Of a DNA stretch of 64,000 nt, positions 1 to 64,000 are shown piece after piece. A program made the translations under genes and the position numbers. How positions within the stretch are numbered: the first letter of the stretch is position 1; each line of letters starts with the position of its first letter. The DNA is from a virus. Its lineage: Duplodnaviria; Caudoviricetes. The notes under the pieces were generated by a model. That model saw only the letters and a list, made by a program, of their open reading frames with translations, had not been told where the DNA came from and searched no databases. The stretch lies in IMG/VR virus record IMGVR_UViG_3300037189_030782. One strand, given 5' to 3'.

Positions 1-2
1 GC

Positions 3-590
3 GGTCCGTTAGAGGGACAGTATCATCTCTACTTTCATATACCGAATGACTTTGCATGCCCAGAAGTCTATATTGACCTGTGGTATTATTATGCTACTGA
101 CCCTTGTGATTACGGCACAGGTTGCCCTACGTGTCCATTAGATGATCCAGCCAATGAAGCAAAGCTGCTTAAGTGTTGTCACCAGTTTTGGGTCTACCCA
201 AATAACTGGTTCTGCGACGATGGGTTAGAGACTGTAAGATTCGGATTCGAACCTTTAGACCAAAAATTCTACAGTCCGGAATTTCGGCCACTCGAAGTTG
301 GGCTGATGCCTTTGCCATTATATGACTACAATTATAATCTGGTCGACCCCATGATACCGTTTCTTCAACCTTACATCACCATTACTACGCAAAATTGCGA
401 GACGATAATAAAAGACGCTCCTTGCACCATAGGGTTAAGACAAGGGTCATTCAGGGCTAATCCGTATGTGATTCAATATCCATTAAATACTACCGATTTT
501 CTGAAGGGCACCTATAACTATCAGATTAAATTAGTATTACCAAATGGTCAATCACGTGTGTCAAAACGCTACGTGTTGAGCATCCAATAG
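3..590 (+). CDS. Hypothetical protein, 5'-truncated by the window edge
   Basis: Frame 3 is open from base 3 (GPLEGQYHLYFHIPNDFACPEV...) into the tracked ORF 306..590. Confidence 0.6.
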   Translation, partial: GPLEGQYHLYFHIPNDFACPEVYIDLWYYYATDPCDYGTGCPTCPLDDPANEAKLLKCCHQFWVYPNNWFCDDGLETVRFGFEPLDQKFYSPEFRPLEVGLMPLPLYDYNYNLVDPMIPFLQPYITITTQNCETIIKDAPCTIGLRQGSFRANPYVIQYPLNTTDFLKGTYNYQIKLVLPNGQSRVSKRYVLSIQ

Positions 591-603
591 TATTGAACTA
601 GCT

Positions 604-1650
604 ATGGGAAAATCGAACATACCAGCTGGTAAGATAAAAGCATGGGTAGCTAAGCGGTTTCAGTTCAAGGAAAGGAAAGATGGCGTAGAATTAGTATTAA
701 ACAATCCCTTAACGTATGATGACGGTGAGCATTTTAGCATAAACATCGAGAAAGGTGTCTGCGGTGATTGGCGCGGTAACGAGTGGGCAGGCCCAATCAC
801 TCATACTGGAAAACGCAATACTAGTTTCCTGAATTTCGTATCGAAAGTCCTAAAGTGCAGTATCAGAGAGGCGTTGAAGTCAGTATTAGGAGACCATGCT
901 GACTTGTATGCGGTCAGCAAAGAGCAAATTAGCAAGCCGGATCCTAGAATCATAGCAATACCTGCGGAGTTCAAGCCGATCAGTGGAGATACAGAAGACC
1001 AGCAGTCATTGATCTCTTTAATGTACTTGTTAAAAAGAGGATACTCGGATGTTGAGATAACGAAAGGAAATCTGCATGTCAATGGCGTCACGGTTCTTTG
1101 GCCATACTACGAGTTCGGTGAATTGGTCTATTGGCAAAGCCGAAGTGTGATTAATAAAGCATTTAATTTTCCTACTAATGTAGTCGATGTGGACGGTAGT
1201 AAGATTGGTAAGAGTGATTTTTTATATGGCTTCGATGATTGTGAGCCAAACCGGTATCTAATTTTGGTAGAGGCGATTTTCGATAAAATGACGTTGGGTG
1301 ATCAATGCTGTGCCATCGGCGGTGCGATGCTAACTGAGAAGCAAGCTCGTAAAGTCTGTTTTCTTAAGCCTAAGTCTGGCATCATTCTTGCGGTCGATAA
1401 TGATTTAGCTGGGCTTAGGAGCATCATATCCAATCATGGCATCTTAAAACCCCATGGCTTTAAGTTGTTCTATGCGATACCACCATCGGGGGCTAAAGAT
1501 TGGAACGAGTGTATCACTGAGCGCGGTTTAGATAAACCAAGTATCAGAAGGGCGATGGCTGATAGCATACAGCTTTTAGATATGCAAGCATTAATTAAAA
1601 TAACAAGACAGATAGCTGCAGCTGAAAAAGACAAAAAAAAGAGATCATAG
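604..1650 (+). CDS. Phage DNA primase (TOPRIM, DnaG/T4 gp61-like)
   Basis: TOPRIM motifs LVEAIFD, LAVDNDLAG (DxD) and KDWNE; core YWQSR...F...KS...LYG. Confidence 0.8.
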   Translation: MGKSNIPAGKIKAWVAKRFQFKERKDGVELVLNNPLTYDDGEHFSINIEKGVCGDWRGNEWAGPITHTGKRNTSFLNFVSKVLKCSIREALKSVLGDHADLYAVSKEQISKPDPRIIAIPAEFKPISGDTEDQQSLISLMYLLKRGYSDVEITKGNLHVNGVTVLWPYYEFGELVYWQSRSVINKAFNFPTNVVDVDGSKIGKSDFLYGFDDCEPNRYLILVEAIFDKMTLGDQCCAIGGAMLTEKQARKVCFLKPKSGIILAVDNDLAGLRSIISNHGILKPHGFKLFYAIPPSGAKDWNECITERGLDKPSIRRAMADSIQLLDMQALIKITRQIAAAEKDKKKRS

Positions 1651-1920
1651 GACGTGTTTTTTAATGATATTTGCGTATTCCATTTTGTATTCACGGTAAT
1701 TAGCATTTACATCAATCATGTTTTTCAGTGTATGATATCGCATTTTACCCGAGTAGTTTTTCCATTCTGCTGCTAAAGCTTTCAGCGCAGCGACTTCTTC
1801 ACTACCGAACGCTGTGGATAACACTCCGCAATATTTGTTATTCTTGTTACCTAAATATAATATAAGCACTTCACTAGGTGACTTTCCTGGTAATACGTAA
1901 GAAAGGTTCCAAATTTCCAT
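1645..1920 (-). CDS. Hypothetical protein (91 aa)
   Basis: ORF fills the gap between primase and the next + gene; no family recognised. Confidence 0.5.
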   Translation of the reverse strand: MEIWNLSYVLPGKSPSEVLILYLGNKNNKYCGVLSTAFGSEEVAALKALAAEWKNYSGKMRYHTLKNMIDVNANYREYKMEYANIIKKHVL

Positions 1921-3262
1921 GGCTGGATCACCACCGACATCTAAAGCATCATATTTTTATGTATCATTTCAAGTGGGACACTTCGGTACGCCGACTGATG
2001 ATTACGGCTCAAAGGTGTTTTCAGCGGAATTCACCGGAATGGTCAATAATGGTTACAGTGTCACATTTCGTGTAAATGATGCATTCTTGCTTTTGCTTAA
2101 CGATTTAATAGCTAGAGATTATCTTAAGACAGCAAAAAAGGAACCATTGTATATCGAATTTCAGTACCGTAATGCAAGTGGCGATGTGACCATACCGGAT
2201 AATGCCACGCCGCTACGCACTGCTATCGTGACCACTATGGAGTTTTGTCAAGGTCCATTTGAGAAGGGCCAAGCCGAGATTACCGCTGTGGACCCTGCGA
2301 CCTATTTCCTCAGTACATCTTTTGCTGACGGTGGTGTGTTGGTAGGCAGCCTTGACCAAGCATTAACCAAATTATTTAATAATGTGCTCTTATATGTCAC
2401 CACTACGGTTACAAAATTCCGTGGATCGGATACAATGAGATGGTATTTGCTCAGAATGGATTATAAGACGTTCTTAATGAATTTGCTCGAATATGGTGCA
2501 GCGTTAACATATGATCAGACTGGTATTATTATCGAGACGGATGGTTTCACTCTTAATATAGGAACGCAGGGACAGATACCTAGCAGACAGAGGAGATTTT
2601 ATAGCGCAGGTCAGGGTCTGCCCAATACCCTTCTTACTGGCCGAATAATTTCTAACAATAGCCAATTCGTAGTAGCTGGCGCCATTTCTAGCGCAGGGAC
2701 ACCGAGCACATATAATGCGTATTTCAGTAATGATAACCAGTCAGTATTTAATAATTACCCTGTTTATTCATACTGCGTAGTGGGAGAAAATTACACTGCC
2801 ACTAAACAAATCCCCAAAGTATCGCCTGCGGGTAGCTTTGAAGGTCCGGACCCTGGCTCAGTAGTCGATGTTGTCACTAACCCACAAACGCAGATTGCAC
2901 TTGGTATCGGGATGACGAATTTCAATTCAATGCCAGAAATGTACTCTGGGGGTGAGATAGGTGTGCCATATCAAGATTATCTCGATGGGAAGGCCAGAGC
3001 TTATTATTTCGGTCTTCTAAACAATGAATTGAAAGGCGTAATAACTGTTCCAGGTGACGGTGAATTTGCAGACACCAAAGGCCTTGGTGTCGATACAGTG
3101 TACATTAGATGGGCTTTAGCAAACGAGCAGGGACCATATTGGGCAAATGGTAATTGGTGTGTATATGGTTTTCGTCATACGTTTAAGATAACGACAGGAT
3201 GGCTGACTGACATTTATGTAAGCCGGTGGGATTCTAACGGGACCGGAGTTCAAGTGCCGTAG
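1919..3262 (+). CDS. Putative baseplate hub protein (gp27/Mu gp44-like)
   Basis: C-terminal GVITVPGD...GNWCVYGFRHTF...GWLTDIYVSR resembles hub proteins; lies just upstream of the tape measure gene. Confidence 0.5.
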   Translation: MAGSPPTSKASYFYVSFQVGHFGTPTDDYGSKVFSAEFTGMVNNGYSVTFRVNDAFLLLLNDLIARDYLKTAKKEPLYIEFQYRNASGDVTIPDNATPLRTAIVTTMEFCQGPFEKGQAEITAVDPATYFLSTSFADGGVLVGSLDQALTKLFNNVLLYVTTTVTKFRGSDTMRWYLLRMDYKTFLMNLLEYGAALTYDQTGIIIETDGFTLNIGTQGQIPSRQRRFYSAGQGLPNTLLTGRIISNNSQFVVAGAISSAGTPSTYNAYFSNDNQSVFNNYPVYSYCVVGENYTATKQIPKVSPAGSFEGPDPGSVVDVVTNPQTQIALGIGMTNFNSMPEMYSGGEIGVPYQDYLDGKARAYYFGLLNNELKGVITVPGDGEFADTKGLGVDTVYIRWALANEQGPYWANGNWCVYGFRHTFKITTGWLTDIYVSRWDSNGTGVQVP

Positions 3263-3274
3263 CGGTAACCCAAA

Positions 3275-3288
3275 TATAAATTTGGAGG
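3275..3288 (+). promoter_or_regulatory. T4-late-like TATAAAT box and GGAGG SD upstream of the tape measure gene
   Basis: caaaTATAAATttGGAGGccgcataATG. Confidence 0.35.
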
Positions 3289-3295
3289 CCGCATA

Positions 3296-6200
3296 ATGGC
3301 AGATATCAACAAATACGCACTTCAGCTGCAGATTCAATTAGATCAAGAGATCCTTCGTACTGCGATCGACGATGTCTCAGAGCAGTTTGCGCAGCTTGAG
3401 CAGCAAATTGAAAGTCAAATAAATGCAGCATTCATGGAAGTGGTTGGCACCGTTGGCGTCATGTCTGTAGAGCTTAATAAATTCAAGGACATCACTACCA
3501 ATAATTTAACTATGCCGTTACAGTTCTATAATAGGCTTCTTTTACAGAGTGTGGCACATAGCACAGCATATGCGGACACGCTAGAACGAGCCAAAGGTTC
3601 TACAGATAATTTGGTAGTTAGCAGCACTGCTTTGGTTACACATAGTACAGCTTACGCCAAAGAGCTAGCGGAAGCAACAGGACGAGTCGGTGAACTGATA
3701 GACGGCACGAAGGCCATCGGAGATATTAGCAATACTTATTTAGCTACGGTTGAACAAACCACTAAGGCGGTTGCAGGCTATACTGATAATATAACAAATA
3801 GCGTCACAGCAAGCAAGGAACACTTCGATGTACTAAAAGCCACGAATAAGGTTGTCGCTAATTTGACGGTGCCTCAAAGTGTAAACACGGCATTGACAAT
3901 GATGCGCAGTCAGTTTGGTAGTCTAGGAGAGATGTCCAAGCTGTCTAACGAGCAATTTGCAGCGTTGAGCACTAATTTAGACGCAGAATTCATGGCTACC
4001 AGCCTAGAAGGCATTGGCGAAATATGGGCAAGCTTGAGTGTTGACCAGCAGAAGTATTTTGCTCAGTATGCAAAATTAGCAGCAGTGCAATTAAATGGCA
4101 TTCAAAAAGAAGGTGGTAGTTTAAACGAGCATCAAAAATCACTGGTAAAAATAACCGACACCATTAAGACTAAAAACAAGAATCACGAGACTGAACTTGA
4201 TATGGTCATGAAGGAAAGTGGGCAATTCCTTCTGCTAAATAAGCTTTCGGAAGGCTTTGGTACAAAGTTAGCCACGGCTGTAAAGGTTGGCACACAGCTT
4301 TATAGCGTCGCTTCTTCGGTCGTAGGCGAATTAAGGAAATGGGATGCTCCGGATGATTTCATAGAAGCGAATTACAGAATGATAGCTGGACAGTACGATT
4401 TGGCTTCGGCAATGGAGACCACCGCTGGCGCATATGGCATTACATCTCAAGCTGCTACTGAGGCCACCAAGGCTTTGATAAGCAATGGCGTCGCCACTAA
4501 AGGTAATTTCGCTGAGACTATGAAATTAGTTGGCACATTCGGGCAGCTAGCAAGGGTAACTGGTGTTAGCATACAAACGCAAGCCACGCTTGCGCGTAAC
4601 TTAAAATCAGTTGGGATGTCCCTGGAAGATACGTCCCGCATCATGGGTACTACCGCAGTGGCGATGCGTACGATGGGCCTATCTGCGGACGATGCGAGGA
4701 ATCATATCGATGCGTTGAATTCGTTGATAGAAGAATCTGGAGTCATCCTAGGTAAGGAAGGGGTCGAATCTGCAAATAAGTTGGGGCTTGCATTCGCAAA
4801 AACAGCACGCGAGATCGGTATTGCCACCAAAGAAACTAGCAAGCTAGTGAGAGAGCTGTCCGACGTGACTAGTAACTTATCCCTCATGGCTAATATCAAT
4901 GAGACGGATAGCTTAACCGACAAAATGCGTAAAGCTGGGAACGTGATAGGCCCCATGGTAAATGGGATGGGACAATTAGGTGAAAAGATAAAAGCTGGTA
5001 CAGCTTTAAGTGCGTACGAAGGCTTAGCCTTGAAGCAGATGGCCGATTCAGTCGGCATGAACGTCAATCAGTTCAAGTTGCTATATATCCAATCTTCGAA
5101 GACTGGCGCTGAGCTAGCCAAGATGGAAGCAGAAATTAACGATGCAGCTGAGCAAGCGAAAAGCGCAGCTAAGATAAACGACATGTACACTGAAAGTATG
5201 GAAAACTTCAGCAAGCAAGTAGAAGGAATCTGGAACGAAATAAAAACGATCGTCTTGCCGGTGGTTTACACTTTCATGCATGCTTTAACAGCTGTATTGT
5301 GGGTCTTCCGTGCTATCACGTATACCTTAGCCGCCATCATTGGTCCATTTATGTCATTTGCAAGTGCTACCAATGAATCGGCTTTCGGATTAGAGATTTT
5401 TACAGGGATAGCCACGCCGTTAATTGATCTTTTTAGAATGTTAGGCTCTGGCCTATCTTATCTTGCCTCAATGTTTAACTTTTTCGGTGATAATCTGAAT
5501 AAAGCTTGGAACGAATTAACCTGGGTCGAAGCGGCTGCTAAACTCGTTTTAAGCGCTTTCAAAATGGTAGCGCAAGTCATTATGTTAGTACTTGGCGCTG
5601 TTGTGATATGGTTAGTTGTCGGTGGTCAATTAATCACATTCTTTAATGTGTTAGCTAGTACGATAGGTTTTTCAGGTGGTTCAATAGCCACGACTGGTGC
5701 GACGATGCTTTCTAGACTAGCCACGAGCTTCACGTCATTTGTGACAAATGTGTCTGGTTCGTTAAGTACGTTCTTTACGAGAGTAGCGCAAGGTATTGGC
5801 ACATTCCTAACTAGCATAGCAAATGCAATGTTATCGGCGTCAAGGGTCTTAGGACGCATAGCTACGAATTTAGCACCTGCGGTGCCGGTTCTATTGGCTA
5901 TTGGCGTGGCATTAATTTTGGCGGCGGCTGGCGTGTATATCTTTGCTATGAGCTTGCAGATGCTAGCCGCAAATGCAGTGACTGCATTGGTGGCGGTAGT
6001 GGTATTGGGCTTGTTCATTTGGGCTTTGGTGGCTATAGCTGCTGGCGCTACTGCCGCTTTACCTGTGTTATTGCCCTTAGCGGCTGTGCTACTGGCAGTG
6101 GCAGTGGTTGCCGCAGCAGTTGGTCTGGCGGTAATGATGGTAGGATTAGGATTTCAGTATGCTGCTCAGGGGGTGGCTATCCTTGCTGAGCATCTTACTG

Positions 6201-7909
6201 CTGAATTAGCATTTAACATGCTACTGGCAGCGTCTGCTATGTATGTGCTTGCTCTTAGTATTGCGGTTCTGGCTATAGCTGCGTGGTATGGTGCGCCAGG
6301 GATTTTTTTCTTGGCTTTTAGTTTAATGATAGTGGCTGCAGCTGTGCTGTTGGCTGCATACGGCATGGAGTGGCTAGGCTCAGGCATGGTTGCTTTGGGT
6401 GATGGAGTAGCTAATCTTGCTAGCTCATTTTCAGCCGGACTGATTGGCAACCTGTTTATGCTCGGAGCTGCAATAGCGTGGCTTTTTTGGTCTGCGACAG
6501 GATTAGGTTGGTTATCTGAAGCATTCTTGAAGCTAGGCACTGGGATGCAGATGTTTGCAGATGGCGTGACAGCGTTAAGCGCCGGAGCCTTGATACAGTT
6601 TGCAACAGATATCAAGCAGGCAGCGGAGCTATTGGGTCCCGCCATGGAAGCGTTGGAACCAGCTATCGAAGCTGTTAAGGCTTCGGTTAATGGGCTGATA
6701 ATGGCTGGAATCCAGTTGTCTATTGGAGCCAGTTTCCTTGCGTACGGCGCTTTGATGATATATGTTTCAGCAGTTGCGTTATATAACGCTGGCGACATGA
6801 TGTATGAGGGCGCGATTGCTCTTCAGTATAATGCGATATTGCTATCGGAGTCAGCGCCCTTACTGCTTGAAGCAGCTACTATATTGTTAATGGCTGCTGT
6901 GCCTCTATTATTAGCCAGCATTGGCTTGCTCTTTGCAGCATATTTTCTATTAATAGCGGCGATAATATTAGTGCCTGGGTCTATCATCTTGTCATACGCA
7001 TCAGTCATCTTGTTATTTGCATCTACTGTCTTATACCTATCATCGCTGTTTATGTACCCTGCTAGCGAATGGCTGTTGATATCTTCAGCCCTGTTAATTG
7101 AAGCTGCTATTCAGATTTTAATCGGAGCTCTCATTTTGCTACATGCAGCAGTTGTCTTAGCTTTCGCTGTGACCTTTTTATACTATGGAGCTTGGTCACT
7201 GTTAAGTTTAGCTGCTATTTTCTACGTTGCTAGCGTTGCGTTAATATTCCCAGTACTATTATTTAACCTGGTCGCTGAGGGTATTTTAGTCGGTTCTAAA
7301 AATTTGGGTACTGCTGCCGACTTGCTGAATGAAGCTGGTAAAGCGTTCACTGGGGCGTCCGCTGCGTTTCAGGCTGCATCGCTGGCTATGAATCAGACAG
7401 TAGACCCCTTGGTCTTTGTAATACGGAAGTTAACCAACAGCGGCATCGTTGAAAATCTTACTGCTTTCGCTGTGAGTATTACTGATCCGATTACTAAGAT
7501 AGCTAGCGCCTTTGGAGAGTTGGCAGATAGCATTAACAAATATGTGACTGCCATGTTGGAATTAAGCCGATATGACGCTGAAATTGGTGGTGCGATGGCT
7601 AGGCAGCAGGAGCAGCTTACTAGTCTTTCAGACTACGCAAGTAGCACAGAAACATTGACGTCGCCGGTGATTGGTGGTAATGTGATGCCCGATGATGTGA
7701 TGGCGCAGCCGCTAGCGTCAAATCGTCGTGCCACAGTAACGTATGGGTCTCAGCAGAGAGCTGCTGCGACTGGTTTCAATACGACTAGCTACGACAAGAC
7801 AGATATCACTCCGATGGTTGAAAAACTGGAAGAAGTGCGGTTATTATTGGAAAATATGCTACCAGATCTTGCTAGGCGTCAGCGCAGCCAATTAGGAGAG
7901 TGGATTTAA
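3296..7909 (+). CDS. Tail tape measure protein (1537 aa)
   Basis: Very long Ala/Leu/Gly-rich helical protein with long hydrophobic segments, located upstream of baseplate genes. Confidence 0.8.
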   Translation: MADINKYALQLQIQLDQEILRTAIDDVSEQFAQLEQQIESQINAAFMEVVGTVGVMSVELNKFKDITTNNLTMPLQFYNRLLLQSVAHSTAYADTLERAKGSTDNLVVSSTALVTHSTAYAKELAEATGRVGELIDGTKAIGDISNTYLATVEQTTKAVAGYTDNITNSVTASKEHFDVLKATNKVVANLTVPQSVNTALTMMRSQFGSLGEMSKLSNEQFAALSTNLDAEFMATSLEGIGEIWASLSVDQQKYFAQYAKLAAVQLNGIQKEGGSLNEHQKSLVKITDTIKTKNKNHETELDMVMKESGQFLLLNKLSEGFGTKLATAVKVGTQLYSVASSVVGELRKWDAPDDFIEANYRMIAGQYDLASAMETTAGAYGITSQAATEATKALISNGVATKGNFAETMKLVGTFGQLARVTGVSIQTQATLARNLKSVGMSLEDTSRIMGTTAVAMRTMGLSADDARNHIDALNSLIEESGVILGKEGVESANKLGLAFAKTAREIGIATKETSKLVRELSDVTSNLSLMANINETDSLTDKMRKAGNVIGPMVNGMGQLGEKIKAGTALSAYEGLALKQMADSVGMNVNQFKLLYIQSSKTGAELAKMEAEINDAAEQAKSAAKINDMYTESMENFSKQVEGIWNEIKTIVLPVVYTFMHALTAVLWVFRAITYTLAAIIGPFMSFASATNESAFGLEIFTGIATPLIDLFRMLGSGLSYLASMFNFFGDNLNKAWNELTWVEAAAKLVLSAFKMVAQVIMLVLGAVVIWLVVGGQLITFFNVLASTIGFSGGSIATTGATMLSRLATSFTSFVTNVSGSLSTFFTRVAQGIGTFLTSIANAMLSASRVLGRIATNLAPAVPVLLAIGVALILAAAGVYIFAMSLQMLAANAVTALVAVVVLGLFIWALVAIAAGATAALPVLLPLAAVLLAVAVVAAAVGLAVMMVGLGFQYAAQGVAILAEHLTAELAFNMLLAASAMYVLALSIAVLAIAAWYGAPGIFFLAFSLMIVAAAVLLAAYGMEWLGSGMVALGDGVANLASSFSAGLIGNLFMLGAAIAWLFWSATGLGWLSEAFLKLGTGMQMFADGVTALSAGALIQFATDIKQAAELLGPAMEALEPAIEAVKASVNGLIMAGIQLSIGASFLAYGALMIYVSAVALYNAGDMMYEGAIALQYNAILLSESAPLLLEAATILLMAAVPLLLASIGLLFAAYFLLIAAIILVPGSIILSYASVILLFASTVLYLSSLFMYPASEWLLISSALLIEAAIQILIGALILLHAAVVLAFAVTFLYYGAWSLLSLAAIFYVASVALIFPVLLFNLVAEGILVGSKNLGTAADLLNEAGKAFTGASAAFQAASLAMNQTVDPLVFVIRKLTNSGIVENLTAFAVSITDPITKIASAFGELADSINKYVTAMLELSRYDAEIGGAMARQQEQLTSLSDYASSTETLTSPVIGGNVMPDDVMAQPLASNRRATVTYGSQQRAAATGFNTTSYDKTDITPMVEKLEEVRLLLENMLPDLARRQRSQLGEWI

Positions 7910-8523
7910 TGGCGACCCTTACAAGCTATGACAAAGCAGCTGCGGAAACTTGCGTGTTACTCTATGCCGATGGAATTCAGCAGGAGTTCCAGTTCCCTCC
8001 AAAAGTTACGAGCGACGACGCCAATTTGGAATGGAATAGTACCGCAGGATCTGCATATACTGGCGAAATACTTTTTCCAAAATCAATTAAAAATCGTACG
8101 TTAAAGTTAGAATGGACGTACCTACCAGGCTTCGATGGCTGGAGCATAGCGGATGTCCAAATTCAAGTTCGCAATTTCAGAGGTTTTATCTATGCTGGTG
8201 TGCTGGCGGACAAAGAAGCATCTACTTATGCATTTGCAATAGATTTCAAATACCCAGGAATTACGGGCGATAGCACGCAGACAGTGGCGATGAGTGACAT
8301 GTCAGTAAAATACTCTGACACGATGTACACTAGTCCGATTGTGTATCCGACTAAGGTAGATCTCTCATGTACGCTAAAGCTATGGTATAATGTTGCCGCT
8401 GGCAAAAAGGCTGGTGAAGATGCGAAAAGCGCAAAGCCAGACCCCAAAAATCCTAATCCTCAACCGAAGGTAGATGATGATGGTGGTTTAAATCTTAAAA
8501 ATGTAAGTTATGCGTGGTACTAA
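7909..8523 (+). CDS. Tail-tube initiator / baseplate gp48-gp54-like protein
   Basis: FQFPPKVTSDD..LEWNS...TLKLEWTY pattern; position between tape measure and gp53-like gene. Start moved to the ATG in the TAATG overlap. Confidence 0.45.
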   Translation: MATLTSYDKAAAETCVLLYADGIQQEFQFPPKVTSDDANLEWNSTAGSAYTGEILFPKSIKNRTLKLEWTYLPGFDGWSIADVQIQVRNFRGFIYAGVLADKEASTYAFAIDFKYPGITGDSTQTVAMSDMSVKYSDTMYTSPIVYPTKVDLSCTLKLWYNVAAGKKAGEDAKSAKPDPKNPNPQPKVDDDGGLNLKNVSYAWY

Positions 8524-8524
8524 T

Positions 8525-8830
8525 ATGGCAAGCAATGTTTCTAGATATAATAAAACCAAAATGCTGACCTACCAGCAGCAATCTACCTATGGCGTGTGGG
8601 TTGTGCCAATTGATTTAGCCAGTATCCCAGAAGATCGTATATCAACATACGTTGTGACCACAGGGTTAGCCGGGCGGGCCGATATTATCGCTGGCTATTT
8701 ATACGGTAACCCACAGTACGATTGGGTTTTGTACACATACAATAATGTTGTCGATACAATAAATTGGCCACCAGTTGGATTGGTTATAAAATATCCAATT
8801 GCATCTTACCTGCTACCACGGATTTCGTAA
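8525..8830 (+). CDS. Baseplate wedge gp53-like / LysM tail protein
   Basis: TYVVT..GRADIIAGYLYGNPQYDWVLYTYNN...GLVIKYP. Confidence 0.65.
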   Translation: MASNVSRYNKTKMLTYQQQSTYGVWVVPIDLASIPEDRISTYVVTTGLAGRADIIAGYLYGNPQYDWVLYTYNNVVDTINWPPVGLVIKYPIASYLLPRIS

Positions 8831-11265
8831 TGGATACGCCTGGGCTATACTACAATAAATTAATACGTGAGCGGTCTACCCCAATAGCCGAACGCTTTCC
8901 TGGTTTCTATCGTGCCATGGTTGTTGACACAAATGATCCATTAAACATGGGGCGTATTCGATTCCTATGCCCAGAAATGCACAATAGTAATATGTCGGTA
9001 GCTGATGCGCCGTTCGCTGTCCCAGCACCGGGTTTTGGTGGTCCGCGGAGCGGAATATTCAGCAACCCTTGTGTCGGGGATGGCGTTTGGATCTCGCTAG
9101 AAAAGCAACATCCATTCGGCCCAATTTGGTTTGCAGGCGCTGATCCTACTAGACAGCGTTATTACACGCGCTTCCAAGTCACCAATCCGAGCCCAGTAAG
9201 TTTGAGTTTTAATGCTGAGCCGCAGGGTCCACCTGAGGATTATGATCCCGATTATCTGCCAAAAGACGGCAGACCTATGAATTTCGGTTACACCGACCGC
9301 TATGGCACGACTGTAATCAGTAGTGCAGTGGGGTTTTTCCCGGTTACTCACACTCTTGCAGACCCTCCTGCGGAGTATGACCCGTACGCTTCTGCTGCAT
9401 ATAATAACGCAAAAGCTAAACCTGAAGTTAATTCTCCTGATAGAAAATATCATGCTGAAATTACTAAATATGGCAATATTTTTCAGTTAAGTGATGTAGG
9501 TTACTACTGGCATAAAAGCGATGATACTTCGTCATTCGGTGAATTTGTTGGCGATCCTGCTGTAGATGAGCCGTTTGAAGATCTAAGATTTAAGTATATT
9601 CAAAGACTTTTAAATGAAGGCCAAGCCAGCACTGCTTCTGGCGGCATGGAGGTGCCTGGTGCCGATCAAAGAAAGATTTCGCTCCTCTCACGCTATGGTC
9701 ATAAATGGGAACAACGTGATGTCGGATATGCTCAACCTGGACCTATGTTAAATTCTGCTAGGCAGAATGAATATGGGCAGGGCCAATTCTTGAGTTTAGA
9801 ATCGCAGAACGACATGCGGTGGCTGAAGTGGCGTAGCAAAGCAGGCAATCTTTATCAAGCTTCTGATGTGGGATACGATCCAGCTTTTAATATTAATATT
9901 AGGAAGACTAATTTAGAAGACGCAGGATATGGTTCTGAAAAAGAAGACCAATATTTTGCTAATAAAGATATGCGCATGACCAGAATCGTCACCCCAGGTG
10001 GGCTGAAATTTGTATTGGATGATCGTGGCGCAGATGTTGCTGATCCTATTGGTAATCCATGGCCGTGTAGCAATGGATTCATGTTAAAAGGCCGTAGACC
10101 AGCTGGATCGTTTGGCATAAAACCTGCATCCGGAGAGAGAGCAACTGCCGTAGCAACGATATCGGAAGGGCGAATTACCGCCATAGAGATCATTAATCCT
10201 GGCAGTATGTACGAGGACCCACCGAAGGTCAGCATTACTGATCCTAACCGCAGCGGCAAGGGGGCGGTTGCTAGAGCTGTGGTTGTTGATGGTTTTACAG
10301 TAAGCATCATCTTAATTGCTTCGGGTGCTTCATATGAAGAAGCAGTTGTCGAGATTGAACCACCGCCGTATGCTCGTGGTTTCTATGTTGAAGCGAACGA
10401 AAATGATTTGAGTAACCATCTGACTATTGGTTCGCCACTTGGATCAGTCTTTGAGCTTAATGATAGGTATCAATATAGTATCATTACTAACGGCCTAGGT
10501 AAGAAATATACCATGCCGTGGCAAGGCATACAGGAGAATGAATTCCTGCGATCGCCTACGATGGTTAATAGCCCAGAATCAACATCATATCACTTAAAGC
10601 TCGATTTACAGAACGAATATTTAAGGCTTAAAACAAGGGGCGGTCAGGGGCCAGGTCCAGAGATTGATAGGGGTGGACCAGTTAACCCTACTGGTGTGAC
10701 TGACGGTATTCAAGCTGGGCTAGAAGCTCACGACGGCCAAAAAGGTGATGGCCCTTGGGTAGAGCTGGTGGACAGCGAAGCTCGTGGGTTTTGGTTTAGT
10801 AAAAAACATAACATAGGCGTGTGGCGTGGGAAAAAAGGCAAAAGGACTTATTTTATTATTGACGATTCTAATGACACGATAAGCATCGTTAATGGAGCTC
10901 CCACTGGAACTATTGAAATATACAGCGCTGGCAATATTAACATGAGAGCTGAGAAGCGTATAAACATGTACGCAGGTCAAGGCATCAGCATGTCTACACC
11001 TCAGAGCATGGTTTTGTCAGGCGGAGCAGCTAAGATTGGAATGGAAGGAATCGGGGTGCATGTCACTGGGTTACCGTCAATCGGTCTAATAAGTGCACCG
11101 ATCATACCGCCTCCAGTACCAAATATACCTGGTAAGCTAGAGCCGACTGACCGTGGCGCTACTTATAATGGGCCGTTCGAATCATGCCCGGATGCAGAGA
11201 TTGAGCATCAGCTTGATTCGTTATTCAGTCAAGTAGACGGCTGGCTCCCTGGCTTTGCGAGGTAA
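8830..11265 (+). CDS. Baseplate central spike (T4 gp5/VgrG-like)
   Basis: N-terminal OB motif FYRAMVVDTNDPLNMGRIR...P.VGDGVWI; C-terminal beta-helix-like repeats (IEIYSAGNINMRAEKRINMYAGQGISMS). Start at the TAATG overlap. Confidence 0.75.
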   Translation: MDTPGLYYNKLIRERSTPIAERFPGFYRAMVVDTNDPLNMGRIRFLCPEMHNSNMSVADAPFAVPAPGFGGPRSGIFSNPCVGDGVWISLEKQHPFGPIWFAGADPTRQRYYTRFQVTNPSPVSLSFNAEPQGPPEDYDPDYLPKDGRPMNFGYTDRYGTTVISSAVGFFPVTHTLADPPAEYDPYASAAYNNAKAKPEVNSPDRKYHAEITKYGNIFQLSDVGYYWHKSDDTSSFGEFVGDPAVDEPFEDLRFKYIQRLLNEGQASTASGGMEVPGADQRKISLLSRYGHKWEQRDVGYAQPGPMLNSARQNEYGQGQFLSLESQNDMRWLKWRSKAGNLYQASDVGYDPAFNINIRKTNLEDAGYGSEKEDQYFANKDMRMTRIVTPGGLKFVLDDRGADVADPIGNPWPCSNGFMLKGRRPAGSFGIKPASGERATAVATISEGRITAIEIINPGSMYEDPPKVSITDPNRSGKGAVARAVVVDGFTVSIILIASGASYEEAVVEIEPPPYARGFYVEANENDLSNHLTIGSPLGSVFELNDRYQYSIITNGLGKKYTMPWQGIQENEFLRSPTMVNSPESTSYHLKLDLQNEYLRLKTRGGQGPGPEIDRGGPVNPTGVTDGIQAGLEAHDGQKGDGPWVELVDSEARGFWFSKKHNIGVWRGKKGKRTYFIIDDSNDTISIVNGAPTGTIEIYSAGNINMRAEKRINMYAGQGISMSTPQSMVLSGGAAKIGMEGIGVHVTGLPSIGLISAPIIPPPVPNIPGKLEPTDRGATYNGPFESCPDAEIEHQLDSLFSQVDGWLPGFAR

Positions 11266-11266
11266 A

Positions 11267-11986
11267 ATGATAATTAAATTCCCCACTGGATTCTATTCTC
11301 GAAGCCAGTTTACGCAGAATATCACATTTACTGTTAGTTCAGCTATGCCGTTCTTCGGAAGTAGCAATATAGCTAAGGTCCCAGAGGGCATCATTGCTCA
11401 AAACCCTAGAGCTCAACAGGGCACTATCATTTCTAGTAGGCCTCAATTCGGCCAACAAATCGCAACTGTCACAAAGGCAAATGCTGCCGCTACAGGGTCG
11501 ACCACAAAAAAATATGCGTATGGTCAAGCCATTGAACTAACGCCTCCGGTACCAGTTGCTAGCGTTGAACAGATGTACGTCTCAACTGGCGTTGAATATC
11601 TACATGACCAAAATGTGTTAGACCTGCAAAGCTTTGGTCTAACTTTTGTAGAGTCTAATTCTCTGACATTTAGTGGGCTTGAAGCGTTTGAGCAGCTGCG
11701 GGTGCAGTTAAGCCAAGCTATTGCTGCAAGGAAGGACGCTGAACTTGGCATAGGACTAGCTAAGACTAACCTTGGCGATTGCGAAAAAACGTTGGCGGCG
11801 GCGAAAGTCATTGGCAGTACACTGATAGGGCCCACGCAATATGACGAAATCATCAAGACCTTAGAAGCTAAAAAGCAACAGTTGCTGGCAGAAATCACTG
11901 CCCAAACTATCATCGCTAATGAGACTGCGCTAAATGCATCGAAGTTGCGTAATGATCTATTAACCGTAGCCACTCTGGTGAACTAA
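11267..11986 (+). CDS. Hypothetical virion-module protein with C-terminal coiled coil
   Basis: Coupled ORF between the gp5-like and gp25 genes. Confidence 0.55.
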   Translation: MIIKFPTGFYSRSQFTQNITFTVSSAMPFFGSSNIAKVPEGIIAQNPRAQQGTIISSRPQFGQQIATVTKANAAATGSTTKKYAYGQAIELTPPVPVASVEQMYVSTGVEYLHDQNVLDLQSFGLTFVESNSLTFSGLEAFEQLRVQLSQAIAARKDAELGIGLAKTNLGDCEKTLAAAKVIGSTLIGPTQYDEIIKTLEAKKQQLLAEITAQTIIANETALNASKLRNDLLTVATLVN

Positions 11987-12363
11987 TGGCAAGTGTATAT
12001 GGTTACAATCCTCCGTTCTATGACGGCAAGTATTCGATCTTGCCTAGGCAGGAAGATGAACGCCTGATAAAGAATGACATTTTGCAATTGCTGCTAACGG
12101 TGCCCGGCGAGAGGTACTACAAGCCTGCTTTTGGCGTTGGCATCAGGAATTATTTGTTTGAGCCATTAGACAACGTGCTCTTAAACAGACTCAGATTATC
12201 GATTATTGATCAGATCAGTAAGAATGAACCTAGAGTCATTAACGTCCGAGTGACACTTACGCCTGATGAAGCGCGTAATGGATTAAATATTCAGATTTTT
12301 TCGAATATGAGAAATCAGCCGAACACGTTCATAAATATCGAACAATTCTTCACGAGGGGATGA
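11986..12363 (+). CDS. Baseplate wedge protein gp25 (GPW_gp25 family)
   Basis: LIKNDILQLLLTVPGERYYKPAFGVGIRNYLFEPLD...KNEPRV. Confidence 0.9.
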   Translation: MASVYGYNPPFYDGKYSILPRQEDERLIKNDILQLLLTVPGERYYKPAFGVGIRNYLFEPLDNVLLNRLRLSIIDQISKNEPRVINVRVTLTPDEARNGLNIQIFSNMRNQPNTFINIEQFFTRG

Positions 12364-12364
12364 C

Positions 12365-14050
12365 ATGGCTGACGCAATAATCACCTTGCCTAACAATTCT
12401 GTTAACGATCAGTTGGTGAAACAGTATGGCGCAGGATCCATCTATTTTCAATTACCACCGGATCCACAACAGATAGGATTATTAACACCAGACAGCAGCT
12501 TACGTTCGCTCGATTTCAGTGGGCTAGACTTTGATACTGCGCGACAGGTGTTATTAGAATACATTAAGACGTACTTTCCAGATAAATTTAATGACTTTGT
12601 AGCTGCAAATGGAATCGTAATGATGACAGAGTTGGTGGCCAGTGCGGTCGCCAAGCTAAGCTTAAGATCTGATCTACTGGCGCAAGAAGCGACGCTAGCC
12701 ACAGCCACGCAAGAGGAATCGGTTTTAAATCATTTAAGTCTGATTAACCAAAAAATTCTACGGCAAACAGCCGCCACCGTAGATTTTGAATGTGTGGTCA
12801 GCAGAATCGCTAGCAGTGACATCAGGATAAATGCTGGAACGAGCTTTAATATCGCTGGAGCTGATGGCAAGAGATTGATTTATGAAGTTTACAAGGCGCC
12901 TGATGATTGGACCAGTCAAATTATCATACCAAGTGGTAAAAAGGGCACTATTGCATTCGGTATCGAAGGTCAATTCACGCAACCAGTAAGCTATTCTTCA
13001 GATGGGACAGCTAACCAATCATTTACTATAAGAGACAATAACATTTTATCTTATCCCGTGTTCATTAAAGTTTCTAATGGGCGCGATATCATAGATTACA
13101 CCGCAATAGATTATCCAATTCAAAAAGCCGGACCCAATGATACGGTCGCTGAGACCATATTCTATGGTGACCGTATGGTGGTAAATTTTGGTGATAATCG
13201 GACTGGCAAAATACCGGCGAGCGGAAGCAGCATTTTAATAAGGTATAGAGTTGGCGGAGGATTAAGGGGTAGGATATCCGCTAACACCATCAGTCAAACC
13301 AACCAGTATGTGTCTGACCCACCGCAATCTTTGCTGGTCAATGTGACTTTCAGTAATGTCACATCGAGTCAGGGCGGTACAGACAAAGAATCTATCGAGG
13401 ACGCAAAGCGACGAGCGCCTAAAGATTTCTCATTGCACGACAGGATCGTTACGATCAGCGATTATAGTCAATTCGCTAAGACGTTTGCTAGTCCTGTATA
13501 TGGAGCTGTGGCAAAAGCAACAGCTATCTGCAGGACTGACATAAATGCTAACTTAGTTGAAGTATATATCTTAGCATTTGGTAAGGATGCACTGGAGCTA
13601 CCAAGTTTGGGTCTTAGAGACGGCTTGAGCAGCAAGATAAGGTTATACAATAATGCTACTGATACTGTTGAGGTTCTGGGCGGCAGGTTAAAGGCGGTAG
13701 ACATCAAAGCTAGCATCATTATTAGTCGCACTGCCGATGGCACTATTGTAAGGCAGGAAGTAGAACGGACTATCAATGAATTCTTTAATTATAATAACTG
13801 GGAACTTGGTGAGGGCTTGTTTTTAAGCAACTTTATTAACACATTAGAGGGTATCGATGGCATTCAGTATGTAGACATGTATGCGCCAAATAGAAATATT
13901 CTTGCCACTAATGAAGTGTTTAACGAAGGCACCGGAACCGCCGGGCATGATCCTTATTTAGTTGGTTTAAACGAATTGATATCTCTAGGCAATAGCCAGA
14001 TTAGTTATTTCTACGAGAAAGTGAGCAATCAACCAACCGTTAGGAGTTAA
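12365..14050 (+). CDS. Baseplate wedge protein gp6 / baseplate J-like
   Basis: LDFSGLDFD...DFVAANG, FGDNRTGKIP, YRVGGG, GGTDKESIEDAKRRAP, RIVTISDY. Confidence 0.87.
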   Translation: MADAIITLPNNSVNDQLVKQYGAGSIYFQLPPDPQQIGLLTPDSSLRSLDFSGLDFDTARQVLLEYIKTYFPDKFNDFVAANGIVMMTELVASAVAKLSLRSDLLAQEATLATATQEESVLNHLSLINQKILRQTAATVDFECVVSRIASSDIRINAGTSFNIAGADGKRLIYEVYKAPDDWTSQIIIPSGKKGTIAFGIEGQFTQPVSYSSDGTANQSFTIRDNNILSYPVFIKVSNGRDIIDYTAIDYPIQKAGPNDTVAETIFYGDRMVVNFGDNRTGKIPASGSSILIRYRVGGGLRGRISANTISQTNQYVSDPPQSLLVNVTFSNVTSSQGGTDKESIEDAKRRAPKDFSLHDRIVTISDYSQFAKTFASPVYGAVAKATAICRTDINANLVEVYILAFGKDALELPSLGLRDGLSSKIRLYNNATDTVEVLGGRLKAVDIKASIIISRTADGTIVRQEVERTINEFFNYNNWELGEGLFLSNFINTLEGIDGIQYVDMYAPNRNILATNEVFNEGTGTAGHDPYLVGLNELISLGNSQISYFYEKVSNQPTVRS

Positions 14051-14051
14051 G

Positions 14052-14444
14052 ATGCATAAAATTTGGGGCACGACTGAGCAGGTCTATCATAGCCCAACGG
14101 TGTCACGTCACAGCATTTCTATTAATGCAAATCATCATTGCAGTATACATTACCACAAGTATAAGACTAATATATTTGCAATCGACTCTGGCGAGCTAGC
14201 TGTAATAAATTATGAGGGTCTAAACTCTAGTTTTGTACTCTTAACGGCTGGCGATTATTACAGTGTTCCACCATTGCTGGTACACTCATTCTACGCTATC
14301 TCGAACGTCACTGCACACGAGATCTATTGTGCTCAATTTGGACATCAAGTTGATGAGCAAGATATTGTCAGATTTAATGAGGGTGGAGTGTGTTTAGACT
14401 TGGAGCAGTTTGTTAGGAATATAAGACATCATAAGAACAGATGA
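14052..14444 (+). CDS. Cupin-domain protein
   Basis: KIWG start; CSIHYHKYKTNIF..DSG and YSVPPLLVHSF cupin metal motifs. Confidence 0.7.
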   Translation: MHKIWGTTEQVYHSPTVSRHSISINANHHCSIHYHKYKTNIFAIDSGELAVINYEGLNSSFVLLTAGDYYSVPPLLVHSFYAISNVTAHEIYCAQFGHQVDEQDIVRFNEGGVCLDLEQFVRNIRHHKNR

Positions 14445-14466
14445 CCAAATGGACGTCATCGTTTTA

Positions 14467-16902
14467 TTACGGTGTATTTGGGGCTTTATAGACTATGGCG
14501 CTGCCGCCGATCTTCTCAGCGGCCTTTTGTAAGGCGAGGTCAAGTATATGCTTGGCCTTTCCAAAAACAATGGACTTGTGCTCTGGCGGAATCATATCAC
14601 CATACTTATCTTGTAGAGTCGAGTCTATTTTCGAATTGATCATGCGGCGCATATTGCCAAGATGCTTAGTAAGGTCTGCACGATATGCTTGTTCCTTATG
14701 TGCAACTAGGCTGGGATTAGCAGCTGGTGTTAAGCGTAGCAGAAAATCATAAAAGTAATGTTGGCGTTGCTCTAACGGTAATCGTGTGTTGAATAGCTTT
14801 TGATTTAAGAAATCTCTAACAGACGGCGCCTTACCAGCCATTGCTGCCTTGATCTGCGTGGCGAAGGCTGTAGCTAGCGGCGTGTCCAAACGTTCTATGG
14901 ATTCAAGTGCATTATGTATGCCACCATGACGGATCTTGTTATCTAAAGAAACTAGATAGGGTAACAATTGTTTTACGTCCGCTCGACCTGTGGTCGACAT
15001 AGTCGCTTGTTGGGCCGCTTGTAGGGCCGCTTGTTTGGCCGCTTCTTGGCTGCCTTTTTTATATCGATAGTAGTTGTTAACGAAATAAGCTGCTGATCTT
15101 TGTCCTACTTCTAAATCGTAGATGATTGATATATAGTATAATGCGACATAGGGCTCCTCCCATTCGTCCATCTCTTTTCGCACTAATGGTTCTTCGATGG
15201 CTTGCCTAGAAGGATCGCTGCCTCGTAACACAGAGTCTGCTCTAACTACATTGGCAAGAATCGCCGCTAAAACTGGCGGTAAATTTTTAATTATTTGATT
15301 CGCAGTAGCTGTAGCGGCTGATTTACCTGTTAGATTTTTCTCGACTTCAGCCATCGCAGCTTGGACCGCAGCGCTATTGCCAAGGGCCACTTTGTAATGG
15401 GAAAATGACTTTACTGGTATGTCGGTATCAAAGCGATTACCATCCCGAGAGGCCGAGCGGTCATACATTAATCCCTTTTGTGCTTTCTTATAAGCACCAC
15501 TGGTCTCATAGGCCAGTTTTCCAATCCTGAGGCATAGCTTGTTGATTCGCTGTAGTATCAAAGAGCCATAGCTATCATCCTCATCCTCATCCTCATCCTC
15601 ATCCTCATCCTCATCCTCATCTACAATTACAATTTCTTGCTCTACAACAGCACTATGGGCATCAACAGCTTCTGGAAATTCTTCCCGCCACTGATCCAGA
15701 GTATCCTTTAGACTATCAGAATCTTTGAGCGCATGGTTTTCTAAAACAAGCTTCAATAATTCCAAGTAAACTGGATCAAGCTGAAAAGAGACGTCTTCAC
15801 CAAGAATATCAACAACACCATCCTTATCGATAATTGACTGGATAGTGGCCAAAACTTTCTTAATACTCTTGATACCGGCTCTGGCGTTTGAATTTTCTTC
15901 AACACCAACTTCGGCCATAGCTTGCTTCAAATTTTTGGAAGAAGCGATTGGCTTTGTCTTCGATTTCTTATTCTGAATCTCTTTTTCTCGTTCTTCAGTC
16001 CTGTCAATGACCTTCTTTGACTGTCGAAGCAAGGTTTCATCGTTATTACTTTCTGCAATAACTTTTTTTGTCTCAGCCCTACCTCTTTTATTTTTAATTG
16101 CGTCTAGCTGTTTGTCCAACTTTGAGGTTTTAGCCTTATGGCTTTCCTGTGCATTGACAATAGCAGCACTTAAAACTTCCGATCTCTTTTCAAGATCGTC
16201 AATCTTTAAAAGTTGGGAGGCTACGCTTCTCTTGATTTTGTCTTCACAAAGCTGAGACAACGTATCTTCGTCAATTTTTTCAAGAAGTTCATCTGTTTCA
16301 TGAAGCCATTTTGAATCTCTTTGCAGGATTTCAAGAATCTGATCGTCACTGGCTCCATACAAACGGAATTCCCGCACAGCAGCCACTTCATGACCGTCCG
16401 TCAGGTTGATGCGATTCTTATTTTCTGCCCATGCGAGCGTTGCAGCTTCAAGATCGCTTGCACAGCTAAATATCTGGCAGACAACGTATTCGTATGCAAT
16501 GTCAGCAGAAACCATTTCTCTTTCAGAAGTAGTTTCTCCAAATTTGCTTTCTCTTGGATCAATTACCATCTCTTTTTTAGAGATGAGATAGTCCAAGGCT
16601 CTATACCTACGATCACCACCAACAAGCTGGGGGTGTGCATTTTCACTATCGCCAACCCAACGGCAAATCAAGGGATTCAAAAGCGTTCTGTGCTTAATGT
16701 TTTCCCTTAGGTCCGCAGACAAAGACCTATCTGTAAGGGTTTCGGTGCCGTTCTGCGTTAAAAGTCTTGGGTTAGAAAATACATAATCCGAAGATTCTTC
16801 CACTTTGTCGGTGGTTATAATTTTTGAAAATTTAACTTTGAAGAGGGAACCGTGGAGATGTTCAATACCGTCAATTAAACCGAAAGAATTTGCCTTTTTC
16901 AT
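14467..16902 (-). CDS. ParB-like N-terminal domain protein fused through a DE repeat to an unrelated C-terminal half (probably chimeric)
   Basis: NPR...LRENIK..TLLNPLICR...LVGGDRRYRAL ParB motif in the N-terminal half; GC changes at the DEDEDE tract. Confidence 0.65.
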   Translation of the reverse strand: MKKANSFGLIDGIEHLHGSLFKVKFSKIITTDKVEESSDYVFSNPRLLTQNGTETLTDRSLSADLRENIKHRTLLNPLICRWVGDSENAHPQLVGGDRRYRALDYLISKKEMVIDPRESKFGETTSEREMVSADIAYEYVVCQIFSCASDLEAATLAWAENKNRINLTDGHEVAAVREFRLYGASDDQILEILQRDSKWLHETDELLEKIDEDTLSQLCEDKIKRSVASQLLKIDDLEKRSEVLSAAIVNAQESHKAKTSKLDKQLDAIKNKRGRAETKKVIAESNNDETLLRQSKKVIDRTEEREKEIQNKKSKTKPIASSKNLKQAMAEVGVEENSNARAGIKSIKKVLATIQSIIDKDGVVDILGEDVSFQLDPVYLELLKLVLENHALKDSDSLKDTLDQWREEFPEAVDAHSAVVEQEIVIVDEDEDEDEDEDEDEDDSYGSLILQRINKLCLRIGKLAYETSGAYKKAQKGLMYDRSASRDGNRFDTDIPVKSFSHYKVALGNSAAVQAAMAEVEKNLTGKSAATATANQIIKNLPPVLAAILANVVRADSVLRGSDPSRQAIEEPLVRKEMDEWEEPYVALYYISIIYDLEVGQRSAAYFVNNYYRYKKGSQEAAKQAALQAAQQATMSTTGRADVKQLLPYLVSLDNKIRHGGIHNALESIERLDTPLATAFATQIKAAMAGKAPSVRDFLNQKLFNTRLPLEQRQHYFYDFLLRLTPAANPSLVAHKEQAYRADLTKHLGNMRRMINSKIDSTLQDKYGDMIPPEHKSIVFGKAKHILDLALQKAAEKIGGSAIVYKAPNTP
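15575..15621. repeat. Perfect hexanucleotide microsatellite (TCATCC)7+TCATC encoding poly-(Asp-Glu) on the - strand
   Basis: Read directly; 47 bp perfect. Confidence 0.98.
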
Positions 16903-16944
16903 CGAAAAGTCCTTTTTTCTGTAAAGGTTGAAGAAATCAAAAAA

Positions 16945-17580
16945 TCAAAATTCGTATCCCTTGGTTTTTGAAAAGGGTTTGCGGCAGCGTATCAAGTTGG
17001 TTGTTTCATACTCCTTTTCACCCAAACTCTCAATACCGACATTCTTTTTTCTTAACAATAATCCTTCTAGCTGTGGGTTGTCTAAAGATTCATCAAATCT
17101 AGAAGAAAAGTTGTCATAGAAAGTTTCAGCCATCCAGTGAGATGGCGATATCTCTAATGCGATTCCTGACCTACTCTTTTTTGTGGGGCTTCCACAAATT
17201 GAATTCAAAATTTCAAGTCGCTCAACTTGCGTTGGCTTAAAAAACAAGTATCTGCCAGCTTGCAACACATCAAAGAAAATTATTTCATTGGTGGCATTAA
17301 TGTCTTTGTTCATTAATTCACCATCAAGCCAATATTCTTTGTTTTGCTCAAGATTCAAGCTATCTAATAGCTCATCCCGCCTTTTGCTTTCAAACTGGAA
17401 TTTTGAAAAAGCAGTGCCGTGTCTAGTCCCAACAGTAACTTCTTTATTGCAAGAAATATGCAGAACTATTCTGCTGCCCCTAAACTTTCTTTGTGCTACC
17501 CAATCTCCAGTTTCTTCATAGTAACGAAGATCCGTAGGAAGCATTTTGCCTTTGGGTCTGGGCGGGAAAATAATCTTCAT
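16945..17580 (-). CDS. Stand-alone ATP-dependent ligase / capping-type nucleotidyltransferase domain
   Basis: Motif I AQRKFRG, WLDGEL, FFDVL, EGLLLRKK; 211 aa with no OB domain. Confidence 0.7.
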   Translation of the reverse strand: MKIIFPPRPKGKMLPTDLRYYEETGDWVAQRKFRGSRIVLHISCNKEVTVGTRHGTAFSKFQFESKRRDELLDSLNLEQNKEYWLDGELMNKDINATNEIIFFDVLQAGRYLFFKPTQVERLEILNSICGSPTKKSRSGIALEISPSHWMAETFYDNFSSRFDESLDNPQLEGLLLRKKNVGIESLGEKEYETTNLIRCRKPFSKTKGYEF

Positions 17581-17751
17581 AGTGATTTAACCCTCCCTCC
17601 CCAGTTTAAGGTAGCCTACCACCTTGAAATCCTTTGGTTGGCTGGGGGAATATGATAGCACAGATTTTTAGCTTGTTAAGTCCATTTTTCCCGAAAAATA
17701 CTGAGATTTTTTGCCTCTAATCTGCCGCATAAACCCCAAACAGCCCAGATT

Positions 17752-18387
17752 CTAATTGCTATCGCAAATTTTAAAAATGCTCCCACAGACCAAGCATTTA
17801 GCACGGAGAGGATTAGAACTTTTAATGCCCCTTCCACATCTAACCGAGTTGTAGGGACTTGGGCAATCACATTCGTATTTTAGAAAAAATGCTTTTTTAT
17901 TTTTTGAATTTGAGACTAAGGTGCCTCTGTCTATTTTTTCCCATTGAAAAGCATTTAATTCACAAAGAATTTTAGAATTATTTTCTGTGAATGGAATTCT
18001 GATAAACTGCGGGAGTAAGGCGTTCCTAGGAACTTCTGTGCTGAGAACAGACCATCCTTGTGCCTTGTGTTTAACAACAATGAAGCCGATACTCAAAGCA
18101 CAGTCAGCAAAAGCGTTTTTATGATAAAAATTTCTTCCAACATCAACGATTCTTTGTTGATGGTTAAAAATATGAATCATTTCATGGCACATACTAATAA
18201 AAAAATCTTCTTTAGTAGTGTACCTTGCACCAGAACCTAGCCTTAAATGATTATCTTTCCAAGAAAATAAAAAATTTTCTTGTGGAAGAATACAAAGAGG
18301 AACCTTTTGGATTCTTCCTGAGAAAAAAGATTTATTGATTGAAGAAAATAAGTTTTCTATTTGAACCAATAAATCAGGTTCTTTCAT
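17752..18387 (-). CDS. SprT-like zinc metalloprotease with C-terminal Zn ribbon
   Basis: MCHEMIH (HExxH), YHKNAF, C-terminal CDC...C..C. Confidence 0.65.
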
Positions 18388-18565
18388 AGCTCTTTTTTCT
18401 TTCAGCTTCCTTTATTGCTTCATAAACTTCGCTCCTATGCACTGGTATGCGATCTGGAGCTTCTATGCCTAATCTAACGGTGTCACCCCTAATGTCTACG
18501 ATAAAAATTCTGACATTGTCGCCAATAACAACACTTTCATCCTTTTTCCTGCTTAAAACTAACAT
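18374..18565 (-). CDS. csrA: Carbon storage regulator CsrA/RsmA
   Basis: [46 protein letters not shown]. Confidence 0.95.
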
Positions 18566-18637
18566 CAGAAATTCCTTTTTCGATGGAAAAAAACAAACCC
18601 AAGGAATGATAACACATTCACAAGAAAAATCAAGACA

Positions 18638-18669
18638 AAAAAACCACTGAGGTTTCCCCCAGTGGTTTT
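18638..18669 (-). terminator. Rho-independent terminator
   Basis: - strand CCACUGGGG-GAAA-CCUCAGUGG followed by a U-tract. Confidence 0.75.
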
Positions 18670-18693
18670 ATTTACGAATAGTTTTATTTCAAC

Positions 18694-18849
18694 TTAGAAT
18701 AATCTTTGGCCACAGACTGTTACAGCTGCGACCCAAGCTCCGGCCTTGCCGTTGCAAATTCCAAGAGCCTGAGCAATTCTGCTGCAACGTGGATAAAAGT
18801 ATTTCCAAGAAGCAGTTGTGTAGGTTCCATTTGGTTTTAAGCATCTCAT
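18694..18849 (-). CDS. Small Cys-rich protein (51 aa), absent from the ORF track
   Basis: AAGGAGG SD, ATG at 18849; MRCLKPNGTYTTASWKYFYPRCSRIAQALGICNGKAGAWVAAVTVCGQRLF*; terminator directly downstream. Confidence 0.65.
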   Translation of the reverse strand: MRCLKPNGTYTTASWKYFYPRCSRIAQALGICNGKAGAWVAAVTVCGQRLF

Positions 18850-18894
18850 GAGATATCCTCCTTAATAAATGTTTGAAGCTATACTCCAACATAA

Positions 18895-19698
18895 TTATAT
18901 ATTAGTTTTCTGCATATCTTTGTCATGTTGTTCTCTAGCTTTTCGCAATATTTCCTTGACTTTTCTATTCTTATCAAATTGTTGTAGTGTGCCTCTGCCG
19001 ATGTGAGAAACCCAGCTAGAACCACAAACTCCTTGCTTAAAACCTTTAGAATTCATTCTCTTGGCAAACTCTTCTGCTTCGCAACCAGCATAAGGGTATT
19101 CTTTAAATAAACCAACATGTTTAAATAGATCTCTGTGAGCAAGTGCACAGTAAAGAGGCAAAAACTCATTTTTTAAAATGTAATTTTCTCCACTAAAAGA
19201 CCTTTTGCTTTTTAAGACATCGAAATCTACTACTGGATTATCTGTTTTTGGGGAAACCATTTTCACATTATCTTTTTTGAACGACTCCAAAAAATTGCCT
19301 AAATTTAAAAGCCAATCTTTGCTATCCAGCGAAACGTCAGAGTGCATTAATAAAACATATGGTATTTCTTTTGTTGAATTATTTTCAAATATCCAAGGAT
19401 TTGACAAAGCAAAGTTTATTGAGGATCCAAAACCTTTATTTTGTCTTTGTCTTAAGCACCGTAAGCCAGGAACCTTAGATTTTTGTATTTGTGTGTGAAA
19501 TTCGTTGTTGGAAGAACCGTCATCAACCAAAGTAACAAGGTACCTATTAGAATAAACGGTATTAAAAATGTCCTGAACTAAATTGCTTACAAACGAGTGC
19601 TTTCCATAAAAAGGAATTATTATTTCGACCTCTTTTTTGGCGAATAACTCGGTCCTTATTGTCCTATTGATCATTATTTTGTTTTCTTCCGCCATCAA
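18895..19698 (-). CDS. Glycosyltransferase family 2
   Basis: IIIPFYG, TLVDDGS, NKGFGSSIN, MHSDV (DxD-like), YAGCEAEEF. Confidence 0.78.
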   Translation of the reverse strand: MMAEENKIMINRTIRTELFAKKEVEIIIPFYGKHSFVSNLVQDIFNTVYSNRYLVTLVDDGSSNNEFHTQIQKSKVPGLRCLRQRQNKGFGSSINFALSNPWIFENNSTKEIPYVLLMHSDVSLDSKDWLLNLGNFLESFKKDNVKMVSPKTDNPVVDFDVLKSKRSFSGENYILKNEFLPLYCALAHRDLFKHVGLFKEYPYAGCEAEEFAKRMNSKGFKQGVCGSSWVSHIGRGTLQQFDKNRKVKEILRKAREQHDKDMQKTNI

Positions 19699-19759
19699 GG
19701 CTCCTACTAAATTTAAAAGAAAATGACTGTTATATATTAGAGTTATATGGGAAAGAAAA

Positions 19760-20677
19760 ATGAATCAAAAAAGCATTAAAGAGTACATAAGAGCATTAGA
19801 TCACATTAGTAGTTTTCTGAAAACTCTTCTAGAAGAAGAGAATAAAATTGTACCTTTTCAAAAAGGTGAAAGGGACAGGCTATCAGAAATAACAGAACTA
19901 AGGATGTTGGCTAAATCAGATGTTTGGCCTGAGGCGGTGCCGCCAGAACTAATATGCAACGATATAGAAGAAGAAAAAATGTCAAGAGCCGCTGGCATTG
20001 TTCAAGACTTCATAGCAATGGATCTAAAAGAAAAATCATTCTTGGACTTTGGATGTGGAGAAGGCCACGTTCCATACGTTGCTGCCACTCTATATGAATC
20101 TAAAAATGTTGTTGGATATGATATAAAAAACCAAGACTGGGCAGCTCTTGACCCACACGATGAATTAAAATTCACGACAGAATGGGAAGATGTTAGAAGA
20201 AAAGGACCATATGATATTATTTTAATAAACGATGTGCTTGATCACTGCAAAGATCCAGCTTCTACACTACAAATGATCCAAGAAGTCAAAAAGCCTATCG
20301 ATGGGCAAGTTTTTCTAAGAATACACCCTTGGACAAGTCGCCATGGATCACATCTTTATAAACAATTAAATAAAGCCTATCTACATTTAGTTTTTACAAA
20401 AGATGAGCTGTATGCAATGGGGCTAGAACCTCCAGAAATTTTAAGAATAATAAACCCAATCAAAACATATAAAAGATTCATCAAAGATGCAGGGTTTACA
20501 ATACTCAAAGAAAGTGTGGTAACTCAACCAGTAGAGTTGTTCTTCACCCACACCCCAGAAGTACTTCGAAGAATAAAATCCAATTGGAGAAATAGCGACG
20601 AACCAAAATTAGCTTCTGGTGAGTTGTTTCCAAGAGAAATATTAGAAATACAGTTTATAGACTTTACTTTGATCTAA
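19760..20677 (+). CDS. Class I SAM-dependent methyltransferase
   Basis: FLDFGCGEG motif I, VVGYDI, YDIILINDVLDH. Confidence 0.8.
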   Translation: MNQKSIKEYIRALDHISSFLKTLLEEENKIVPFQKGERDRLSEITELRMLAKSDVWPEAVPPELICNDIEEEKMSRAAGIVQDFIAMDLKEKSFLDFGCGEGHVPYVAATLYESKNVVGYDIKNQDWAALDPHDELKFTTEWEDVRRKGPYDIILINDVLDHCKDPASTLQMIQEVKKPIDGQVFLRIHPWTSRHGSHLYKQLNKAYLHLVFTKDELYAMGLEPPEILRIINPIKTYKRFIKDAGFTILKESVVTQPVELFFTHTPEVLRRIKSNWRNSDEPKLASGELFPREILEIQFIDFTLI

Positions 20678-21842
20678 GATGATTTATTGCGTGATTCCAA
20701 TCATCCTGTGCACCTCCTTGTATACTTAGTTCTTGTCTTTCTTTAAACCTTTCAAATGCAGCAAATTCTATATCCGAGTGACTGAAGTTTTTCTCTAATC
20801 TAGCTATTGCCTCTTCGAAGTCATTACCTTGTTCAAAATACTCTTTGAGTCTAAAGATTTGATCTAGATTCAAGCCATCAGATTTTTCCGCCCAGTCTTG
20901 AACTAAAATCTTTTTTCTTATAGATAAATTTGGGTTTGAAAAGCACCTTGTGTACTTAAATCTGGAAGGTCTGTTTCTCAAGGCTGAATCTACTTTTGAA
21001 ATGTCGTTTACAGTCATTATAAAAACTACGTTTTCATAAGTGGTATAAACTCCATCTAATCCGTTCAAGATTATGTCATAAGTAAATTTGATTGTACGGT
21101 TTCCTTCACCACCCATTATACATTTTCTTCCATGAAAATAATTATCAAAGTCTTCAAATAAAACTATGCACTTTTTTGGAATCTGCGAAAACATAAGAAG
21201 CAAATCCTGATTGTTCCAATCAGGATCTAGCGTAAAGATCATTATGGGCAATTTGTGCTTTGTAGAAAGATACTTTATAAATGAAGTTTTCCCGTTTCCA
21301 GGTGGCCCATAAAAAAGGGCACTAGTGGTTGATCTTTTAAGTTGAGATACCTCTTCAACCTCTCTATCAAAATCAACCCAAAGAGAATCATCAACAATAG
21401 GAGCTGGAAAAGTCTTCTTTAAAGAACCGATTTTATCAGCACCGTAGGGTAGCATAAGTTCTACAGGAACTCCCAAAGTATAAAACTGCATTTCTTTTAT
21501 TCTGCCATGTAGATACTTTTTTAATTTAGAATATTGCCAACGAAAACAAAAAATAAAAGTCAAATGGTCTTTGCCGTGATATCCTGCTTGCATCAATCTT
21601 TCTGTTCGATCTATGTAAAACCAAGGAGAACCATTAAAAAAACAAAAAGCAGAAAAAATAACGGGATGACGGTTTTCAGTTACAAATTCTTCGTGAATAA
21701 TTATCTTTTTCTCTTCTTTACAAAGCTCGTACAGAGTTTTAAAAGTATTAGTGTCTATTCGGGTTTCTATCAATAGAACATACTTAAAAACAGCCCAAAT
21801 CCCTACAAAAGATGCAAGAAGAGTAAAAACCGTTGACCACAT
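20664..21842 (-). CDS. AAA+ ATPase (BCS1-like) with C-terminal DUF2934-like tail
   Basis: GPPGNGKT, LFEDFD, ILNGLDG, RPSRF; tail IEFAAFERF...QDDWNHA. Confidence 0.85.
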   Translation of the reverse strand: MWSTVFTLLASFVGIWAVFKYVLLIETRIDTNTFKTLYELCKEEKKIIIHEEFVTENRHPVIFSAFCFFNGSPWFYIDRTERLMQAGYHGKDHLTFIFCFRWQYSKLKKYLHGRIKEMQFYTLGVPVELMLPYGADKIGSLKKTFPAPIVDDSLWVDFDREVEEVSQLKRSTTSALFYGPPGNGKTSFIKYLSTKHKLPIMIFTLDPDWNNQDLLLMFSQIPKKCIVLFEDFDNYFHGRKCIMGGEGNRTIKFTYDIILNGLDGVYTTYENVVFIMTVNDISKVDSALRNRPSRFKYTRCFSNPNLSIRKKILVQDWAEKSDGLNLDQIFRLKEYFEQGNDFEEAIARLEKNFSHSDIEFAAFERFKERQELSIQGGAQDDWNHAINHLRSK

Positions 21843-21956
21843 AAAATCTTCTTATTGAGGGGTCACCAAAAAAAGCAATTTAGTTCTGGGGTTCGATTTA
21901 GTCAATACCGAAAAGAAATTACATATATATTTAGAAATAGTTTAAATGGAAGCAAT

Positions 21957-22688
21957 ATGATTAAATTTAAAGAATGGTTTCAAATATCTGAGAGTAAAGG
22001 TATACGGTTAACCGATGAAATCGTGTCCCAAATTAAATCGTCTATCGACAAAATTTATCAAACAGCAAAAGCTATTAAAAAAGAGCCCGAGGGAGAGGTT
22101 TTTGATGTAGCAATAATAAAGTATAACGATCCATACTTTAAAGATAGGCAACGTGAAATAAACATACACGTTGTAAACAATAGCTATGAAAACAATAATG
22201 GGTCATTTAGAATAGGATACGGCATACAAATCAATGTTGCTCATGTTGAAGAAGAAGAACTAACTCCTAGGTGGATTGAAAGAGTAGTAGCCCATGAATT
22301 AATACACTCTATGGACCCAAAAATGAGTAACTTTAATACTTTTAAAAACGTCAAAAACTACGATAACAAAGGTGGAATCGATTACTACACTCATCCATTC
22401 GAATTCGATGCATATACAGGACAGCTAGCCTACTCAATAACAACTGCTGCGGATAGACTAAAAGGTACTGATAAAGAACCGATATTAAAAAAACAGTTAG
22501 ATGACACATTAAGATTTATATCTAATCCTGAGAAATCTAAAGCCGAAAAAATTTACGGAGTTATTGGTGATCCCGAGTACTGGAAGTATTATCACATATA
22601 CTTCGCACACGGATCATCGCAACAAAAGCGTAAAATGTATCAAAGAATATATAAAGCTGTGATAGATGCTAAGGCAAATTTGGGCTAA
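21957..22688 (+). CDS. HExxH zinc-metallopeptidase-like protein with capsid-targeting-like N-terminus
   Basis: AHELIHSMD and YYTHPFEFDAY; start MIKFKEWFQISE. Confidence 0.6.
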   Translation: MIKFKEWFQISESKGIRLTDEIVSQIKSSIDKIYQTAKAIKKEPEGEVFDVAIIKYNDPYFKDRQREINIHVVNNSYENNNGSFRIGYGIQINVAHVEEEELTPRWIERVVAHELIHSMDPKMSNFNTFKNVKNYDNKGGIDYYTHPFEFDAYTGQLAYSITTAADRLKGTDKEPILKKQLDDTLRFISNPEKSKAEKIYGVIGDPEYWKYYHIYFAHGSSQQKRKMYQRIYKAVIDAKANLG

Positions 22689-22691
22689 TTA

Positions 22692-22931
22692 TCAGTGATC
22701 AAAAGATCTGATTGCGTCCCTATTCTTTTTAGATCTTGAACCTTTATAAATATTTGAATCTGAGCTTCCAGAACGTCCATATGTTTTTGAATCACCTTGA
22801 CCGGCCATGTCGTGTATACGTGATTTACTTGTTCTTAAGGCAAGCTCTTGGTTACTCTTAATTCTTGGTTGTTTAGTTGCTGATTTTTGATTTCTTTTTT
22901 CTCTTCTTTCCAACCATAATGAAAACTTCAT
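22692..22931 (-). CDS. Small basic protein (MKFSLWLE N-terminus)
   Basis: Tightly packed ORF; K/R/S-rich. Confidence 0.6.
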   Translation of the reverse strand: MKFSLWLERREKRNQKSATKQPRIKSNQELALRTSKSRIHDMAGQGDSKTYGRSGSSDSNIYKGSRSKKNRDAIRSFDH

Positions 22932-22933
22932 AT

Positions 22934-23185
22934 TTATCCTTCCAAAAGCTCTAGAATCTTTGGGCTTTTTCCAATGTATATATTGTACACATGTTCCGCT
23001 TTTTTTCCGTTTAATGTGAAAATATCGCCATTTTTTAAAGGCTTATTTATATAAGGAACATAAACAGCCTGATTGTTTAAATTTAAGATTACATTTTCTA
23101 TGTTCTCCGTCATAGGCCTAGAATATATTTCTGTGTAATCAATGTTATTAACTACAAAAGTATAAATTGGAGGAGTTAGAGGCAT
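22934..23185 (-). CDS. Hypothetical protein
   Basis: Operonic spacing with neighbours. Confidence 0.6.
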   Translation of the reverse strand: MPLTPPIYTFVVNNIDYTEIYSRPMTENIENVILNLNNQAVYVPYINKPLKNGDIFTLNGKKAEHVYNIYIGKSPKILELLEG

Positions 23186-23851
23186 TTATTCTTCTTTCTT
23201 CCAAGATACAGGTTTTGAACTTTTTTTCCTCCTTTTACCAGTGGCATTGCAGGCCGAAAAAGTTGGCCTACAAGCAGGATACTTTCTTTCTGCTCCTTTT
23301 CCTGCTTTACTTCTACCACATGGAACCTTTTTAGTCTTAGTGCTAGCCTTGCAATCGATCCATCCTTTGCCTTTATTTCTAGAAAACCAACCATGAAGGC
23401 CTTTTTCTTTTTCAAGATCAAATGTTCCTTCCCGAAAATCTTTTTTGTCCACACTGCCACTTGCGACAGCCTTTATCCTTCCAGCAAATGTGCTGGGTTT
23501 CACGCCTTCTGGTGGATATTTTCTCATGGCAGCTAAAGCATTGATGATCTCTGGGCCTGACATATTGGCTACGTCCATGTCTTGATACATTAAAGCATTA
23601 AGGGCACTTGCTGCATCGTCGTATTGCTGCTTATTTGCTAGAACTTCGTCTATTTGCACACCCTCTTCTTGCATGTGTTTTTTCTTTTTATGTTTTTTCT
23701 TTTTGGAGTTACCATAATTTTTGGCACCTTTTTTCCTACATTGGACAACCCGTCCGCTAGCATAGGCAGAGGGCCACACAGATGCTGTAGCTTTTACTTT
23801 ATAATAACAAGCATCTTTTTCTTCGTTCATTAACCATTCACTAAAATTCAT
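23186..23851 (-). CDS. Conserved phage protein with two Cys/Lys-rich modules
   Basis: DACYYKVK...VWPSAYASG..VQCRKKG and WF...WIDC...PCGR...KYPACRP, both motifs familiar from T4-like phage hypotheticals. Confidence 0.6.
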   Translation of the reverse strand: MNFSEWLMNEEKDACYYKVKATASVWPSAYASGRVVQCRKKGAKNYGNSKKKKHKKKKHMQEEGVQIDEVLANKQQYDDAASALNALMYQDMDVANMSGPEIINALAAMRKYPPEGVKPSTFAGRIKAVASGSVDKKDFREGTFDLEKEKGLHGWFSRNKGKGWIDCKASTKTKKVPCGRSKAGKGAERKYPACRPTFSACNATGKRRKKSSKPVSWKKEE

Positions 23852-23891
23852 ATATTCCTCCCAAACTTTAATTATATATTAACGATACTAA

Positions 23892-24491
23892 TTATTTGTC
23901 GTGCTCTAGCTCTGTTAGCCAGTAAGCTTCTCCTATAAATTGGCTCCAAGACCTGACCCTCTGATCCCCAATAAAAAAATTACATTTAGGCTTAACAGGC
24001 TTTTTAAGAAGTTTCATTCCAGCTTGTTGTGGGGTTCTTCCAGCCTTTTTTAGGTTGCATTTTACACAAGCTACTACAACATTTTCCCAATTTGTTAACC
24101 CGCCTTGGCACCTTGGGAGAACATGATCTAATGATAAATCTTCTTTAGACATACAGTATTGGCACTGGTTTTCGTCCCTCAAAAATATCGTTCTTCTATT
24201 ATAATGAATTTCTTTTTGTGGAACTTTATCATAACGAGTAAACTGAATTACTTCTGGTATCCTTAGTATAGAATTTACGGTTCTTATGCCCTCTTCGTCA
24301 TGAGAAGGTTGCATTTTTGTCCAATCAGACCAATCGAAAGACTTAAAATCATTTAAACAATCAACGATTTTTGCTTTTGGAAATCCATCTTTGTAAGGAG
24401 ATGTTAGTTTTATTATTGCATTTTCTAAAGTAGTTGTGCCTATTGCAAGCCAAGATTTATTTAATACTAAAACTCTCCTGTTTTGTATCAT
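23892..24491 (-). CDS. HNH endonuclease
   Basis: VLVLN...RRTIFLRDENQCQYC...LDHVLPRCQGG.TNWENVVVACVKCNLKK. Start moved to the ATGA overlap at 24491. Confidence 0.9.
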   Translation of the reverse strand: MIQNRRVLVLNKSWLAIGTTTLENAIIKLTSPYKDGFPKAKIVDCLNDFKSFDWSDWTKMQPSHDEEGIRTVNSILRIPEVIQFTRYDKVPQKEIHYNRRTIFLRDENQCQYCMSKEDLSLDHVLPRCQGGLTNWENVVVACVKCNLKKAGRTPQQAGMKLLKKPVKPKCNFFIGDQRVRSWSQFIGEAYWLTELEHDK

Positions 24492-24850
24492 CCTGCTCCT
24501 TGGAGATCCTGCGTCTTTATCAGAAGCTCCCCTACTACCTCTATTCTCCCCAATAACTTTTGAAACTCTATCTGATTTACTTTTTCTATCGAGTTCATTT
24601 TTGAGTGTAGACGTGTACATAATTCTTGATATTCCTTTTTCATTTCTACTCTATCAAATTTACCTTCTTTTGCCTTTTCATAATATGGCAATTTTACAGA
24701 AAAATGATCTCTAGTTAAAAGGGCTGGGCCACCTTTTTTGTCAGCCATATTTACTATCTTTTCTGCTCCTTGATATCTCTTGCCTGCAAATGTTACGAAA
24801 TCAGATTCTATGGATTCATTTATTCCAGATAATTTAAGCCATTCATTCAT
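24488..24850 (-). CDS. Hypothetical protein (MNEWLKL..NE N-terminus)
   Basis: AAAGGA SD; coupled to the HNH gene. Confidence 0.6.
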   Translation of the reverse strand: MNEWLKLSGINESIESDFVTFAGKRYQGAEKIVNMADKKGGPALLTRDHFSVKLPYYEKAKEGKFDRVEMKKEYQELCTRLHSKMNSIEKVNQIEFQKLLGRIEVVGELLIKTQDLQGAG

Positions 24851-24897
24851 AATTTTCCTTTCTTTTAATTATATATACATTAAAGTGAGTCAAAACA

Positions 24898-25332
24898 ATG
24901 TTAAACTTTAAAAACTGGTTATTAAATGAAGGAAGCAATCCTGGATCTAAAACTGGTCTATATCCTCTTAGTTATGGGGGTATAGGTCTGTACCCACCTC
25001 AGTGGTACACCACAAGAAGTGCAGACGCAATCTTTTACTTATCAATTGACGACCGAATCTACAAAGGAAAAGATGGTGGTCAATTTGACATTACACACAT
25101 TCCTGGTGAAAGCAACGAAAAGATGAACAGTGGAGATGGTGGACTATGGGATATAACACACATAAAAGGAAAACCAAGCCACCTAAAAAAGAACAGCAAT
25201 TTTGCAGCAAATAATGGAGAAGGAGCACCATGGAAAATTACACACATCCCCGGCAAACCAACTTATACAAAGCATAAAGATTTTGTGCCGGATGAAGGTG
25301 AAGGCGGCATTTGGAATATAAAGAATGTATAG
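24898..25332 (+). CDS. Gly-rich repeat protein
   Basis: Four GxWxITHIxG-type repeats; start MLNFKNWLLNE. Confidence 0.65.
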   Translation: MLNFKNWLLNEGSNPGSKTGLYPLSYGGIGLYPPQWYTTRSADAIFYLSIDDRIYKGKDGGQFDITHIPGESNEKMNSGDGGLWDITHIKGKPSHLKKNSNFAANNGEGAPWKITHIPGKPTYTKHKDFVPDEGEGGIWNIKNV

Positions 25333-25341
25333 GAAAAATAA

Positions 25342-25626
25342 ATGAAAAAAATCTACCCAATATTGTGCTTATTAAGTTTACTACTAAACATATATTTTTT
25401 ATATGAATTTGGAGAAAATAGAACCAGTCATAATATGAATTATAAAAAAGCTAATATTGAATTAATTAAAAATAATAGAGAGGTTAATAGAAAAGATGCT
25501 ATAAGTGATGATACCACATTATTCGTATTAAACTTTTCATCTCATATTAGCGAATGTGAAAAGTTTTTATGGACATTCAGCGAAAATAAAGACGAAATAA
25601 AATATACAATATGGTTTGCCAAGTAA
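25342..25626 (+). CDS. Hypothetical membrane-anchored protein
   Basis: N-terminal hydrophobic helix. Confidence 0.55.
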   Translation: MKKIYPILCLLSLLLNIYFLYEFGENRTSHNMNYKKANIELIKNNREVNRKDAISDDTTLFVLNFSSHISECEKFLWTFSENKDEIKYTIWFAK

Positions 25627-25630
25627 ACTC

Positions 25631-26038
25631 TTAAACCATTCTTCCATTTTCCAAAACCGATTCCGCATACTCTTTTGGAACTAAAATATAATATTCTTTA
25701 TTATGAGGACAAGAAATTAAAATCTGATTTTGTGATTGCTTTTTTTTAGCTTGCTCTACACCCATAACTTGTTCACATCCCTTTTCTTTTAGTAAATCTT
25801 GCCAAACCCACTCATAGCCATCTTCTGCTTTTTCACAAAACAAACTTAAAAGCCATCCTTCGAACAAGTCCATATATCTTTCATCGAAAATACTATAAAG
25901 TAACTTAGGCTTACATCCATCACAGGCTTTAACGTCAACATTCTTGGGGTCTTTATACCAGCTAGATACTAGTCCACTGCCGCATCCACATTGCCGAATT
26001 AACTTGTAGTATCTACCCATTGGCCCAAGATCAGACAT
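25631..26038 (-). CDS. Hypothetical protein with CGCGSG...CDGC zinc-binding motif
   Basis: Cys pattern. Confidence 0.55.
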   Translation of the reverse strand: MSDLGPMGRYYKLIRQCGCGSGLVSSWYKDPKNVDVKACDGCKPKLLYSIFDERYMDLFEGWLLSLFCEKAEDGYEWVWQDLLKEKGCEQVMGVEQAKKKQSQNQILISCPHNKEYYILVPKEYAESVLENGRMV

Positions 26039-27120
26039 TAATTATTCTTTCTAAACATCTTGCCAACCAAGGCTCTCTTTAGTGGCTTATGGATTTTTCT
26101 ACAGATTTTGCTTAAAACCTTGCATTCTTCTTTTTTAGTAGGTTCCTTTTCTTTAACCATTGCACCTTCATACAGAACACTTTTAGGCAAGGATGGTTTT
26201 GTTTCCTCAATATTGTTCTGTGGTTTAACAGAACCAAACATAGCTGCATATGGGCACTTCTTGATGGCCTCTTGTTGTGCTGCATCTTGGCCTTCAACAA
26301 TTTTTCTTATAGATTCATCTGCATCATTAAACATTGAATTTCGCCCTATACCTAAAGCTTTAGACCGTTCCTTGAAGAAAGTAGTAGAATCTTTCATGTA
26401 AGAACCATCTGGCGTTAGTAGTTGTTTGCCACCGCTTTCAAACTTCTTCTTATTATAATCTATCCAATAGGTAAAAACCTCATCGGCTTCCTTTGAATCT
26501 CTATTAATCATCTCTGGGCAGATCGTCCAGTTATCTTCTATTAAAGCTCGATCTACTAGTGTTAAATGTGCCAGAGGAACATCTTTTTTAACAACAACTT
26601 TTTTGTTTTCTGCGTCAACAATAATGTTAACCCAAATATCATATTGCATCCAATCTGTTTCCAAAAGACCTTCCATAACATGAAAATCACGTCTTGGAAA
26701 ATTAATTGGTTCTCTTATGTGTAAACAAATATTTTTTGGAGTCTGGAATATTAATCCTGTCCATATTTGTATTACGTTGGGTTCTACGGTTCCCCATGTA
26801 AACTTAGTCCTACCATCGGCACACCAAAAAAGCTTATCTGTTTCGTGTCTGAGATTTTCTTTTCCGGGTTGACTCATTAAGTCAACAACTCTTTTGCCGT
26901 CTTCACCGCTGTAATCTTCTAAGACTTTGTATTCAATCTTACCGTTAGAATAAGTAAATTCAAAACTGACGGGAGGGTAAAGCCAAAACCCCAACTTATT
27001 TACAGAGGAATACGGGCCACACCATTTAACACCGTCTTTGTTGGCGAGGCCAAGGCAAGTTTTCTCTGCTTTTTCTATTCTTGCACAATTTGAGTGCATC
27101 TGCCAGACTTTAAGTTCCAT
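26038..27120 (-). CDS. DUF6065-like protein
   Basis: GFWLYPP...WTGLIFQTP...PIN...EGLLETDW...KKDVPLAH pattern. Confidence 0.55.
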   Translation of the reverse strand: MELKVWQMHSNCARIEKAEKTCLGLANKDGVKWCGPYSSVNKLGFWLYPPVSFEFTYSNGKIEYKVLEDYSGEDGKRVVDLMSQPGKENLRHETDKLFWCADGRTKFTWGTVEPNVIQIWTGLIFQTPKNICLHIREPINFPRRDFHVMEGLLETDWMQYDIWVNIIVDAENKKVVVKKDVPLAHLTLVDRALIEDNWTICPEMINRDSKEADEVFTYWIDYNKKKFESGGKQLLTPDGSYMKDSTTFFKERSKALGIGRNSMFNDADESIRKIVEGQDAAQQEAIKKCPYAAMFGSVKPQNNIEETKPSLPKSVLYEGAMVKEKEPTKKEECKVLSKICRKIHKPLKRALVGKMFRKNN

Positions 27121-27131
27121 TTTATTTGCTC

Positions 27132-28259
27132 CTAAAATCCTATTTTTTTCTTATCAATTTCTTTCTTATAATTGTCTTCTGCATTATAAATATCTGCAAG
27201 CGTTAAGGGAATATCAGTTTTTCTATCCGAATTTATTTTTTCAAATATTTTATTACAATTATCTGCTGGCAGTTCCTTGAATTCGTGTTCTAGCATTAAA
27301 CGACCTTTTCTAAGCAAAGCAGAATCTATTTTATCTCTAGATGTATTAAAGGTTGCTATAACGAATATATTAAGACAATCGCCCAACAAACCATCTGTGA
27401 TATTTAATATGTTTGAAATTGCTGAATTTTCTTGTTCTTCTCTGCTTTTTAAAACTTTCTCTGCGTCTTCCAAAAGAAATATAGAATCTTTATAGTCTGT
27501 CATAAAGCTTAGAAAAGAAGGGCTGGTTATTTCTTCAGTGAATGCAGAAGGAAGATAAATAATCTTTCTGTCTACCTTAGAAGAAAGATATTTAATAAAT
27601 GTGCTTTTTCCTGTTCCAGGCTTTCCAGAAAATAAAATCAAACCAGATTTCTTTTTTTCTAATATGTCTATTATTTTTGCTTCCTTGCCTGCAAGCTCCT
27701 CGCCATAATTAAGTTCTATGTCTAAATCATCTTCAGTTGGCAAGACAATATCAAACCTTTGGACATCTAGCACACCTTCCACCTTACACATAAGGTGAAT
27801 GCTTTTAGTGTTTTTTTCTTTTACGTAATCAAATAGAGACTTTATTTTAAAAAGAGTTTCTTCTTGTGAATAAAAAACTCTGCAATAGTTGCCATCATCA
27901 GGACAATCCTGATATGTTTCCCCATAAGCACGAGAAAAACTAGACAGTCTTGGTTGCTTTAAAACACAAATTACTGCATCCTCAAACTCAAAAGCTACCT
28001 CTGAATCGTTTGCTTCTGTTCCAAAGGAAAGCTCACCCTTATCAAGTTTATCAGAAGTGTATTTAAATATTTGTTTTGCACCAATGCCTATAAGTTTATC
28101 AAGGATAGAAGTACTTATTAAAGATGTATTTGAATAATAATTAGGTTGTTGAGAGAATTTATATAAATAATAATAGAAGTAATTAAAATAAGTTGTATGA
28201 TCAGCAGTTTTGGCAGCGTAGGGTCTAAACGACGAATCTACTCTAGGAGAAAAATCCAT
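27132..28259 (-). CDS. AAA+ ATPase
   Basis: GKPGTGKS, LLEDAE, LNITDGLLGD, ATFN, DSALLRKGRL. Confidence 0.88.
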   Translation of the reverse strand: MDFSPRVDSSFRPYAAKTADHTTYFNYFYYYLYKFSQQPNYYSNTSLISTSILDKLIGIGAKQIFKYTSDKLDKGELSFGTEANDSEVAFEFEDAVICVLKQPRLSSFSRAYGETYQDCPDDGNYCRVFYSQEETLFKIKSLFDYVKEKNTKSIHLMCKVEGVLDVQRFDIVLPTEDDLDIELNYGEELAGKEAKIIDILEKKKSGLILFSGKPGTGKSTFIKYLSSKVDRKIIYLPSAFTEEITSPSFLSFMTDYKDSIFLLEDAEKVLKSREEQENSAISNILNITDGLLGDCLNIFVIATFNTSRDKIDSALLRKGRLMLEHEFKELPADNCNKIFEKINSDRKTDIPLTLADIYNAEDNYKKEIDKKKIGF

Positions 28260-28472
28260 ATGGAGCCTTTAAGTAAAAAATTTCTTATCGAAAGAGGAGT
28301 TTGTTGTGGATGCAAATGCACAAACTGCCCCTATTGGCCTAAACATAAAAAAGGCCAGACTCTTCTATACGAAAAGAGTCTGGCCTTTTTAAATCAAGAA
28401 AATTGTTTTTCAGCTTCTATCCAAAAAGAAGATCCATCACAGTCGGGACGACCTGCTTCTTCCCAAAGATAA
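28260..28472 (+). CDS. DUF5522-like small Cys-rich protein
   Basis: FLIERGVCCGCKCTNCPY; AGGAG SD upstream of ATG 28260. Confidence 0.6.
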   Translation: MEPLSKKFLIERGVCCGCKCTNCPYWPKHKKGQTLLYEKSLAFLNQENCFSASIQKEDPSQSGRPASSQR

Positions 28473-28660
28473 TAAGCAAGTTCTCTAATTTTTTCTTCTT
28501 GGTTCTTTTCACAAATATTTTCTTCAATATTTCTAATTCCACCACAAGATGTTGGCATTTCTAAAGAAACAGTCTGATTATTCATTGTTGAACTTTCCTT
28601 GTTGTTATTAAAAGACCATTGGAAGGGATTCAGTTTACCAAAAAAACTTTCCATTGTCAA
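28394..28660 (-). CDS. DUF2934-domain protein
   Basis: EEKIRELAYYLWEEAGRPDCDGSSFWIEAEKQF. Confidence 0.8.
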   Translation of the reverse strand: MTMESFFGKLNPFQWSFNNNKESSTMNNQTVSLEMPTSCGGIRNIEENICEKNQEEKIRELAYYLWEEAGRPDCDGSSFWIEAEKQFS

Positions 28661-28894
28661 CTAAAGCCTCGCAATTCTAGAGAATAAAAAAACAAAAATT
28701 TCAAAACCAACCATCTGCCAATAAGATAGGCTGGGTAGGTTGAATACGGGGACTAAAAGTTTTTTCCATAAGTAAGAATTAGGAAAAGCTAAAACTAAAA
28801 CAACAATCAAAACAGACAAAAGATTTGTAGAAACTTTAACGACTTCATCTGGTTGTGTTTTTTGGTTCATTTCCAAAAAATTTATTGGCGGCAT
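28661..28894 (-). CDS. Small membrane protein
   Basis: Two hydrophobic segments. Confidence 0.55.
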   Translation of the reverse strand: MPPINFLEMNQKTQPDEVVKVSTNLLSVLIVVLVLAFPNSYLWKKLLVPVFNLPSLSYWQMVGFEIFVFLFSRIARL

Positions 28895-29132
28895 TTTTTG
28901 CTATTTCCAACAGTGATTGTTTTAACAAAAAGTTGCATTGAGAACAAATGGAATTTGTCTCGACCAGAGGCTTCTCAGGAAAGGCCTCTGTCGGGATTCC
29001 ACAATGGACACAATAAACATAAAAAGAATTACCAGCGTGTAAGCCCTTTGAATCAAAATTTTTTATAGAGTTTCCATAGGCAACTCTACGAATGTATTGA
29101 TCCAGCAATTCTTTTGATGAGTCGCAGTTCAT
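28845..29132 (-). CDS. Hypothetical protein with two CxxC motifs
   Basis: CVHC...CSQC; GCGAG-type SD. Confidence 0.55.
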   Translation of the reverse strand: MNCDSSKELLDQYIRRVAYGNSIKNFDSKGLHAGNSFYVYCVHCGIPTEAFPEKPLVETNSICSQCNFLLKQSLLEIAKNAANKFFGNEPKNTTR

Positions 29133-29171
29133 GGTCTCGCTTAACTCTATTCGCCCTATTTTTTATTTAGG

Positions 29172-29381
29172 CTATTTGTTAAGTCCCCAATCACGGTATC
29201 TACTTACCGAAGCCAAGAAACCATCCATTATTTCTGAACCCTTTCGGTAGCCAGAATATAAAAGAAGATTCACCCTCATACACAAATGGCAGGTACATTC
29301 GCAAAAGGGTCCGCTTGACTCAAACGGGGTTTTGGAAACACTACAACTTATTCTAAAGTTCTCAGAGTAATGCCAGCCCAA
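29172..29381 (-). CDS. Possible small Cys-rich protein (start uncertain)
   Basis: CECTCHLC; TTG start. Confidence 0.35.
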   Translation of the reverse strand: MGWHYSENFRISCSVSKTPFESSGPFCECTCHLCMRVNLLLYSGYRKGSEIMDGFLASVSRYRDWGLNK

Positions 29382-29440
29382 GATATTATAATTAACCCGC
29401 TAAAGTCTTTTGCTCAAGGCCAAGACATAATTATCTCCTG

Positions 29441-29692
29441 TTATTTTTGTTCAGAATAAACCGCAGGTTCAATTAAGTCAATATCTAAACCAGAATTTTT
29501 GAATCTCTCAAGATGTCTTTGCTGTCTAGCTAGTTTTTTCCAGTTTTCTTCTTTTGGAAATCCACATGATAATTCCAGTTCTCCATTCATACGTTTGCGA
29601 AAAACTTCTCTAGCTTCTTGTACGGTATCTGCTGCTGCTCCAAAACTACCGAATCCGTATTCAAAAACAAAAAAGTATCTCGACGCTTGCAT
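29441..29692 (-). CDS. Hypothetical protein
   Basis: GGAGG SD before ATG 29692 (MQASRYFFVFEYG). Confidence 0.6.
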   Translation of the reverse strand: MQASRYFFVFEYGFGSFGAAADTVQEAREVFRKRMNGELELSCGFPKEENWKKLARQQRHLERFKNSGLDIDLIEPAVYSEQK

Positions 29693-29753
29693 GTTTGTGC
29701 CTCCAAAATAATTGTACCACAACAAAACAGTTTGTAAAGTGTAGTTGATTTTT

Positions 29754-30062
29754 TTACAAAGTAACAGTGTTTTTTTTGTAATTTTCGTTAAGCTTTTGAT
29801 ATTCTTCTGCCGATAAATCTGTTTCACTTAAATGACACCTTAACCAGTCAGTAGCTTTTGCTTCATAAGCTTTCATACTCCAAATCATAAACCCTGCAAT
29901 AGTTCTGGGTAGCCAATACTTTGTACTCGGGGACAACATTTCTTTTGCTATCTCAATTTGTTCTTCTTGTGTTCTAGCGTTTTGACGAAAACATAAAACT
30001 AGCCAGGCATCAAACCAACAATTTTCGCACAACTGTTTTTTTAAATTTTCTAGTTCAAACAT
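29754..30062 (-). CDS. Hypothetical protein
   Basis: ORF on the dominant strand. Confidence 0.55.
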   Translation of the reverse strand: MFELENLKKQLCENCWFDAWLVLCFRQNARTQEEQIEIAKEMLSPSTKYWLPRTIAGFMIWSMKAYEAKATDWLRCHLSETDLSAEEYQKLNENYKKNTVTL

Positions 30063-30151
30063 TTTTATGGTTCACTCGGTGGTGATGTTAAATCTTTGCT
30101 TTTGGTTCACTCGGTACTTCTGTTGATATCTTGTTAGCGTCATATGGTTTT

Positions 30152-30188
30152 ATAAACCGGGAGAGTTGGTTGTCCTCTCCCGGTTTAT
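30152..30188 (-). terminator. Strong hairpin / probable terminator downstream of the 68-aa gene
   Basis: Perfect 14-bp stem ataaaccgggagag / ctctcccggtttat; U-tract is short. Confidence 0.6.
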
Positions 30189-30200
30189 CATCTTTTTATC

Positions 30201-30407
30201 TTACTCTTTTAAGACAATTCTTTCTCCATTGGAACCGCCTAATGCAGCACCTCCTTTCAAGAAAGACAAAGTCATATTTATTTCCCAATCAGCAGAGCCT
30301 TGCCTTTTCATAGAAGCAATTAGCTCTTCTTTGGTTACCTCTACAATCTTAGGGTTCTTATTCCTAAGATCGTTGAGTCCTTGTAAAACAGCAGCACTAA
30401 AAAACAT
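30201..30407 (-). CDS. Hypothetical 68-aa protein downstream of the SAM riboswitch
   Basis: ORF lies between the structured leader and the terminator; GAGAG SD-like tract. Confidence 0.65.
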   Translation of the reverse strand: MFFSAAVLQGLNDLRNKNPKIVEVTKEELIASMKRQGSADWEINMTLSFLKGGAALGGSNGERIVLKE

Positions 30408-30460
30408 GGTTACTCTCTCTCTGTTAAAGGGAGATCAAGAAGGCGGATAATCCGCTTTTT

Positions 30461-30555
30461 CACAGGAAACACTCCTGTGCGTATCCCAGCAAAGATAGCT
30501 GGTGGCACCGTGGCTTTTGCTCGGTTGCCAGTGCCTTTCGGCACCTTCTTAATAC
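30461..30555 (-). ncRNA. SAM riboswitch, SAM-I/IV-type architecture
   Basis: GUAUU(P1)-AAGAAG-GUGCC GAAA GGCAC(P2)-UGGCAACC..GGUGCCA(P3)-CCAGC..GCUGG(P4)-GAUAC(P1')-CACAGGA..UCCUGUG(P5). Confidence 0.8.
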
Positions 30556-30569
30556 TTCCTACAAAAATT

Positions 30570-30597
30570 AGTATAGCACTAGGTTTTGACTTGTAAA
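30570..30597 (-). promoter_or_regulatory. Sigma70-type promoter driving the riboswitch transcript
   Basis: TTTACA-16 nt-TATACT with an extended TG motif. Confidence 0.65.
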
Positions 30598-30632
30598 GAG
30601 ACCTAAAAAGATTTTGCTAATTTCAAATTTTG

Positions 30633-30878
30633 CTATCTGGGTACTAATCCTGCGTCTATGCCATTTAACCCGACTTGTAGCCACAAAAGCCTATCATACT
30701 CGTCCCAGACTATATTAAGAAGCATATCATTGGTATAAAGTGGATGAGACCATAAATCCTCTAGTATTTTAAACTCAAGAAGCTCTTCATCTTGACAGTA
30801 ATAGTCTAGATTAAAATATTTATACTGTAACTCTTTTGCGATCTTTCTTGCGCGACCAAATTTAAGCCAAACGTTCAT
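30633..30878 (-). CDS. Hypothetical protein
   Basis: ORF on the dominant strand. Confidence 0.55.
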   Translation of the reverse strand: MNVWLKFGRARKIAKELQYKYFNLDYYCQDEELLEFKILEDLWSHPLYTNDMLLNIVWDEYDRLLWLQVGLNGIDAGLVPR

Positions 30879-30896
30879 TTTTATACACCAAAGACC

Positions 30897-30943
30897 AAGA
30901 ATCGGCCACCAAACTTATTTATTTTATTTGGTGGCCGATTCTT
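30897..30943. terminator. Terminator hairpin, possibly bidirectional
   Basis: Perfect 17-bp stem aagaatcggccaccaaa / tttggtggccgattctt. Confidence 0.75.
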
Positions 30944-30958
30944 TTTGGTCTAAAAGTA

Positions 30959-31480
30959 TTAGCGATTCAAGAGACGCTTTCTGTACTTAACATCGATGTT
31001 GCCACTCTTTCTATTGGTGACAACAACCTCATACCGACCGTAGTCCTTGACAACTCTGTTGCCATCTCGGCTAACGGTGGTGGTGTCCTTGCAAGCGCAA
31101 GGAGGAACACAGATGGGAACATTAAGCTCCGTAGCGACCTTGCTGCAAGTGCAAGGGTCTCTCTTGCACACACATAGCGTTGCCGTATCCGGCACAGCGT
31201 TAGGTGCAATGTTTCTCTTGTGCCTATAGGTAACCTTGGGCTCGTTGCCGCAGCTATTGCAACCACAGTTGGGACCACTGCAAGTGGGTGAAACAATCGC
31301 AGCAGTCGAAGTAATCACGGCAGAGTCATAAGTCGAGGATGCTGGGGCCGTGGCCTGTGCTTCCTTAGAAGATAAGATACTGACCGTGTTATCAGCAAGA
31401 GTAGGTGACTGTTGATCTGCCCCAAAAACAAAAATGGGACAAACTGCAACAAAGAAAAAAACAACGTTTAAAAATCTCAT
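30959..31480 (-). CDS. Secreted Cys-rich protein resembling Planctomycete hypotheticals
   Basis: Signal peptide MRFLNVVFFFVAVCPIFVFG; DPCTC...VPICVPPCAC...DYGRYEV; about 52% GC in two sampled lines. Confidence 0.65.
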   Translation of the reverse strand: MRFLNVVFFFVAVCPIFVFGADQQSPTLADNTVSILSSKEAQATAPASSTYDSAVITSTAAIVSPTCSGPNCGCNSCGNEPKVTYRHKRNIAPNAVPDTATLCVCKRDPCTCSKVATELNVPICVPPCACKDTTTVSRDGNRVVKDYGRYEVVVTNRKSGNIDVKYRKRLLNR

Positions 31481-31606
31481 TTCTAAACTCCTTTCAAAAG
31501 GTAACAAACCGACCGACCGAAACAGCAACCAAACTTATGACTGCCGTTATTATGATAGCACGATATTTTCAAAAATCAATAGCATCAAAATAAAAATTAC
31601 TAAAAT

Positions 31607-31870
31607 TTATCTGTGCCATCTTGCTATTTCTTTATCCAAATCACCTAACTTTTCTAAAGCAGCAACAATTTGTTTCACCCCAGAAGAACCCAAGTTCTCT
31701 ATTGAAGAAATCTGTTTCTCATTTAAAGAAACTAAGTCCTTTATATAAATTAAGTTGTGCTTAGAATCTTCCAAGGCATTAATTACCCTTAAAGGAAGAC
31801 CAAGATACTCTAATTCAGCTATAGGGATGTTTTCTTTAATCGCCTTTTTTGTCAAATCGTTGTTTATCAC
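31607..31870 (-). CDS. Stand-alone RNA polymerase alpha-subunit C-terminal domain homologue
   Basis: IAELEYLGLPLRVINALE...IKDLV...ISSIENLG..GVKQI matches the alpha-CTD HhH pattern. Confidence 0.8.
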   Translation of the reverse strand: MINNDLTKKAIKENIPIAELEYLGLPLRVINALEDSKHNLIYIKDLVSLNEKQISSIENLGSSGVKQIVAALEKLGDLDKEIARWHR

Positions 31871-31871
31871 T

Positions 31872-32144
31872 TTATCTCCTTACTTTTGTGACTTTGTGTG
31901 GCCTCATAATAGTTCCAGTATTAGAAGCTACTTTTTCTGGGCCTATGTAGACATATTTGGGCGTTTCGTTTTTAAATTTTACATATATCGCCGTTCTATC
32001 TTCTGTGACGGATACGAAAGTACCTACGCCCTTTTCCCCCATAGTTATCTTTGCACCAGAAGATGAAATATAATAAGGTCCAGATGAAATCCGTACCTTA
32101 TCCCCTTCGTTTAAAGTAACTTTTTCACTTAAACGAAAAGACAT
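31872..32144 (-). CDS. Hypothetical protein (possibly KOW/SH3-like)
   Basis: LNEGDKVRISSGPY. Confidence 0.55.
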   Translation of the reverse strand: MSFRLSEKVTLNEGDKVRISSGPYYISSSGAKITMGEKGVGTFVSVTEDRTAIYVKFKNETPKYVYIGPEKVASNTGTIMRPHKVTKVRR

Positions 32145-32168
32145 AAATATCCTCCAAGATAAAAGTAT

Positions 32169-32197
32169 ATCTTAACAAAACAAGCTTATGCTGTCAA
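32169..32197 (-). promoter_or_regulatory. Sigma70-type promoter
   Basis: TTGACA-17 nt-TAAGAT. Confidence 0.7.
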
Positions 32198-32200
32198 ACA

Positions 32201-32229
32201 AAAAACCCCCGCTTTTGGCAGGGGTTTTT
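32201..32229 (-). terminator. Rho-independent terminator
   Basis: aaaaacccccgc-tttt-ggcaggggttttt hairpin with flanking U-tracts. Confidence 0.7.
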
Positions 32230-32257
32230 CGTTTTGATTTTAAATAAAAAAAGAAAC

Positions 32258-32767
32258 TCATTTACTCATTTTGTCATGAGTGACCTTAGCCCTCACAAAA
32301 TTTTTCATGGAGTTGATAGGAACGTTAGCTTCTTCAACTACTCTTCTGGCCCTCGTAGAATAAAAGTCATTGGGCCTAGAATCACTTTGAGGCTCTTCGT
32401 TATCATCCTCAAAAGTTTGTTCCATGATATATTCTTTCACCTTGTGCCACTGTCGGTCATCAAGCTGGTCCACAAGATGAGACATTGACTTAGACAACCT
32501 ATGTCCTAAAGCCAAAAGTTGTTTATCCTCAGTTCCAGAAACCAAGATCAACTCTCCAAGCCTCATTGCAACATGAGTTTCAATGTTGATATTGCATCTG
32601 AGATCGATGTCAAAGGGGGTTGCGGGCTTCTTATCAACAATAGGCTTTCTCTCAAAATACATCTTATTACTCCAAATTTTCCAAGGTTTAAAAATAAAAA
32701 CTACAACCAACCATCTAACCAATAACCGTAAGGTTTTAGTACACTCAACTCTCCTTTCGAATTTCAA
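32258..32767 (-). CDS. Hypothetical protein (true start may be the downstream ATG, MYFERK)
   Basis: ORF on the dominant strand. Confidence 0.55.
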   Translation of the reverse strand: MKFERRVECTKTLRLLVRWLVVVFIFKPWKIWSNKMYFERKPIVDKKPATPFDIDLRCNINIETHVAMRLGELILVSGTEDKQLLALGHRLSKSMSHLVDQLDDRQWHKVKEYIMEQTFEDDNEEPQSDSRPNDFYSTRARRVVEEANVPINSMKNFVRAKVTHDKMSK

Positions 32768-32773
32768 AAATCA

Positions 32774-33919
32774 CTATCTATCACCTTTAAGACAGTTGTT
32801 TATGTCTACACGGGCATAATTTGGTGTGCCTAACCCTGTGAGTCCATTGTAGAGGAAAGTTACTTTCTTTCCAATCCATTTTTTCTTTTTATTCAAGAAT
32901 TCAGTGGCTTGTTCAAAAGTACCCTTAAAAGTAGCATCAAAGATTTTACCATTCCAATTCAACGTAATAATTTTGCCAGTTCCTCGCCAATTACCGGCAC
33001 CTTCCGTTATTTCAACGATCTCACCTTCGTCATCATCCTCAGGCTTAACCTTTAGCAAATGCTTGCTTCTTTTGTTTTCATATTTCATGTTCTTGTGACG
33101 AAGTATTCCACCCTCTTGTCCATCATCTATCAAAGATTGGTAAGCCTCGTCTAGATTGATTTGACTAAGAATATTGATGTCTGTGACATGAACCGCATAA
33201 TCATACTCGCCAATAACTTGATTATCAATCCATTCTTTTCTAGACTTGTATGGTTCATTCTGGCTCATGGGATTGGTTTTGAGGCCAAAACCATAACCGT
33301 CATAGATATAATATCTAACCAGCTCTTCACTACGCTCTAAATCTTCTTTAGAAATATGAACTGTTTTTCGGATTAACTTGCTTATCTCGTTAAGTTGCTG
33401 TCGCAGTTCGTTATTGAACAATTCGCCGTCAAGAACAGCATTGGGATGCTTCTTAAAAAATGGCTTTAGAGAATCCTCAACATGTGGGACACTTAGGTAC
33501 TTTTCACCCTTGCGTGTAAAAAGACCATCTTTGGTAGCCACACAACGCATCCCATTGAATTTACATTGAAGAAGCCACTCTCCACCTGAAAGGTCGATTT
33601 TGTGAGCATAGTCTTTATATAGCTTGGCAAGCATTGGCTCCACGTAAGAAGTAGATCCAACGTCTCCAATGTCATCAAAATAACCCGTTTTTCTCTGCTT
33701 CTTGTATCTGGAGTCGATTTCCGCACTAGCCTGCTCAACAGCAGTCGTAGCGTTTTTCTTGCCAAAGTTCTTGGCCTCAGTAATCGTCCACTCAGATGTT
33801 ACTCGTTCACCGTCTAAAAGTCCAGAAACTGTTCTATGCTTGTTGTTTTCCTGTTCCATGTACCAAACACGGACATTACCAATTGTATCTTTTGTATACA
33901 GAACTGGGTAGGTTTTCAT
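32774..33919 (-). CDS. lig: ATP-dependent DNA ligase
   Basis: EPMLA, QCKFNGMR, LDGELF, YYIYD, EGGILR, LLKVKP; OB domain EG.G..G. Confidence 0.92.
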   Translation of the reverse strand: MKTYPVLYTKDTIGNVRVWYMEQENNKHRTVSGLLDGERVTSEWTITEAKNFGKKNATTAVEQASAEIDSRYKKQRKTGYFDDIGDVGSTSYVEPMLAKLYKDYAHKIDLSGGEWLLQCKFNGMRCVATKDGLFTRKGEKYLSVPHVEDSLKPFFKKHPNAVLDGELFNNELRQQLNEISKLIRKTVHISKEDLERSEELVRYYIYDGYGFGLKTNPMSQNEPYKSRKEWIDNQVIGEYDYAVHVTDINILSQINLDEAYQSLIDDGQEGGILRHKNMKYENKRSKHLLKVKPEDDDEGEIVEITEGAGNWRGTGKIITLNWNGKIFDATFKGTFEQATEFLNKKKKWIGKKVTFLYNGLTGLGTPNYARVDINNCLKGDR

Positions 33920-34656
33920 TTATTAAGTTCCTTATTTTCCATATAAAAACGAATATCGTTTAAACTCCAAGGTGTACCAAAAGGTACATTTTCACGAACA
34001 TTATCTACGCCCACATCTAGAGTCCGTAAATTTTTGTTGAATAAAGAAATTGTAGAATTAGCAAAATTTTCAAAATCAAACTGGTCTGGATCTAAGTTGA
34101 AGTGTTCCTTCAAACTAACTTTTAAAGACTCTTTTTGCAAATCTGTTGGTCGGTGGTTGTCTTGGTGCCAAAAATTATTGTGAACATGACCATATAGCAT
34201 CCAGCTTCCATAGTTAGACAAATACCAAGACCTACAAGGATAGTGGCTAACAAAAATATGTTGTTTTTCTACATAAAAAACATACTGGTCGTATGTTGCC
34301 TTAAAAAAAGGCTGTAGGATTTGTCTATTGTCGTGATTTCCCCAAATTAAGTAAATATTTTTGCATCTCAATGAGTCAATAAAATGTGCTACTTGATCTC
34401 TAGGGGTAGATGTCCAGCAAAAGTCGCCCAAAATAACTAGGCTATCGTCCTCAGAAACCACAGAGTTAGTGGAATCAATAATACATTGATTCATTCTTTG
34501 AACAGATTCTTGGCTTATTTCTATACTTTTTATTGGCAAAGAGCCACTTTTAGAAAGATCCAATAACTCTTGCTCTTCTTTGTTCAGAAAGGGTCTATCG
34601 CAGTATTTTAGAATGTTATGGTGGTTTAGGTGCCAATCTGATGTAAAGTGCCACAT
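33916..34656 (-). CDS. Calcineurin-like metallophosphoesterase
   Basis: TSDWHLNH, LGDF, GNHD, SHYP, YGHVH, DVGVD. Confidence 0.9.
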   Translation of the reverse strand: MWHFTSDWHLNHHNILKYCDRPFLNKEEQELLDLSKSGSLPIKSIEISQESVQRMNQCIIDSTNSVVSEDDSLVILGDFCWTSTPRDQVAHFIDSLRCKNIYLIWGNHDNRQILQPFFKATYDQYVFYVEKQHIFVSHYPCRSWYLSNYGSWMLYGHVHNNFWHQDNHRPTDLQKESLKVSLKEHFNLDPDQFDFENFANSTISLFNKNLRTLDVGVDNVRENVPFGTPWSLNDIRFYMENKELNK

Positions 34657-34697
34657 GGGTGCCTTTCTGAGTATAGCCTAAAAAGCTGGATTGTAAA

Positions 34698-35741
34698 TCA
34701 AACCCACCAAGAATTTTGCAATGTCCAAGAAACTATCTTCTCAAGACCTTCTTGGAACTCTATGGGAGGCTCCCAACCAGCCTTTTTTAACTTTGACCCA
34801 TCTAGGGCATATCTTCTATCATAGCCTCTTCTAACGGACTCTGAGGGGGTTAAACGGTATTTCAAGGGCTTATCCATGATTTTTGAAACCAAAAAAGCTA
34901 ATTCCAAATTATTGAGCTCAATATCTCCCACCACGTTGTATCTATCTGGGAGGGTGTCACCATTTTCATATTTTGAAATAGCTCTATTTGCCAGCCAAAT
35001 AAAGATGTCCGCATGATTTTCAGCATGGAGGTAAAATCGACTACCAATTTTGTATTGGCCGTTTCCCACATTATCAGCGTAAATTTCCAACTCTTGGTTC
35101 GTTGCAATTTTCCAAATAATCTTAGGAAGAAACTTTTCTTTATCTTGCCATACACCAATAGTGTTCATGCAATTTGTCAACACAACAGGAACGTCATAAG
35201 TTCTCCAATAAGATATAGCAAGTGCTTCTTGAGCGGCTTTTGAAGCAGCGTAAGGATTCGATGGAACTATAACGTCCCACTCAGGATGAGAATAGCTATC
35301 GGGGCAATCGCCATAAACTTCATCCGTAGATACTTGAAAAAATATACTTGGTTTTATTTTTCTTGCTAATTCAAGCATGTTAATTGCTATTTCGCAATTA
35401 TTTGTCCAGCAATCTTTTGGATTTGTTATAGAACGTTCAACGGCAGAATCAGAAGCCATATTAATTATATAATCGATTCTTTGTTGTCTTAGATAACCTC
35501 TTTGGTCTATTGTTCTGCTTAGAATTCTGTTCTCTAAAACTTCGTCAATGGGCACAGACAAGTCATGCTTAATTAGCAAAAAGCGATTTGGATCTATATC
35601 TAATTCGTTAAGCCTTGAGTAGGTGCCTTTATGTCGAAATGAATCTAATGCGACAATAAACCAATCTGTTTTTTCTAAAAAGTATTTAACACAATGTGCA
35701 CCTATAAAACCACTAGCACCTGTGAGCAAAACACGTTTCAT
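34698..35741 (-). CDS. NAD-dependent nucleotide-sugar dehydratase (dTDP-glucose 4,6-dehydratase/RmlB-like)
   Basis: TGASGFIG, STDEVYG, YAASKAA, DRRYALD. Confidence 0.88.
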   Translation of the reverse strand: MKRVLLTGASGFIGAHCVKYFLEKTDWFIVALDSFRHKGTYSRLNELDIDPNRFLLIKHDLSVPIDEVLENRILSRTIDQRGYLRQQRIDYIINMASDSAVERSITNPKDCWTNNCEIAINMLELARKIKPSIFFQVSTDEVYGDCPDSYSHPEWDVIVPSNPYAASKAAQEALAISYWRTYDVPVVLTNCMNTIGVWQDKEKFLPKIIWKIATNQELEIYADNVGNGQYKIGSRFYLHAENHADIFIWLANRAISKYENGDTLPDRYNVVGDIELNNLELAFLVSKIMDKPLKYRLTPSESVRRGYDRRYALDGSKLKKAGWEPPIEFQEGLEKIVSWTLQNSWWV

Positions 35742-36046
35742 TACAATGCACCCTTTAGAGAATCCTTTGTTTGAAGTCCAACAAATCTAGCTAATTCTTT
35801 AGAGTTCTTCAAGAAAAGATAAGTTGGAAGAACAACTATAGAATAACTTTTACAAAAGGTTTGGTTCTCTTCTGTGTTGACCCTGTACACCTTTATTGAA
35901 GGGTTCTCTTCTTGAAACTCTTCTAAATGTTTTACATCAAAACATGGGCCACACCAAGATGACCAAAATTGCAGCAAAACCAAGATACCGCCTTCTTGAT
36001 CTGTCAAAAAAGATGATTCGTCAAAAGATTTTAGTTCCACAAACAA
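35741..36046 (-). CDS. trxA: Thioredoxin
   Basis: FWSSWCGPC active site; LPTYLFLKN. Confidence 0.85.
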   Translation of the reverse strand: MFVELKSFDESSFLTDQEGGILVLLQFWSSWCGPCFDVKHLEEFQEENPSIKVYRVNTEENQTFCKSYSIVVLPTYLFLKNSKELARFVGLQTKDSLKGAL

Positions 36047-36675
36047 TTTACCCCAAAAATTTTCTGCTTTGGCTCTTTTTCAGGAAAACGCAACAACTCA
36101 CAAACTTTTTTTTGGTCACAATTTTTAAATTCTTCGAACCAACCATGTTTTTCTATAGAAACACTCGTAACAGGCATTTTACCAACAAACTCAGTAAAAC
36201 CAAACATAAAACGCATTATAGCATTTTTTGTATTCCTAATATACTGATTTTCTTTGTAGTCACTAAAAAATAAACAATCATCAAAGTTCTTTTTATCTAT
36301 GCAATAGTTGGCACCAGACCTTAGAAGTATTGTCAACAAAGAACGTTTAATTCTACATTTTTTCCAAAACTTTGAAGGTTGAACCCATAAAACACTTGGA
36401 TTATTTGTTTTGATAAATTGTGTTTTTTTTCTTTTCTTTTCATAAACATCAAAAACAATATCTTCAAAGGTGTGAAAAAATTCACAGACAGATTCGCCCT
36501 TATTTGCCGCATGAGAGAAAAAGAATCCTTTTAATTTTTCTGTGAACTTTACAGCAAACTGCTCCCGACAATGATCCCATTTTACGAGTGACGGAAACTC
36601 TGCCTCTAAAGCAAAGCTGCCGATGGGTGGCACACCATAATATTGTTTTAGCTCTTTTATGGAACTAGATTTCAT
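36031..36675 (-). CDS. Hypothetical protein, paralogue of 61612..62187
   Basis: Shared blocks GSFA, W.xCR, FFFSH, RSL.TILLRS, AI.RF..GFT. Confidence 0.7.
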   Translation of the reverse strand: MKSSSIKELKQYYGVPPIGSFALEAEFPSLVKWDHCREQFAVKFTEKLKGFFFSHAANKGESVCEFFHTFEDIVFDVYEKKRKKTQFIKTNNPSVLWVQPSKFWKKCRIKRSLLTILLRSGANYCIDKKNFDDCLFFSDYKENQYIRNTKNAIMRFMFGFTEFVGKMPVTSVSIEKHGWFEEFKNCDQKKVCELLRFPEKEPKQKIFGVNCLWN

Positions 36676-36679
36676 AATT

Positions 36680-37249
36680 CTACTTATTCAAGGACTTAAA
36701 CCAATCTAAATAATTATTTGTTTCACTCAGAAATTTGTCTTCCCAAATTTTTGAAAGCTCAGAAGCTTTGAACTCTTTTTGATTAAAAAAATATTCGCAA
36801 GAAAAAAACCTATCTTCTAAACTTTGTTCTGGGTCTAGGGTGTCAAATAGTTTTTTTTTGAAAAAATCAGAACCATTTAAAAACCAAAACTCATAACAAC
36901 AAACAAAAATTTCCCACGCAGAAATAATAACGTTTTTTCTTTCTAAGACTGGAGTGAAGTTCATATTTCTTGTCCAGCTAAAAAAGAAATCCTCATATTC
37001 AGACCAATTTTTTTCATAAGAAAATCGACACTCAAAAAGATTTGATAAACTTTGCTTAGAAGCAGAGCAAGAAGTATGTCTCAATTCAATTAAATGATGA
37101 CCCGGATGGTGGTTATTTGTAATCCATTTTGTTGAAAGGACAAAAAGCTTTTGAGTTCCCAACTCTCTCAAAATAACTACTCCATCAGAATGACGAACAA
37201 TAGGAAAAGACAATCCATGTCTAAGTAGATACTCATCTATAATATTCAT
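36680..37249 (-). CDS. Hypothetical protein
   Basis: Operonic ORF. Confidence 0.55.
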   Translation of the reverse strand: MNIIDEYLLRHGLSFPIVRHSDGVVILRELGTQKLFVLSTKWITNNHHPGHHLIELRHTSCSASKQSLSNLFECRFSYEKNWSEYEDFFFSWTRNMNFTPVLERKNVIISAWEIFVCCYEFWFLNGSDFFKKKLFDTLDPEQSLEDRFFSCEYFFNQKEFKASELSKIWEDKFLSETNNYLDWFKSLNK

Positions 37250-37464
37250 TTAGAAAATTCTTGTTCTGTTTGGTAGATGTCCTGTGATGTTACCCATTTT
37301 CTTTCGGTATCACACCAAACTATAGGAAAAAGTCTCGGGACGCAATCAAGTATGTCAAATAGTTCAACATCATTTTTTGCTCTCTCGACAGATCTATGGA
37401 AAATTAAAGGATGAAGTGTATAATATCTTTCCTTTAAACTTTTAACTATACTTTTTGATATCAT
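37246..37464 (-). CDS. Hypothetical protein
   Basis: Operonic ORF with ATGA-type coupling. Confidence 0.6.
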   Translation of the reverse strand: MISKSIVKSLKERYYTLHPLIFHRSVERAKNDVELFDILDCVPRLFPIVWCDTERKWVTSQDIYQTEQEFSK

Positions 37465-37466
37465 TT

Positions 37467-37718
37467 TTAGTTATGTAATTTATAATAACGCCATAGGGCA
37501 CAAAAAATCACCCCACCAATAATTGACATCAAAAAACCAGCCGGTCTTACGACATCTCCACTCGACAATAAATAGTTTATAAATCCACCTAAAAAAGAAC
37601 CAGCAATGCCAACTAAGAGCGTCGATGCAAAACCAAGTGATTCTTCGCCGGGATGTGTGTATTTTGCTACTAAACCAACTATTAAACCAAATATTATCCA
37701 ACCCAATAAGTGAAACAT
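37467..37718 (-). CDS. GlsB/YeaQ/YmgE (transglycosylase-associated) membrane protein
   Basis: WIIFGLIVGLVAK..HPG...TLLVGIAGSFLGGFI...SIIGGVI. Confidence 0.9.
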   Translation of the reverse strand: MFHLLGWIIFGLIVGLVAKYTHPGEESLGFASTLLVGIAGSFLGGFINYLLSSGDVVRPAGFLMSIIGGVIFCALWRYYKLHN

Positions 37719-37729
37719 AAAATCTCCTT

Positions 37730-38644
37730 TTAATTCTTGACACTTTTAACTTCGAAATATGAATTGGGAACTTTATCTTGAAATAAGTCTTTTGAAAAAT
37801 CTCTATAATACATTAAGTACTTTTTTTCAAAATCTTCTAAATTTTCATAGCCATAAGAATCCTTTAGAGCTAAAGAGAGATCTTTACTTTGCAAAAGACT
37901 TAAAAAATAGTGAAGTTTAGATTCACCAAATTCTTTTCTCAGCATCATGCAAAGAACAATAGATTGTGAATCAAAACAATCTTTCTTGCTGCTCGGCATA
38001 GCTTGATACCCTTTAATATCGGTGCTAAGTAATTCTTTGCAACTAAGAAGCGAAACATTTTTATATTCATTCTTTTCAAAAACTTCTGCTGCATTTTTAA
38101 AACTGCTTTTAGAGGAAGAATTTATAAGTTCCGCTGATCTTAAAAACCAGAAAGGTATGACATAGCTACTCTGCTCTGAAAAATCAGAAAAACCCACCCT
38201 CGTAAGAGACTGCGGCAAAAAAGGAGTGGTTCGTGTTTCATCTAAAACAAACCACATGGCCATTATCTCCGTCTTGCCATCTTTGTCTTTTCTTATTTCT
38301 ACCTTTGGCGAATCTAAACCAAATAACTTTTTAAGAAGAGAATTGTTTGGGACACAAAATATCCTGCATTCTTTTGATAATTTTTTTGGTGTGAATCCCC
38401 ATCTTGAAACGCACCATTCATTCAAATTTGGTACATTTTTACAAAGCCAGAGGCCTTGAGAGTCATCTATGCTCAAAATTACAAAGTTTTTATTGACGTA
38501 TCTATTCCACTCTAAAGAACGTAATTCAGGATCAGAAGTTTCCGCAGTCGTTACAGGAACATCTGCTGGAAATATCAAATCGTCAGCAAATAAAAAAGAA
38601 GAACTGACAATAAAACAAAATATTAAAAATGTAATTTTGAACAT
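37730..38644 (-). CDS. Secreted hypothetical protein, possibly degenerate peptidase-MA-like
   Basis: Signal peptide; P.WF..A...F.SQS..L...L pattern but no HExxH. Confidence 0.5.
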   Translation of the reverse strand: MFKITFLIFCFIVSSSFLFADDLIFPADVPVTTAETSDPELRSLEWNRYVNKNFVILSIDDSQGLWLCKNVPNLNEWCVSRWGFTPKKLSKECRIFCVPNNSLLKKLFGLDSPKVEIRKDKDGKTEIMAMWFVLDETRTTPFLPQSLTRVGFSDFSEQSSYVIPFWFLRSAELINSSSKSSFKNAAEVFEKNEYKNVSLLSCKELLSTDIKGYQAMPSSKKDCFDSQSIVLCMMLRKEFGESKLHYFLSLLQSKDLSLALKDSYGYENLEDFEKKYLMYYRDFSKDLFQDKVPNSYFEVKSVKN

Positions 38645-38651
38645 AATATCC

Positions 38652-38942
38652 TCAAATTAAGTTTTGCAAGCTTTCCATGTGTATAGGATTTCTTCTAGAG
38701 CCCCAATTGATTTCTCGTAAGTAATCTTGCACTGCACCCTTTATTCTACAGAATGCGAACGCCTGAAAACAGTCATTTTTTTTAAAGTCATATTTATTTG
38801 CTGCTTGCACTAATCCAAAATAAGCAGCGGATTGAAGATCCTCATAATGTATATGCGATAAAAATCTCTTTTTACTCAATGCTACTCTATTTGCAAATTC
38901 TAGATTAGATAAAATTAGTTGTTTTTTAAGTTCTTCAGTCAT
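38652..38942 (-). CDS. Sigma70 region-2-only protein (FliA/WhiG-like fragment)
   Basis: LILSNLEFA...EDLQSAAYFGLVQAANKYD...FAFCRIKGAVQDYLR; stops at 96 aa. Confidence 0.8.
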   Translation of the reverse strand: MTEELKKQLILSNLEFANRVALSKKRFLSHIHYEDLQSAAYFGLVQAANKYDFKKNDCFQAFAFCRIKGAVQDYLREINWGSRRNPIHMESLQNLI

Positions 38943-39007
38943 AGTTAAAATTCCTTATAGTTAGTTAAATAGTTAAAATTTAGTTAATGTATTTATCGTT
39001 TTAAACT

Positions 39008-39952
39008 CTAATTTTTTGTTAAAAATTCAAGCTTTTTTTCTGCTTGTTCCTTGTGTTTTTTACCTCCATATCTGATTAATCTCTGTAAGAACCAAATTCT
39101 TGTATCATGTAAATCACTTGAAAAAATAAAAAAAGTTTCTGGGGTATGGCCTAAGCCTAAAAAACAAAGAACCTCATCAATTGACTCACAATCCAATAAA
39201 TTGTCAGGAATATCTTTATCTTTACAGTTTTCTATAAAAGTTAAAAATAAATAGATCCATGATTTTATGTCCCTTGAATCTAGTGTGCCTTCAGGATATC
39301 TAAGTTCTATAGTTTTTCTTTTTGCAATGCCGACTATAGAACGCATATAATTTACTAAATTCAAAGAGACCCTTCTCTCTTCGTTCTCATAAACATTCAA
39401 ATTGGATGGTGCAAGAAAAGAAAAAACATCTTCTGGTTTTCTTTTTTTATCACGATCAAGGCCTATAGTGCCTGACAATCTTCTACAGTATTTATTATTT
39501 ATTCTGGAGCTGGGTAGTGAATTTTCTATCCAAGTCTCAATCTTAAGCCAATAAGATAATATTGTGCCAATGGCTTTTATATCTAGATCTTTAACATCAG
39601 CATGAATGTGTGTGCCACAATTTTGATTTGACCTACATCCAGCATCGTATAAAAAACTAGCTATACCTGCTATGTGATTGATGTCCTTGCTACCTTGGGC
39701 AACATAAGATGCAACCTCTACTCCCTTGGGACCTCTCCTACCTAGAATGCCGCAAGTAGCATCATCTTTGACATGCCAAAAATTATTGTTTGAGCTTAAT
39801 TGATATTTTGTAACCTCAACGGGAACTTTTGAAGCTACCTTAATCAAATTTTTTATTTTATTCTTGGGAATAAAACTACCCATTTCTAACTCTACGCCAA
39901 AATTTCTTTCAATATCAAATTTTTTGTAAGCTACATTAACTTTTTCATTCAT
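39008..39952 (-). CDS. Putative amidoligase (Amidoligase_2, COOH-NH2 ligase family)
   Basis: FGVELEM, WHVKDDATC, GVEVAS, NCGTHIH, LNL, TIELR..EGTLD. Start at the TAATG overlap. Confidence 0.85.
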   Translation of the reverse strand: MNEKVNVAYKKFDIERNFGVELEMGSFIPKNKIKNLIKVASKVPVEVTKYQLSSNNNFWHVKDDATCGILGRRGPKGVEVASYVAQGSKDINHIAGIASFLYDAGCRSNQNCGTHIHADVKDLDIKAIGTILSYWLKIETWIENSLPSSRINNKYCRRLSGTIGLDRDKKRKPEDVFSFLAPSNLNVYENEERRVSLNLVNYMRSIVGIAKRKTIELRYPEGTLDSRDIKSWIYLFLTFIENCKDKDIPDNLLDCESIDEVLCFLGLGHTPETFFIFSSDLHDTRIWFLQRLIRYGGKKHKEQAEKKLEFLTKN

Positions 39953-40236
39953 TAAAAATCGCCTTGTTGCTGTGCCAACCGACGAGACGCTTCTTGTATT
40001 TCTTCTTCGTACTTCTGATCCCAAGTTTTAGGGTATTCTTCAACTGGTTGTTTCTGATCTGGAGGTTCTATGTTGATTTCTAATAAACTAGAGATTAATT
40101 CAGTTAAATCCCTTCGGAATCTAACTAAAAATGCGCCCATGTAAAAAGTAAGAACTAGATTAATTATAATTAAAACTAAATTTGAAGCAAATAAAATGTA
40201 AATAATATTCATGTTTTTATCAAGCTGGGTTTCCAT
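39952..40236 (-). CDS. Small membrane protein
   Basis: N-terminal TM helix. Confidence 0.6.
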   Translation of the reverse strand: METQLDKNMNIIYILFASNLVLIIINLVLTFYMGAFLVRFRRDLTELISSLLEINIEPPDQKQPVEEYPKTWDQKYEEEIQEASRRLAQQQGDF

Positions 40237-40265
40237 ATTCTATTATAGAAAAGAACTATTAAAAA

Positions 40266-42065
40266 CTATCCAAAAATAGAAGAAATATCTTTTCTATTGG
40301 TAGCAGTTAGATTTGAATTTTTAGAGAGCCTAAACTTAAGACTTGGCTTTGCTCGCCATTTAGAAGGTTTAAATAAACCAATTTCATCATATAGAATTAT
40401 CTCACTAGAAACACTCTTAAATTTATCAAATACATTCTTGGTAACTGTGTTTAAAGTGAATGGAAAATCTATACTCATATTATTAATTTTTTCACATAAT
40501 ATAGAAGAAGAAAAAGTGATACAAATTCTTGAATCCAAAGTCACCCCGGTAACAAGATCAGTCTTCGATAAGAGCAAGGCAAATTTCCAAAATGGATTTG
40601 TAACGAAGTCAGCTTCCTTATTTGTGCAAGACCAAGTTAAAACGATGTTCCATCTTTCTTTATTGACCATTCCAAGACCCACTAAATGCTGATTAGCGGA
40701 CCATGAGGATAAGTTCTTACTATAGTGCATTGTCAAATAAGTAGGCAGAGTTAGCTTATTTCCAACTAAGAAGGTAGATAAAACACCTATATCGGACAAG
40801 TTGTGATAAGTATAAAGTATTGAAGGCATAGCCGTGCAAGAACCACAGAATGTTCTAACTGTGGGTGTGACAGGCACAAGCTCAGGAAGTGATTTAGAAG
40901 ATAGTATGGCATCTAATTTTTCGACTGTGACCTTTGAATACATAGATACCGACAAATCTCTAGACCAATCAGAAGTCACCGCAGCAGATCCACCTGTTGT
41001 ATTTACAGATCTTATAGATGCTGATATAATTTGATCTTCAATATATTCTTGTGCGTTTAGTCCTGCTAGTCCAAACTCCATGTTTGAAATAGCAATATAG
41101 TGATATTCTGCCTTACTTGGTATTTCAAAATCTGTATTTATTACAGCTTCACCACCAACAGTGTCAGAAACCTGTAGTTCTCCAAGTTCATCTAAACCAC
41201 CAACGTATTGATAAATTTGACCTGCCGTGGATTCATATATTGAAACGCCCATTTTGGTTTTAACCAATAAGTCATCCTTAAGAGCAATCTCAATACATTC
41301 TGGCAAGTCTGCAAAAGGCACCGATGTGAGCGTATTGCATTCATCGGTGACGAGTGTTGGATCTGCGGGCTTGCTAAAGACCTTAATACTACAAATTTGC
41401 CACTTCATTCCGCTTTCTTTTAAGATCACACAAACTTCACTAAGGCTTCTTGCAAGTATGTTTTGTATAAATTGCTGCTTTCCCAGTCCTCCTACACATT
41501 TTTGGTCATCTGTCTGAAGACCTATAATATCACAACCACCAGGAAAAGGCTCAGACAAAGAGCCTGATCCAATTGCGGTTGGCCACTTGCAACAACCTTG
41601 TACTCTATACCATCTCAGAACTCCTTGACCAACATTCCAATTAAAGTTTGATGATATCAGAACATTTGCAGAAACATTCCATAAAATATCTTGCTCAAAA
41701 GATATGTAATTAACTACAACATCTCCAAGAGCTTCTCCAGATTCTATGCCGCTTAAAGAAACACTTGTTTTGAGTTTTTGTGATCCAAAACTTTGTTGAG
41801 AAGGCACTCCTTCTAAGTAAACAAGAGCTGTATTGGATTGCACTACAAGATTGCCAAAAGCTTCAGAACTACTTGTAGCAGTGAGCAGAATGTTATCTTC
41901 TACTCCAGCAATTATTTCGCCTGTTTCTGTGAGAAGAAACTCCGTTGTTTCTAATGTAATTGGGTCTTGTAAGTAGACAGGTTCATTCAATATTATTTGA
42001 CCGCTAACTGAAGGCGAGTCAAATAATATCAAATCATCTAATTCTGTTACAAGACTACTAGACAT
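40266..42065 (-). CDS. Hypothetical, probably virion structural protein (599 aa)
   Basis: Acidic, S/T/V-rich; three N-terminal S.EAFG-type repeats. Confidence 0.5.
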   Translation of the reverse strand: MSSSLVTELDDLILFDSPSVSGQIILNEPVYLQDPITLETTEFLLTETGEIIAGVEDNILLTATSSSEAFGNLVVQSNTALVYLEGVPSQQSFGSQKLKTSVSLSGIESGEALGDVVVNYISFEQDILWNVSANVLISSNFNWNVGQGVLRWYRVQGCCKWPTAIGSGSLSEPFPGGCDIIGLQTDDQKCVGGLGKQQFIQNILARSLSEVCVILKESGMKWQICSIKVFSKPADPTLVTDECNTLTSVPFADLPECIEIALKDDLLVKTKMGVSIYESTAGQIYQYVGGLDELGELQVSDTVGGEAVINTDFEIPSKAEYHYIAISNMEFGLAGLNAQEYIEDQIISASIRSVNTTGGSAAVTSDWSRDLSVSMYSKVTVEKLDAILSSKSLPELVPVTPTVRTFCGSCTAMPSILYTYHNLSDIGVLSTFLVGNKLTLPTYLTMHYSKNLSSWSANQHLVGLGMVNKERWNIVLTWSCTNKEADFVTNPFWKFALLLSKTDLVTGVTLDSRICITFSSSILCEKINNMSIDFPFTLNTVTKNVFDKFKSVSSEIILYDEIGLFKPSKWRAKPSLKFRLSKNSNLTATNRKDISSIFG

Positions 42066-42066
42066 T

Positions 42067-42771
42067 TTACCCTTCTAGCTTTTCCAAAATAGAAGCTATT
42101 AAAGGATGTCTAACTATTGAACTAGATTTAAAGTAAACGACTCCAACTCCATTTAAAGTCTCTAGCTTTTTGACCACATGCATTAATCCTTGTTGCCTCT
42201 CAGGAATATCACTTTGGTTGGGATCCCCAGTAATAATTACCTTACTGTTCTTGCCAAATCTGGTTATAAAGAGTTTAATTTGTGATAAAGTTGCATTTTG
42301 CGCCTCATCAAATATACAAATAGAATTGTGAAAAGTTCTTCCTCTGAGGTAAGCCAGTGGTGCAACTTCAATTGATTTATTTATAATTTCTCTTTGTGGA
42401 CCATCTTTTCCCAAACACCTGTCTATACAGTCGTACATAGGCATCATGTAAGGACTTACTTTTTCCTCAAAAGAACCAGGAAGATAACCCAAAGATTCCC
42501 CTGCTTCTACTATCGGCCTAGTCAAAATTATTCTTTCTTTTTTCTTAGCAAGAACCTCACTTATACTGAATGCACAGGCCAGTTGAGTCTTGCCAACCCC
42601 AGCTGGGCCCAATAAAAAAAGTACATCGTATTGATCAAACATACTCCAAGCAAGTTTTTGTGCTTGGTTAAAAAATTCAAAATGGAAAGTCTGTGGCTGC
42701 TTTTTTAGAGGCTGCTCTTGCTTAACCTCAGTTCTTTGTTTAGATCTATTGTGTCTTTGCTTTTTTCTCAT
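42067..42771 (-). CDS. phoH: PhoH-like ATPase
   Basis: GPAGVGKT, LTRPIVEAGESLGYLPG, PLAYLRGRTF, DEAQN, TGDPNQSD, VRHPLI. Confidence 0.95.
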   Translation of the reverse strand: MRKKQRHNRSKQRTEVKQEQPLKKQPQTFHFEFFNQAQKLAWSMFDQYDVLFLLGPAGVGKTQLACAFSISEVLAKKKERIILTRPIVEAGESLGYLPGSFEEKVSPYMMPMYDCIDRCLGKDGPQREIINKSIEVAPLAYLRGRTFHNSICIFDEAQNATLSQIKLFITRFGKNSKVIITGDPNQSDIPERQQGLMHVVKKLETLNGVGVVYFKSSSIVRHPLIASILEKLEG

Positions 42772-43643
42772 TCTGTTCCTTTAGTAATTTGTTGATAACC
42801 TGGAAATTTATTCTGAACAGCAATTTGTATTTGCTGTGGCGTTAAGCCTCTTCTTGTTAACATATCGATCATTTGTTCTGGTGAGCTGAAATCTTTTGCC
42901 TTGGCCTTCTGCTGTTCGAGTTCGGCTTTTTTTCTTTGTTCAACAGACCTATTTGATGACGCAACCAATCTTTCTTCATTGTTTCTAATTGATTTCGGTA
43001 TTGTCTCCTCAGTTCTTCCCATCTTGTCAGACCACATTAGGATCAATAACAATTTAATTTTTTGACTATTAATTACCTTGCCATCAACAAAATGTTCTTT
43101 AACGAATGCATTAGAAAAACCATCAGAATTCATCAAATCCATATGGTGGTCAATTAAAAAATTTATAAGATCCTTATTCTTAATGTATAGGTCTTTGGTT
43201 GATTCAGGCGCTAAGTCCTTCAACCTATTAATTTGTGGCATATAGTGCCTTGGCTCATCATGCCCAATTGATTTTATTTTCCCACTATCCATTTGGTACA
43301 TAACATCCATTTGACGGAGATAATTAAAATTAATGCCTCCAACTGTAGTAGCAGTTGATTTACCTATGTCATGAAGCCAAGCAGCCAAATAAAGAATTTG
43401 TTTCTCTAAAGGTGTGACATCAAAACTTATATCGGAAAGAATATGTGTGAATGGCTCTCTATTTTTTAGAACTTTTAACGTAGCAATTGCTTTGGGCACT
43501 GCTTTTCTTACCAATTGTATGTGTACTAAAGCGTTGCCCTCTGGATGATGGGTTGGATCCTGCGGGACATCTTTCAATAAATCTACGTAAGCTTTAGCTA
43601 AAGACTTGCTGTCTTCTAGTAAAATCCAGTCTTTGAAATTCAT
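42768..43643 (-). CDS. HD-domain phosphohydrolase with capsid-targeting-like N-terminus
   Basis: QDPTHHPEG.ALVH, AAWLHDIGK, HHM, D.MGR; start MNFKDWILLE. Confidence 0.8.
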   Translation of the reverse strand: MNFKDWILLEDSKSLAKAYVDLLKDVPQDPTHHPEGNALVHIQLVRKAVPKAIATLKVLKNREPFTHILSDISFDVTPLEKQILYLAAWLHDIGKSTATTVGGINFNYLRQMDVMYQMDSGKIKSIGHDEPRHYMPQINRLKDLAPESTKDLYIKNKDLINFLIDHHMDLMNSDGFSNAFVKEHFVDGKVINSQKIKLLLILMWSDKMGRTEETIPKSIRNNEERLVASSNRSVEQRKKAELEQQKAKAKDFSSPEQMIDMLTRRGLTPQQIQIAVQNKFPGYQQITKGTE

Positions 43644-43693
43644 ACATTTTGTCCTTTATTGAGAGCCTATCTATATTTACACAGAAAAGGAAC

Positions 43694-43726
43694 AAAAAAA
43701 GACCCAATATTAGATATTGGGTCTTT
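43694..43726 (-). terminator. Rho-independent terminator
   Basis: 13-bp stem aaagacccaatat / atattgggtcttt followed by U7 on the - strand. Confidence 0.8.
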
Positions 43727-43814
43727 AAAAAGAAGTAGATTCGCAAACTTGGCTTTTTTAAAAACTAAGTTTCAAGATAAATCATGAAACTTACGAAATT
43801 ATCCTTTTTTGAAT

Positions 43815-44028
43815 CACGGTTAAAAGATTGTCTGCTCTTTTGGGCTTTCCGTTTTTTTAAAGAGATTTCGTCACTTTTTTATGCTTGCGCAGCACAACAG
43901 CGTCTATGAACTGGTGGAACCATAGATTTCCATTCCTTTGTCGTAGGATTAATTCGTTGCAAAGGTTTTATAGCCGAAGCAATCAGCTATCGAAATTAAG
44001 GCCTTCGAAGCCTCCCTTTAGGGCCGTG
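43815..44028 (-). ncRNA. Candidate structured non-coding RNA, family unknown
   Basis: TATAAT at 44039-44034, nested long-range stems, GNRA hairpin, terminator downstream, no long ORF. Confidence 0.45.
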
Positions 44029-44074
44029 AACAAATTATAATAGCTAAATTATTTTAAATTTTCATTGTAGCAAA

Positions 44075-44082
44075 TATAAATA
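44075..44082 (+). promoter_or_regulatory. T4-late-promoter consensus TATAAATA
   Basis: Exact match 4 nt upstream of ATG 44087. Confidence 0.55.
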
Positions 44083-44086
44083 AAGA

Positions 44087-44530
44087 ATGGAAAGTTTTAA
44101 AAAATTTTTAGAAGAGACCGAATCTGAGGAAGAGAGGAACGTAAAAGTTCTTATAGCAAATCTTCCAAAAAATCACAAAAGGATGTTGCATAAGTACAAG
44201 TTTACTTATACGCCAAACAATACTTTAAAAGGTGATGAACAACATATCGGTTATATACATAAAGACAAAATAGTAGTAGCCGCACCTTGGAACTATTCTA
44301 GAAAATTCACAACATTACATGAAATAGCACACTTAGTGTGGGAGCATCTTATCGATGAAAACATGAGAAAATCATGGAAAAAAGTGCTAGATTCCACAGA
44401 AGAAAAAAAACAAGATCAACCACCTGAAGAACTTTTTTGCATGGCGTATGCTTGCTACTACTCTGGAGACCATTGTCCTAGAATCCACGATCATGAAGCA
44501 TGGATGAACTTTATAAAGAAATTAAATTGA
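44087..44530 (+). CDS. HExxH zinc-metallopeptidase-like protein
   Basis: TLHEIAHLVW...EELFCMAYA; start MESFKKFLEE. Confidence 0.65.
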   Translation: MESFKKFLEETESEEERNVKVLIANLPKNHKRMLHKYKFTYTPNNTLKGDEQHIGYIHKDKIVVAAPWNYSRKFTTLHEIAHLVWEHLIDENMRKSWKKVLDSTEEKKQDQPPEELFCMAYACYYSGDHCPRIHDHEAWMNFIKKLN

Positions 44531-44887
44531 ATTAGAGGAATTTTTTATAAGTTTGGACATATAAACGTACTCTGGTATGTCGCCATTTTCCTTAGACTTG
44601 AGATCCTCGTACTCAGAAGCACCACGCCTATAAAGCTCTTGTTTAACGTTTTCAAGCACACCAGTTATAATTGCTATCTTAGAATAACTAGGTTCACAAA
44701 TTAGACCTGCGCAGAGTCTTGTTATCACATAGTTTAAATTACCAGCAGAGTCTAGAAGATTATGAGAAGATATGTCAAAAATCTTATAGTCACGATCTTT
44801 TGGGGCAATCAGTCTAACAATTGCCCAACGAAGAGACTCTATTGCCTCATCCAGCTCTTGCCTGTTTTCTTTGCTAATATATGGCAT
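44522..44887 (-). CDS. DUF6899-like conserved phage protein
   Basis: MPYI...R, GNLNYVIT, GVLENVKQELYRR..S.YED.K..ENGD. Confidence 0.7.
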   Translation of the reverse strand: MPYISKENRQELDEAIESLRWAIVRLIAPKDRDYKIFDISSHNLLDSAGNLNYVITRLCAGLICEPSYSKIAIITGVLENVKQELYRRGASEYEDLKSKENGDIPEYVYMSKLIKNSSNSI

Positions 44888-44901
44888 TGTTTTTTCTCCA
44901 A

Positions 44902-45633
44902 TTAAACAGGCCTAGACTGTAAGTCTGTCATTAACTTTGGAATTGTTACCATAGCTTGTTCAGTCATTCTTTCAAATTCACTTGTCTCCAAACTGAACAC
45001 CTTGTAGTGGTGAACTATTGGATTCTTCATAATCTGAGGCTTATAGCCTGCAGACTGTGCCCTTACTGTTAATATGAAAGAGCCACCAATTTGAGGTAAT
45101 TCTTCTGGCCATGGTCCGATGTTGCTCCAAGCTTCTCTAGTAAAGAGCAAAGTGTAGTCTTGTAAAAATTCCATTCTTTGTGTGCCAACCATATAAGATT
45201 GACTTTCTACACCCACCATGCCAGATTGTTGACCCTCGGAAACATTTATCAATAAATCTATCCAAGCTGGATTCAGAACAACAACATCGCAATGCAAAAA
45301 AACTATGTATTTTGAATTTTTATCTGCTGCTGCTGCTCCTTTGTTGCAAGCAGCGGCCCAGTACAAATTTTTATCGCTTCTTACAACTTTTACTTCACCT
45401 TCTATCTCGCTCAAGAAGTCTTGTGATTCTTTGCCGCTGTTATTATCTACGACTATAATTTCATAGTTGTTGTTAAAAGATGTCACAGCAATAGACTGAA
45501 GACAAATATTCAGATATTCTGGTCTGTCTTTATGCACTACAACAATTGACAAATGTTCATCAGTTGTGTCATGCAACTTTACGCTTAGCTCTGGTCTTTC
45601 GCCTTCTAAAGGGTTGTGGGGCATTTCGGCCAT
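44902..45633 (-). CDS. Glycosyltransferase family 2-like
   Basis: LSIVVVH, EIIVVDNNS, N..WAAACNKG, FLHCDV. Confidence 0.78.
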   Translation of the reverse strand: MAEMPHNPLEGERPELSVKLHDTTDEHLSIVVVHKDRPEYLNICLQSIAVTSFNNNYEIIVVDNNSGKESQDFLSEIEGEVKVVRSDKNLYWAAACNKGAAAADKNSKYIVFLHCDVVVLNPAWIDLLINVSEGQQSGMVGVESQSYMVGTQRMEFLQDYTLLFTREAWSNIGPWPEELPQIGGSFILTVRAQSAGYKPQIMKNPIVHHYKVFSLETSEFERMTEQAMVTIPKLMTDLQSRPV

Positions 45634-45676
45634 GATGATTCTCCTTTTGGTTCGTTAAAATATAAACTTATTAAAG

Positions 45677-45886
45677 TCACTCGTCAATATCAATCTCAAA
45701 TATTCCTCTTTCACAAACGCACTCAATTAATCCGGTTGGAGTTTGAATATTTTCTGCATATTTGGAAACTAAACTTTTTGCATATTGTTCTGCCAAGGTT
45801 CCTGTTTTAAAGCCTTTTTCTACCTTAACTACGCAATATTCACCGTCTACCTGCCTTGCTACAGAAATAATAGCAAAAATCTTCAT
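45677..45886 (-). CDS. Hypothetical protein
   Basis: GGAGG SD; coupled ORF. Confidence 0.6.
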   Translation of the reverse strand: MKIFAIISVARQVDGEYCVVKVEKGFKTGTLAEQYAKSLVSKYAENIQTPTGLIECVCERGIFEIDIDE

Positions 45887-46239
45887 TCAAATTCCTCCTG
45901 TATTTCGACATCCGCAATTGAAATGCCTCTTGAAGAAGCATCATCGGAACCCAACTCTTCTACAACACGGTCAACAATTCTCCCGTTTTTTTCTCTAACT
46001 TTAGCTTGTGCTTTAGAAAGATGTTTTAGGTAGCCAGCTCTCCATTTTGGAAGGGCCTGATGCGGGAATCTAGATGCACTCTTTTTCAGTTCTTCTTTTA
46101 CTTGCTTGGAAACTGATTGTTGGTCAATCCATTTAATTAATTTATGCAGAGTTAAGTTACTAAAGTCACAGGGGGTCTTAGATTCTTCATTGCCCACACT
46201 AATTTTAAATTTGTATCCCTCTGGATTACCTACTGTCAT
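45883..46239 (-). CDS. Hypothetical protein
   Basis: GGAG SD; operonic ORF. Confidence 0.6.
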   Translation of the reverse strand: MTVGNPEGYKFKISVGNEESKTPCDFSNLTLHKLIKWIDQQSVSKQVKEELKKSASRFPHQALPKWRAGYLKHLSKAQAKVREKNGRIVDRVVEELGSDDASSRGISIADVEIQEEFE

Positions 46240-46247
46240 TTTTCCTC

Positions 46248-46574
46248 CTAAATTTTGCTAAACGATTCATAATTTCCACTCTTAACCTGCGAAATCCTGT
46301 CAAGTATTTCTTTTGGTATTTCTGGATTTTCTATATTTTGGGGCACAAGAGAGTCAAGAATGTTACTCTCAAGTAACTCTAGGTCAAAACCAAACTCAGA
46401 TAATTTTTCCTGCTCATCGAAATGAACTTTTCTATTAAAGTAGTCTACCTTTACACTTGTGCTAACTGGCGTTGATTCTGTATCCTCGTTCACATCTTGG
46501 TCTTCTTTAACCTCTTTAAAAGAAATTATCATTGGAAATATGGTTGTATAAGATAAAATTTTGTAATTATTCAT
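46248..46574 (-). CDS. Hypothetical acidic protein
   Basis: Operonic ORF. Confidence 0.6.
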   Translation of the reverse strand: MNNYKILSYTTIFPMIISFKEVKEDQDVNEDTESTPVSTSVKVDYFNRKVHFDEQEKLSEFGFDLELLESNILDSLVPQNIENPEIPKEILDRISQVKSGNYESFSKI

Positions 46575-46629
46575 TTAAATATAAGACCCTTGATAATAAA
46601 TATTCTTACGAAGTTAAAGTAGTAATAAC

Positions 46630-46977
46630 ATGAAAAATCAGTTCAAAAAATACATAGAATTTCAAGAAACAATTGAAAAACACGGCAATTTATATGTTCC
46701 TGAAAATTTCGATTGGGTCAAAGATTTTATTCTGCCTCAGACTGATTTGGAGTTACCGTCCGTTGAAAGAAAATCAATAATTATGACGGTGATGGATAAA
46801 GTAAATCCTATCTATATTCAACTAAAAGATGGATCTAAACTATTTTTTACATATGACGAATTTAAGAGGATATCTGGGGTGCCTGTTATTGGTAAAACTT
46901 TGATTTGGAAGATGCAAAGGCTACCACAGGATAGTTCAATTTATCCCTCTAAAATAACCATGTGCAAGGTTATTTAG
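46630..46977 (+). CDS. Hypothetical protein (MKNQFKKYIE N-terminus)
   Basis: Isolated + ORF with AATAAATA upstream. Confidence 0.6.
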   Translation: MKNQFKKYIEFQETIEKHGNLYVPENFDWVKDFILPQTDLELPSVERKSIIMTVMDKVNPIYIQLKDGSKLFFTYDEFKRISGVPVIGKTLIWKMQRLPQDSSIYPSKITMCKVI

Positions 46978-47167
46978 ACTTAACTTTATCCAAATCTATT
47001 TTGTCCGGGTCTATTCCGGGGCCATATGGAGAGGGAGAATAGTCCTTTTGAAGCTTGTAGATAACTCTATCGGCTACTTTATCAACAAAAACCTTGGTCC
47101 CAATGCCAAAAACTAAAAGTAAGACCGTTAACGCCACAAATAAGTAAACTAATTTATTATTGTTCAT
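46970..47167 (-). CDS. Small membrane-anchored protein
   Basis: N-terminal TM helix. Confidence 0.6.
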   Translation of the reverse strand: MNNNKLVYLFVALTVLLLVFGIGTKVFVDKVADRVIYKLQKDYSPSPYGPGIDPDKIDLDKVKSK

Positions 47168-47188
47168 GTTCCCTCCTATTAATTTTAT

Positions 47189-48208
47189 TTACTGTTGAGT
47201 TTCCAAATTATTAAGCCAATTTTGCCTTTGTGGTGTAACATTTTTTTGTTCAAAAGCAGAAAGTTCCTTTAAAGTAGACTTATACTCATCGTCGGTCTGT
47301 CTTGGTATTTCGAGCTTTAAAGACACTATCATATCACCTATATGAGCTTTAGTTAATACACCTTTTCCCTTAACCTTAAATTTTGTTTGCGGCTGACATC
47401 CTTGAGGAATTTTAACAATTAATCTTTCTTTAAATATAGAGGGTACAAGCAGTTCACAACCAAGTGCAAGCTGGGTATATGAAACTGGAACCTCTATATG
47501 TAAATTAGATCCTTCTCTTTTAAATAAAGGATCATCTTTAACCTTAACTATAATTATTAAATCGCCTTGCCTGCCACCCCTAACAGACTCTTCTCCATCA
47601 CCAGCAAAACTAAGCTGAGCATTGTTTTGTATGCCTGATGGTATTTCTACTTCTATATCCTTTTCTTCATAAGAAGAAAAACCTGTTGCTGCACACTTGT
47701 CACATTTTTTTAATTTTATCTTGCCTAAGCCAGCACAATTTGGACAAGACTGTTTTATAGTGAACGGAACACTAGGAGCTTGTATAAAACCATTACCAGA
47801 GCATTGCTCGCAAATCAAAAAATCTGTGCAACCTTGTCCATCGCAATCGTCGCACCTTTTTCTTTTTTTTGCTTTTACAAATTTCTTACAACCACTGATA
47901 GATTCTAATAAATCAATCTCTAACCTTACAATAACGTTTTTGCCCTTGAATGTACTAGAGCCAAACAAATCAGCAGAAAAGTCAAAATCAAAAGGATTAT
48001 GCTTAGGACTTGACCTTTCTGTGTTTGTTCTCCTAGATTGACCTGTCAAGATTTCATAGGCATGTTGAATCTCTTTAAATCTCTTAGCCGACTCAATATC
48101 ATCAGGATTTAAATCAGGATGATACTTCTTAACTAAGTCTCTATAAGCTTTTTTTATATCATCAAGGGTAGAATTAGATTCTACTCCTAATGCATTATAG
48201 GGATTCAT
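47189..48208 (-). CDS. dnaJ: Chaperone DnaJ (type I)
   Basis: J-domain with HPD, four CxxCxGxG-type repeats, C-terminal GDL..V.V...F.R.G..L domain. Confidence 0.93.
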   Translation of the reverse strand: MNPYNALGVESNSTLDDIKKAYRDLVKKYHPDLNPDDIESAKRFKEIQHAYEILTGQSRRTNTERSSPKHNPFDFDFSADLFGSSTFKGKNVIVRLEIDLLESISGCKKFVKAKKRKRCDDCDGQGCTDFLICEQCSGNGFIQAPSVPFTIKQSCPNCAGLGKIKLKKCDKCAATGFSSYEEKDIEVEIPSGIQNNAQLSFAGDGEESVRGGRQGDLIIIVKVKDDPLFKREGSNLHIEVPVSYTQLALGCELLVPSIFKERLIVKIPQGCQPQTKFKVKGKGVLTKAHIGDMIVSLKLEIPRQTDDEYKSTLKELSAFEQKNVTPQRQNWLNNLETQQ

Positions 48209-48590
48209 TATAGCTGCCTGATTGATCAACTTCCTCGACTGGGTCACTTTCTTCGATTAATACACTCTTTATAGCGTGTGGCTCCATAAAAAATCGATCT
48301 CTATGAGTATCGTCATAGTTTGGAGCTAGAACACCACCACCAGAGATGAGCACTCTATCACCTAAGTTAAAACCCCAAGCATCTTGATTAAAGGATGGGC
48401 CAACGCCTCTAATATAACCCTGCAAAGGTACCTTTAGGTCTGTGTTCTCTGCTAATGTTAAAGTTGTTCCCATCAATTCTTGTGCAGTTAAAATCTCCAC
48501 TAGAACCTGTGAACCCGCTGGCTTTACAGCTGAAATCTTTGGAATAGGGGTAAGCATTGGTGAACCATCTGAGTTTAATATCTTATTCAT
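48195..48590 (-). CDS. groES: GroES/Cpn10-like co-chaperonin
   Basis: VKPAGSQVLVE...G..RGVGP...GDRVL...HAIKSVL. Confidence 0.7.
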   Translation of the reverse strand: MNKILNSDGSPMLTPIPKISAVKPAGSQVLVEILTAQELMGTTLTLAENTDLKVPLQGYIRGVGPSFNQDAWGFNLGDRVLISGGGVLAPNYDDTHRDRFFMEPHAIKSVLIEESDPVEEVDQSGSYNESL

Positions 48591-48598
48591 TTTTTTCC

Positions 48599-49009
48599 TT
48601 AAAAACTAGTGTTTGAATCTTCACCCTCAATAGAGTGTGGGTTTAAAAAATTTGTAATATTAGTTTCATTAGCCAAAACAGTACTAGGAACTAGCTGTAG
48701 ATCGTTTGGTACGATTACGCTCAAATTAGACGTGTCCAAGGTATAGCCCGACATATCCAGTCCATAGTGGCTTGTGCTAAATGTGACTGTATTATACATA
48801 GAATTGTTGCCTCCGGTCTCCCAATTAAATTGAGATTGTTGATAATCTCTTTTTATAAAAGACTTTTTTTGGTCAAATAATTTATCGACTTTACTCTGAC
48901 ACGTTGTATCTTTTAAATCCATGTAACCTGCACACGAATCAGAATATATTTCTTTAGCAAAATCAATTAATTCCTGTCTTGAAAGAATTAAGGTTTCTGG
49001 GGTGCTCAT
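48599..49009 (-). CDS. Hypothetical protein
   Basis: GGAG SD; operonic ORF. Confidence 0.6.
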   Translation of the reverse strand: MSTPETLILSRQELIDFAKEIYSDSCAGYMDLKDTTCQSKVDKLFDQKKSFIKRDYQQSQFNWETGGNNSMYNTVTFSTSHYGLDMSGYTLDTSNLSVIVPNDLQLVPSTVLANETNITNFLNPHSIEGEDSNTSF

Positions 49010-49018
49010 ATTAACTCC

Positions 49019-50539
49019 TTATTTTAAGCCCTGTGGAAATGATAAGGCTCCATGGTTAACAGTCCATGTAACCTTGTGAACAACACCATCAAATAAACCA
49101 GCAGCAGAAGGGCTGCCATTGCCAGATTTTTTGACGCCGCCAAAAGGAAGGTGTGACTCTGCCGCAATACTGCCTCCGTTCCAATAGCCCAAACCAAAGT
49201 CACAGTTGTCTCTAAACTGTCGTGCTTTTTTAAAGTCATTAGTTATCAACCCCAAAGATAAACCATACTCGGTATCATTATAAATCTCAATTGCTTGTTC
49301 TACCGTATCAAAAGGTATAATTGCTAGATGTGGCCCAAATACCTCATTTTTTAGAAATTCTTTATCGCCCCACTCACACTGGTAAACAAAAGGTGCTAAG
49401 TAATTTCCCTTAGGCTCTGGGCTGATTATGTCGTAAAGTATGGTCACATCTTTATCTTCTCTCGCCTTTTGATTAAAACAAGATACCCTTTCTTTTTGAT
49501 CTTTACTAATTAGAGGACCAAAATAAACAGAATAATTTTTAGACTTATCCATATTAAAAGGATCGCCATAGCCAGATAAATGTAATTCACTTAAAAATCT
49601 TTGCTTAAATTCAGGAAGAATATCTCTTTGTATCAATAGTCTTCCAGCCGAAACACATCTCTGTCCGCTTAGTTTAAAAGCACTATTTATGCAAGCGGAA
49701 ACAGCTAAGTCAATATCTGCGTCGTTTAAAACAACCACAGCAGACTTACTGCCCATTTCACAACTACATGTTTTGTGCCAACTATTTGCACAAGCAACTC
49801 TTATTGACCTGCCTACTTCTGCACTGCCTGTAAAGCATATATGATCCACTAAATCGCTATTGACTATTTTGGCCCCAACCTCACCATCTCCATGAATTAA
49901 GTTAAATACGCCTTTGGGAAATCCCGCTTGATCAAAAAGTTCTGCGGTTATCTGTCCGACCATGGGTGTTAATTCACTAGGCTTAAAAACAACGGTATTT
50001 CCTTCAATAAGAGAAGGGCCAGCACACCAAAAACCACCAATAGCAAAGGGAAAATTCCATGGTGCTATTATTGCAACTACACCCTTAGGTTTTCGAACAA
50101 TATAACAATCTTTTTCTGCAATTTCAGAGGGAACAATATCTCCAGAAGTTTCTCTCCCTTTTCCAAAACAATACTGAGCCATATGTAAAGCCTCAATAAC
50201 TTCGGCCTTACTTTCATTAAGGTTTTTACCAGTTTCCAAAGAAATTGCTTTAGCTACGTCGCCAACTCTCTGCTCTAGAATTTTGCAAAGGGACCAAAAG
50301 TAATCTGCTCTTTTTACTTTTGAAATCTTTCGCCAAACATCAAAACCTTTTCTGGCTACTTTCAAGGAATGAGTTATCTCTTCAGAATTAGTCTGAGGAA
50401 ATCCGCCAATAATTTCTTCTGTGGATGGATTGTAACTCAAAAAGTCTTCTCTTTGTGCTATCCAACTACCATCTACAAAGTTTTTGCCAATATACTTTTC
50501 CACAAAGCCTCCATTTAAATATTTTATGCAATCAATCAA
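49019..50539 (-). CDS. NAD(P)-dependent aldehyde dehydrogenase (probable GTG start at 50503)
   Basis: IAPWNFP, FKPSE, FTGSAEVG, catalytic E in EMGSK, catalytic C in GQRCVS, EVFGP, PFGGVKKSGNG. Confidence 0.95.
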   Translation of the reverse strand: MIDCIKYLNGGFVEKYIGKNFVDGSWIAQREDFLSYNPSTEEIIGGFPQTNSEEITHSLKVARKGFDVWRKISKVKRADYFWSLCKILEQRVGDVAKAISLETGKNLNESKAEVIEALHMAQYCFGKGRETSGDIVPSEIAEKDCYIVRKPKGVVAIIAPWNFPFAIGGFWCAGPSLIEGNTVVFKPSELTPMVGQITAELFDQAGFPKGVFNLIHGDGEVGAKIVNSDLVDHICFTGSAEVGRSIRVACANSWHKTCSCEMGSKSAVVVLNDADIDLAVSACINSAFKLSGQRCVSAGRLLIQRDILPEFKQRFLSELHLSGYGDPFNMDKSKNYSVYFGPLISKDQKERVSCFNQKAREDKDVTILYDIISPEPKGNYLAPFVYQCEWGDKEFLKNEVFGPHLAIIPFDTVEQAIEIYNDTEYGLSLGLITNDFKKARQFRDNCDFGLGYWNGGSIAAESHLPFGGVKKSGNGSPSAAGLFDGVVHKVTWTVNHGALSFPQGLK

Positions 50540-51542
50540 AAAAGTTCAAAAAATAACATTTTTCGTCTTTTTCACCGAGCAATACGGCATGAATGAGTTT
50601 GTTTCTAATTAAGCTACGGTCGAAAGCATTCAATGCTTCATGCTTTGATTTGTAAGTTTGGAAAATATTTTCACAGTCCAAGAAACAATAGTTCTCATCA
50701 CTTTGTTGTATTATCTGTATACTTGGCACAACCACACAAAAATTGTCGAATATGGGTTTTTCGTTTGCTTGTGGAAATTTTTCTAAAATCTTTAATGCCT
50801 TCTTTGTTCTTTTAGAAGCTATATCAAAAAAAGCACGAAGAGGGTAAACTCTTGGCTCATAAAGAACCTCACCGTACGGAGCAATATGCCCTACAATCAA
50901 GTTTTCTGATATGTGAAACCCCATTATCTTAGCTAAAATAGTTGAAGTTGAAAGTATACTGATAGGGTGAAAACCGTAATACAACTTGTTTGTCTCTTCT
51001 ATAAGACCAATAGAATTCTTAACTTCATCTGCTAGAAACATGCACCCTATTTCTTCGTATCTTTTTGCCTTCTTATTCGCCAGCTTAATATCATTTTTGT
51101 AAGACTCATCAAACCTCATAAATTTATCAAAAGAATCAGGAGATGACTCCCAATTACTTTGTAGATTTTTGCAGAAAGAATATAGATCAATATTTTGAAC
51201 ATTTTTTAAAGATCTTATTTCTTCTCTAAGTGATTTGTTTTTTATAAGCCTTGTTTTAAAAGAAGAAAAAGAAGTTACTTTAGAAATTGAAGAAATTATC
51301 TTCTCTTCTGAGAAATTTCCTTCTATCAAAGAATAAAAAATCTCTAAAATATCAGGATGAGTCTCATCTACTTTACCTTCAAATACAGTATCAGTAAATT
51401 CTTTAAGTAATTGTCTTACTTTTTTTAGCGACAATGAGGCCAATATATCTCTGCGTCCAGAAATGTATATTCCTTTGTCAGACTTACTCAAAAGAGAAAA
51501 ACAAACTTCTTGAGTTTTTGGAACACTACTTTTGAACTTCAT
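50532..51542 (-). CDS. Hypothetical protein (336 aa)
   Basis: Coupled ORF between infC and the ALDH gene. Confidence 0.65.
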   Translation of the reverse strand: MKFKSSVPKTQEVCFSLLSKSDKGIYISGRRDILASLSLKKVRQLLKEFTDTVFEGKVDETHPDILEIFYSLIEGNFSEEKIISSISKVTSFSSFKTRLIKNKSLREEIRSLKNVQNIDLYSFCKNLQSNWESSPDSFDKFMRFDESYKNDIKLANKKAKRYEEIGCMFLADEVKNSIGLIEETNKLYYGFHPISILSTSTILAKIMGFHISENLIVGHIAPYGEVLYEPRVYPLRAFFDIASKRTKKALKILEKFPQANEKPIFDNFCVVVPSIQIIQQSDENYCFLDCENIFQTYKSKHEALNAFDRSLIRNKLIHAVLLGEKDEKCYFLNFFD

Positions 51543-52069
51543 GATGATACTTTAGGACTTAAACAACAAATTATTTTATTTCCATCAAGCTTTGGAGGCC
51601 TATCTAAAAGAGAAACCTCAGATAAACTTGAAATAATATGATTTATAACTGTAAAACCTTTTTCTTTATGTATCAGTTCTCTTTGACCCTTAAACATCAG
51701 ATTAAACTGAACTTTCATCCTGTCTTCCAAAAAATCCTTGGCTTGTGAAATTTTAACGGCTATATCGTTGTCAGCTATAGTAGGCCTTAATCTTAATTCC
51801 TTTATTTGAACCTTAGATTCTTTTTGTTTTTTAGCCTGCTCTTTTTTCTTAAGTTGTTGTTCGTATTTAAAGCGTCCATAATCAATTATTTTACAAACAG
51901 GTGGCTTTGCTGCTGGGGCGACTTCAACCAAGTCGAGCCCAGCTTCTTCGGCAATCCTTCTTGCCTTATCTGTATTCATTACACCAAGTTGTTTGTCATC
52001 CATGACAACACGAACTTGAAAAGATTTAATCTTCCAATTAATTCTAAAATCTTCTGGATCTATCGACAT
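51539..52069 (-). CDS. infC: Translation initiation factor IF-3
   Basis: IN..I...VRV...QLGVM....A...A....LDLVEVAP..KPPVCKIIDYGRFKYE...KELRLRP.I..ND. Confidence 0.96.
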   Translation of the reverse strand: MSIDPEDFRINWKIKSFQVRVVMDDKQLGVMNTDKARRIAEEAGLDLVEVAPAAKPPVCKIIDYGRFKYEQQLKKKEQAKKQKESKVQIKELRLRPTIADNDIAVKISQAKDFLEDRMKVQFNLMFKGQRELIHKEKGFTVINHIISSLSEVSLLDRPPKLDGNKIICCLSPKVSS

Positions 52070-52075
52070 TATTTT

Positions 52076-53683
52076 TTATGCCTTTGGAGAACTATTGATA
52101 CCTTTTAGTAAAGAAGAACCGGTTTCTAGACATACATTAATAACAGAAAGTTCAACTGAATTTAAAGCCAATTTTATAGAACTTTCTAGTTCTTCTTCTG
52201 TTACTGCTTTATATCCAAAACCACCAACCATCATATCAAATACTTTATGGTAATTCCAGTCTCTTATAGAAATATTTTTTTCAAGTAATTTTTCTGTTGC
52301 ATATCCTTTATTATTTAAAACAAATACAATCGGATTTAATTTATGTTGGAGTATTGTACTTAATTCTGATAGCGACATCTGGAAAGCTCCGTCACCAACT
52401 AAAACTATGGGACGAATATTGGGCTTTGCCAATTGAAGCCCAAGTGCTCCGGGAATCGCTAAGCCCATACTGCAATAAAAAGCAGGGCTTATAAAATGAT
52501 GTTGACAAACTTTCAAACTAGATGCACCTAATAGACATTCACCTATATCAGCTACAACAGCAACTTTTTCATTTAAAATACTGTTTATTTTTTGAAAGAA
52601 TCTTTCAACAGTTATCGTATTGTTAGAAGGAACAAATTCTAGAATTTCTGGTTTTTTTATGCATGGGGCTTCTTTTTTGCCAAGCTCTAACTTAAAAAAC
52701 CCTCTACAGAAATCTAAAAATTTTACGTCTTTAAAAACATGATTCTTAATTTTTAACCCTTCTGTTGAGCAAAATATAATTTGTTTTTTAGTAAACTTTG
52801 GCGTTTCGAACCCAGCAATCATATCAGTAAGCATTTCACCCAATATTAGTAGACAGTCTGATCCGTCTACAATATTTCTAACATGATCTTGGCTAGTTTG
52901 ATTTCCGCAATAAACACCGGCAAAAAGAGGATGGTCTTCATTCACAGATGACTTACTCAAAAGTGTCGTGACCATCGGAATATTATGTTTTTCTGCAAAC
53001 CTAATTAGCTGTTCATTTAAGCCAAATCTAGTGATTTGAACCCCAACCATAATCACAGGATTCTTTGATAAAACCAACCACTCAGCGGTTTCTTGTATAG
53101 AATCTTTCAGGGAATCTTCATCGCTCTTTTGGCTTTCTGGTGTGCCTTGTCTGTAGACATCATATTTAATCGGCTGTGTTGCAATGTCTCTGGGTAACTC
53201 AATATAAATTGGTTGCTTATTTTGTTTTATAATTTCTAAGGCATTATCAATCTTCCAGCCAGCCGTAGTGGCATCGTCTAGAACAACACTATGGCATGTA
53301 ATATGTTTAAATATTTTTTGTTGATTATCAAAGCTTTCAACAACATGATGCAAAAGAAAGTCCTCGTTACGCTCTTTAATTCCAGGAGAACCACTTATAA
53401 CTATTATTGGGGACTTCTCTGCGTATGCTCCTGCCACGGCATTACATAATTTTAATGCTCCAACACTGTAGGTGGCACAAACACAACCTATACCATGTGC
53501 TCTTGCATAAGCATCCGCTGCAAATCCAGAATGATTCTCATCAGTATTGTTTACAAAAACAACTTTTTCGCTTTGATTTGCACTATTGATGAAGTCCACT
53601 AGATAATCTCCGGGAACTCCGAATATGTGCTTTACACCAAAGTTACCCAGTCTTTCAATCAGAAATTCGGCAACTGACGGCAT
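52076..53683 (-). CDS. TPP-dependent 2-keto-acid decarboxylase (pyruvate/indolepyruvate decarboxylase family)
   Basis: FGVPGDY, DE..SGFAADAYAR, NAVAGAYAE, LLHH, GDGAFQM...NNKGYATE. Confidence 0.93.
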   Translation of the reverse strand: MPSVAEFLIERLGNFGVKHIFGVPGDYLVDFINSANQSEKVVFVNNTDENHSGFAADAYARAHGIGCVCATYSVGALKLCNAVAGAYAEKSPIIVISGSPGIKERNEDFLLHHVVESFDNQQKIFKHITCHSVVLDDATTAGWKIDNALEIIKQNKQPIYIELPRDIATQPIKYDVYRQGTPESQKSDEDSLKDSIQETAEWLVLSKNPVIMVGVQITRFGLNEQLIRFAEKHNIPMVTTLLSKSSVNEDHPLFAGVYCGNQTSQDHVRNIVDGSDCLLILGEMLTDMIAGFETPKFTKKQIIFCSTEGLKIKNHVFKDVKFLDFCRGFFKLELGKKEAPCIKKPEILEFVPSNNTITVERFFQKINSILNEKVAVVADIGECLLGASSLKVCQHHFISPAFYCSMGLAIPGALGLQLAKPNIRPIVLVGDGAFQMSLSELSTILQHKLNPIVFVLNNKGYATEKLLEKNISIRDWNYHKVFDMMVGGFGYKAVTEEELESSIKLALNSVELSVINVCLETGSSLLKGINSSPKA

Positions 53684-53696
53684 CTATGTCTCCAAC

Positions 53697-54404
53697 CTAA
53701 GCTTCGCTAGGAATTGTGTCATTTATCTTTATTAAAAAACCTTCTCGGTCTGTTGGAAATCTTCTCATCCATTCGACTTCAGAAGATTCATTTAACTTTA
53801 TTAACTTAAATTCAAAGTAATAGCAACCCGGAAGTAAGGTGTCAGCAATGTCCCAGTTATAAACAAAGTAACTTTCAATTAAAACATTCTGGTTTACTGT
53901 GCCGTCAAGCTCCGTTACATCCTCATAAAGCATTTCAGTTTGTGCATCAGCATTCAAAAATTTAATTATTCTTAAAGGAGAACCTTTTTTCCAAGGTTGA
54001 GCATCAGTGCTGTCGTGGGCTCTTTCTACCGTTATAATTTTAGAAACTTCATCTATTCCAGTTACCAACATTTTCTCTGGGCTTCTTGGTCTGTCCATTA
54101 TAATTACGTCATTAATAGCAACTTGGTAAAATCCAACATTGTCTGCAAAAGATATTTGAGTAGAGTCGTCCTCAATCGTAGACTTTAATTTACCCCTTGC
54201 CCACATACTGCTTTCCAGAACAAGATCTGTTAAGTCCATAGGACCATCACAATCTTGCATTTGGAGCCTGAAATCTGGCTTGGTGTCATTCCTGCGTATT
54301 GAAAAATCTGGACAAGCAGCCGAGCAACCATATTCATCAACGCAATTGTAGCCTGAATTTGGAATATACCCGCTATTATTGATATTTGTGTTGTTGCATC
54401 CCAT
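53697..54404 (-). CDS. Probable structural protein (BppU N-terminal-like)
   Basis: FSIRRNDTKP.F...DLT...YNW..ADT..PG.YYFEF pattern; TATATACA upstream. Confidence 0.5.
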   Translation of the reverse strand: MGCNNTNINNSGYIPNSGYNCVDEYGCSAACPDFSIRRNDTKPDFRLQMQDCDGPMDLTDLVLESSMWARGKLKSTIEDDSTQISFADNVGFYQVAINDVIIMDRPRSPEKMLVTGIDEVSKIITVERAHDSTDAQPWKKGSPLRIIKFLNADAQTEMLYEDVTELDGTVNQNVLIESYFVYNWDIADTLLPGCYYFEFKLIKLNESSEVEWMRRFPTDREGFLIKINDTIPSEA

Positions 54405-54441
54405 GATTGTATTTATGCGTAAAGTGAATAAAAATAGGCAG

Positions 54442-54861
54442 CTAATTAGGATTAATAACTTGTATATAGTAAAAACGATAATCTTCATTGTCAAACTTAC
54501 TAACAAAAGTTTTTACATCTCTTTTTTGAGAATTTGAAAGATACTTTTTAATCTTTGAAGAAGGAACAGGCACCCTACAGCTCCAATTTGTATCTTCTTC
54601 TACGAACATTTTTAAAGAAAAGGGTATATCTCCCAAATAAATATAGTCAGCACAACTAATTATATAGCAATCAGACTGTGTATCGTATGCATACCCCCCT
54701 AAAGCACATCCTTGGTAGCAACTTATTTTAGTTGTTTTATTGTAAGATTCATTCCTATTGGCGACCACTAAAATAATACCAGTACGTTCTTGAGACACCT
54801 CAAAAACAAAAGAGTTCTTAACTCCACGAACAATTTTATCTTCAGAACTTTGTTTTGTCAT
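54442..54861 (-). CDS. Hypothetical protein
   Basis: ORF on the dominant strand. Confidence 0.55.
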   Translation of the reverse strand: MTKQSSEDKIVRGVKNSFVFEVSQERTGIILVVANRNESYNKTTKISCYQGCALGGYAYDTQSDCYIISCADYIYLGDIPFSLKMFVEEDTNWSCRVPVPSSKIKKYLSNSQKRDVKTFVSKFDNEDYRFYYIQVINPN

Positions 54862-54873
54862 ATAACAAAAACT

Positions 54874-55083
54874 TTAAGATAGATAATTTTTATTATGCCT
54901 TCTTGCGGGATCACGTTTTTTTGACTTTGTATAATACGTTGTGGTCGTAGTCGTGGTTACACTATAAGGATACAAACTATTAGAGCTATCAATTGGTGTA
55001 TTCTTTTCTTTATCTATGATGCTTTTAAATTCACCGTAGACACGACTAATAATTGAAGAAATTGTATATTCGCTCATGTTCAA
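54874..55083 (-). CDS. Hypothetical protein with poly-Thr tract
   Basis: Abuts the upstream ORF. Confidence 0.5.
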   Translation of the reverse strand: MNMSEYTISSIISRVYGEFKSIIDKEKNTPIDSSNSLYPYSVTTTTTTTYYTKSKKRDPARRHNKNYLS

Positions 55084-55449
55084 CTAAACCTCTTCTTCTT
55101 TGTTTACTTTAGGTTTCCTGCCCCTTGTTGAGGGCTTCTTTTCTGCTTTTTCTATTTTTTCAACTGGTTTCTTCTTAGTCTTGGAAGGCTTTGATGACTT
55201 TTCAATTTCAGAATCATCTGTATCGGGTTTTTCTTTATCTTTACCCTTGTTCTCCTTATTCTTATCCTGCGGCATATTTTCTTCTTTTCTTTTGGAAGGA
55301 ACAGATATTTTAGTTCCTAACTTTCTCTTGGCTTTCTCCTTAGCAGCCTGTAGTTCAGCAACTGCTTTGTGGAGCTTATCAACCGCTGCGAGCCAAGCAT
55401 CTATTTGGTGATTCGGCACAGAAGATTTTGATTCAAATATTGGATCCAT
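55084..55449 (-). CDS. Hypothetical protein with K/E-rich disordered tail
   Basis: AGGAGG SD. Confidence 0.65.
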   Translation of the reverse strand: MDPIFESKSSVPNHQIDAWLAAVDKLHKAVAELQAAKEKAKRKLGTKISVPSKRKEENMPQDKNKENKGKDKEKPDTDDSEIEKSSKPSKTKKKPVEKIEKAEKKPSTRGRKPKVNKEEEV

Positions 55450-55458
55450 ATGGCCTCC

Positions 55459-55776
55459 TTAAAGTTTATAATTTCCTGATTCTACAAGTAATAATGACTC
55501 TAAATCTATGTTAGACTTAAAGAGTTTGTGCACCCTTTCAAGTTCGACAAGCTTCTTATGTAGAACCTTCAACCACCTTTCTTGACAATAAAATCCAGTA
55601 TGGTCAACGAAATTATTATAACTACCAAAAACCAAATAGTACCGCAGAAAAGCCTGCTGTACTTCTTGTTTAAAGTATTTTAATAAAAATCTTTTTTCTT
55701 TTGGAACTTCAAAGTTCTCAAATTCTCTCGATAAGAAGTCCAAATCCTTTTTACTAACCAATATTAATTCCCTCAA
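55459..55776 (-). CDS. Hypothetical protein
   Basis: Operonic ORF. Confidence 0.55.
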   Translation of the reverse strand: MRELILVSKKDLDFLSREFENFEVPKEKRFLLKYFKQEVQQAFLRYYLVFGSYNNFVDHTGFYCQERWLKVLHKKLVELERVHKLFKSNIDLESLLLVESGNYKL

Positions 55777-56194
55777 CCAATTTTAAATAAAGGAGCATCA
55801 TTCCCCCTGCGAATTGCTGTGGCACATTAGACTTGGCAAGATCCCCTAGTATGCCACTTACCAAACGTATATCACCCGTAACCTCTCCCAAAGACTCCGA
55901 AGAAACAGAATGGTCCTTTAAACTATTATAAGCTCTTTTTACACTATTTATTATATCATAATCTAGTACTATTGAAATATTATTATCTTCTAAAAGAAGT
56001 TTACTAGGAATTTTACCGCCACAAAACAGTCTTTTATCTTGAAAAAACTGGGCAATGTACTGTTTTGCTAGGTATTTTGCATCACCGTAAAAAGCTGTTG
56101 CAAAAAAAAGCATCTCTTTTTCTTGTTCTTGAGAATATTCTGATTCTTCTTCATAATCATCAAAATCACAACTAATTTCCATTAAAGAGCTCAT
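55754..56194 (-). CDS. Hypothetical protein
   Basis: GGAGG SD, downstream of a sigma70 promoter. Confidence 0.6.
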   Translation of the reverse strand: MSSLMEISCDFDDYEEESEYSQEQEKEMLFFATAFYGDAKYLAKQYIAQFFQDKRLFCGGKIPSKLLLEDNNISIVLDYDIINSVKRAYNSLKDHSVSSESLGEVTGDIRLVSGILGDLAKSNVPQQFAGGMMLLYLKLVEGINIG

Positions 56195-56228
56195 AAAGCC
56201 TCCAAGTTATCAACCAAATAAGAATATC

Positions 56229-56257
56229 TTTATACAATAATTTTTACTGTTTGTCAA
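56229..56257 (-). promoter_or_regulatory. Sigma70-type promoter
   Basis: TTGACA-17 nt-TATAAA. Confidence 0.7.
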
Positions 56258-56277
56258 TACATACCATAGAGGTAAAA

Positions 56278-56769
56278 ATGAAAACCATAAAGATATTAAC
56301 AATATTTTGTCTTGTACTAATGATTTCCGGTTGTTCCAACTTCAGCCCTAGAAGCCAACAGAGAATCAACAACCCTAATGGCAAAATAGAAGAAATAAAG
56401 TCTAATCAAAATGGGATAATTGCAGAGATTGGAAAATTAAAGCAAAACACAGACATACTTGGAAGTCAATTAAAAGAAGTACAAAATGGACTAATAAACA
56501 TAAGCTCAAAACTTTCAGACAATGAAAATAGTGGGGTACAAATACTACAAGGAGATGGAGCCCTAATGCTTGTATTCGCAATAGCTACGATTGCAATGAT
56601 TCTATGGCATAGAAATAAAATTGCAGAAAAAGAAAAAACAATATCAATACTTGCAAAAGAAGTGACGAATATCAACGACGCAGAAATAAATGATCGGATA
56701 TTACGTGAAGCAGCAAAAAAAGGAATTGCAAAACAAGTGCTTGGTACTCTTGAATCAAATCTAGAATAA
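56278..56769 (+). CDS. Lipoprotein with coiled coil and internal TM helix (u-spanin-like architecture)
   Basis: Signal MKTIKILTIFCLVLMISG-C lipobox; TM ALMLVFAIATIAMILW followed by HRNK. Confidence 0.6.
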   Translation: MKTIKILTIFCLVLMISGCSNFSPRSQQRINNPNGKIEEIKSNQNGIIAEIGKLKQNTDILGSQLKEVQNGLINISSKLSDNENSGVQILQGDGALMLVFAIATIAMILWHRNKIAEKEKTISILAKEVTNINDAEINDRILREAAKKGIAKQVLGTLESNLE

Positions 56770-57054
56770 TTAACTTTTTTTATCGTAACCTTGCTCTTTA
56801 TGACGAAGAATAGGATAGCCGGAACAGTTGTTGCCCATAGGAACGTTTTCTTTAGAAGGATCTTTTCCTCTTTTTCTCATTTCGTTTATAAAATCTTCTA
56901 ATTCTATGTCAACATCTTTCGCCCTAGAAGACTTCTTTAGACAATAATACTTTGAAGTTTCAGTTTCATCTTCTGCTAAATACCTGCATTTTTCGCTTGA
57001 ATTGCTTCCAACCAAACAAACGTCTTTAAGATGTTTTGCACTCAACATTTGCAT
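56770..57054 (-). CDS. Hypothetical Cys-containing protein
   Basis: C...CRYL...YCLK...NCSGY. Confidence 0.6.
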   Translation of the reverse strand: MQMLSAKHLKDVCLVGSNSSEKCRYLAEDETETSKYYCLKKSSRAKDVDIELEDFINEMRKRGKDPSKENVPMGNNCSGYPILRHKEQGYDKKS

Positions 57055-57060
57055 AATCTC

Positions 57061-57549
57061 CTAAGTAATAAGTTGAATTTCTTTTCCAAAATCCGCAATT
57101 GAAATTCCCGAAGAATGATCTATCTCATGCTGGAATATTACTGCTTGAGTACCCTTTTCTACAGACTGAAAAGGTTCGGACTTTATAACATCACTAAATA
57201 AAAGCCTAAAGCCTTTTACTAGCACCTCTGAGTATCTTGCAACTTGAAATCTTCTAAGTTTTAAATGTGTTTCATCTTTTATAGAAAGGCATCCTTCTAT
57301 CGCTATAGAAGTATTCCCTATGCCTTCATAAGAACAATCAAAATAAAACTCATAATTTTCATTTCTATTAATAATGAATAGGTCCCAAGGAAGGCCAACT
57401 TGTATGGCATGTAGACCAACTCCACCATTCTCTCTGCACAGCTTCTCCATTTGATTGCATGTCTTAAAAAGAAGAACAAGATCTTTAGTAGGAGTTGAAA
57501 CTGATTTTGGTGCTTCTTTTATCGATATTATAGAATATTTATTTTGCAT
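57061..57549 (-). CDS. def: Peptide deformylase
   Basis: GVGLHAIQVG, EGCLS, QHEIDH. Confidence 0.93.
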   Translation of the reverse strand: MQNKYSIISIKEAPKSVSTPTKDLVLLFKTCNQMEKLCRENGGVGLHAIQVGLPWDLFIINRNENYEFYFDCSYEGIGNTSIAIEGCLSIKDETHLKLRRFQVARYSEVLVKGFRLLFSDVIKSEPFQSVEKGTQAVIFQHEIDHSSGISIADFGKEIQLIT

Positions 57550-57608
57550 ATGACAAAGAAACCATTTCTGTTTCTGCTATCATATAAAAGAAAAAAAGAA
57601 AAACAATA

Positions 57609-57878
57609 TCAAACAGAGCTAGTAAGATTTTTTATTATACTATCAAATCTTGGTTTTAACCAAGATTCAAGCTTTTCCCTGCTCTCTTTCATTTCATTTG
57701 GAATTCTCAAAATAACCGTGTCATGTACGGGGCCATCTTCTGCGTCTGTGGGCAAACTTTTTTCAACTATATCTCTGATTAATTTGGAAACAGACACATT
57801 CTTTCTTTTGGCTTCTTTTTTTACTCTCTCTTGAAATTCAGTATCTATAGATAAACTTAATATTTTATTTGCACTCAT
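57609..57878 (-). CDS. Ribbon-helix-helix DNA-binding protein
   Basis: ILSLSIDTEFQERVKKEAKRKNVSVSKLIRDIV. Confidence 0.75.
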   Translation of the reverse strand: MSANKILSLSIDTEFQERVKKEAKRKNVSVSKLIRDIVEKSLPTDAEDGPVHDTVILRIPNEMKESREKLESWLKPRFDSIIKNLTSSV

Positions 57879-58123
57879 GCATCACCGTATCTTTCTGGAA
57901 AATTTTCTCTTAGTTTAGCCTTTAGCAGTTGATTTTTTGACTCTTTTTTCTTTCTTCTTCTTTTTTCGCCCGGACTTTCGTAGAATTCCCTCTTTTTATA
58001 TTCTTGTAGAATTCCTGAATCTACTACTGCCTTTTTAAATATAGAAAACATTTTTTTAAAGGCTATTTCTTTTTCTGCCATACTTGCATTTGGCGAGAGG
58101 TTTTTTTGGAAGACTTTTACCAT
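57875..58123 (-). CDS. rpsU: Ribosomal protein bS21
   Basis: FSIFKKAVVDSGILQEYKKREFYESPGEKRRRKKKES. Confidence 0.9.
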   Translation of the reverse strand: MVKVFQKNLSPNASMAEKEIAFKKMFSIFKKAVVDSGILQEYKKREFYESPGEKRRRKKKESKNQLLKAKLRENFPERYGDA

Positions 58124-58124
58124 T

Positions 58125-59267
58125 TTAATCCCTAATTACTTGAATAAACTTAGTTCCCATTTTTTTTGATTTTATCTTTCTGACGCTGTCCTTATAAGAA
58201 ACATTATCAAAAGATTCACCGGTAGAAGGCCACTTGTCTCTATCTAAGACTGGAATAATTTCTTCTATTCTATTTCCGATAGAATTAAAAATATCATTAT
58301 TCCAAGAGTTCTTCGTACCCTCATTTAGTATAGTAGAAAATGTATAAATATAATTTTTTGGGATATACGGAAACAAATCATCTATTTCGTATTCTTTTTG
58401 ATTGGAATATCTAGATCTTTCATCTACACACAAATAAGGACACCTAGCCAGAAGTGACAACTTAGAAACATTATTGAAAACGTCTAATACAAAGCCTGTT
58501 GCTCTCATTGCTGATAAAACCCGTGAAATGTCGATCTCATTCAAAAAAAGACATTTTCCTATGTACTTTTCTTGTGATAAATCATGAGTTAAATAGTTAT
58601 TCCAGATTACTGGGGTGTGGTTTTTCTCTAATAGATAATCAACTAAATTTTTCCAAAAATCTATATTTGTTTTAATGTTCTTAGATCGACCATTATTCCA
58701 AGTTTTAATGAAGACCGAAGGCGTGACAAAAACTTTAAAACCCGGCATACTAGCCAAATCTTTGTTAAAATCTCTACTCAAGTTTGCAGAAGAAGATATA
58801 AAAGGAAGGAATCTTTTAACGTCTTTGAACTTATCAAAAAATTTAGATGTAAGCCCATCATCATAATAGGCAGATAAGTCTGTGACATTTATTACATCCC
58901 TAAAAAATTCATTTAAATTCCTTGTATAGACAGTATTTAAATCAGACTTATTTAAAAAACCTTCTGATTTTTCGTAGAAGCTTTTAATATGTGCATTATC
59001 AGTTATAGACCAATATTCATCTACATAAGGAAACAAACCTTGAAATCCTGGCCAAGAAGCTAAAATAAAATATCTTGATGATTTAACTTCTTGTCGGTAT
59101 CTATGAAGTATAAAGCTAGAAAGTATACAAGTAGACCTAATATCCCCAAAAAAAGGTAAAATACAAACGTTAGAAAAGTCAGTAGGTATCTTTCTCTCTT
59201 CAAAACGATCCCTGCTAAATCCGTTCCTCTCAGATGTTCTTTTTAAAAAATCCACTACTGAGTTCAT
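58125..59267 (-). CDS. Possible GT9-like glycosyltransferase
   Basis: FGDI...L...FILASWPG...LFPYVDEYW and a C-terminal SRVLSAMRATGFVL...LSLLARCP pattern; weak match. Confidence 0.4.
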   Translation of the reverse strand: MNSVVDFLKRTSERNGFSRDRFEERKIPTDFSNVCILPFFGDIRSTCILSSFILHRYRQEVKSSRYFILASWPGFQGLFPYVDEYWSITDNAHIKSFYEKSEGFLNKSDLNTVYTRNLNEFFRDVINVTDLSAYYDDGLTSKFFDKFKDVKRFLPFISSSANLSRDFNKDLASMPGFKVFVTPSVFIKTWNNGRSKNIKTNIDFWKNLVDYLLEKNHTPVIWNNYLTHDLSQEKYIGKCLFLNEIDISRVLSAMRATGFVLDVFNNVSKLSLLARCPYLCVDERSRYSNQKEYEIDDLFPYIPKNYIYTFSTILNEGTKNSWNNDIFNSIGNRIEEIIPVLDRDKWPSTGESFDNVSYKDSVRKIKSKKMGTKFIQVIRD

Positions 59268-59446
59268 TTTTTAATCTCACGAAGCATTTTTATGGGTTTG
59301 CCACATTTAGGACAAGAGAATTCCCTTGGCCTACCACACTTGGCACACCTCTTGATCTCCCTTAAATCGGTCAAATCTTCAGATCGACCGTTGGTTCTTT
59401 TGAACCATTTACAAGATAAACATTTTAAAACAAAAGACTTTTCCAC
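59264..59446 (-). CDS. Small zinc-finger protein
   Basis: CLSC, CAKC, CPKC. Confidence 0.65.
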   Translation of the reverse strand: MEKSFVLKCLSCKWFKRTNGRSEDLTDLREIKRCAKCGRPREFSCPKCGKPIKMLREIKK

Positions 59447-59470
59447 AAAAACATAATAGTAAAAAATTGA

Positions 59471-60598
59471 TTATTTCTTAATAATCCTAAAAAGTCTCTT
59501 TAATTCTCTATCATTAATGCATTCCCATAACTTTTCTTTAGAGGATTCTTCTACATCACTCTCCAAAGAAAGACTGCCGAGATTAAAATGATAGGCACCC
59601 TTTCCTAGCTTGCCACCACCACCACCATATTGTCCACCAAGTTCTTTACACAGGGCAGGAACAGCAAGAGCAGCGTTTGTGCTTCTAATAGATCCCTCTA
59701 CTCTAGAGCCATCAACTATCGCAAAAGCAACAGAAGTCTCAACGTTTTCCCAAGATAACATCTCATCGGCAACCGCAGATATTAAGTCTCTATTGTTAAT
59801 AGTTATCAAGCCTATACCATGAATTAAAACACCATCTTTTATTCTGTCATTAGCTTTTTCTGCAACACTTGCTTTTGCTTGAACCCAGTCCCTTGGTTGC
59901 TTATATTTAGTTATTTGCTTTAAGGCAGTGGGGTTTCTAAAATTGAAAATTTCTGCGTAAGTTCTATGTTCTATCTCTGTTGTATCGTCTGAAGTTTGAT
60001 ACTCAGTGTCTGTTATGATCCCCACTAACAAAGCGGTAGCAACCTTTGAATCATTATCGTTATCTTCTTCAAAAACTACCCCATGCTGTTTAATAAGCTG
60101 GTAGACAGTGGCACAAGAACTACCCGCTTTCAAATTAAGGTATAAGCCCTTGAAGGTTCCATTCGGAGGCTCTTTGTGATGATCTATTACCAAATCAAAA
60201 GAAGTATTACTTGGACAAAAAGCATGAGAGGGAATAACGTCAACAGAAATTTTAATGTCATACTGCTCTACGTGGCAATCTGAGCAAAGTTTTAAGTCTG
60301 GGTCTAAGAGGTTGACCATCCTTTGGTTCTGTGGATGTGATATGCATCCATCATAAAAACAATCTACCTCTATATTTTCATAGGCTTTCCTCAGCATCCA
60401 TGCCAATGCCATTTGACTTCCAACGGCGTCTGGGTCTGGCGATGGGTGCGTAAATATTGCAATCCTAGCGAGACCTTTTTCACAAATAGCTTTTTGTATC
60501 TTATCATTCAAAAACTTTTGACACCTTGAAACTGTTGTTTCTTTTATTCTTCTACTTTGTCTTTTTTTTTCAATTTCCATCAGTTCTTCAGCTCTCAT
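59471..60598 (-). CDS. DHH/DHHA1 phosphoesterase (NrnA-like)
   Basis: FTHPSPDPDAVGS, VIDHH, GIITDT, GSIRS, GGGGG. Confidence 0.92.
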   Translation of the reverse strand: MRAEELMEIEKKRQSRRIKETTVSRCQKFLNDKIQKAICEKGLARIAIFTHPSPDPDAVGSQMALAWMLRKAYENIEVDCFYDGCISHPQNQRMVNLLDPDLKLCSDCHVEQYDIKISVDVIPSHAFCPSNTSFDLVIDHHKEPPNGTFKGLYLNLKAGSSCATVYQLIKQHGVVFEEDNDNDSKVATALLVGIITDTEYQTSDDTTEIEHRTYAEIFNFRNPTALKQITKYKQPRDWVQAKASVAEKANDRIKDGVLIHGIGLITINNRDLISAVADEMLSWENVETSVAFAIVDGSRVEGSIRSTNAALAVPALCKELGGQYGGGGGKLGKGAYHFNLGSLSLESDVEESSKEKLWECINDRELKRLFRIIKK

Positions 60599-61020
60599 TC
60601 AGATACCAAATTGTTTTGTTCTAACCAATTAACTAGGTTCGATTCTTGATTTTCTAAAAGAAAAAAAATATTTGCGATCCACTTACCATCTTGCTTTTTT
60701 TCAACCAAAAAAACTCTTGGTGAGACAACCTCTCTAAGAATTTTGACGACTCTTCCCTTTGAATTATCGGCAGCATCAATAGGAAGTTTGGCAAAAATTC
60801 TACTGGAGCTTTGATCCTTAAGAGTAAGCTCAAAAAGATCACCAGTTATAACAGATATTTTTTTGATCTCTAATTCTTTGTTGGGCTGCAATACGAAAGA
60901 TGATTTTTCTGGTATGGGTATTCTGTCTTGCGTTCTTATTCCATTTTGAACATAAAAAACTGAAGCCATTAATAACCATAAGCCTAGAACTATAAGATCG
61001 AACAGCCTTTTATTGTTCAT
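60595..61020 (-). CDS. Membrane-anchored protein, possibly degenerate thermonuclease (SNase) fold
   Basis: TM helix followed by ISVITGDLFEL...RIFAKL. Confidence 0.4.
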   Translation of the reverse strand: MNNKRLFDLIVLGLWLLMASVFYVQNGIRTQDRIPIPEKSSFVLQPNKELEIKKISVITGDLFELTLKDQSSSRIFAKLPIDAADNSKGRVVKILREVVSPRVFLVEKKQDGKWIANIFFLLENQESNLVNWLEQNNLVSE

Positions 61021-61051
61021 CTTTACGTTCCGTTGACAATATTCTATAGAA

Positions 61052-61588
61052 TCAGCCGCCTCTTGTAAAGCGATTGCCGGTCAAAGAGTCACTCAAATCA
61101 TCAATTTGTTTTTTAAGAGAATCTATTTTTGACTGAGTGGTGGCTTCAGACTTCTCGGGACTTTTTGCCTTTAATGAATTGAGATCGTTTTCAAGATTAT
61201 GAAGTTTATTTTTTAATTCTTCAAGCTTATTTATATCCTCATCATCTAATACAAAACTTTTTGGTGATTCTTGATCTTTGCCCGCAGTATTTGGGTGTAT
61301 TGGATTGTGTACGTTGGCCAATGCGGCTGTGTTTGCCTTAGCCTCATCTTCTTCCTTTTTACCTTCAACGAATAAGGGATCGGCTCTTCTTGAAAGAATT
61401 GCCCAATATTTTGTATCCACCTCATTTAAAGGTTTATCCATATCGTACTCACCAGTAAGATACTGACCGAAGAAATCAGTGGAATTCTTAGATGGATCGT
61501 CCTTGGGCATGTCATCAAAAATACCTTTTTGTAGAGCATCATCCCAAATTTTTGCGTATTTATTTAAATCAGATTGCATATCACCCAT
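61052..61588 (-). CDS. Hypothetical acidic coiled-coil protein
   Basis: GGAGG SD; TATATAGT upstream. Confidence 0.65.
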   Translation of the reverse strand: MGDMQSDLNKYAKIWDDALQKGIFDDMPKDDPSKNSTDFFGQYLTGEYDMDKPLNEVDTKYWAILSRRADPLFVEGKKEEDEAKANTAALANVHNPIHPNTAGKDQESPKSFVLDDEDINKLEELKNKLHNLENDLNSLKAKSPEKSEATTQSKIDSLKKQIDDLSDSLTGNRFTRGG

Positions 61589-61611
61589 AATTTACCTCCA
61601 CTGCTGTTAAA

Positions 61612-62187
61612 CTATATAGGCTCGACCAACAAAGAATCTATTGTCTTTTTATCAATTTTTGTTTCATAAAACTGATCTAGCCATCCTTTTTTCTTACCAG
61701 TATAAAACGTAAAGCCCTTTAAAAAGCGGTTTATAGCATAGCTAGTGGCCATGGCGTAAGGATCACTTAAAAGAGCTTCCTTAAAGTTATTTTTTGATGG
61801 TGAAAAATTATTTGCACTTCTTAAAAGTATTGTAAATAAAGATCTACGCATAGATCTAATGGTCCACCACCTTGAAGGTCTTATCCACATTATTGAATTT
61901 TTTTGCGTGGGACCAAACTCTGACGGTATATCTACATCCAACTTCTTTTCTATCTTTTCCATAAAAGCCGCAACACAGTGACCCCTATTGGAATAATGAG
62001 AAAAGAAAAATAAATCTAAATTATAGAGTTGTGGGTGAAAAATATCACGACAATAATGCCATTGTAGTACTTTGTATTTTTCGCCATTAAAAGTCTTATG
62101 TTTTGCGAAGCTTCCTGTCTCCGGTCGATAGGGTGTGCTTATGTGTAAAGTTTCACCGAATTTTCTCCTCATCTTCTCCTTTATCAT
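61612..62187 (-). CDS. Hypothetical protein, paralogue of 36031..36675
   Basis: Shared motif blocks as listed for 36031..36675. Confidence 0.7.
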   Translation of the reverse strand: MIKEKMRRKFGETLHISTPYRPETGSFAKHKTFNGEKYKVLQWHYCRDIFHPQLYNLDLFFFSHYSNRGHCVAAFMEKIEKKLDVDIPSEFGPTQKNSIMWIRPSRWWTIRSMRRSLFTILLRSANNFSPSKNNFKEALLSDPYAMATSYAINRFLKGFTFYTGKKKGWLDQFYETKIDKKTIDSLLVEPI

Positions 62188-62665
62188 CTATCTTAAGCTT
62201 TGATTCCATTCTTAGCCTTTGGCCGGACTTGTCTAAAAACTCGTCCAAATTAGCTATGCTAATTATCGACCAATGCGGATCATTTATTGGCACATACTCC
62301 TTTTTTGTGTAATAAAAGATCTCCATTTGATATGTATAAGTCTTAGTTTCAACTTCTTCAGGATTCATTCCATTTGCAAGGTCTAAACAAATCTCTTTAC
62401 AAATTCTAAGAGCTTCTCTTTCAGTAGCACCACCCAACTTTATCATAACCTGCACAGCGGCATTGACCTTATCTCGCTTATAAAAAAGAAGATCTATTAT
62501 ATCTTTCTTCATTCGACCATCTACAAAATCAGCCATGGCTGTAAACCTAGCCATAACGTCGCCACGAGAAGGACGACTGAGTCTACAATCTCTAAAGTAT
62601 TGATCAAAATTTGTTTGATCAATTATTAATTCATTACTTTCGTTCATTTTTTCTCCATAATACAT
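62153..62665 (-). CDS. Hypothetical protein
   Basis: Operonic ORF downstream of dnaE. Confidence 0.6.
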   Translation of the reverse strand: MYYGEKMNESNELIIDQTNFDQYFRDCRLSRPSRGDVMARFTAMADFVDGRMKKDIIDLLFYKRDKVNAAVQVMIKLGGATEREALRICKEICLDLANGMNPEEVETKTYTYQMEIFYYTKKEYVPINDPHWSIISIANLDEFLDKSGQRLRMESKLKIDDKGEDEEKIR

Positions 62666-63999
62666 TCTTCAAACTGTTCAATCAAATCAACATCAGAGAC
62701 AATCTTATTTTGAGTCTCGCCTTTTCTCAAAACAACAACTCTTATGTCATCTTTTTTGTCTTCATACTTCTTAATGTTTTTCCACTTAGCACTCCCCCTG
62801 TTACTTTCTAAAGTAAAAGTAGAAAAGCCATTAGAAGGTGGCTGAAGCCGTATCCTAAGTAAGTTATCCTGTGACAATTCTTCAGACCAACGATCCCAAT
62901 CATCCTGCCAAGCTATTATCTTGTTTTCTTGGCCCGTGACGTCTTCAGCTGACACTTGGAAGTATACAGTGCCTTTTTTGCTTTTTGTTTTATTCGCTTT
63001 TATTACACGAATTTCAACTGGGCCAACTGATACATCCGTAGAATTTCTAAGGTTATCAAAAGTCAAATTACCACTATAATCTGGACTATTTTCTAAGGGA
63101 TGTATCCATGAAAAACCGTAATACTTATTTTCACAGGCAATAATATCTTGCAGTTCTAACTCTAAATCCTCATTCACGAACTGTTCATGAGGATTAAAGT
63201 TATTCAAAGTTGGCTTGTCGCCTTCTACCTTTTTGTGCTTCTCTATAGTTCTTTTTCTTTTTTGGATAAGCTTTTTAAGCTCATTCAGCTTATTAAAAGA
63301 CTTTTTAATCTTCGTCTTTTTGTAGTACTTAATAACTTCTTTTTCTATCGTAAGTCCACAATCTAATTCAACTGTGCCGTTAACTGTTTTTGAAACTGCT
63401 CCTTCTTCATCAGCAGAGCATTCTGTATTTGTTTCAACATAACGCTCTTCATCAACGTCATATCTTGACCAATGGCCAGAACCAATCGCCTCTTCTACCT
63501 CAGCCAAAGACATAGTTTCATCTGGGAATAAATCCTTAAACTCACTCTCATACCTTTCCAAAGAAAGCAAAAATCTTTTTTTCTTGTCTTCGTTCTTCTT
63601 TACAAAGTTTTTATAAACTTCAGAGAACTTCCAAAGAGTTATGGGATCTCTTTCTTGGAAACATCTCAATCCAATCAAAGGCTTAAGAACGCTGGCGTCT
63701 GTGCCGAATCTGTCGAGAAAATCTTCAAAGTTTTTATAAGGCTGTTGGTCAACTATCCTTTGAGAAGGACCCTCGCCAATCCCCTTTACATTTGAAAGAC
63801 CAAAATATATTTCATCACCTTGAAGATCAAAGTCTACTCTAGAATTATTGACGTCAACTCTAACCACATTAACACCATGAATTTTAGCTTCCATCTTATA
63901 ATCTTTTATCTTGTCGCTTAAATTCTCACAACTTAATATGCTTGTATAGAACTCATGCGGATAATGAGATTTTAGGTAAAGTAAATAAGCAGAAATGTA
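62644..63999 (-). CDS. dnaE: DNA polymerase III alpha subunit, C-terminal part (5'-truncated by the window edge)
   Basis: Frame is open to the window end: AYLLYLKSHYPHEFY...V.VDVNNS, HhH FGLSNVKGIG, HPL, C-terminal OB fold. Confidence 0.9.
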   Translation of the reverse strand, partial: YISAYLLYLKSHYPHEFYTSILSCENLSDKIKDYKMEAKIHGVNVVRVDVNNSRVDFDLQGDEIYFGLSNVKGIGEGPSQRIVDQQPYKNFEDFLDRFGTDASVLKPLIGLRCFQERDPITLWKFSEVYKNFVKKNEDKKKRFLLSLERYESEFKDLFPDETMSLAEVEEAIGSGHWSRYDVDEERYVETNTECSADEEGAVSKTVNGTVELDCGLTIEKEVIKYYKKTKIKKSFNKLNELKKLIQKRKRTIEKHKKVEGDKPTLNNFNPHEQFVNEDLELELQDIIACENKYYGFSWIHPLENSPDYSGNLTFDNLRNSTDVSVGPVEIRVIKANKTKSKKGTVYFQVSAEDVTGQENKIIAWQDDWDRWSEELSQDNLLRIRLQPPSNGFSTFTLESNRGSAKWKNIKKYEDKKDDIRVVVLRKGETQNKIVSDVDLIEQFEECIMEKK

Positions 64000-64000
64000 T

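Follow-up and report, generated by a model that had tools for sequence, protein, structure and literature searches.

A coding (TCATCC)n microsatellite as the probable mis-join point of two large phage genomes in one viral contig

The 64,000-nucleotide stretch of Caudoviricetes DNA analysed here (IMG/VR record IMGVR_UViG_3300037189_030782), which we call the window, carries an open reading frame (ORF), P0001, at positions 14467..16902 on the minus strand that encodes 811 amino acids in an uninterrupted frame. Residues 1-427 (15622..16902, minus strand) resemble the N-terminal and central part of ParB/Noc/Spo0J proteins, a (DE)n run occupies residues ~428-443, and residues ~444-811 with the stop codon (14467..15574, minus strand) form an unrelated C-terminal domain of the P0003 family. 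The acidic run coincides with a perfect (TCATCC)x7.8 microsatellite at 15575..15621, which is read on the minus strand as (GATGAG)n and encodes (Asp-Glu)n. Tandem Repeats Finder scores this tract as the top tandem repeat of the window (period 6, 7.8 copies, 100% matches), and a regular-expression count gives its length as 47 bases. An earlier, sequence-only reading had described this microsatellite within the ORF, and the two programs confirm it. The same reading took the ORF for a ParB-like protein fused in frame through an acidic run to an unrelated protein, a layout borne out by the open frame, the ParB fold and the unrelated C-terminal part. The tract is also the junction of two blocks: the left block (1..15574; GC 0.44), to whose lineage (44% GC) the C-terminal half belongs, and the right block (15622..64000, mostly minus strand; GC 0.35), to whose lineage (35% GC) the ParB-like half belongs.

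The N-terminal half contains a GGDRRYRA motif, which resembles the ParB box II arginine patch. Its score against the Pfam ParB_N model (PF02195) is 18.1 bits (E = 0.0028, residues 63-104), under the cut-off of 26.3, and a profile search of the PDB returned Spo0J at an E-value of 0.35 only. An AlphaFold2 model of this half has a mean pLDDT of 76.8, and the top 25 Foldseek matches of the model in the PDB are all Noc, ParB, Spo0J or KorB (probability 0.97-1.00, E-values 1e-5 to 2e-2), with alignments to these proteins over ~200-230 columns reaching a probability of 1.00. Judged from the model, residues 1-427 are thus predicted to carry the ParB N-domain and helix-turn-helix fold, despite a sequence score below the Pfam threshold. 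Residues 1-419 are 91% identical to the proteins P0002 and P0013. Among nine homologues of this half (454-493 amino acids), all nine end in an acidic tail, and in the native relatives a long coiled-coil segment and an acidic tail of 50-80 amino acids replace the C-terminal dimerisation domain of ParB-type proteins. P0001 lacks this 50-80-residue tail, together with an aromatic (F/Y)Y near the C-terminus that is found in most relatives.

The C-terminal half is 96% identical to residues 92-466 of P0003. Proteins of this family are 466-478 amino acids long, and the half in P0001 is without their conserved 91-residue N-terminal domain, which is retained even in a homologue of 29% identity (P0174). 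P0003-type proteins had no sequence match in the PDB and no usable match in the ESM Atlas, and an AlphaFold2 model built from five sequences (mean pLDDT 46.9) gave an all-helical prediction only. Neither the whole ORF nor either half had a PHROGs family, and a blastn comparison with GenBank phages was likewise without a match.

On the plus strand, the left block encodes a Toprim primase, a 1537-residue protein, a baseplate hub, gp25, Baseplate J and a cupin, and it ends with the P0003-type gene on the minus strand. This block is 97-99.4% identical to six records (G001, L002, L003, L016, L022 and L023). Three of them (L002, L003 and L016) match the left flank at 99.0-99.4% identity up to 15595-15598, beyond which they continue into the N-terminal domain of P0003 and then a conserved upstream gene set. 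The order of these upstream genes is the same in four separate contig records, one of them available as a gene table only, and tblastx found no counterpart of the left-lineage upstream DNA in the window.

The right block encodes ParB-like, ligase-like, CsrA, GT2, methyltransferase, AAA, PhoH, DnaJ, aldehyde dehydrogenase, TPP enzyme and other proteins. It is 100% identical over 12,006 bases to the scaffold L042, a match that includes all the DNA of the ParB-like half, 89% identical to three further contigs (L001, L012 and L013), and 63-78% identical in patches to two others (L004 and L007). The 89% identity to the three contigs starts at 15570. After the tract, the right-side relatives continue with the acidic tail and with a block from PRPP synthetase to ClpX, neither of which the window has. 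The gene run CsrA-glyoxalase-ATP_bind_3-ClpX downstream of the ParB gene is common to these three contigs and to the more distant L004 and L007, and the window lacks this downstream run. Overall, identity with left-lineage contigs ends at 15595-15598 and identity with right-lineage contigs begins at 15570-15575, so that both changes of partner fall at the tract. The dominant strand had been described as switching around this point as well. The switch is not at the repeat: plus-strand baseplate genes meet the minus-strand ORF at 14444/14467, a convergent arrangement that left-lineage contigs (L002 and L016) have natively.

Base composition differs between the blocks, with a GC content of 0.442 for 1-15574 versus 0.352 for 15622-64000, and a GC content at third codon positions (GC3) of 0.417 in left-block versus 0.289 in right-block genes. 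Within the ORF, each half tracks its own side (GC3 of 0.415 in the C-terminal and 0.361 in the N-terminal half). The tetranucleotide comparison of the two sides that the sequence-only reading had proposed shows a log-likelihood ratio that changes sign at ~15500. The hand-sampled GC ranges of that reading were roughly right, but the repeat is not marked by a sharp step in raw GC, since the ParB-like gene itself is richer in GC (0.39-0.44) than its neighbours, an excess that is also seen in relatives. Within the left lineage, the 75 kb of G001 remain at a GC of 0.405-0.463 throughout, and the right-lineage loci of the window's nearest relatives lie at 0.35-0.39.

To place the blocks, lineages were compared by markers from each side: gp25 and Baseplate J (11986..14050, plus strand) for the left and PhoH (42067..42771, minus strand) for the right. 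PhoH is the only homologue that tblastx found in common between ~107 kb of left-lineage and ~112 kb of right-lineage DNA. In each of three ParB-lineage records (G002, G003 and G004) the single PhoH match is 68-72% identical to the right-block PhoH, which shares only 41% identity with the PhoH of the left-lineage record G001. Baseplate genes of the ParB lineage were sought in the IMG/VR relatives G002-G006, and in G003 a separate gp25 and Baseplate J lie ~187 kb away from the ParB gene, with a Baseplate J only 29% identical to that of the window. The GC content of G003 is fairly even, at 0.44-0.48 over three distant loci. The window's Baseplate J has an 88% identical relative on a 254-kb contig with a GC of 0.42. 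Another Baseplate J homologue, P0135, was considered as a ParB-lineage representative and rejected, as it lies in a distant left-type locus where baseplate genes are followed by RNR. The two blocks are parts of compositionally and phylogenetically distinct jumbo-phage lineages, and the caution that they should not be assumed to be one organism is upheld by synteny, composition and the affiliations of PhoH and Baseplate J.

Both blocks could nevertheless come from one huge phage in which a deletion or rearrangement, real or made by the assembler, had taken place between two copies of the tract. Both lineages are large (CheckV estimates imply genomes of several hundred kb, with contigs of up to 254-444 kb), and a genome of that size could house both genes. 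We regard this as very unlikely, since GC is even within each lineage (over 75 kb on the left, and over 48 kb plus relatives on the right) and nine points apart between them, left-lineage contigs carry their own primase, RNR, helicase and PhoH at ~43% GC, the ParB-lineage record G003 carries a separate and very different baseplate module, and PhoH is the sole shared gene that tblastx found. Lower still is the probability that P0001 is a conserved, genuine two-domain gene whose relatives are merely split elsewhere. The frame does stay open through the tract, but this is automatic given that both tracts share a codon phase, and we consider such a gene extremely improbable. Both parts are shortened relative to their own families, the synteny is different on each flank, and neither of two large searches gave a fused homologue. 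A phmmer search of 1.84 billion representative proteins returned 232 matches, and no fused relative was present among the best 150, all of which are at most 474 amino acids long and match one half each. A word-indexed search of 5.8 billion proteins, which admitted lengths of 446-1420 amino acids, found half-length proteins only and no protein with both halves. The check for full-length homologues carrying both halves, called for at the outset, thus speaks for two genes. The search for a record of the exact 811-residue protein also found none, a weak negative. Most likely, P0001 is an artefact in which two genes were joined in frame.

The tract itself is native to both lineages, in the same codon phase, GAT|GAG, and any join in register is therefore automatically in frame. 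In the left lineage it measures 21 bases in L002 and L003 and 69 bases in L022 and L023, followed by native P0003 sequence. The right-lineage scaffold L042 (185,736 bp), whose 12-kb end was compared and is 100.000% identical to window positions 15575-27580, has a tract of at least 61 bases; it ends inside the tract, 14 repeat bases further than in the window. Left- and right-lineage phages also occur together: L016 and L008 were both recovered from JGI sample 3300010334, and L002, L005 and L042 all derive from the KRAE22-1 series. The right strain is present at 100% identity in run ERR2848577 and in the runs of sample SAMEA4981870, which is part of that series.

Considering these observations together, the window is very probably a chimeric contig, produced by an inter-genome mis-join of two large freshwater phages at the tract, and we infer that assembly software, as opposed to an event inside a cell, created the join. 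This agrees with the original suggestion of an assembly mis-join at a 47-bp repeat common to two genomes, which synteny, composition, the native tracts and the homologue searches all support. Under this explanation, two large freshwater phages from the same lake sample series would have contributed to the contig, one of ~43-44% GC with the baseplate module and one of ~35% GC with the ParB-like, ligase-like and CsrA run and many auxiliary genes. In the 35% GC phage the tract would open the acidic C-terminal tail of the ParB-like protein, and in the 44% GC phage it is a linker of variable copy number between the N- and C-terminal domains of a protein of 466-478 amino acids. Because the tract is longer than common assembly word sizes, the two genomes would share one looped node in the k-mer graph, which the assembler may have entered from one genome and left into the other. 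The mis-join would stay in frame because the coding hexamer repeats of the two genomes share a codon phase, and the product would be a false 811-residue ORF that has neither the tail of the ParB-like protein nor the N-terminal domain of the other. The tract length must be 5 modulo 6, and 47 bases is the shortest path through the repeat loop for k = 43-48, values that would fit some MEGAHIT k-lists. We considered this length as a clue to the assembler and dropped it as non-diagnostic, since a tract of any such length could equally arise in a real recombinant.

The main competing explanation is a real recombinant, in which illegitimate or microhomology-guided recombination at the (GATGAG)n tracts of co-infecting jumbo phages created a true fusion of ParB to the second protein. 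Both lineages have long, identical tracts that share orientation and codon phase and could be a substrate for recombination, the lineages were found in the same lake sample series, and the copy number of the tract is unstable in nature (3.5 versus 11.5 copies). The 47-base tract is also shorter than ordinary reads of 100-150 bases, so single reads can span it, and an assembler run with k of at least 55 ought to need real junction words to build this contig. We still consider such an event unlikely. The junction form was found in no other assembly, and no record of the 811-residue protein was found; L042, identical to the window on the right side, stops in the tract but has 14 more repeat bases than the window before the latter passes into the left block. 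With the fusion, the conserved N-terminal domain of one protein and the acidic tail of the other are lost. The hybrid must also have lost the conserved downstream block of the ParB lineage, and would have a second PhoH too if the contig's left continuation matches G001. That the join is real and belongs to a viable hybrid genome, in which the acidic tail of the ParB-like protein was swapped for the C-terminal domain of the protein of a baseplate-adjacent gene, is decidedly improbable. If it were true, coding microsatellites would serve as portable sites of recombination between phage genomes that otherwise lack homology.

Other contigs were searched for the junction. The Logan contig L043 from run X1 ends in the tract, where a break at k = 31 is expected, and a 15.5-kb contig of run X2 ends ~40 bases beyond 15563, probably within the tract, which is masked there. 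No bridging contig was found, as expected under both hypotheses, since Logan contigs at k = 31 cannot cross a pure 47-base tract. An exact pattern of right flank plus repeat had 0 matches in the viral_contigs and metagenome_contigs collections; the pattern of left flank plus repeat matched native forms only, with nothing in viral_contigs. In viral_contigs, P0002 had no match and P0003 had one weak match at 30% identity. Run X1 had no contig on 13500-15563 with the right side at a word depth of 57, and runs X2, X3 and X9 had on the right side either nothing or a 47-base piece of a relative; such absence of cover proves nothing in any of these runs, and no run contained more than 0.51 of the sampled words. 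The uneven cover of the flanks among runs fits two separate genomes, and we did not count it as evidence.

Short tandem repeats are documented breakpoints of misassembly, and inter-genome translocations are a common class of error (PMC9661791). The window resembles the inter-genome translocations described for metaMIC (PMC9661791) and DeepMAsED (bioRxiv 10.1101/763813) in that the breakpoint lies in a tandem repeat shared by co-occurring genomes, composition and synteny change there, and other assemblies break at the same place. It differs in that the shared piece is a coding (Asp-Glu)n hexamer tract instead of a conserved gene or mobile element, and in that two unrelated genes share a codon phase, so that the artefact resembles a clean long ORF. 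A long, stop-free, in-frame ORF is hence no guarantee against chimerism. The source record very probably contains DNA of two phages. One therefore cannot rely on its size, completeness or gene inventory, on its assignment to a host or taxon, or on any module that crosses ~15,600. Features left of the tract (the baseplate genes and the primase) should be assigned to the ~43-44% GC phage and those right of it (the ParB-like, ligase-like and CsrA run, the SAM riboswitch, PhoH and the auxiliary metabolic genes) to the ~35% GC phage, and what lies on either side of ~15,600 is best regarded as coming from two organisms.

Apart from the question of the join, the tract in P0003-type genes has a variable copy number of its own. 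Strains that are ~98-99% identical around it have 3.5 versus 11.5 hexamer copies, and a microsatellite of variable length forms the acidic linker of the P0003-type protein. As in other length polymorphisms of coding simple sequence repeats (SSRs), the tract always varies by whole codon pairs. It differs from an on/off switch of phase variation: such switching by this tract is precluded because the repeat unit is a multiple of three, and, unlike in SSR phase variation, a change in copy number alters the length of the acidic linker only.

The open reading frame at 14467..16902 (minus strand) runs for 811 codons without interruption across a perfect hexamer tract, (TCATCC)x7.8, at 15575-15621, the top-scoring tandem repeat of the whole 64 kb. 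The sequence-only reading had placed a microsatellite inside one frame here and had described a ParB-like part fused in frame through an acidic run to an unrelated protein, and we find the frame as described. Read in the sense direction, the composite protein has three parts: residues 1-427, in which the motif GGDRRYRA is followed by long helices; the (Asp-Glu)n run encoded by the tract; and the last ~370 residues, which bear no relation to residues 1-427.

A word-indexed search of 5.8 billion proteins, admitting lengths of 446-1420 aa, found ten proteins of 454-493 aa, each of which spans about half of the composite query. Nine match residues 1 to ~420 at 39-91% identity and end in an acidic tail of 50-80 aa, most of them with a conserved aromatic (F/Y)Y motif close to the C-terminus. 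The tenth is P0003 (466 aa), 96% identical over residues 437-811 in an alignment that begins at P0003's residue 92, past an N-terminal domain missing from the window. Exhaustive phmmer against 1.84 billion representatives gave 232 hits, and no full-length homologue with both halves was found among the best 150, all of which are at most 474 aa and cover one half each. These include P0174, which has its own acidic linker and is 29% identical to P0003 in an end-to-end alignment including the N-terminal domain. The composite frame therefore lacks both the conserved N-terminal domain of the P0003 family and the acidic tail of the ParB-like family.

The N-half matches the Pfam ParB family below threshold, and the top 25 PDB matches of its AlphaFold2 model (pLDDT 76.8) are all ParB-family (probability 0.97-1.00). 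The right-lineage gene is thus predicted to code for a ParB/Noc/Spo0J-like protein; the native form runs on into a coiled coil and long acidic tail, and relatives conserve the gene run in which it lies together with CsrA and a ligase-like gene. The left-lineage P0003-type protein is predicted to be all-helical, its structural model being too poor for use; its gene adjoins baseplate genes in the window's closest relatives and is missing from that position in a more distant one.

Three contigs of the left lineage (L002, L003 and L016) share 99.0-99.4% identity with the window as far as 15595-15598. Past this point they run into the P0003 N-terminal domain and a set of conserved upstream genes, whose products are ~150, 116-125, 184-203, 161 and 122 aa long, followed by a methyltransferase, an epimerase and a glycosyltransferase. 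Three right-lineage contigs (L001, L012 and L013) are 89% identical to the window from 15570 on. Upstream of the ParB-like gene they share the window's order (ligase-like, 211-aa gene, CsrA, GT2, methyltransferase, AAA), and downstream they carry PRPP synthetase, DUF6065, CsrA, glyoxalase, ATP_bind_3 and ClpX, a block that, from CsrA on, is also present in two more distant relatives, L004 (on a 444-kb contig) and L007. A tblastx search found no counterpart anywhere in the window for the upstream DNA of the left lineage or for the downstream DNA of the right lineage, and synteny breaks exactly at the tract. Two CsrA copies flank the ParB-like region in relatives (L012 8347-8538 and 15071-15247; L004 8364-8564 and 12614-12829); the window holds only the upstream copy (18374-18565, minus strand), since the downstream block is missing.

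In a tblastx comparison of ~107 kb of left-lineage with ~112 kb of right-lineage DNA, PhoH was the only match. For the PhoH of the right block, identity is 68-72% to the single match in each of the ParB-lineage IMG/VR records G002, G003 and G004, and 41% to that of the left-lineage record G001. The left block and G001 between them carry a primase and a PhoH; a left-type relative on a 254-kb contig (Baseplate J 88% identical) carries RNR and a helicase. G003 (340 kb; ParB identity 44%) possesses a gp25 and a Baseplate J of its own, ~187 kb away from its ParB gene, with the Baseplate J only 29% identical to the window's. The two blocks very probably belong to different phages; both lineages were found in the same sample series.

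The GC fall claimed across the tract holds between the two sides (0.442 left versus 0.352 right), but raw GC does not step at the tract itself, since the ParB-like gene has a higher GC than the genes next to it, in relatives as well. Codon-level and oligonucleotide measures do change there: GC3 is 0.415 in the C-half versus 0.361 in the N-half, each inside the range of its own side's genes (left 0.38-0.50; right 0.22-0.37), and the tetranucleotide log-likelihood ratio flips sign at ~15500. GC is 0.405-0.463 along the whole of G001 (75 kb), 0.42 in the 254-kb left-type relative and 0.35-0.39 at right-lineage loci of the window's nearest relatives; three distant loci of G003 lie at 0.44-0.48, and there is thus no sign of a GC-rich baseplate domain in the ParB lineage. 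The strand switch claimed near the tract actually lies at 14444/14467, in a convergent arrangement native to the left lineage.

When JGI metagenome contigs were scanned for the left flank together with three repeat units, the matches were L022 (13228-13296) and L023 (minus strand), each with a pure tract of 69 bases (11.5 copies) followed by native P0003 N-terminal sequence; the tract is 21 bases in L002 (2464-2484; 3.5 copies) and L003. The copy number of the (GAGGAT)n linker therefore ranges from 3.5 to 11.5 in strains ~98-99% identical around it, and the tract is a native, copy-number-variable acidic linker in this lineage, a microsatellite that keeps the reading frame of the phage gene encoding it. 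On the other side, a search for exact matches to the ligase-like protein encoded next door in the window found L042, a 185,736 bp scaffold of the KRAE22-1 series, whose 12-kb end is 100.000% identical to 15575-27580 (12,006 bases, no mismatch) and which terminates within the tract, 61 repeat bases in and 14 beyond the window's tract. L043 (8,226 b, run X1) is 100% identical to 15592-23817; its start lies precisely at the point where a pure tract of at least 31 bases forces a k=31 graph to break. A 15.5-kb contig from run X2 matches the left flank at 99.9% identity and ends ~40 bases past 15563, probably also within the masked repeat.

With no fused homologue among the hits listed, a synteny break and a tract native to both lineages, the proposed mis-join of two genomes at a shared repeat stands as the simplest account and is very probably correct; metagenome assembly errors of this kind, mis-joins at short tandem repeats, have been documented (PMC9661791). 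The open frame is uninformative on authenticity, since both lineages' tracts read GAT-GAG and any in-register join stays in frame; a genuine fusion gene is unlikely, as is an intragenomic rearrangement. A real recombinant formed through the tracts common to both lineages is improbable, even though 47 bases is short enough for reads to span. No contig bridging both sides was found among L042 and the X1 and X2 contigs; k=31 contigs cannot cross the tract under any hypothesis, so the join is without independent support and not thereby false.

Several smaller features accompany the proposed inter-genome mis-join. One variant of the left-lineage gene product, P0017, has an interrupted acidic tract (EDEVEDD). 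In L023 (869-2305, minus strand), the P0003-type protein reads SIPYLSVR at residues ~423-430 where other copies have STLQDKYG, a difference that resembles the result of two frameshifts compensating each other, or of faulty assembly. A second tandem repeat in the C-half gene (15004-15049; 12-base unit, 3.8 copies, 85% matches) codes for an Ala/Gln-rich stretch and is also length-variable, four residues being absent there in L023. Positions 14594-14600 are polymorphic: a run X3 contig carries small insertions of 1, 5 and 15 bases at 14597-14599. G001 starts exactly at this spot, where variation between strains may cause assemblies to break. The right block has two ATP-dependent ligase-like genes, one full-size (32774-33919, minus strand; 381 aa) and one a minimal 211-aa form beside the ParB-like gene (16945-17580, minus strand), with only a faint Pfam signal in relatives. 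It also carries, at 47189-53683 (minus strand), genes for a DnaJ complete with J, Cys-rich and C-terminal domains, for an aldehyde dehydrogenase and for a thiamine-pyrophosphate enzyme with three domains, auxiliary functions that are unusual for phages.

Follow-up and report, generated by a model that had tools for sequence, protein, structure and literature searches.

What would a SAM-sensing RNA control in a phage, and is the 68-codon gene that lies directly behind it the output? The question was raised by a stretch of 64,000 nucleotides of viral DNA (the window), for which a preliminary description had placed an orphan 68-aa protein between a SAM riboswitch and a perfect 14-bp hairpin, taken the gene for the sole apparent output of the switch on a transcript that looked monocistronic, and proposed MetK, MetJ, a methyltransferase or a restriction system as a possible target of its product. 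The gene order is as described there (Table 1). On the models presented here, regulation of the 68-aa gene by the switch is likely, and a function of the protein is proposed only tentatively.

Table 1 Features of the switch cassette in the window
Feature	Position	Strand	Details
Sigma-70-type promoter, TTTACA-16-TATACT, extended -10 TG	30570..30597	(-)	-35/-10 conserved in four switch-bearing lineages
SAM-I/IV-like aptamer	30445..30560	(-)	Rfam RF01725
Aptamer P1	30555-30551 with 30485-30481	(-)	Aptamer folding/alignment
Aptamer P2, GNRA loop	30545-30530	(-)	
Aptamer P3	30529-30504	(-)	
Aptamer P4	30502-30486	(-)	
Aptamer P5	30479-30461	(-)	
P6, short GC hairpin	30443..30455	(-)	Stem conserved, loop variable
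Anti-aptamer strand	30430..30443	(-)	Predicted SAM-free pairing with 5' leader, P1 5' strand and J1/2
Predicted OFF hairpin	30413..30434	(-)	Anti-Shine-Dalgarno strand 30434-30426 and purine-rich ribosome site 30422-30413
68-aa protein gene, 68 codons	30201..30407	(-)	ORF translation, homologues, codon changes, AlphaFold2
Perfect 14-bp hairpin, 9-nt loop, without U-tract	30152..30188	(-)	Past the stop codon
Conserved 46-bp block, two GAGTGAACC units	30069..30114	(-)	93-96% identical in L010, L014, L130 and L131

The source is a huge myovirus-like phage. The 68-aa protein is encoded on a 381-kb contig, and PHROGs matches to baseplate wedge proteins, primase, ligase, polymerase and PhoH identify the window as phage DNA. 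The phage has a use for SAM, since it encodes a class I SAM-dependent methyltransferase (window 19760-20677, +), located beside a family 2 glycosyltransferase. Among other genes of interest, a phage translation initiation factor IF3 (window 51539-52069, -) scores above the TIGR00168 cut-off; its identity to bacterial copies is 37-43% across four phyla, which gives no host assignment. A stand-alone RNA polymerase alpha C-terminal-domain protein (window 31607-31870, -; PF03118, E 1.2e-8) is a possible transcription decoy. In a related genome, L001, a SET-domain gene is found 3.4 kb upstream of the switch.

Across the whole window, Rfam recognized a single RNA, the SAM-I/IV aptamer (52.2 bits, E 1.2e-5; gathering score 41.1). 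Folded alone, the aptamer forms P1-P6 with z = -4.09. In all four lineages that carry the switch, P2 is an uninterrupted 6-bp stem with a GNRA loop and P4 comprises 5 bp. PK-1 is absent, and the P5 hairpin sits 3' of P1. A SAM pocket is present, composed of the A-U/U-A pairs in P1, AAG in J1/2 and the GCAACC/GGUGC internal loop in P3. The motifs AU-AAG, GCAACC, GGUGC and GAU are intact, and the pocket nucleotides are invariant across lineages. In this assignment, we take the pocket positions of the aptamer to correspond to those of SAM-I numbering, and SAM is the presumed ligand. The positions that form the pocket in known SAM switches are listed in PMC6890682.

SAM-I/IV RNAs are defined by a P2 without an internal loop, the absence of PK-1 and the presence of P4 (PMC2864571, PMC6890682). 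The phage leader resembles this class (RF01725, clan CL00012; Weinberg 2010, PMC2864571) in all these respects as well as in its SAM-I-type pocket and the location of P5 after P1. It differs in that no PK-2 is detectable, the tip of P3 varies freely among lineages (with a 4-nt loop in the window), P6, an anti-aptamer strand and an anti-Shine-Dalgarno platform are added, and the RNA is phage-borne and located upstream of an orphan gene. In the window, the best duplex between L3 and the tail spans 2 bp (-2.2 kcal/mol); in the relatives, where the loop differs in sequence, every duplex found competes with P3b and P6. Because regulation by the solved SAM-I/IV RNA (env87, structures 4L81 and 4OQU; PMC8525861) is reported to depend on PK-2, we filed the phage leader as a SAM-I-clan variant rather than as a canonical SAM-I/IV riboswitch.

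The same promoter and aptamer occur upstream of 68-aa homologues in three other lineages, where the aptamers match RF01725 at 45.6, 44.7 and 39.4 bits, the last of these below the 41.1 cut-off. The aptamer core is 92-98% identical across the four lineages, far more than the four-fold codon sites of the gene (54-71%) or the promoter spacer (8-54%), which indicates that the RNA is under selection. All 31 aptamer pairs of P1-P5 hold in the four lineages, and the 8-bp P5 shows two double compensatory changes; with only four lineages, the covariation is statistically weak (35/500 shuffles).

The genes that follow the aptamer differ between lineages. In L010, as in the window, the aptamer directly precedes the 68-aa gene (direct layout), and a related strain retains the window's arrangement on one contig across the region, with only 47 extra bases. 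In L013 and in the single lineage represented by L001, L002, L003, L005 and L011, the aptamer is followed by another gene, X (94-110 aa), which ends 4 nt before the start codon of the 68-aa homologue (X-first layout). The 68-aa gene is the single ORF common to all four switch-bearing cassettes. L006, which encodes a close homologue, has no switch upstream and instead carries another gene 36 nt upstream; a tRNA gene is found 1.3 kb downstream of this homologue (L006:1656-1731). L008 has no aptamer and only a trace of the platform together with a 9-codon remnant of gene X, and no switch was found within 4 kb of the distant homologues in L261 and L263. Leaving out L014 and L015, which are too short, and two contigs without DNA, the switch is linked to the gene in 4 of 6 judgeable close lineages and in 0 of 2 distant ones. 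The association of the protein family with SAM riboswitches, which the preliminary description had offered as a check, thus holds for most close lineages, where homologues do follow the same riboswitch, and breaks down in L006, L008, L261 and L263.

Gene X or its 3' end precedes the 68-aa gene in L001/L011, L013, L014 and L015 and is missing both from the window's locus and from the entire 64 kb. In L010, the ribosome site resembles a GAAAGG-microhomology join between the ribosome site of X and the X/68-aa junction and, judging from its sequence, looks like the deletion join that removed X; the window and L010 arrive at the direct layout via different ribosome-site sequences. Trees did not have the resolution to establish that X was lost independently. 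The X protein (L001:4712-4996, L013:365-697) belongs to no family, with no match above cut-off in NCBIfam or Pfam, and falls into just three clusters. It shares a C-terminal motif, LTD-EWAE-RKECE-I, with the products of two tandem ORFs of L015 (L015:1-362), in each case on a different N-terminus, a pattern suggestive of cassette shuffling. The gene that precedes the distant homologue in L131 was considered as a candidate gene X and rejected (E 0.12).

Full-leader folding predicts two alternative states. The anti-aptamer pairing, formed by a strand downstream of P6, is mutually exclusive with P1 and was matched by 0.85% of shuffles in the window and by 0.05-0.1% in the relatives. When P1 is forced, the computed cost of opening the ribosome site in the window rises from 3.3 to 6.0 kcal/mol; the increases are +2.7 kcal/mol in the window, +1.1 in L010, +7.6 in L001 and +7.5 in L013. 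The platform of the window differs in sequence from those of the relatives, yet both alternative pairings are kept. From these computed folds, the leader is predicted to be a translational OFF switch: high SAM would shut translation down and low SAM would permit it. When SAM is absent, the downstream strand would pair with the 5' side of P1, leaving the ribosome-site hairpin looser and allowing the 68-aa protein to be translated. When SAM is bound, P1 would be held and the freed strand would lengthen that hairpin, so that translation would drop. The phage would thereby read the SAM level of its host and make the 68-aa protein under SAM scarcity.

Predicted switching is not equally strong at all loci. 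The anti-Shine-Dalgarno pairing was matched by 47% and 24% of shuffles at the direct-layout loci (window and L010) versus 0.6% and 2.6% at the X-first loci. The direct-layout loci also have the strongest preference for the SAM-free fold (6.6 and 8.8 kcal/mol) and may be biased towards ON. Switching is thus predicted to be weakest at the two direct-layout loci and strongest at the X-first loci. The stronger predicted switching of the ribosome site in the latter suggests that X may be the original target, and the platform may have been tuned on gene X first.

The promoter ends 15 nt upstream of P1, and its -35 and -10 boxes are conserved in all four switch-bearing lineages, with a divergent spacer. 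The same promoter type (TTTACA, then TG-TA-A-T) is present at the next cassette (window 29738-29711, -) and at L001:5422 and L010:2411, so that the region appears as a run of promoter cassettes. At the other end, the 14-bp hairpin is probably a 3' end or a stabilising stem. The 64 kb contain just two other perfect stems of at least 12 bp, at window positions 28348-28390 (17 bp) and 43698-43726 (13 bp). Strong stems of different sequence occupy the equivalent place in L001, L008, L014 and L015, and none is present there in L006, L010, L013 and L130. The hairpin is followed by A residues rather than a U-tract, the terminator scan makes no call, and a 102-codon ORF begins 90 nt past it with no promoter-like site between. 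A monocistronic transcript is accordingly no more than plausible. For a translational switch, the 68-aa gene would be the direct output whether or not transcription stops at the hairpin. It is the first and only gatable gene in this genome, which agrees with its proposed role as sole output; across the family that role is narrower, as X comes first in two lineages and four homologues are switchless.

Downstream of genes of the 68-aa family, we observed a repeat unit, TTTAACA-N8/9-GAGTGAACC, in 1-4 copies about 35 bp apart (window, L001, L008, L010, L011, L013, L014, L130 and L131). The unit is 96% identical even next to a distant 68-aa homologue, and its copy number varies in a related strain. 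The window's ribosome site resembles one such unit. The repeat may be a recombination or protein-binding element.

The 68-aa ORF itself is, on sequence criteria, a real gene under purifying selection. Its translation matches exactly the sequence quoted in the preliminary description, its codon changes relative to L001 comprise 20 synonymous and 6 non-synonymous ones, and its differences from 4 homologous genes are mainly at third positions and mostly synonymous. Nine clusters of close homologues (72-93% identity) and eight further clusters of more distant ones (34-61%), all aligned over the full length, make the protein a member of a small phage family and no singleton. All homologue contexts seen are phage-like runs of small genes. 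In the family alignment, residues E28 and G37 are invariant and L11, E23, G61 and R63 nearly so; there is no conserved cysteine or histidine, and the net charge is near neutral. We also looked for a longer, fused form of the protein and found none, which is weak evidence; the search for more distant homologues did give two long hits.

AlphaFold2 confidently predicts an alpha-beta-alpha-alpha-beta-beta fold with a C-terminal strand pair (pLDDT 89.2; 94.1 for residues 17-68). The score of a predicted homodimer, 0.34, is below the mark of 0.42. The protein belongs to no family in Pfam, PHROGs or NCBIfam and has no solved relative among PDB sequences. Fold searches with the full model and with residues 17-68 returned nothing above background: the best structural matches had Z scores of 3.9-4.5, none reaching 5, Foldseek E-values exceeded 1, and all Atlas feature hits were below 0.9, including winged-helix clusters at low scores of 0.82-0.84. 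The sole recurring structural echo was the helix-turn-helix unit of RecX (3dfg, Z 3.9, rmsd 2.0 over 40 residues). The 68-aa protein shares the strand-helix-turn-helix-strand core of the RecX three-helix repeat and the winged helix; it differs in being a single unit, in carrying an additional, conserved amphipathic helix at its N-terminus and in lacking a basic recognition helix. Both the RecX echo and the winged-helix hits are within the background for models this small. The homology and Foldseek searches thus gave a family of phage homologues and no known family or fold.

Consistent with the preliminary description, the protein does not resemble any Met/SAM synthesis or transport protein in Pfam, PHROG, NCBIfam, PDB or fold searches. 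SAM lyases were absent among the matches listed in the PDB sequence and fold searches, and neither sequence nor fold provided a link to SAM metabolism. No gene for Met, SAM or sulfur synthesis or transport was identified downstream of the phage switch, whether as the 68-aa gene (Pfam, PHROG, NCBIfam) or as X (NCBIfam, Pfam). Given its small size, near-neutral charge and lack of conserved cysteine or histidine, we infer that the protein, rather than being an enzyme or a DNA mimic, most likely acts by binding another protein, without catalysis. No evidence points to MetK, MetJ or any methyltransferase, the partners suggested earlier.

Wider searches did not extend the distribution of the system. 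Neither IMG/VR nor GenBank phages yielded the 68-aa gene, gene X, the repeat or the switch, and a GTDB pattern scan gave only chance-like hits among the matches listed. The phage switch model found nothing in two phylum-level sets of 150 genomes, one centred on a Planctomycete and the other on a Verrucomicrobium, nor did the 68-aa protein profile in 301 genomes of the first phylum. One Planctomycetota genome (G112, locus L264) contains a weak SAM-I/IV match of 38.2 bits upstream of non-metabolic-looking ORFs, which the phage switch model does not detect. The nearest virus record, G001, a fragment that is 21% complete, is without the 68-aa gene, the switch and MetK.

The switch may instead have evolved for X, with the 68-aa gene an ordinary accessory early gene that came first after deletion of X and is under incidental or weak SAM control. 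The order of X or its remnant in the relatives, the join-like ribosome site of L010, the strongest predicted switching at X-first loci, the distant homologues in gene strings without a switch and the cassette shuffling in the region all point this way. However, the window aptamer is still 92-94% identical despite the missing X, and its platform keeps both pairings in a different sequence, and we regard this explanation as rather unlikely. Even less probable is that the RNA is no longer a SAM switch and has become a sensor of another ligand, a structured leader or a small RNA. The lack of PK-2, an A instead of the consensus G at position 13, a U-G wobble that closes P1 in the window and the one lineage below the cut-off would fit such a change; the invariant pocket nucleotides and the conserved, mutually exclusive platform argue against it. 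We put somewhat better than even chances on the 68-aa gene being a genuine low-SAM-induced output, a judgement that excludes the target of the protein.

With regard to that target, a protein made at low SAM would suit the restoration or sparing of SAM or the pacing of infection. The most likely purpose, tentative and at well below even odds, is that the 68-aa protein restores or spares SAM for phage methylation by binding an enzyme or regulator of the host Met/SAM cycle. The full scenario, in which a clade of huge phages senses host SAM via a PK-2-less SAM-I-clan riboswitch and responds to low SAM with a new family of small effectors that rewires Met/SAM metabolism for phage methylation, is on the unlikely side. 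So, in our estimate, is a reading that shares its regulatory half with this scenario, in which SAM is a mere cue of the nutritional state of the host and the protein acts outside SAM chemistry, in recombination, transcription or infection timing. The RecX echo, the winged-helix clusters and the homologues that work without a switch in other phages fit that reading; the structural matches do not rise above background, and feedback on SAM supply is the usual role of known SAM switches. An anti-restriction role, either by lowering SAM or inhibiting MetK or as back-up protection for phage DNA that low SAM has left under-methylated, is improbable. The gene is small and has an early-type promoter, and there is a precedent in T3 SAMase (gp0.3), an enzyme about twice as long as the 68-aa protein. 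T3 SAMase, which is a SAM lyase and also inhibits MetK, overcomes BREX as well as type I restriction-modification (10.1101/2023.02.27.530186) and, like the switch described here, ties a phage gene to the host SAM pool. Among the matches listed, the 68-aa protein shows none to it in sequence or fold, and a SAM destroyer would require expression opposite to that predicted here. Inhibition of MetK or of SAM-dependent restriction would be called for at high SAM, which fits the predicted logic badly, and a SAM-OFF switch would silence a SAM-lowering factor just when SAM-dependent defence is active. The near-neutral charge is also unlike that of an Ocr-type DNA mimic. Only the back-up version fits the switch logic, and it has no direct support.

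Riboswitches in phages have been called rare (PMC5473149, PMC9004378). The only types listed in the papers found are c-di-GMP and glutamine switches: c-di-GMP-I riboswitches of C. difficile prophages together with cyanophage glutamine aptamers (PMC5473149), and a glutamine switch in phage Melnitz (PMC9004378). The leader described here resembles them as a metabolite-sensing leader in a phage genome and differs in its presumed ligand, SAM. We found no report of a SAM-clan switch in a phage in a literature search whose coverage of subscription journals was thin.

Thus, a huge bacterial virus probably switches on the 68-aa protein when SAM is low and, to judge from their sequences, several related viruses keep the pairing of switch and gene. 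With its SAM switch conserved and its two-state platform complete, the phage may tune an early gene to the methyl-donor supply of its host. As SAM is a cofactor of restriction-modification and BREX defence, the switch lies near a known point of phage-host conflict. The phage leader offers a natural test of whether the SAM-I/IV scaffold switches without PK-2, and an orphan protein family gains a testable physiological handle.

Follow-up and report, generated by a model that had tools for sequence, protein, structure and literature searches.

What is an RNA with the features of a bacterial SAM sensor doing in the genome of a phage, in front of a gene for a small protein without a known family? 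The question was raised by a reading of the sequence alone, which had described a SAM-I/IV-type riboswitch in a complete transcription unit on the minus strand of a 64,000-nt stretch of viral DNA (hereafter the window); the letters that it quoted are present there on that strand. The window carries phage genes (baseplate wedge proteins, primase, DNA polymerase and DNA ligase), and the record carrying the 68-aa protein encoded behind the RNA is a 381,443-bp contig. Both observations support a phage setting, and the carrier is a huge phage (~381 kb) of freshwater lakes. Habitat-labelled public runs that match parts of the window are lake-water or freshwater metagenomes, each with a small and incompletely checked share, and no RNA runs were listed among the public runs matching parts of the window. 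A BLAST search of GenBank phages with 3 kb around the site gave no match. The nearest virus record (G001) is a 75-kb fragment, rated 21% complete, which contains neither the aptamer nor similar DNA.

Riboswitches already reported from phages comprise c-di-GMP-I riboswitches in C. difficile prophages and glutamine riboswitches in cyanophages, pelagiphages and phage Melnitz (PMC5473149, PMC9004378). The sequence-only reading had called such reports rare, which agrees with a 2017 survey of riboswitch distribution that found only the c-di-GMP-I and glutamine types in phages and concluded that phage use is rare (PMC5473149); glutamine riboswitches in marine myophages were a later addition (PMC9004378). 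A search of open-access papers and preprints turned up no phage for which a SAM-I-clan riboswitch had been reported. Like the reported cases, the RNA described here is a metabolite aptamer of a bacterial family standing before phage genes other than the usual metabolic ones, but it belongs to a different ligand class.

The locus is organized as a compact unit on the minus strand, in which the promoter is followed by a 116-nt match to the Rfam model RF01725 (30560-30445), a 38-nt linker, the 68-aa ORF (30407-30201) and a hairpin (30186-30154). Its main features are:

30570..30597, minus strand: sigma70-like promoter, with TTTACA at 30597-30592, a 16-nt spacer ending in TGC, and TATACT at 30575-30570
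30445..30560, minus strand: SAM-I/IV-class aptamer, matching RF01725 with 52.2 bits against a gathering score of 41.1
30201..30407, minus strand: 68-aa ORF, the gene directly behind the switch in the window
30154..30186, minus strand: 12-bp hairpin formed by AAACCGGGAGAG, a 9-nt loop and CUCUCCCGGUUU, then AUAAAA

The promoter hexamers match the consensus at 10 of 12 positions and are accompanied by an extended -10 TG. Promoter matches of such quality are not rare by themselves (3 found in the region versus 3.7 expected). The arrangement TTTACA-N16-TGnTAnAnT recurs at equal distance from the aptamer in four of the five relatives described below (L001, L008, L009 and L013), with differing spacer sequences. 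Transcription likely starts near position 30562, 6-7 nt before helix P1, and the hairpin at 30154-30186 is the probable end of the transcription unit. A 12-bp hairpin is also found in L015, with the base of the stem changed on both sides; its absence from the terminator-scan list is explained by the short T-run. A second promoter-like site (TTTACA, 16 nt, TG, TACAAT; 29711-29738, minus strand) precedes the next small conserved gene (~29692-29441), a gene that also comes after the 68-aa gene in relatives.

Membership of the RNA in the SAM-I/IV family is confirmed. The RF01725 match has an E value of 1.2e-5 over the 64-kb window, spans the whole model and is the sole Rfam match in the window; at a permissive threshold nothing else in the region scored comparably, and the SAM-I/IV model beat the others in competition within the SAM-I clan. 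SAM-I/IV riboswitches were described by Weinberg et al. 2010 (PMC2864571), and structures of the env87 aptamer are available (PDB 4L81, 4OQU). Aligned to the family model, the phage aptamer consists of the following elements:

30555-30551 with 30485-30481, minus strand: aptamer helix P1
30550-30547, minus strand: J1/2, AAGA, part of the aptamer core
30546-30530, minus strand: aptamer helix P2 with a GAAA loop
30529-30504, minus strand: aptamer helix P3 with an AA bulge at 30526-30525 and an unpaired U at 30507
30486..30502, minus strand: extra junction hairpin (CCAGC, loop UAUCUUU, GCUGG) between P3 and the P1 3' strand, the P4 position in SAM-I
30479-30461, minus strand: 7-bp 3' hairpin directly 3' of P1
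30455..30460, minus strand: A-rich 3' tail AAAAAG, with a candidate pseudoknot between AAAG (30458-30455) and CUUU (30494-30491) of the junction-hairpin loop

The core of the SAM-I type, comprising the U-A/A-U pairs of P1, J1/2 AAGA and the P3 AA bulge opposite an unpaired U, had been recognized in the sequence-only reading; it aligns to RF01725 and is invariant in six of six variants (the window and five relatives). In the solved env87 aptamer the P1 uridine U4 touches the sulfonium, and G8 and A25 are reported to recognize SAM directly (PMC8525861); by analogy, G8 would be the J1/2 G of the phage RNA and A25 its P3 bulge A. P2 comprises an A-U pair plus five further pairs with one bulged G and a GAAA or GCAA loop, and has neither an internal loop nor a kink-turn, as the earlier reading had likewise described together with the 3' hairpin. 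A P2 of this plain kind is the trait that separates SAM-I/IV from SAM-I and SAM-IV (PMC2864571). With SAM-I (S-box, RF00162) the phage aptamer has in common the core that binds the ligand and a four-way junction in which a hairpin occupies the position of P4, but it carries an extra hairpin 3' of P1 and lacks both the kink-turn and PK-1 (the P2 loop with J3/4); neither could form with a P2 that is a GNRA hairpin of 6 bp, and J3/4 consists of one A. The SAM-IV layout (RF00634), with P2a/P2b and PK-1, a PK-2 from P3 and no junction P4 (PMC6890682), does not fit either, as the phage RNA has an undivided P2 and a junction hairpin, and its P3 loop cannot pair with the tail. The likeness to SAM-I/IV itself extends over the full-length match, P1, J1/2 AAGA, the P3 AA bulge with its unpaired U, the plain P2, and the hairpin directly 3' of P1 followed by an A-rich tail. 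What sets the RNA apart is its phage carrier and its targets: it does not precede genes of methionine or SAM metabolism or transport, and the downstream genes encode small proteins to which neither Pfam nor PHROG assigns a family.

Relatives of the locus were collected from the contigs of nine homologues of the 68-aa protein, from contigs of homologues of the upstream gene described below, and from one metagenome pattern scan. Five further distinct aptamer variants were found on related phage contigs from lake metagenomes (L001, L008, L009, L013 and L179), several of them represented by identical copies (L001 = L002 = L003 = L015; L009 = L182 = L183; L179 = L180 = L181). RF01725 scores exceed the gathering score in L013 (53.7 bits), L008 (45.6) and L009 (44.7) and fall just below it in L001/L015 (39.4), so that the covariance-model check suggested by the sequence-only reading came out in favour of the family in the window and, outright or narrowly short of the cut-off, in these relatives; L179 was scored only by our own covariance model, R1, made from five of the six variants. 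R1 gives 121 bits both for the window and for the sixth variant, which was left out of the model, within a range of 121-144 for the phage set. Across the six variants 99.5% of paired cells are kept, versus 30-46% in controls in which pairing partners were slid by one to three columns. Three pairs changed on both sides, one from G-C to A-U in P3 and two in the 3' hairpin (P5). Mean column identity among the variants is 82%, and in pairwise comparison the aptamer is 87-94% identical versus 79-84% for the DNA of the 68-aa gene. A strain contig differs from the window at 31 of 481 nt and at none of the 105 nt of aptamer, for which we calculate a chance of ~1 in 1000 at the mean rate of that contig. 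Since the variants are close relatives, they offer good evidence of constraint and thin covariation (the three pairs). Conservation together with the compensatory changes supports a functional structured RNA.

The 68-aa gene also occurs without the aptamer, in at least two related lineages (L004/L005 and L006/L007). Searches with DNA patterns, exact or gapped, that were derived from the aptamer sequence turned up no genuine copy in IMG/VR, nor among the matches listed for genome contigs. A pattern of the SAM-I/IV consensus gave 20 matches in IMG/VR, none of the 16 that were scanned with Rfam reaching the gathering score and none of the 20 matching R1. Pattern matches L012, L014 and L196 were rejected; they are GC-rich, contain no aptamer by Rfam or R1 and look like chance matches in coding sequence.

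Five consecutive hairpins after a promoter could also bind CsrA or act as a trans-acting riboregulator, and one AGGA does occur in the 3' hairpin of the window. That AGGA sits within the stem, however, and is AAGG in four of the five relatives; the hairpin loops read GAAA, AAAA, UAUCUUU, GUGUU and UUA, so that no conserved loop contains GGA, which led us to reject the sponge reading. The RNA moreover matches a curated riboswitch over its full length and runs directly into a translated gene, and we consider a role of this kind extremely improbable.

Outside the core, the phage RNA differs from the solved SAM-I/IV aptamer in lacking PK-2 and in having the 17-nt junction hairpin inserted. The sequence-only reading had quoted CCAGC-UAUCUUU-GCUGG without naming it; while its account of the core stands, this element is to be read as the extra junction hairpin, which the Rfam model handles as an insertion. 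All six variants share an identical stem; in the loop, five of seven positions (A-U-C-U and one more U) do not vary once L013 is set aside. PK-2 is formed by the P3 loop with the 3' tail (PMC6890682, PMC8525861), and regulation by the solved SAM-I/IV aptamer is reported to depend on it (PMC8525861). The P3 loop of the window is AAAA and faces the tail AAAAAG, and no pairing between loop and tail is possible, in line with the earlier remark that a canonical PK-2 is not obvious. The P3 apex varies among relatives, with long paired hairpins of differing sequence in L001, L008 and L009 and a short extension in L013 and L179. The loop of the junction hairpin could instead pair with the 3' tail. Such a replacement pseudoknot finds a compensatory change in L013 (loop CUAU with tail AUAG), the sole one for this pairing, whereas L179 loses one pair (loop CUUG versus AAAG). 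If the hairpin stacks on P1 like P4 of SAM-I, the two-nucleotide linker would also look short. The replacement pseudoknot may exist, judging from these few sequences, but we hold it as a tentative proposal and lean against it.

Bacterial members of the family place this architecture in context. In a sample searched with RF01725, seven of 151 Bacteroidota scored above the cut-off, as did none of 151 Planctomycetota, two of which gave matches below it. Bacterial RNAs L186, L191 and L193 (Bacteroidota) and L195 (Planctomycetota) also have the junction hairpin, and where their P3 apices are readable these have a short loop; the L186-type members lack the canonical PK-2, which is present in L187 (AACAACA with UGUUGUU) and L188 (AAAACC with GGUUUU). 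The shared junction hairpin and short P3 loop mark the phage architecture as a natural subtype within the family. The bacterial junction-hairpin members differ from the phage set in their R1 scores (24-33 bits versus 121-144) and in their A-rich junction-hairpin loops, which are not complementary to their own tails. None of the sampled 151 Bacteroidota and 151 Planctomycetota yielded a close match to the phage variant, and hence no host is assigned.

Downstream of the aptamer lie three elements that could connect it to the gene:

30443..30455, minus strand: small hairpin GCGGA-UUA-UCCGC, listed as terminator-like together with the following CUUCUUGAUC
30428..30445, minus strand: switching strand CGCCUUCUUGAUCUCCCU, complementary to the 5' leader, the P1 5' strand, J1/2 and the first P2 bases (30560-30542)
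30413..30422, minus strand: purine-rich Shine-Dalgarno (SD) region AGAGAGAGAG, 5 nt before the AUG at 30407-30405

The sequence-only reading had proposed that UUAAGAAG and CUUCUUGA pair in a helix that excludes the aptamer. This pairing is real in the sense that the alternative helix is the free-energy minimum in six of six leaders, lying 6-11 kcal/mol below the fold in which P1 is enforced (J1/2 and tail blocked), and it is conserved in all variants. The RNAalifold consensus includes the alternative helix, its AGAAG/CUUCU pairs are invariant (6/6), and the motif CCUUCU right after the small hairpin, complementary to AGAAGG of J1/2 and P2, is likewise kept in all six. When 5' and 3' strands were swapped between variants, the distal part of this helix gave no sign of covariation. 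In the window the helix extends to 14 pairs and covers UCUCCCU, the 3' part of the switching strand that constitutes the anti-SD. When P1 is enforced in the window, UCUCCCU instead pairs with the AGAGAGAG SD region (UCUC...GAGA), and the predicted unpaired probability of the SD falls from 0.57-0.77 in the free fold to 0.03-0.52 with the aptamer enforced. Masking of the SD, as had been proposed, is therefore found in the P1-enforced fold of the window and fails to generalize: for the five relatives, both predicted states place the SD (AAAGG) in a local hairpin with CCUUU, and its accessibility shows no consistent difference between them, so that the translational mechanism is clearly predicted only for the window.

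The bacterial SAM-I/IV leaders retrieved for comparison contain a strand complementary to the P1 5' strand and J1/2 at the equivalent place. In L193 and L195 this is CUCCUGGUG before the SD, and in L186 and L191 it lies within a strong terminator at the end of the leader, a feature that the phage RNAs do not share. The competing strand common to phage and bacterial leaders indicates that the switching logic is that of the family. The terminators of L186 and L191 also raise the possibility that the same aptamer acts on transcription in the phage, either because the small hairpin of the SAM-bound form and a U-rich stretch terminate the transcript or because the freed C-rich strand recruits Rho, with the alternative helix preventing this when SAM is absent. 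The terminator-like listing of the window hairpin and its tail would agree with such control, and the masking of the relatives' SD in both predicted states leaves room for another level of regulation. The position of the small hairpin is indeed occupied in all six variants, with differing loops, but its stem has only five pairs in the window (four to six in relatives), the tail in relatives is U-poor, there is no U-run in L001, L008, L009 or L179 (CUUCUAAAUG), and the hairpin forms in both predicted states. We thus regard transcriptional control as unlikely. For translational control taken as a mechanism on its own, the predicted folds leave our expectation about evenly divided, and what weight remains after these two goes to mixed control or some other mode.

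Considering the elements together, the RNA of the window is quite probably a working riboswitch of the SAM-I/IV class. Family membership follows from the covariance model, the conservation, the compensatory pairs and the conserved alternative helix; SAM binding, the direction of switching and the translational level of control are what we infer from the sequence. A sigma70-type promoter would start an mRNA whose first ~115 nt could fold into a SAM-binding core (P1, J1/2 AAGA, GNRA-capped P2 and P3) flanked by the junction hairpin and the 3' hairpin. Without SAM, the pyrimidine strand CCUUCUUGAUCUCCCU would pair with the 5' leader, the P1 5' strand and J1/2, and this alternative helix would break the binding pocket and at the same time occupy the anti-SD, leaving the SD free and the gene translated. 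With SAM, P1 and J1/2 would be locked in the aptamer and the pyrimidine strand released to pair with the purine-rich SD, so that translation of the 68-aa gene would fall. The most likely action is thus that of a translational OFF switch at high SAM, which the models predict clearly only for the window.

The fold could alternatively be a relic derived from a riboswitch, kept for mRNA stability, processing or protein binding after SAM sensing was lost, or it could respond to a ligand close to SAM, for example SAH. In favour of this, nothing ties the downstream genes to methionine or SAM metabolism, PK-2 in its canonical form is absent, and riboswitch subclasses with a changed ligand do exist, as in the purine class (PMC6847200). 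Yet the core positions strongly weighted by the family model are all kept and invariant in the six variants, the aptamer is more conserved than coding DNA, and the conserved strand competes exactly with P1 and J1/2, as expected of a working switch. A relic or a change of ligand appears quite improbable to us on these grounds, and a working SAM switch remains the preferred reading.

The genes behind the switch offer a further view of its role. The 68-aa protein has nine homologues at 72-93% identity with 30 invariant columns, and a profile search added ~15 more distant proteins of ~70 aa; among these more distant homologues (P0015) the gene stands directly behind another gene, with no aptamer on their short contigs. 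Peptide patterns found no relatives of the 68-aa protein in IMG/VR. In L001, L009, L013 and L179 the aptamer precedes a gene for a protein of 93-110 aa with conserved cysteines and a C-terminal DEEWAE..RKECEDIL..GRG motif, and the 68-aa gene was seen after it in L001, L009 and L179, while the stretch of L013 that was read ends inside the first gene. The positions of this gene are:

L001, 2712-2996: 93-110-aa gene, first gene behind the switch
L009, 365-697: 93-110-aa gene, first gene behind the switch
L179, 4001-4282: 93-110-aa gene, first gene behind the switch
L013, from 2723 downwards, minus strand: 93-110-aa gene, first gene behind the switch

The window and L008 lack the first gene, so that their leader runs straight into the 68-aa gene, and in L006 only the last nine codons of the first gene are left. 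This distribution suggests that the ancestral arrangement was a switch governing a two-gene operon, with the conserved-cysteine protein of 93-110 aa first and the 68-aa protein second, and that the window and L008 lost the first gene. The proposal that the riboswitch controls a non-metabolic gene thus holds insofar as neither the 68-aa nor the 93-110-aa protein has a Pfam or PHROG family; because the window lost the first gene, the 68-aa gene would not have been the sole ancestral output. L010 carries two genes of the 93-110-aa type in tandem.

An AlphaFold2 (AF2) model of the 68-aa protein (pLDDT 73) has the order helix-strand-helix-helix-strand, with a two-residue bridge at 55-56 that was not counted as a strand by the tool. 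The predicted topology resembles a small winged-helix domain. Fold searches of the PDB by Foldseek, of AFDB clusters, by VIA-align (wide) and of the ESM Atlas yielded nothing significant, with a top Z of 3.6 and faint RecX-repeat and winged-helix rows, and Atlas features gave only leads below 0.9, to winged-helix domains. As no fold match was significant, the winged-helix likeness is only a lead.

A genuine, conserved member of the SAM-I/IV family is thus confirmed, and both its carrier and the genes behind it are unusual. Because SAM donates the methyl groups for DNA modification and serves several restriction and defence systems as a cofactor, SAM-responsive phage genes provide a handle on how the expression of large phages is timed and conditioned. 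The tie to restriction-modification or BREX defences suggested by the sequence-only reading is speculative. That several lineages retain a SAM-class switch, more tightly constrained than the gene next to it, is an argument for SAM being measured by the phage in the course of infection. More speculatively, a clade of huge freshwater phages may sense the state of the infected cell through this riboswitch, low SAM turning on a two-gene regulatory or counter-defence module, with a replacement pseudoknot in place of PK-2; taken in all its parts, we think this scenario somewhat unlikely. If true, low SAM could reflect starvation, SAM-consuming enzymes of phage or host, or a SAM-destroying defence, and the module, made up of the conserved-cysteine 93-110-aa protein and the faintly winged-helix-like 68-aa protein, would serve regulation or counter-defence and not metabolism. 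The two small proteins in any case gain a testable physiological context, as they would be made at low SAM. In structural terms, the set of variants would be a natural case of a SAM-I-clan core that functions in the absence of both known peripheral pseudoknots, or with a new one in their place.

Several observations concern the wider genome. Further genes in the window encode glycosyltransferases, PhoH (42067-42771, minus strand), a full-length DnaJ (47189-48247, minus strand) and an IF3 homologue with both domains (51539-52069, minus strand). An 87-aa stand-alone protein ~1 kb upstream of the riboswitch unit (31607-31870, minus strand) matches the RNA polymerase alpha C-terminal domain (PF03118, E = 1.2e-8), and an 88-aa ORF (28394-28660, minus strand) has a C-terminal DUF2934 domain (E = 2.6e-11). 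A class I SAM-dependent methyltransferase (Methyltransf_23, E = 1e-14) is encoded ~10 kb from the riboswitch (19760-20677, plus strand), a position noted here without implying a link. The same applies to a SET-domain protein (PF00856) located 1-2 kb upstream of the riboswitch operon in L179 (1200-1922) and L182 (2331-3053), a homologue of which was not found in the window by tblastn. Related phage contigs with the 68-aa gene and without the aptamer carry tRNA genes (L004, 1656-1731; L005, 1651-1726), and there are none in the 64-kb window; a tRNA is also present on L012 (2564-2637), a chance pattern match for which a phage origin is not established. The window encodes a full ATP-dependent DNA ligase (32774-33919, minus strand; PHROG 114, E = 6e-53) and, in a second and shorter ORF (16945-17580, minus strand), a weak match to a ligase adenylation domain; in relatives, a pair of ligase-like genes is found immediately downstream of the riboswitch operon. 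G+C content is 0.43-0.46 in approximately the first 16000 nt of the window (~1-16000) versus 0.32-0.37 in 16000-64000, and near 16 kb the GC skew changes sign and gene orientation flips.

Follow-up and report, generated by a model that had tools for sequence, protein, structure and literature searches.

Does a phage gene run that pairs a 2-keto-acid decarboxylase with an aldehyde dehydrogenase (ALDH) encode a complete two-step pathway? The question arises from the window (the whole 64,000-nucleotide stretch of DNA analyzed here), which derives from a very large freshwater phage and in which the genes for the decarboxylase, translation initiation factor IF3, a conserved phage protein (o336), and the ALDH follow one another, tightly spaced, on the minus strand (ORF list). 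A preliminary description had proposed that the pair takes keto acids to aldehydes and then to acids as a new auxiliary metabolic module. We consider it probable that the two enzymes are long-standing auxiliary metabolic genes in a large clade of huge phages, transmitted by vertical inheritance, in which decarboxylation and oxidation are facultatively coupled. The features of the locus are as follows:

57061-57549, minus strand: peptide deformylase, upstream member of the conserved block (Pfam Pep_deformylase, E = 2.5e-15; syntenic in relatives)
53697-54506, minus strand: o269, conserved virus-specific protein upstream of the decarboxylase (synteny, ESM Atlas)
52076-53683, minus strand: ThDP-dependent 2-keto-acid decarboxylase of the PDC/IPDC/KdcA family, 535 aa (Pfam, NCBIfam, structure, motifs)
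51539-52069, minus strand: translation initiation factor IF3 (infC), 176 aa, between the two enzymes (IF3_N and IF3_C, TIGR00168)
50532-51542, minus strand: o336, conserved phage protein, 336 aa, between IF3 and the ALDH (homologues in phage loci)
49019-50539, minus strand: ALDH, 506 aa from TTG 50539 or 494 aa from GTG 50503 (Pfam Aldedh)
48599-49009, minus strand: o136, small ORF between the ALDH and DnaJ (ORF list)
48195-48590, minus strand: o131, small ORF between the ALDH and DnaJ (ORF list; 31-68% identity in relatives)
47189-48247, minus strand: DnaJ co-chaperone, which ends the co-oriented run on its downstream side (DnaJ, DnaJ_CXXCXGXG, and DnaJ_C domains; syntenic in relatives)

The coordinates bear out the co-orientation and tight spacing with infC that had been described: gaps of 13 nt (o269/decarboxylase) and 6 nt (decarboxylase/IF3), a 4-nt overlap (IF3/o336), and a gap of 9 nt between the ALDH and the following ORF. 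The o336/ALDH junction is an overlap of 8 nt with the TTG start or a gap of 28 nt with the GTG start, the latter being the start of the public 494-aa gene call (GTG 50503, taken from P0121). The decarboxylase and ALDH genes are probably co-transcribed. The infC product scores well above the TIGR00168 cutoff (163.9 versus 60 bits), and in the 29 syntenic loci described below its gene lies, with few exceptions, directly 3′ of the decarboxylase. Homologues of o336 occur in 27 of these loci; searches of Pfam, NCBIfam, and PHROG gave no match for it, and a structural search with its AF2 model (pLDDT 82.6, from an alignment of 18 sequences) gave no named match. The o269 protein is present in all 29, at 37-52% identity and always directly upstream of the decarboxylase, and falls in an ESM Atlas cluster of 340 members (96% viral) without a family. 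A weak Cpn10 match was obtained for o131 (E = 0.019). Other neighbors in the window include PhoH, DNA ligase, and a DNA polymerase fragment besides the peptide deformylase and DnaJ; together with the synteny to huge-phage contigs, these confirm the phage gene setting proposed earlier.

The decarboxylase has the three-domain PYR, middle, and PP architecture of its family, as judged from Pfam domains (TPP_enzyme_N, 3-119; M, 196-323; C, 394-517) and from an AF2 model (pLDDT 82.8) that superimposes on PDC-family structures over its full length (TM 0.83-0.90, 24-30% identity). Its best solved relative is KivD/KdcA (262 bits). In alignment with KivD, the cofactor-activating Glu (E49) and the GDG-X24-NN motif for ThDP and Mg2+ (G430-D431-G432 and N457-N458) correspond to E49, GDG428-430, and NN455-456, and the catalytic residues (D26, H112-H113, and E464) to D26, H112-H113, and E462; the D-E-HH-GDG-NN-E signature is kept in 115 of the 120 closest homologues. 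All of the motifs originally cited for an intact enzyme (GD, E, HH, GDG..NN, and E) were thus located in the KivD and family alignments and, to judge by its sequence, the 535-aa protein is a ThDP decarboxylase of the PDC/KdcA type whose catalytic set is complete. Assignment to an indolepyruvate/phenylpyruvate decarboxylase equivalog was rejected, as both scores fall under the curated cutoffs (318.7 bits against 554.5 for TIGR03394, the top NCBIfam model, and 271.3 against 946 for TIGR03393).

The second enzyme belongs to the Pfam Aldedh family (PF00171; E = 3.5e-121, 405 bits), and all 121 of the 121 ALDH sequences compared share N162, K186, E189, G238, E261, C295, and E399. Of these, C295 is the catalytic Cys, E261 the general base, N162 the oxyanion Asn, and K186, E189, and G238 belong to the NAD(P)-binding set. 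The predicted protein carries the full catalytic set, including the Glu and Cys noted previously (E261 and C295, along with N162 and E399), and a conserved Glu (E189) of the type that usually accompanies NAD+ use. Its best solved relative (6fkv, 252 bits) is titled only "Aldehyde dehydrogenase"; 6fkv, 6fku, 6fjx, and 6fk3 are presumably all the Thermus thermophilus enzyme. None of the named NCBIfam subfamilies fits, the top model, GucD, reaching 330 of the 770 bits set as its cutoff. The closest cellular ALDHs are uncharacterized Planctomycetota and haloarchaeal proteins (41-48% identity, aligned to the very C-terminus); the next gene in the one close cellular relative encodes a class-III aminotransferase, which points to omega-amino or semialdehyde substrates rather than Ehrlich-type aldehydes.

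The preliminary description named pyruvate, indolepyruvate, and phenylpyruvate as substrates of the decarboxylase, and for none of these was specific support obtained. The protein is roughly equidistant from KivD/KdcA, PPDC, IPDC, and PDC, and at 24-30% identity to every characterized member, pyruvate, indolepyruvate, and branched-chain substrates are indistinguishable. Bulky Tyr and Trp residues in the pocket restrict bacterial pyruvate decarboxylases to pyruvate. The corresponding positions here, which we take from the KivD alignment and the usual PDC numbering, are probably Met and Leu, and the mapped pocket residues (M288, I380, L384, L385, T463, and L467) are aliphatic, as assessed by mapping to KivD and clade-wide residue counts. 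An aliphatic pocket of this kind would lean, weakly, toward a keto acid larger than pyruvate.

The block running from o269 through the decarboxylase, IF3, and o336 to DnaJ is syntenic in 29 huge-phage loci representing 22 distinct lineages, on contigs of up to 673 kb. One carrier (G002) is a complete 572-kb genome with direct terminal repeats (CheckV completeness 100%), and LR756511.1, a 595-kb "uncultured phage" record, carries both enzymes. More than 100 distinct homologues of the decarboxylase at 55% identity or more were found, again on contigs of up to 673 kb. The phage sequences are monophyletic for the decarboxylase (SH-aLRT 100%) and for the ALDH (SH-aLRT 99%), with Planctomycetota-type proteins as the nearest cellular relatives of both clades, and the GC3 of both genes (0.24-0.27) agrees with that of their neighbors. 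The conserved block also holds GT2 and, in relatives, S21. Several relatives have an IDO-family (tryptophan-related) gene 4-9 kb upstream; relatives also carry, next to the ALDH, an IscA-like gene and an extra dehydrogenase-like gene of the NAD type. The synteny, the single phage clades, and the GC3 show that these are phage genes, as had been claimed, and that the same gene recurs in the same context in independent phage genomes, one of them complete, is what is expected of a phage auxiliary metabolic gene. The probability of a host origin or of an assembly artefact for the segment is negligible: a false join probably lies near 15.6 kb on the same contig, and for both enzymes the closest cellular homologues are bacterial, but the join is 33 kb from the segment, composition is uniform across the region, cellular identity reaches only 40-48% (up to 96% among phage-type contigs), and the gene order is repeated in independently assembled loci and in the complete genome with terminal repeats.

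Whether the two enzymes form one unit is answered by their distribution. Twelve of the 22 distinct lineages have both enzymes intact. The ALDH occupies the syntenic position in 12 lineages and is missing from it in nine; in one further lineage it is found elsewhere in the genome. The decarboxylase is intact in the complete relative, whose genome has no PF00171 protein anywhere, the ALDH of a 430-kb relative (G003) is ~60 kb distant, and in L011/L012 an intact ALDH stands beside a decarboxylase lacking the ThDP-binding and catalytic residues; on these grounds an obligately coupled two-enzyme module was rejected. As an indirect proxy for co-occurrence, 27 identical longest-contig sizes are common to the decarboxylase and ALDH homologue lists; no linkage of the two genes was seen in the nearest cellular homologues. 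Either gene is retained in some relatives that have no functional copy of the other; the coupling is therefore facultative rather than obligate, and the ALDH is a frequent yet dispensable partner of the decarboxylase. Of the complete two-step pathway first proposed, two co-oriented enzymes intact by sequence survive, and a single selected unit is not supported; the co-occurrence sought in related phages likewise holds in 12 lineages and fails at the syntenic position in nine.

It is accordingly unlikely that the pair was selected as a dedicated pathway, either a CoA-independent conversion of pyruvate through acetaldehyde to acetate or a route from indolepyruvate or phenylpyruvate to IAA or phenylacetate. 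The single run of two intact enzymes, their joint retention in 12 lineages, a top NCBIfam model of the indolepyruvate/phenylpyruvate type, and the upstream IDO-family gene of several relatives are in keeping with such a pathway, but the TIGR03394 score is far under its cutoff, identity to IPDC, PPDC, and PDC (24-27%) is not above that to KivD/KdcA (29-30%), the block was found to contain no aminotransferase that could provide the keto acid, the IDO gene is absent from the window, and the ALDH is dispensable in the complete relative and kept beside dead decarboxylases. Rather doubtful, too, is the idea that the enzymes serve separate purposes, the ALDH acting on a host-derived aldehyde (a semialdehyde, an aminoaldehyde, or in detoxification) and the decarboxylase working toward an alcohol, an acyloin, or a modification precursor, with their proximity reflecting a conserved host-like block. 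Their early entry into the clade, their spacing of ~2-6 kb in 12 lineages, and the fact that the product of one belongs to the substrate class of the other oppose this idea, although each enzyme occurs independently of the other, the block unites unrelated functions (IF3, peptide deformylase, DnaJ, and GT2), the aminotransferase gene comes next after the closest cellular ALDH, and the NAD-type dehydrogenase-like and IscA-like genes adjoin the ALDH in relatives.

The decarboxylase of the window sublineage has a further peculiarity. Its catalytic residues are all kept, and its post-Glu loop and C-terminal helix are eroded: in the window protein and P0001-P0004 the stretch after E464 carries deletions that vary, the C-terminus is divergent and shortened, and the confidence of the AF2 model is low at precisely these active-site loops. 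With this erosion, activity may differ. Two lineages grouped with the window at 100% support have lost D26, GDG, NN, and the E464 segment, and so lack ThDP-binding and catalytic residues, with ORFs still open (503-517 aa); one of the two still has an intact ALDH. The dN/dS of L002 versus L003 (~0.14) resembles that of an intact pair (0.13), a rough value with dS near saturation. Yeast Thi3 is among the structural matches of the model. These observations might suggest that the enzyme of this sublineage is losing or changing its catalysis and drifting toward a pseudoenzyme with a noncatalytic role (cofactor sensing or regulation), as in Thi3; this seems quite improbable, given that the window protein has every catalytic and cofactor-binding residue and that the dN/dS estimate is rough. 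A related and very unlikely proposal assigns the scaffold a role beyond bulk catabolism, with most lineages catalytic and diverting a host 2-keto acid, two holding a ThDP-blind pseudoenzyme apparently under purifying selection, and the window protein intermediate. Retention of such a ThDP-blind protein would imply a Thi3-like function in regulation or sensing.

In the explanation that we favor, old phage genes with facultatively coupled activities, both genes would have been inherited vertically with the phage in the conserved block with IF3, peptide deformylase, and DnaJ; in the present phage the decarboxylase would convert a 2-keto acid to an aldehyde and CO2, and the ALDH could oxidize the released aldehyde to an acid with formation of NAD(P)H. 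Translation and nucleotide genes are known in huge phages; clade-wide enzymes of central-carbon or amino-acid catabolism are less documented. A decarboxylase inherited within the lineage with conserved catalytic residues suggests that these phages may redirect the host keto-acid pool during infection. The substrate would tell whether pyruvate is used for energy and redox, amino-acid-derived keto acids are consumed, or a signaling acid is made, and the naturally occurring range from intact through eroded to dead enzymes offers a handle on the role of the decarboxylase. A literature search found no publication describing the decarboxylase-ALDH pair in phages, in agreement with the earlier statement that no well-characterized phage is known to carry it.

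Among known systems, the best match to the decarboxylase is KivD/KdcA of Lactococcus lactis (PDB 6vgs, 2vbf/2vbg, and 9msa; 254-262 bits, TM 0.83-0.87, 29-30% identity), with the same three-domain ThDP fold and D, E, HH, GDG...NN, and E at equivalent positions. It differs in the pocket, where KivD S286, Q377, F381/F382, and V461 are replaced by M288, I380, L384/L385, and T463, and in the eroded post-Glu loop and C-terminal helix of the window subclade. IpdC of Enterobacter cloacae (1ovm) and the phenylpyruvate decarboxylase of Azospirillum brasilense (2nxw) share family and fold (TM 0.84-0.88, 26-27% identity); relatives are labeled "indolepyruvate decarboxylase" by JGI, and the window protein has no specific tie to indole or phenyl substrates. 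Pyruvate decarboxylases of Zymomonas mobilis, yeasts, and plants belong to the same family (TM 0.84-0.89, 24-27% identity), and the chemistry of the PDC-plus-ALDH pyruvate dehydrogenase bypass (keto acid to aldehyde, then to acid and NAD(P)H) would be possible in principle here. An analogous ThDP decarboxylase/ALDH pairing is the cyanobacterial TCA bypass of 2-oxoglutarate decarboxylase and succinate-semialdehyde dehydrogenase, whose decarboxylase belongs to the acetolactate-synthase-like branch, not the PDC branch. No basic pocket residue was seen in the window protein, and position 114 is K or R in the cellular sister clade and M, V, L, or T in the phages. Translation and chaperone genes resembling those of hosts have been described in huge phages (Al-Shayeb et al. 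2020; PMC7162821); the main text of that study mentions neither a decarboxylase nor an aldehyde dehydrogenase, and the block surrounding the two enzymes here (IF3, peptide deformylase, S21 in relatives, and DnaJ) is of the same kind of content.

The decarboxylase, a 535-aa ThDP enzyme of the PDC/KdcA family, and the aldehyde dehydrogenase (ALDH) are encoded in a tightly packed, co-oriented gene run of the window (54506-47189, minus strand):

Genes of the run
53697-54506, minus strand: o269, a conserved phage protein
52076-53683, minus strand: 535-aa ThDP enzyme (decarboxylase), with Pfam and NCBIfam domains
51539-52069, minus strand: initiation factor IF3 (infC product), with Pfam and NCBIfam domains
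50532-51542, minus strand: o336, a conserved phage protein
49019-50539, minus strand: ALDH, from a TTG start (in the public gene call, GTG 50503 is the start and the product has 494 aa), with Pfam and NCBIfam domains
between ALDH and DnaJ, minus strand: two small ORFs
47189-48247, minus strand: DnaJ, with Pfam and NCBIfam domains

The gaps and overlaps within the run are 4-13 nt (the spacing at the o336/ALDH junction is set by the choice of ALDH start), and these coordinates bear out the preliminary description of the pair as co-oriented and tightly spaced with infC. Around the run lie a peptide deformylase, a DHH phosphoesterase, a GT2, PhoH, a DNA ligase and a polymerase fragment. A scan for consensus promoters and terminators gave counts not above those of shuffled controls. 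No tRNAs were found in the window, and an Rfam search revealed no TPP riboswitch; the sole element was a SAM-I/IV riboswitch (RF01725; 30445-30560, minus strand, 52.2 bits). The same low-GC stretch encodes, also on the minus strand, an Amidoligase_2 protein (39008-40024), a GDP_Man_Dehyd-like NAD-dependent epimerase/dehydratase (34698-35741) and PhoH (42067-42771). Three DNA sequencing runs from one study contain the stretch wholly or partly; the single run with the whole of it probably represents the source sample, and no RNA run is listed as containing it.

Elsewhere on the contig, there is evidence for a false join at 14467-16902 (repeat near 15575-15621). The IMG/VR record G001 is identical (100%) to 12000-14597 of the window and stops there; it shares 22% of the window's words, which fits coverage of 1-14597 only. 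Relatives of the 811-aa ORF at the suspected join (ORFs of 408-467 aa) cover only residues 9-388, on the low-GC side, and GC content is 0.44 to the left versus 0.35 to the right.

Both enzymes are predicted with high confidence, from their sequences, to be catalytically intact. Residues D26, E49, H112-H113, GDG (430-432), NN (457-458) and E464 of the decarboxylase align one-to-one with those of Lactococcus KivD, and its AF2 model (pLDDT 82.8) has TM scores of 0.83-0.90 to KivD/KdcA, PDC, IPDC, PPDC and the mycobacterial keto-acid decarboxylase. The ALDH carries N162, K186, E189, E261, C295 and E399; all 121 of the ALDH homologues examined are intact, and the ALDH of locus L020 is intact as well (489 aa). 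The earlier observation of two intact enzymes was therefore correct, since both keep their full sets of catalytic residues.

Our analysis supports, with high confidence, a phage origin for both genes. A tblastn search of GenBank phages identified both in LR756511.1, a 595-kb uncultured phage record (51% and 57% identity); the other "phage" matches were mostly bacterial-type records. Scans of IMG/VR and look-ups of two homologues yielded 29 loci on contigs of up to 673 kb, with the common order o380-PDF-...-o269-decarboxylase-IF3-o336-...-DnaJ-GT2 (PDF, peptide deformylase), one of them in a 572-kb genome with direct terminal repeats and a CheckV completeness of 100%. When placed in a tree together with 76 relatives from cells, the phage decarboxylases form a single clade (100% SH-aLRT). 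The phage ALDHs also group as one clade (99% support), with a Planctomycetaceae MAG as closest sister and haloarchaea next. Metagenomic phage-type homologues are 55%-96% identical, whereas cellular relatives, chiefly from Planctomycetota and Verrucomicrobiota for the decarboxylase, top out at 40-46% for that enzyme and reach only 41-48% for the ALDH; the GC3 values of the two genes (0.24-0.27) match those of their neighbours. Taken together, these results rule out host contamination and recent capture. The pair thus does sit amid phage genes, as first described, and each gene looks like one early, single acquisition.

Nested on a long branch within the phage decarboxylase clade is an 8-kb contig from an "Armatimonadota" MAG (JBEDDQ010000055.1), on which no phage neighbour genes were found at E < 1e-5; this could be a piece of phage DNA binned wrongly or the result of phage-to-cell transfer. 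Short "viral" IMG/VR contigs (L030-L051) lacking the huge-phage block carry PDC-family decarboxylases of another, tight clade, with 32-37% identity to that of the window. The cellular relatives of DnaJ were considered as a guide to the host and are uninformative, because even the nearest, from a mixture of phyla, reach just 29-36% identity.

The window decarboxylase belongs to a 16-row subclade (100% support) in which two lineages are degenerate. These have lost D26, GDG (replaced by DEN, SEN or SED), one or both Asn of NN, and a 12-17-residue stretch containing the catalytic Glu (the E464 segment):

Dead decarboxylases
approximately 10001-11550 of each locus: L002-L005 and L011-L012
homologue sequences: P0070, P0072, P0074, P0079 and P0098

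Their ORFs are still open (503-517 aa) in several independent assemblies. The L002 and L003 decarboxylases give a dN/dS of approximately 0.14, with dS near saturation; in most pairs the synonymous sites were saturated, and a value could be obtained for two pairs only. The window enzyme keeps every catalytic residue. In common with its closest relatives, P0001-P0004, it carries variable deletions within the conserved "...TERFLLDGxFN..." loop that directly follows E464, and its C-terminus is divergent and shorter. In PDC-family enzymes, this loop and the C-terminal helix act as a lid on the active site. Confidence in the AF2 model is lowest at 288-295, 382-384, 462-471 and 525-535. The eroded loop and C-terminus may indicate an opener pocket, reduced activity or a step toward the pseudoenzyme state of the two degenerate sister lineages.

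The reading of the pair as a complete two-step pathway is partly supported. Where both enzymes are intact, as in the window, serial action from decarboxylase to ALDH would be chemically natural, and in 12 of 22 distinct lineages the ALDH lies 2-6 kb downstream of the decarboxylase (dead in one, L011/L012). However, the ALDH is missing from the syntenic place in nine lineages and lies approximately 60 kb away in another (430 kb, 97% complete). The complete 572-kb genome, with an intact decarboxylase, has no PF00171 member anywhere, although the same search recovered ALDHs in 14 of 14 control genomes; conversely, the L011/L012 ALDH (73% identical to that of the window) keeps all catalytic residues beside a dead decarboxylase. 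Because of these two cases, each gene is seen to persist without a working copy of the other. An obligate pathway is not supported, and serial action is not what keeps the two genes in these genomes. Two genes that the window lacks flank the ALDH in many relatives. One is an IscA/HesB-like Fe-S_biosyn gene; the other encodes a UDPG-dehydrogenase-like protein of 283-289 aa, limited to the N-terminal and central domains found in UDP-glucose/GDP-mannose dehydrogenases:

ALDH flankers in two relatives
L006: 13765-14103, IscA-like; 16443-17312, dehydrogenase-like
L007: 13467-13823, IscA-like; 15624-16475, dehydrogenase-like

Identity rankings against PDB and Swiss-Prot place the decarboxylase at similar distances from several characterized enzymes:

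Identity of the window decarboxylase to characterized enzymes
KivD/KdcA: 29-30%
ancestral PDC: 27-28%
PPDC: 27%
IPDC: 26-27%
mycobacterial KDC: 26%
bacterial, fungal and plant PDC: 24-27%

The top NCBIfam equivalog (indolepyruvate/phenylpyruvate type) scores far under its cutoff. With this score and identities of 24-30%, the products named in the preliminary description (acetate, auxin or phenylacetate) find no support; JGI auto-annotation labels the relatives "indolepyruvate decarboxylase" and "aldehyde dehydrogenase (NAD+)". The KivD pocket positions are M288, I380, L384, L385, T463 and L467 in the window enzyme, suggesting an aliphatic, medium-sized pocket without bulky aromatics or an obvious basic residue for a dicarboxylic substrate. 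Position 114 is K/R in the cellular sister clade versus M, V, L or T in phages; the phage enzymes may therefore act on a substrate other than the cellular one. No recurrent neighbour of the cellular decarboxylases was found in 80 loci, nor an ALDH beside them, bar one at 29% identity. Neighbourhoods of the cellular ALDHs vary; the only suggestive one is in a Planctomycetaceae MAG, where a class-III aminotransferase follows the ALDH. Several relatives encode an IDO-family protein (indoleamine 2,3-dioxygenase, PF01231) 4-9 kb upstream of the decarboxylase (L006:881-2029; homologues in L009, L010, L016, L018 and L019), which is absent from the window. We lean weakly toward a keto acid larger than pyruvate; the data do not permit a choice among pyruvate, aromatic and branched-chain readings.

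Family searches found no family for o269 or o336. For o336, whose model is confident (pLDDT 82.6), structural comparison gave no named relative and a single clear match, an uncharacterized AFDB cluster (A0A370LQW0, TM 0.71). The protein is kept across the phage clade (relatives of 320-505 aa).

A full-text literature search found no paper on a PDC-family decarboxylase, or on the pair, in phages, in agreement with the initial impression that no well-characterized phage was known to carry the pair; neither enzyme appears in the main text of the huge-phage paper of 2020 (Al-Shayeb et al. 2020; PMC7162821) or in a 2025 huge-phage structure preprint. What makes the pair significant is that it is conserved across the clade and that intact, eroded and dead variants form a natural series; in kind, it joins other phage auxiliary metabolic genes that belong to well-known families of enzymes.
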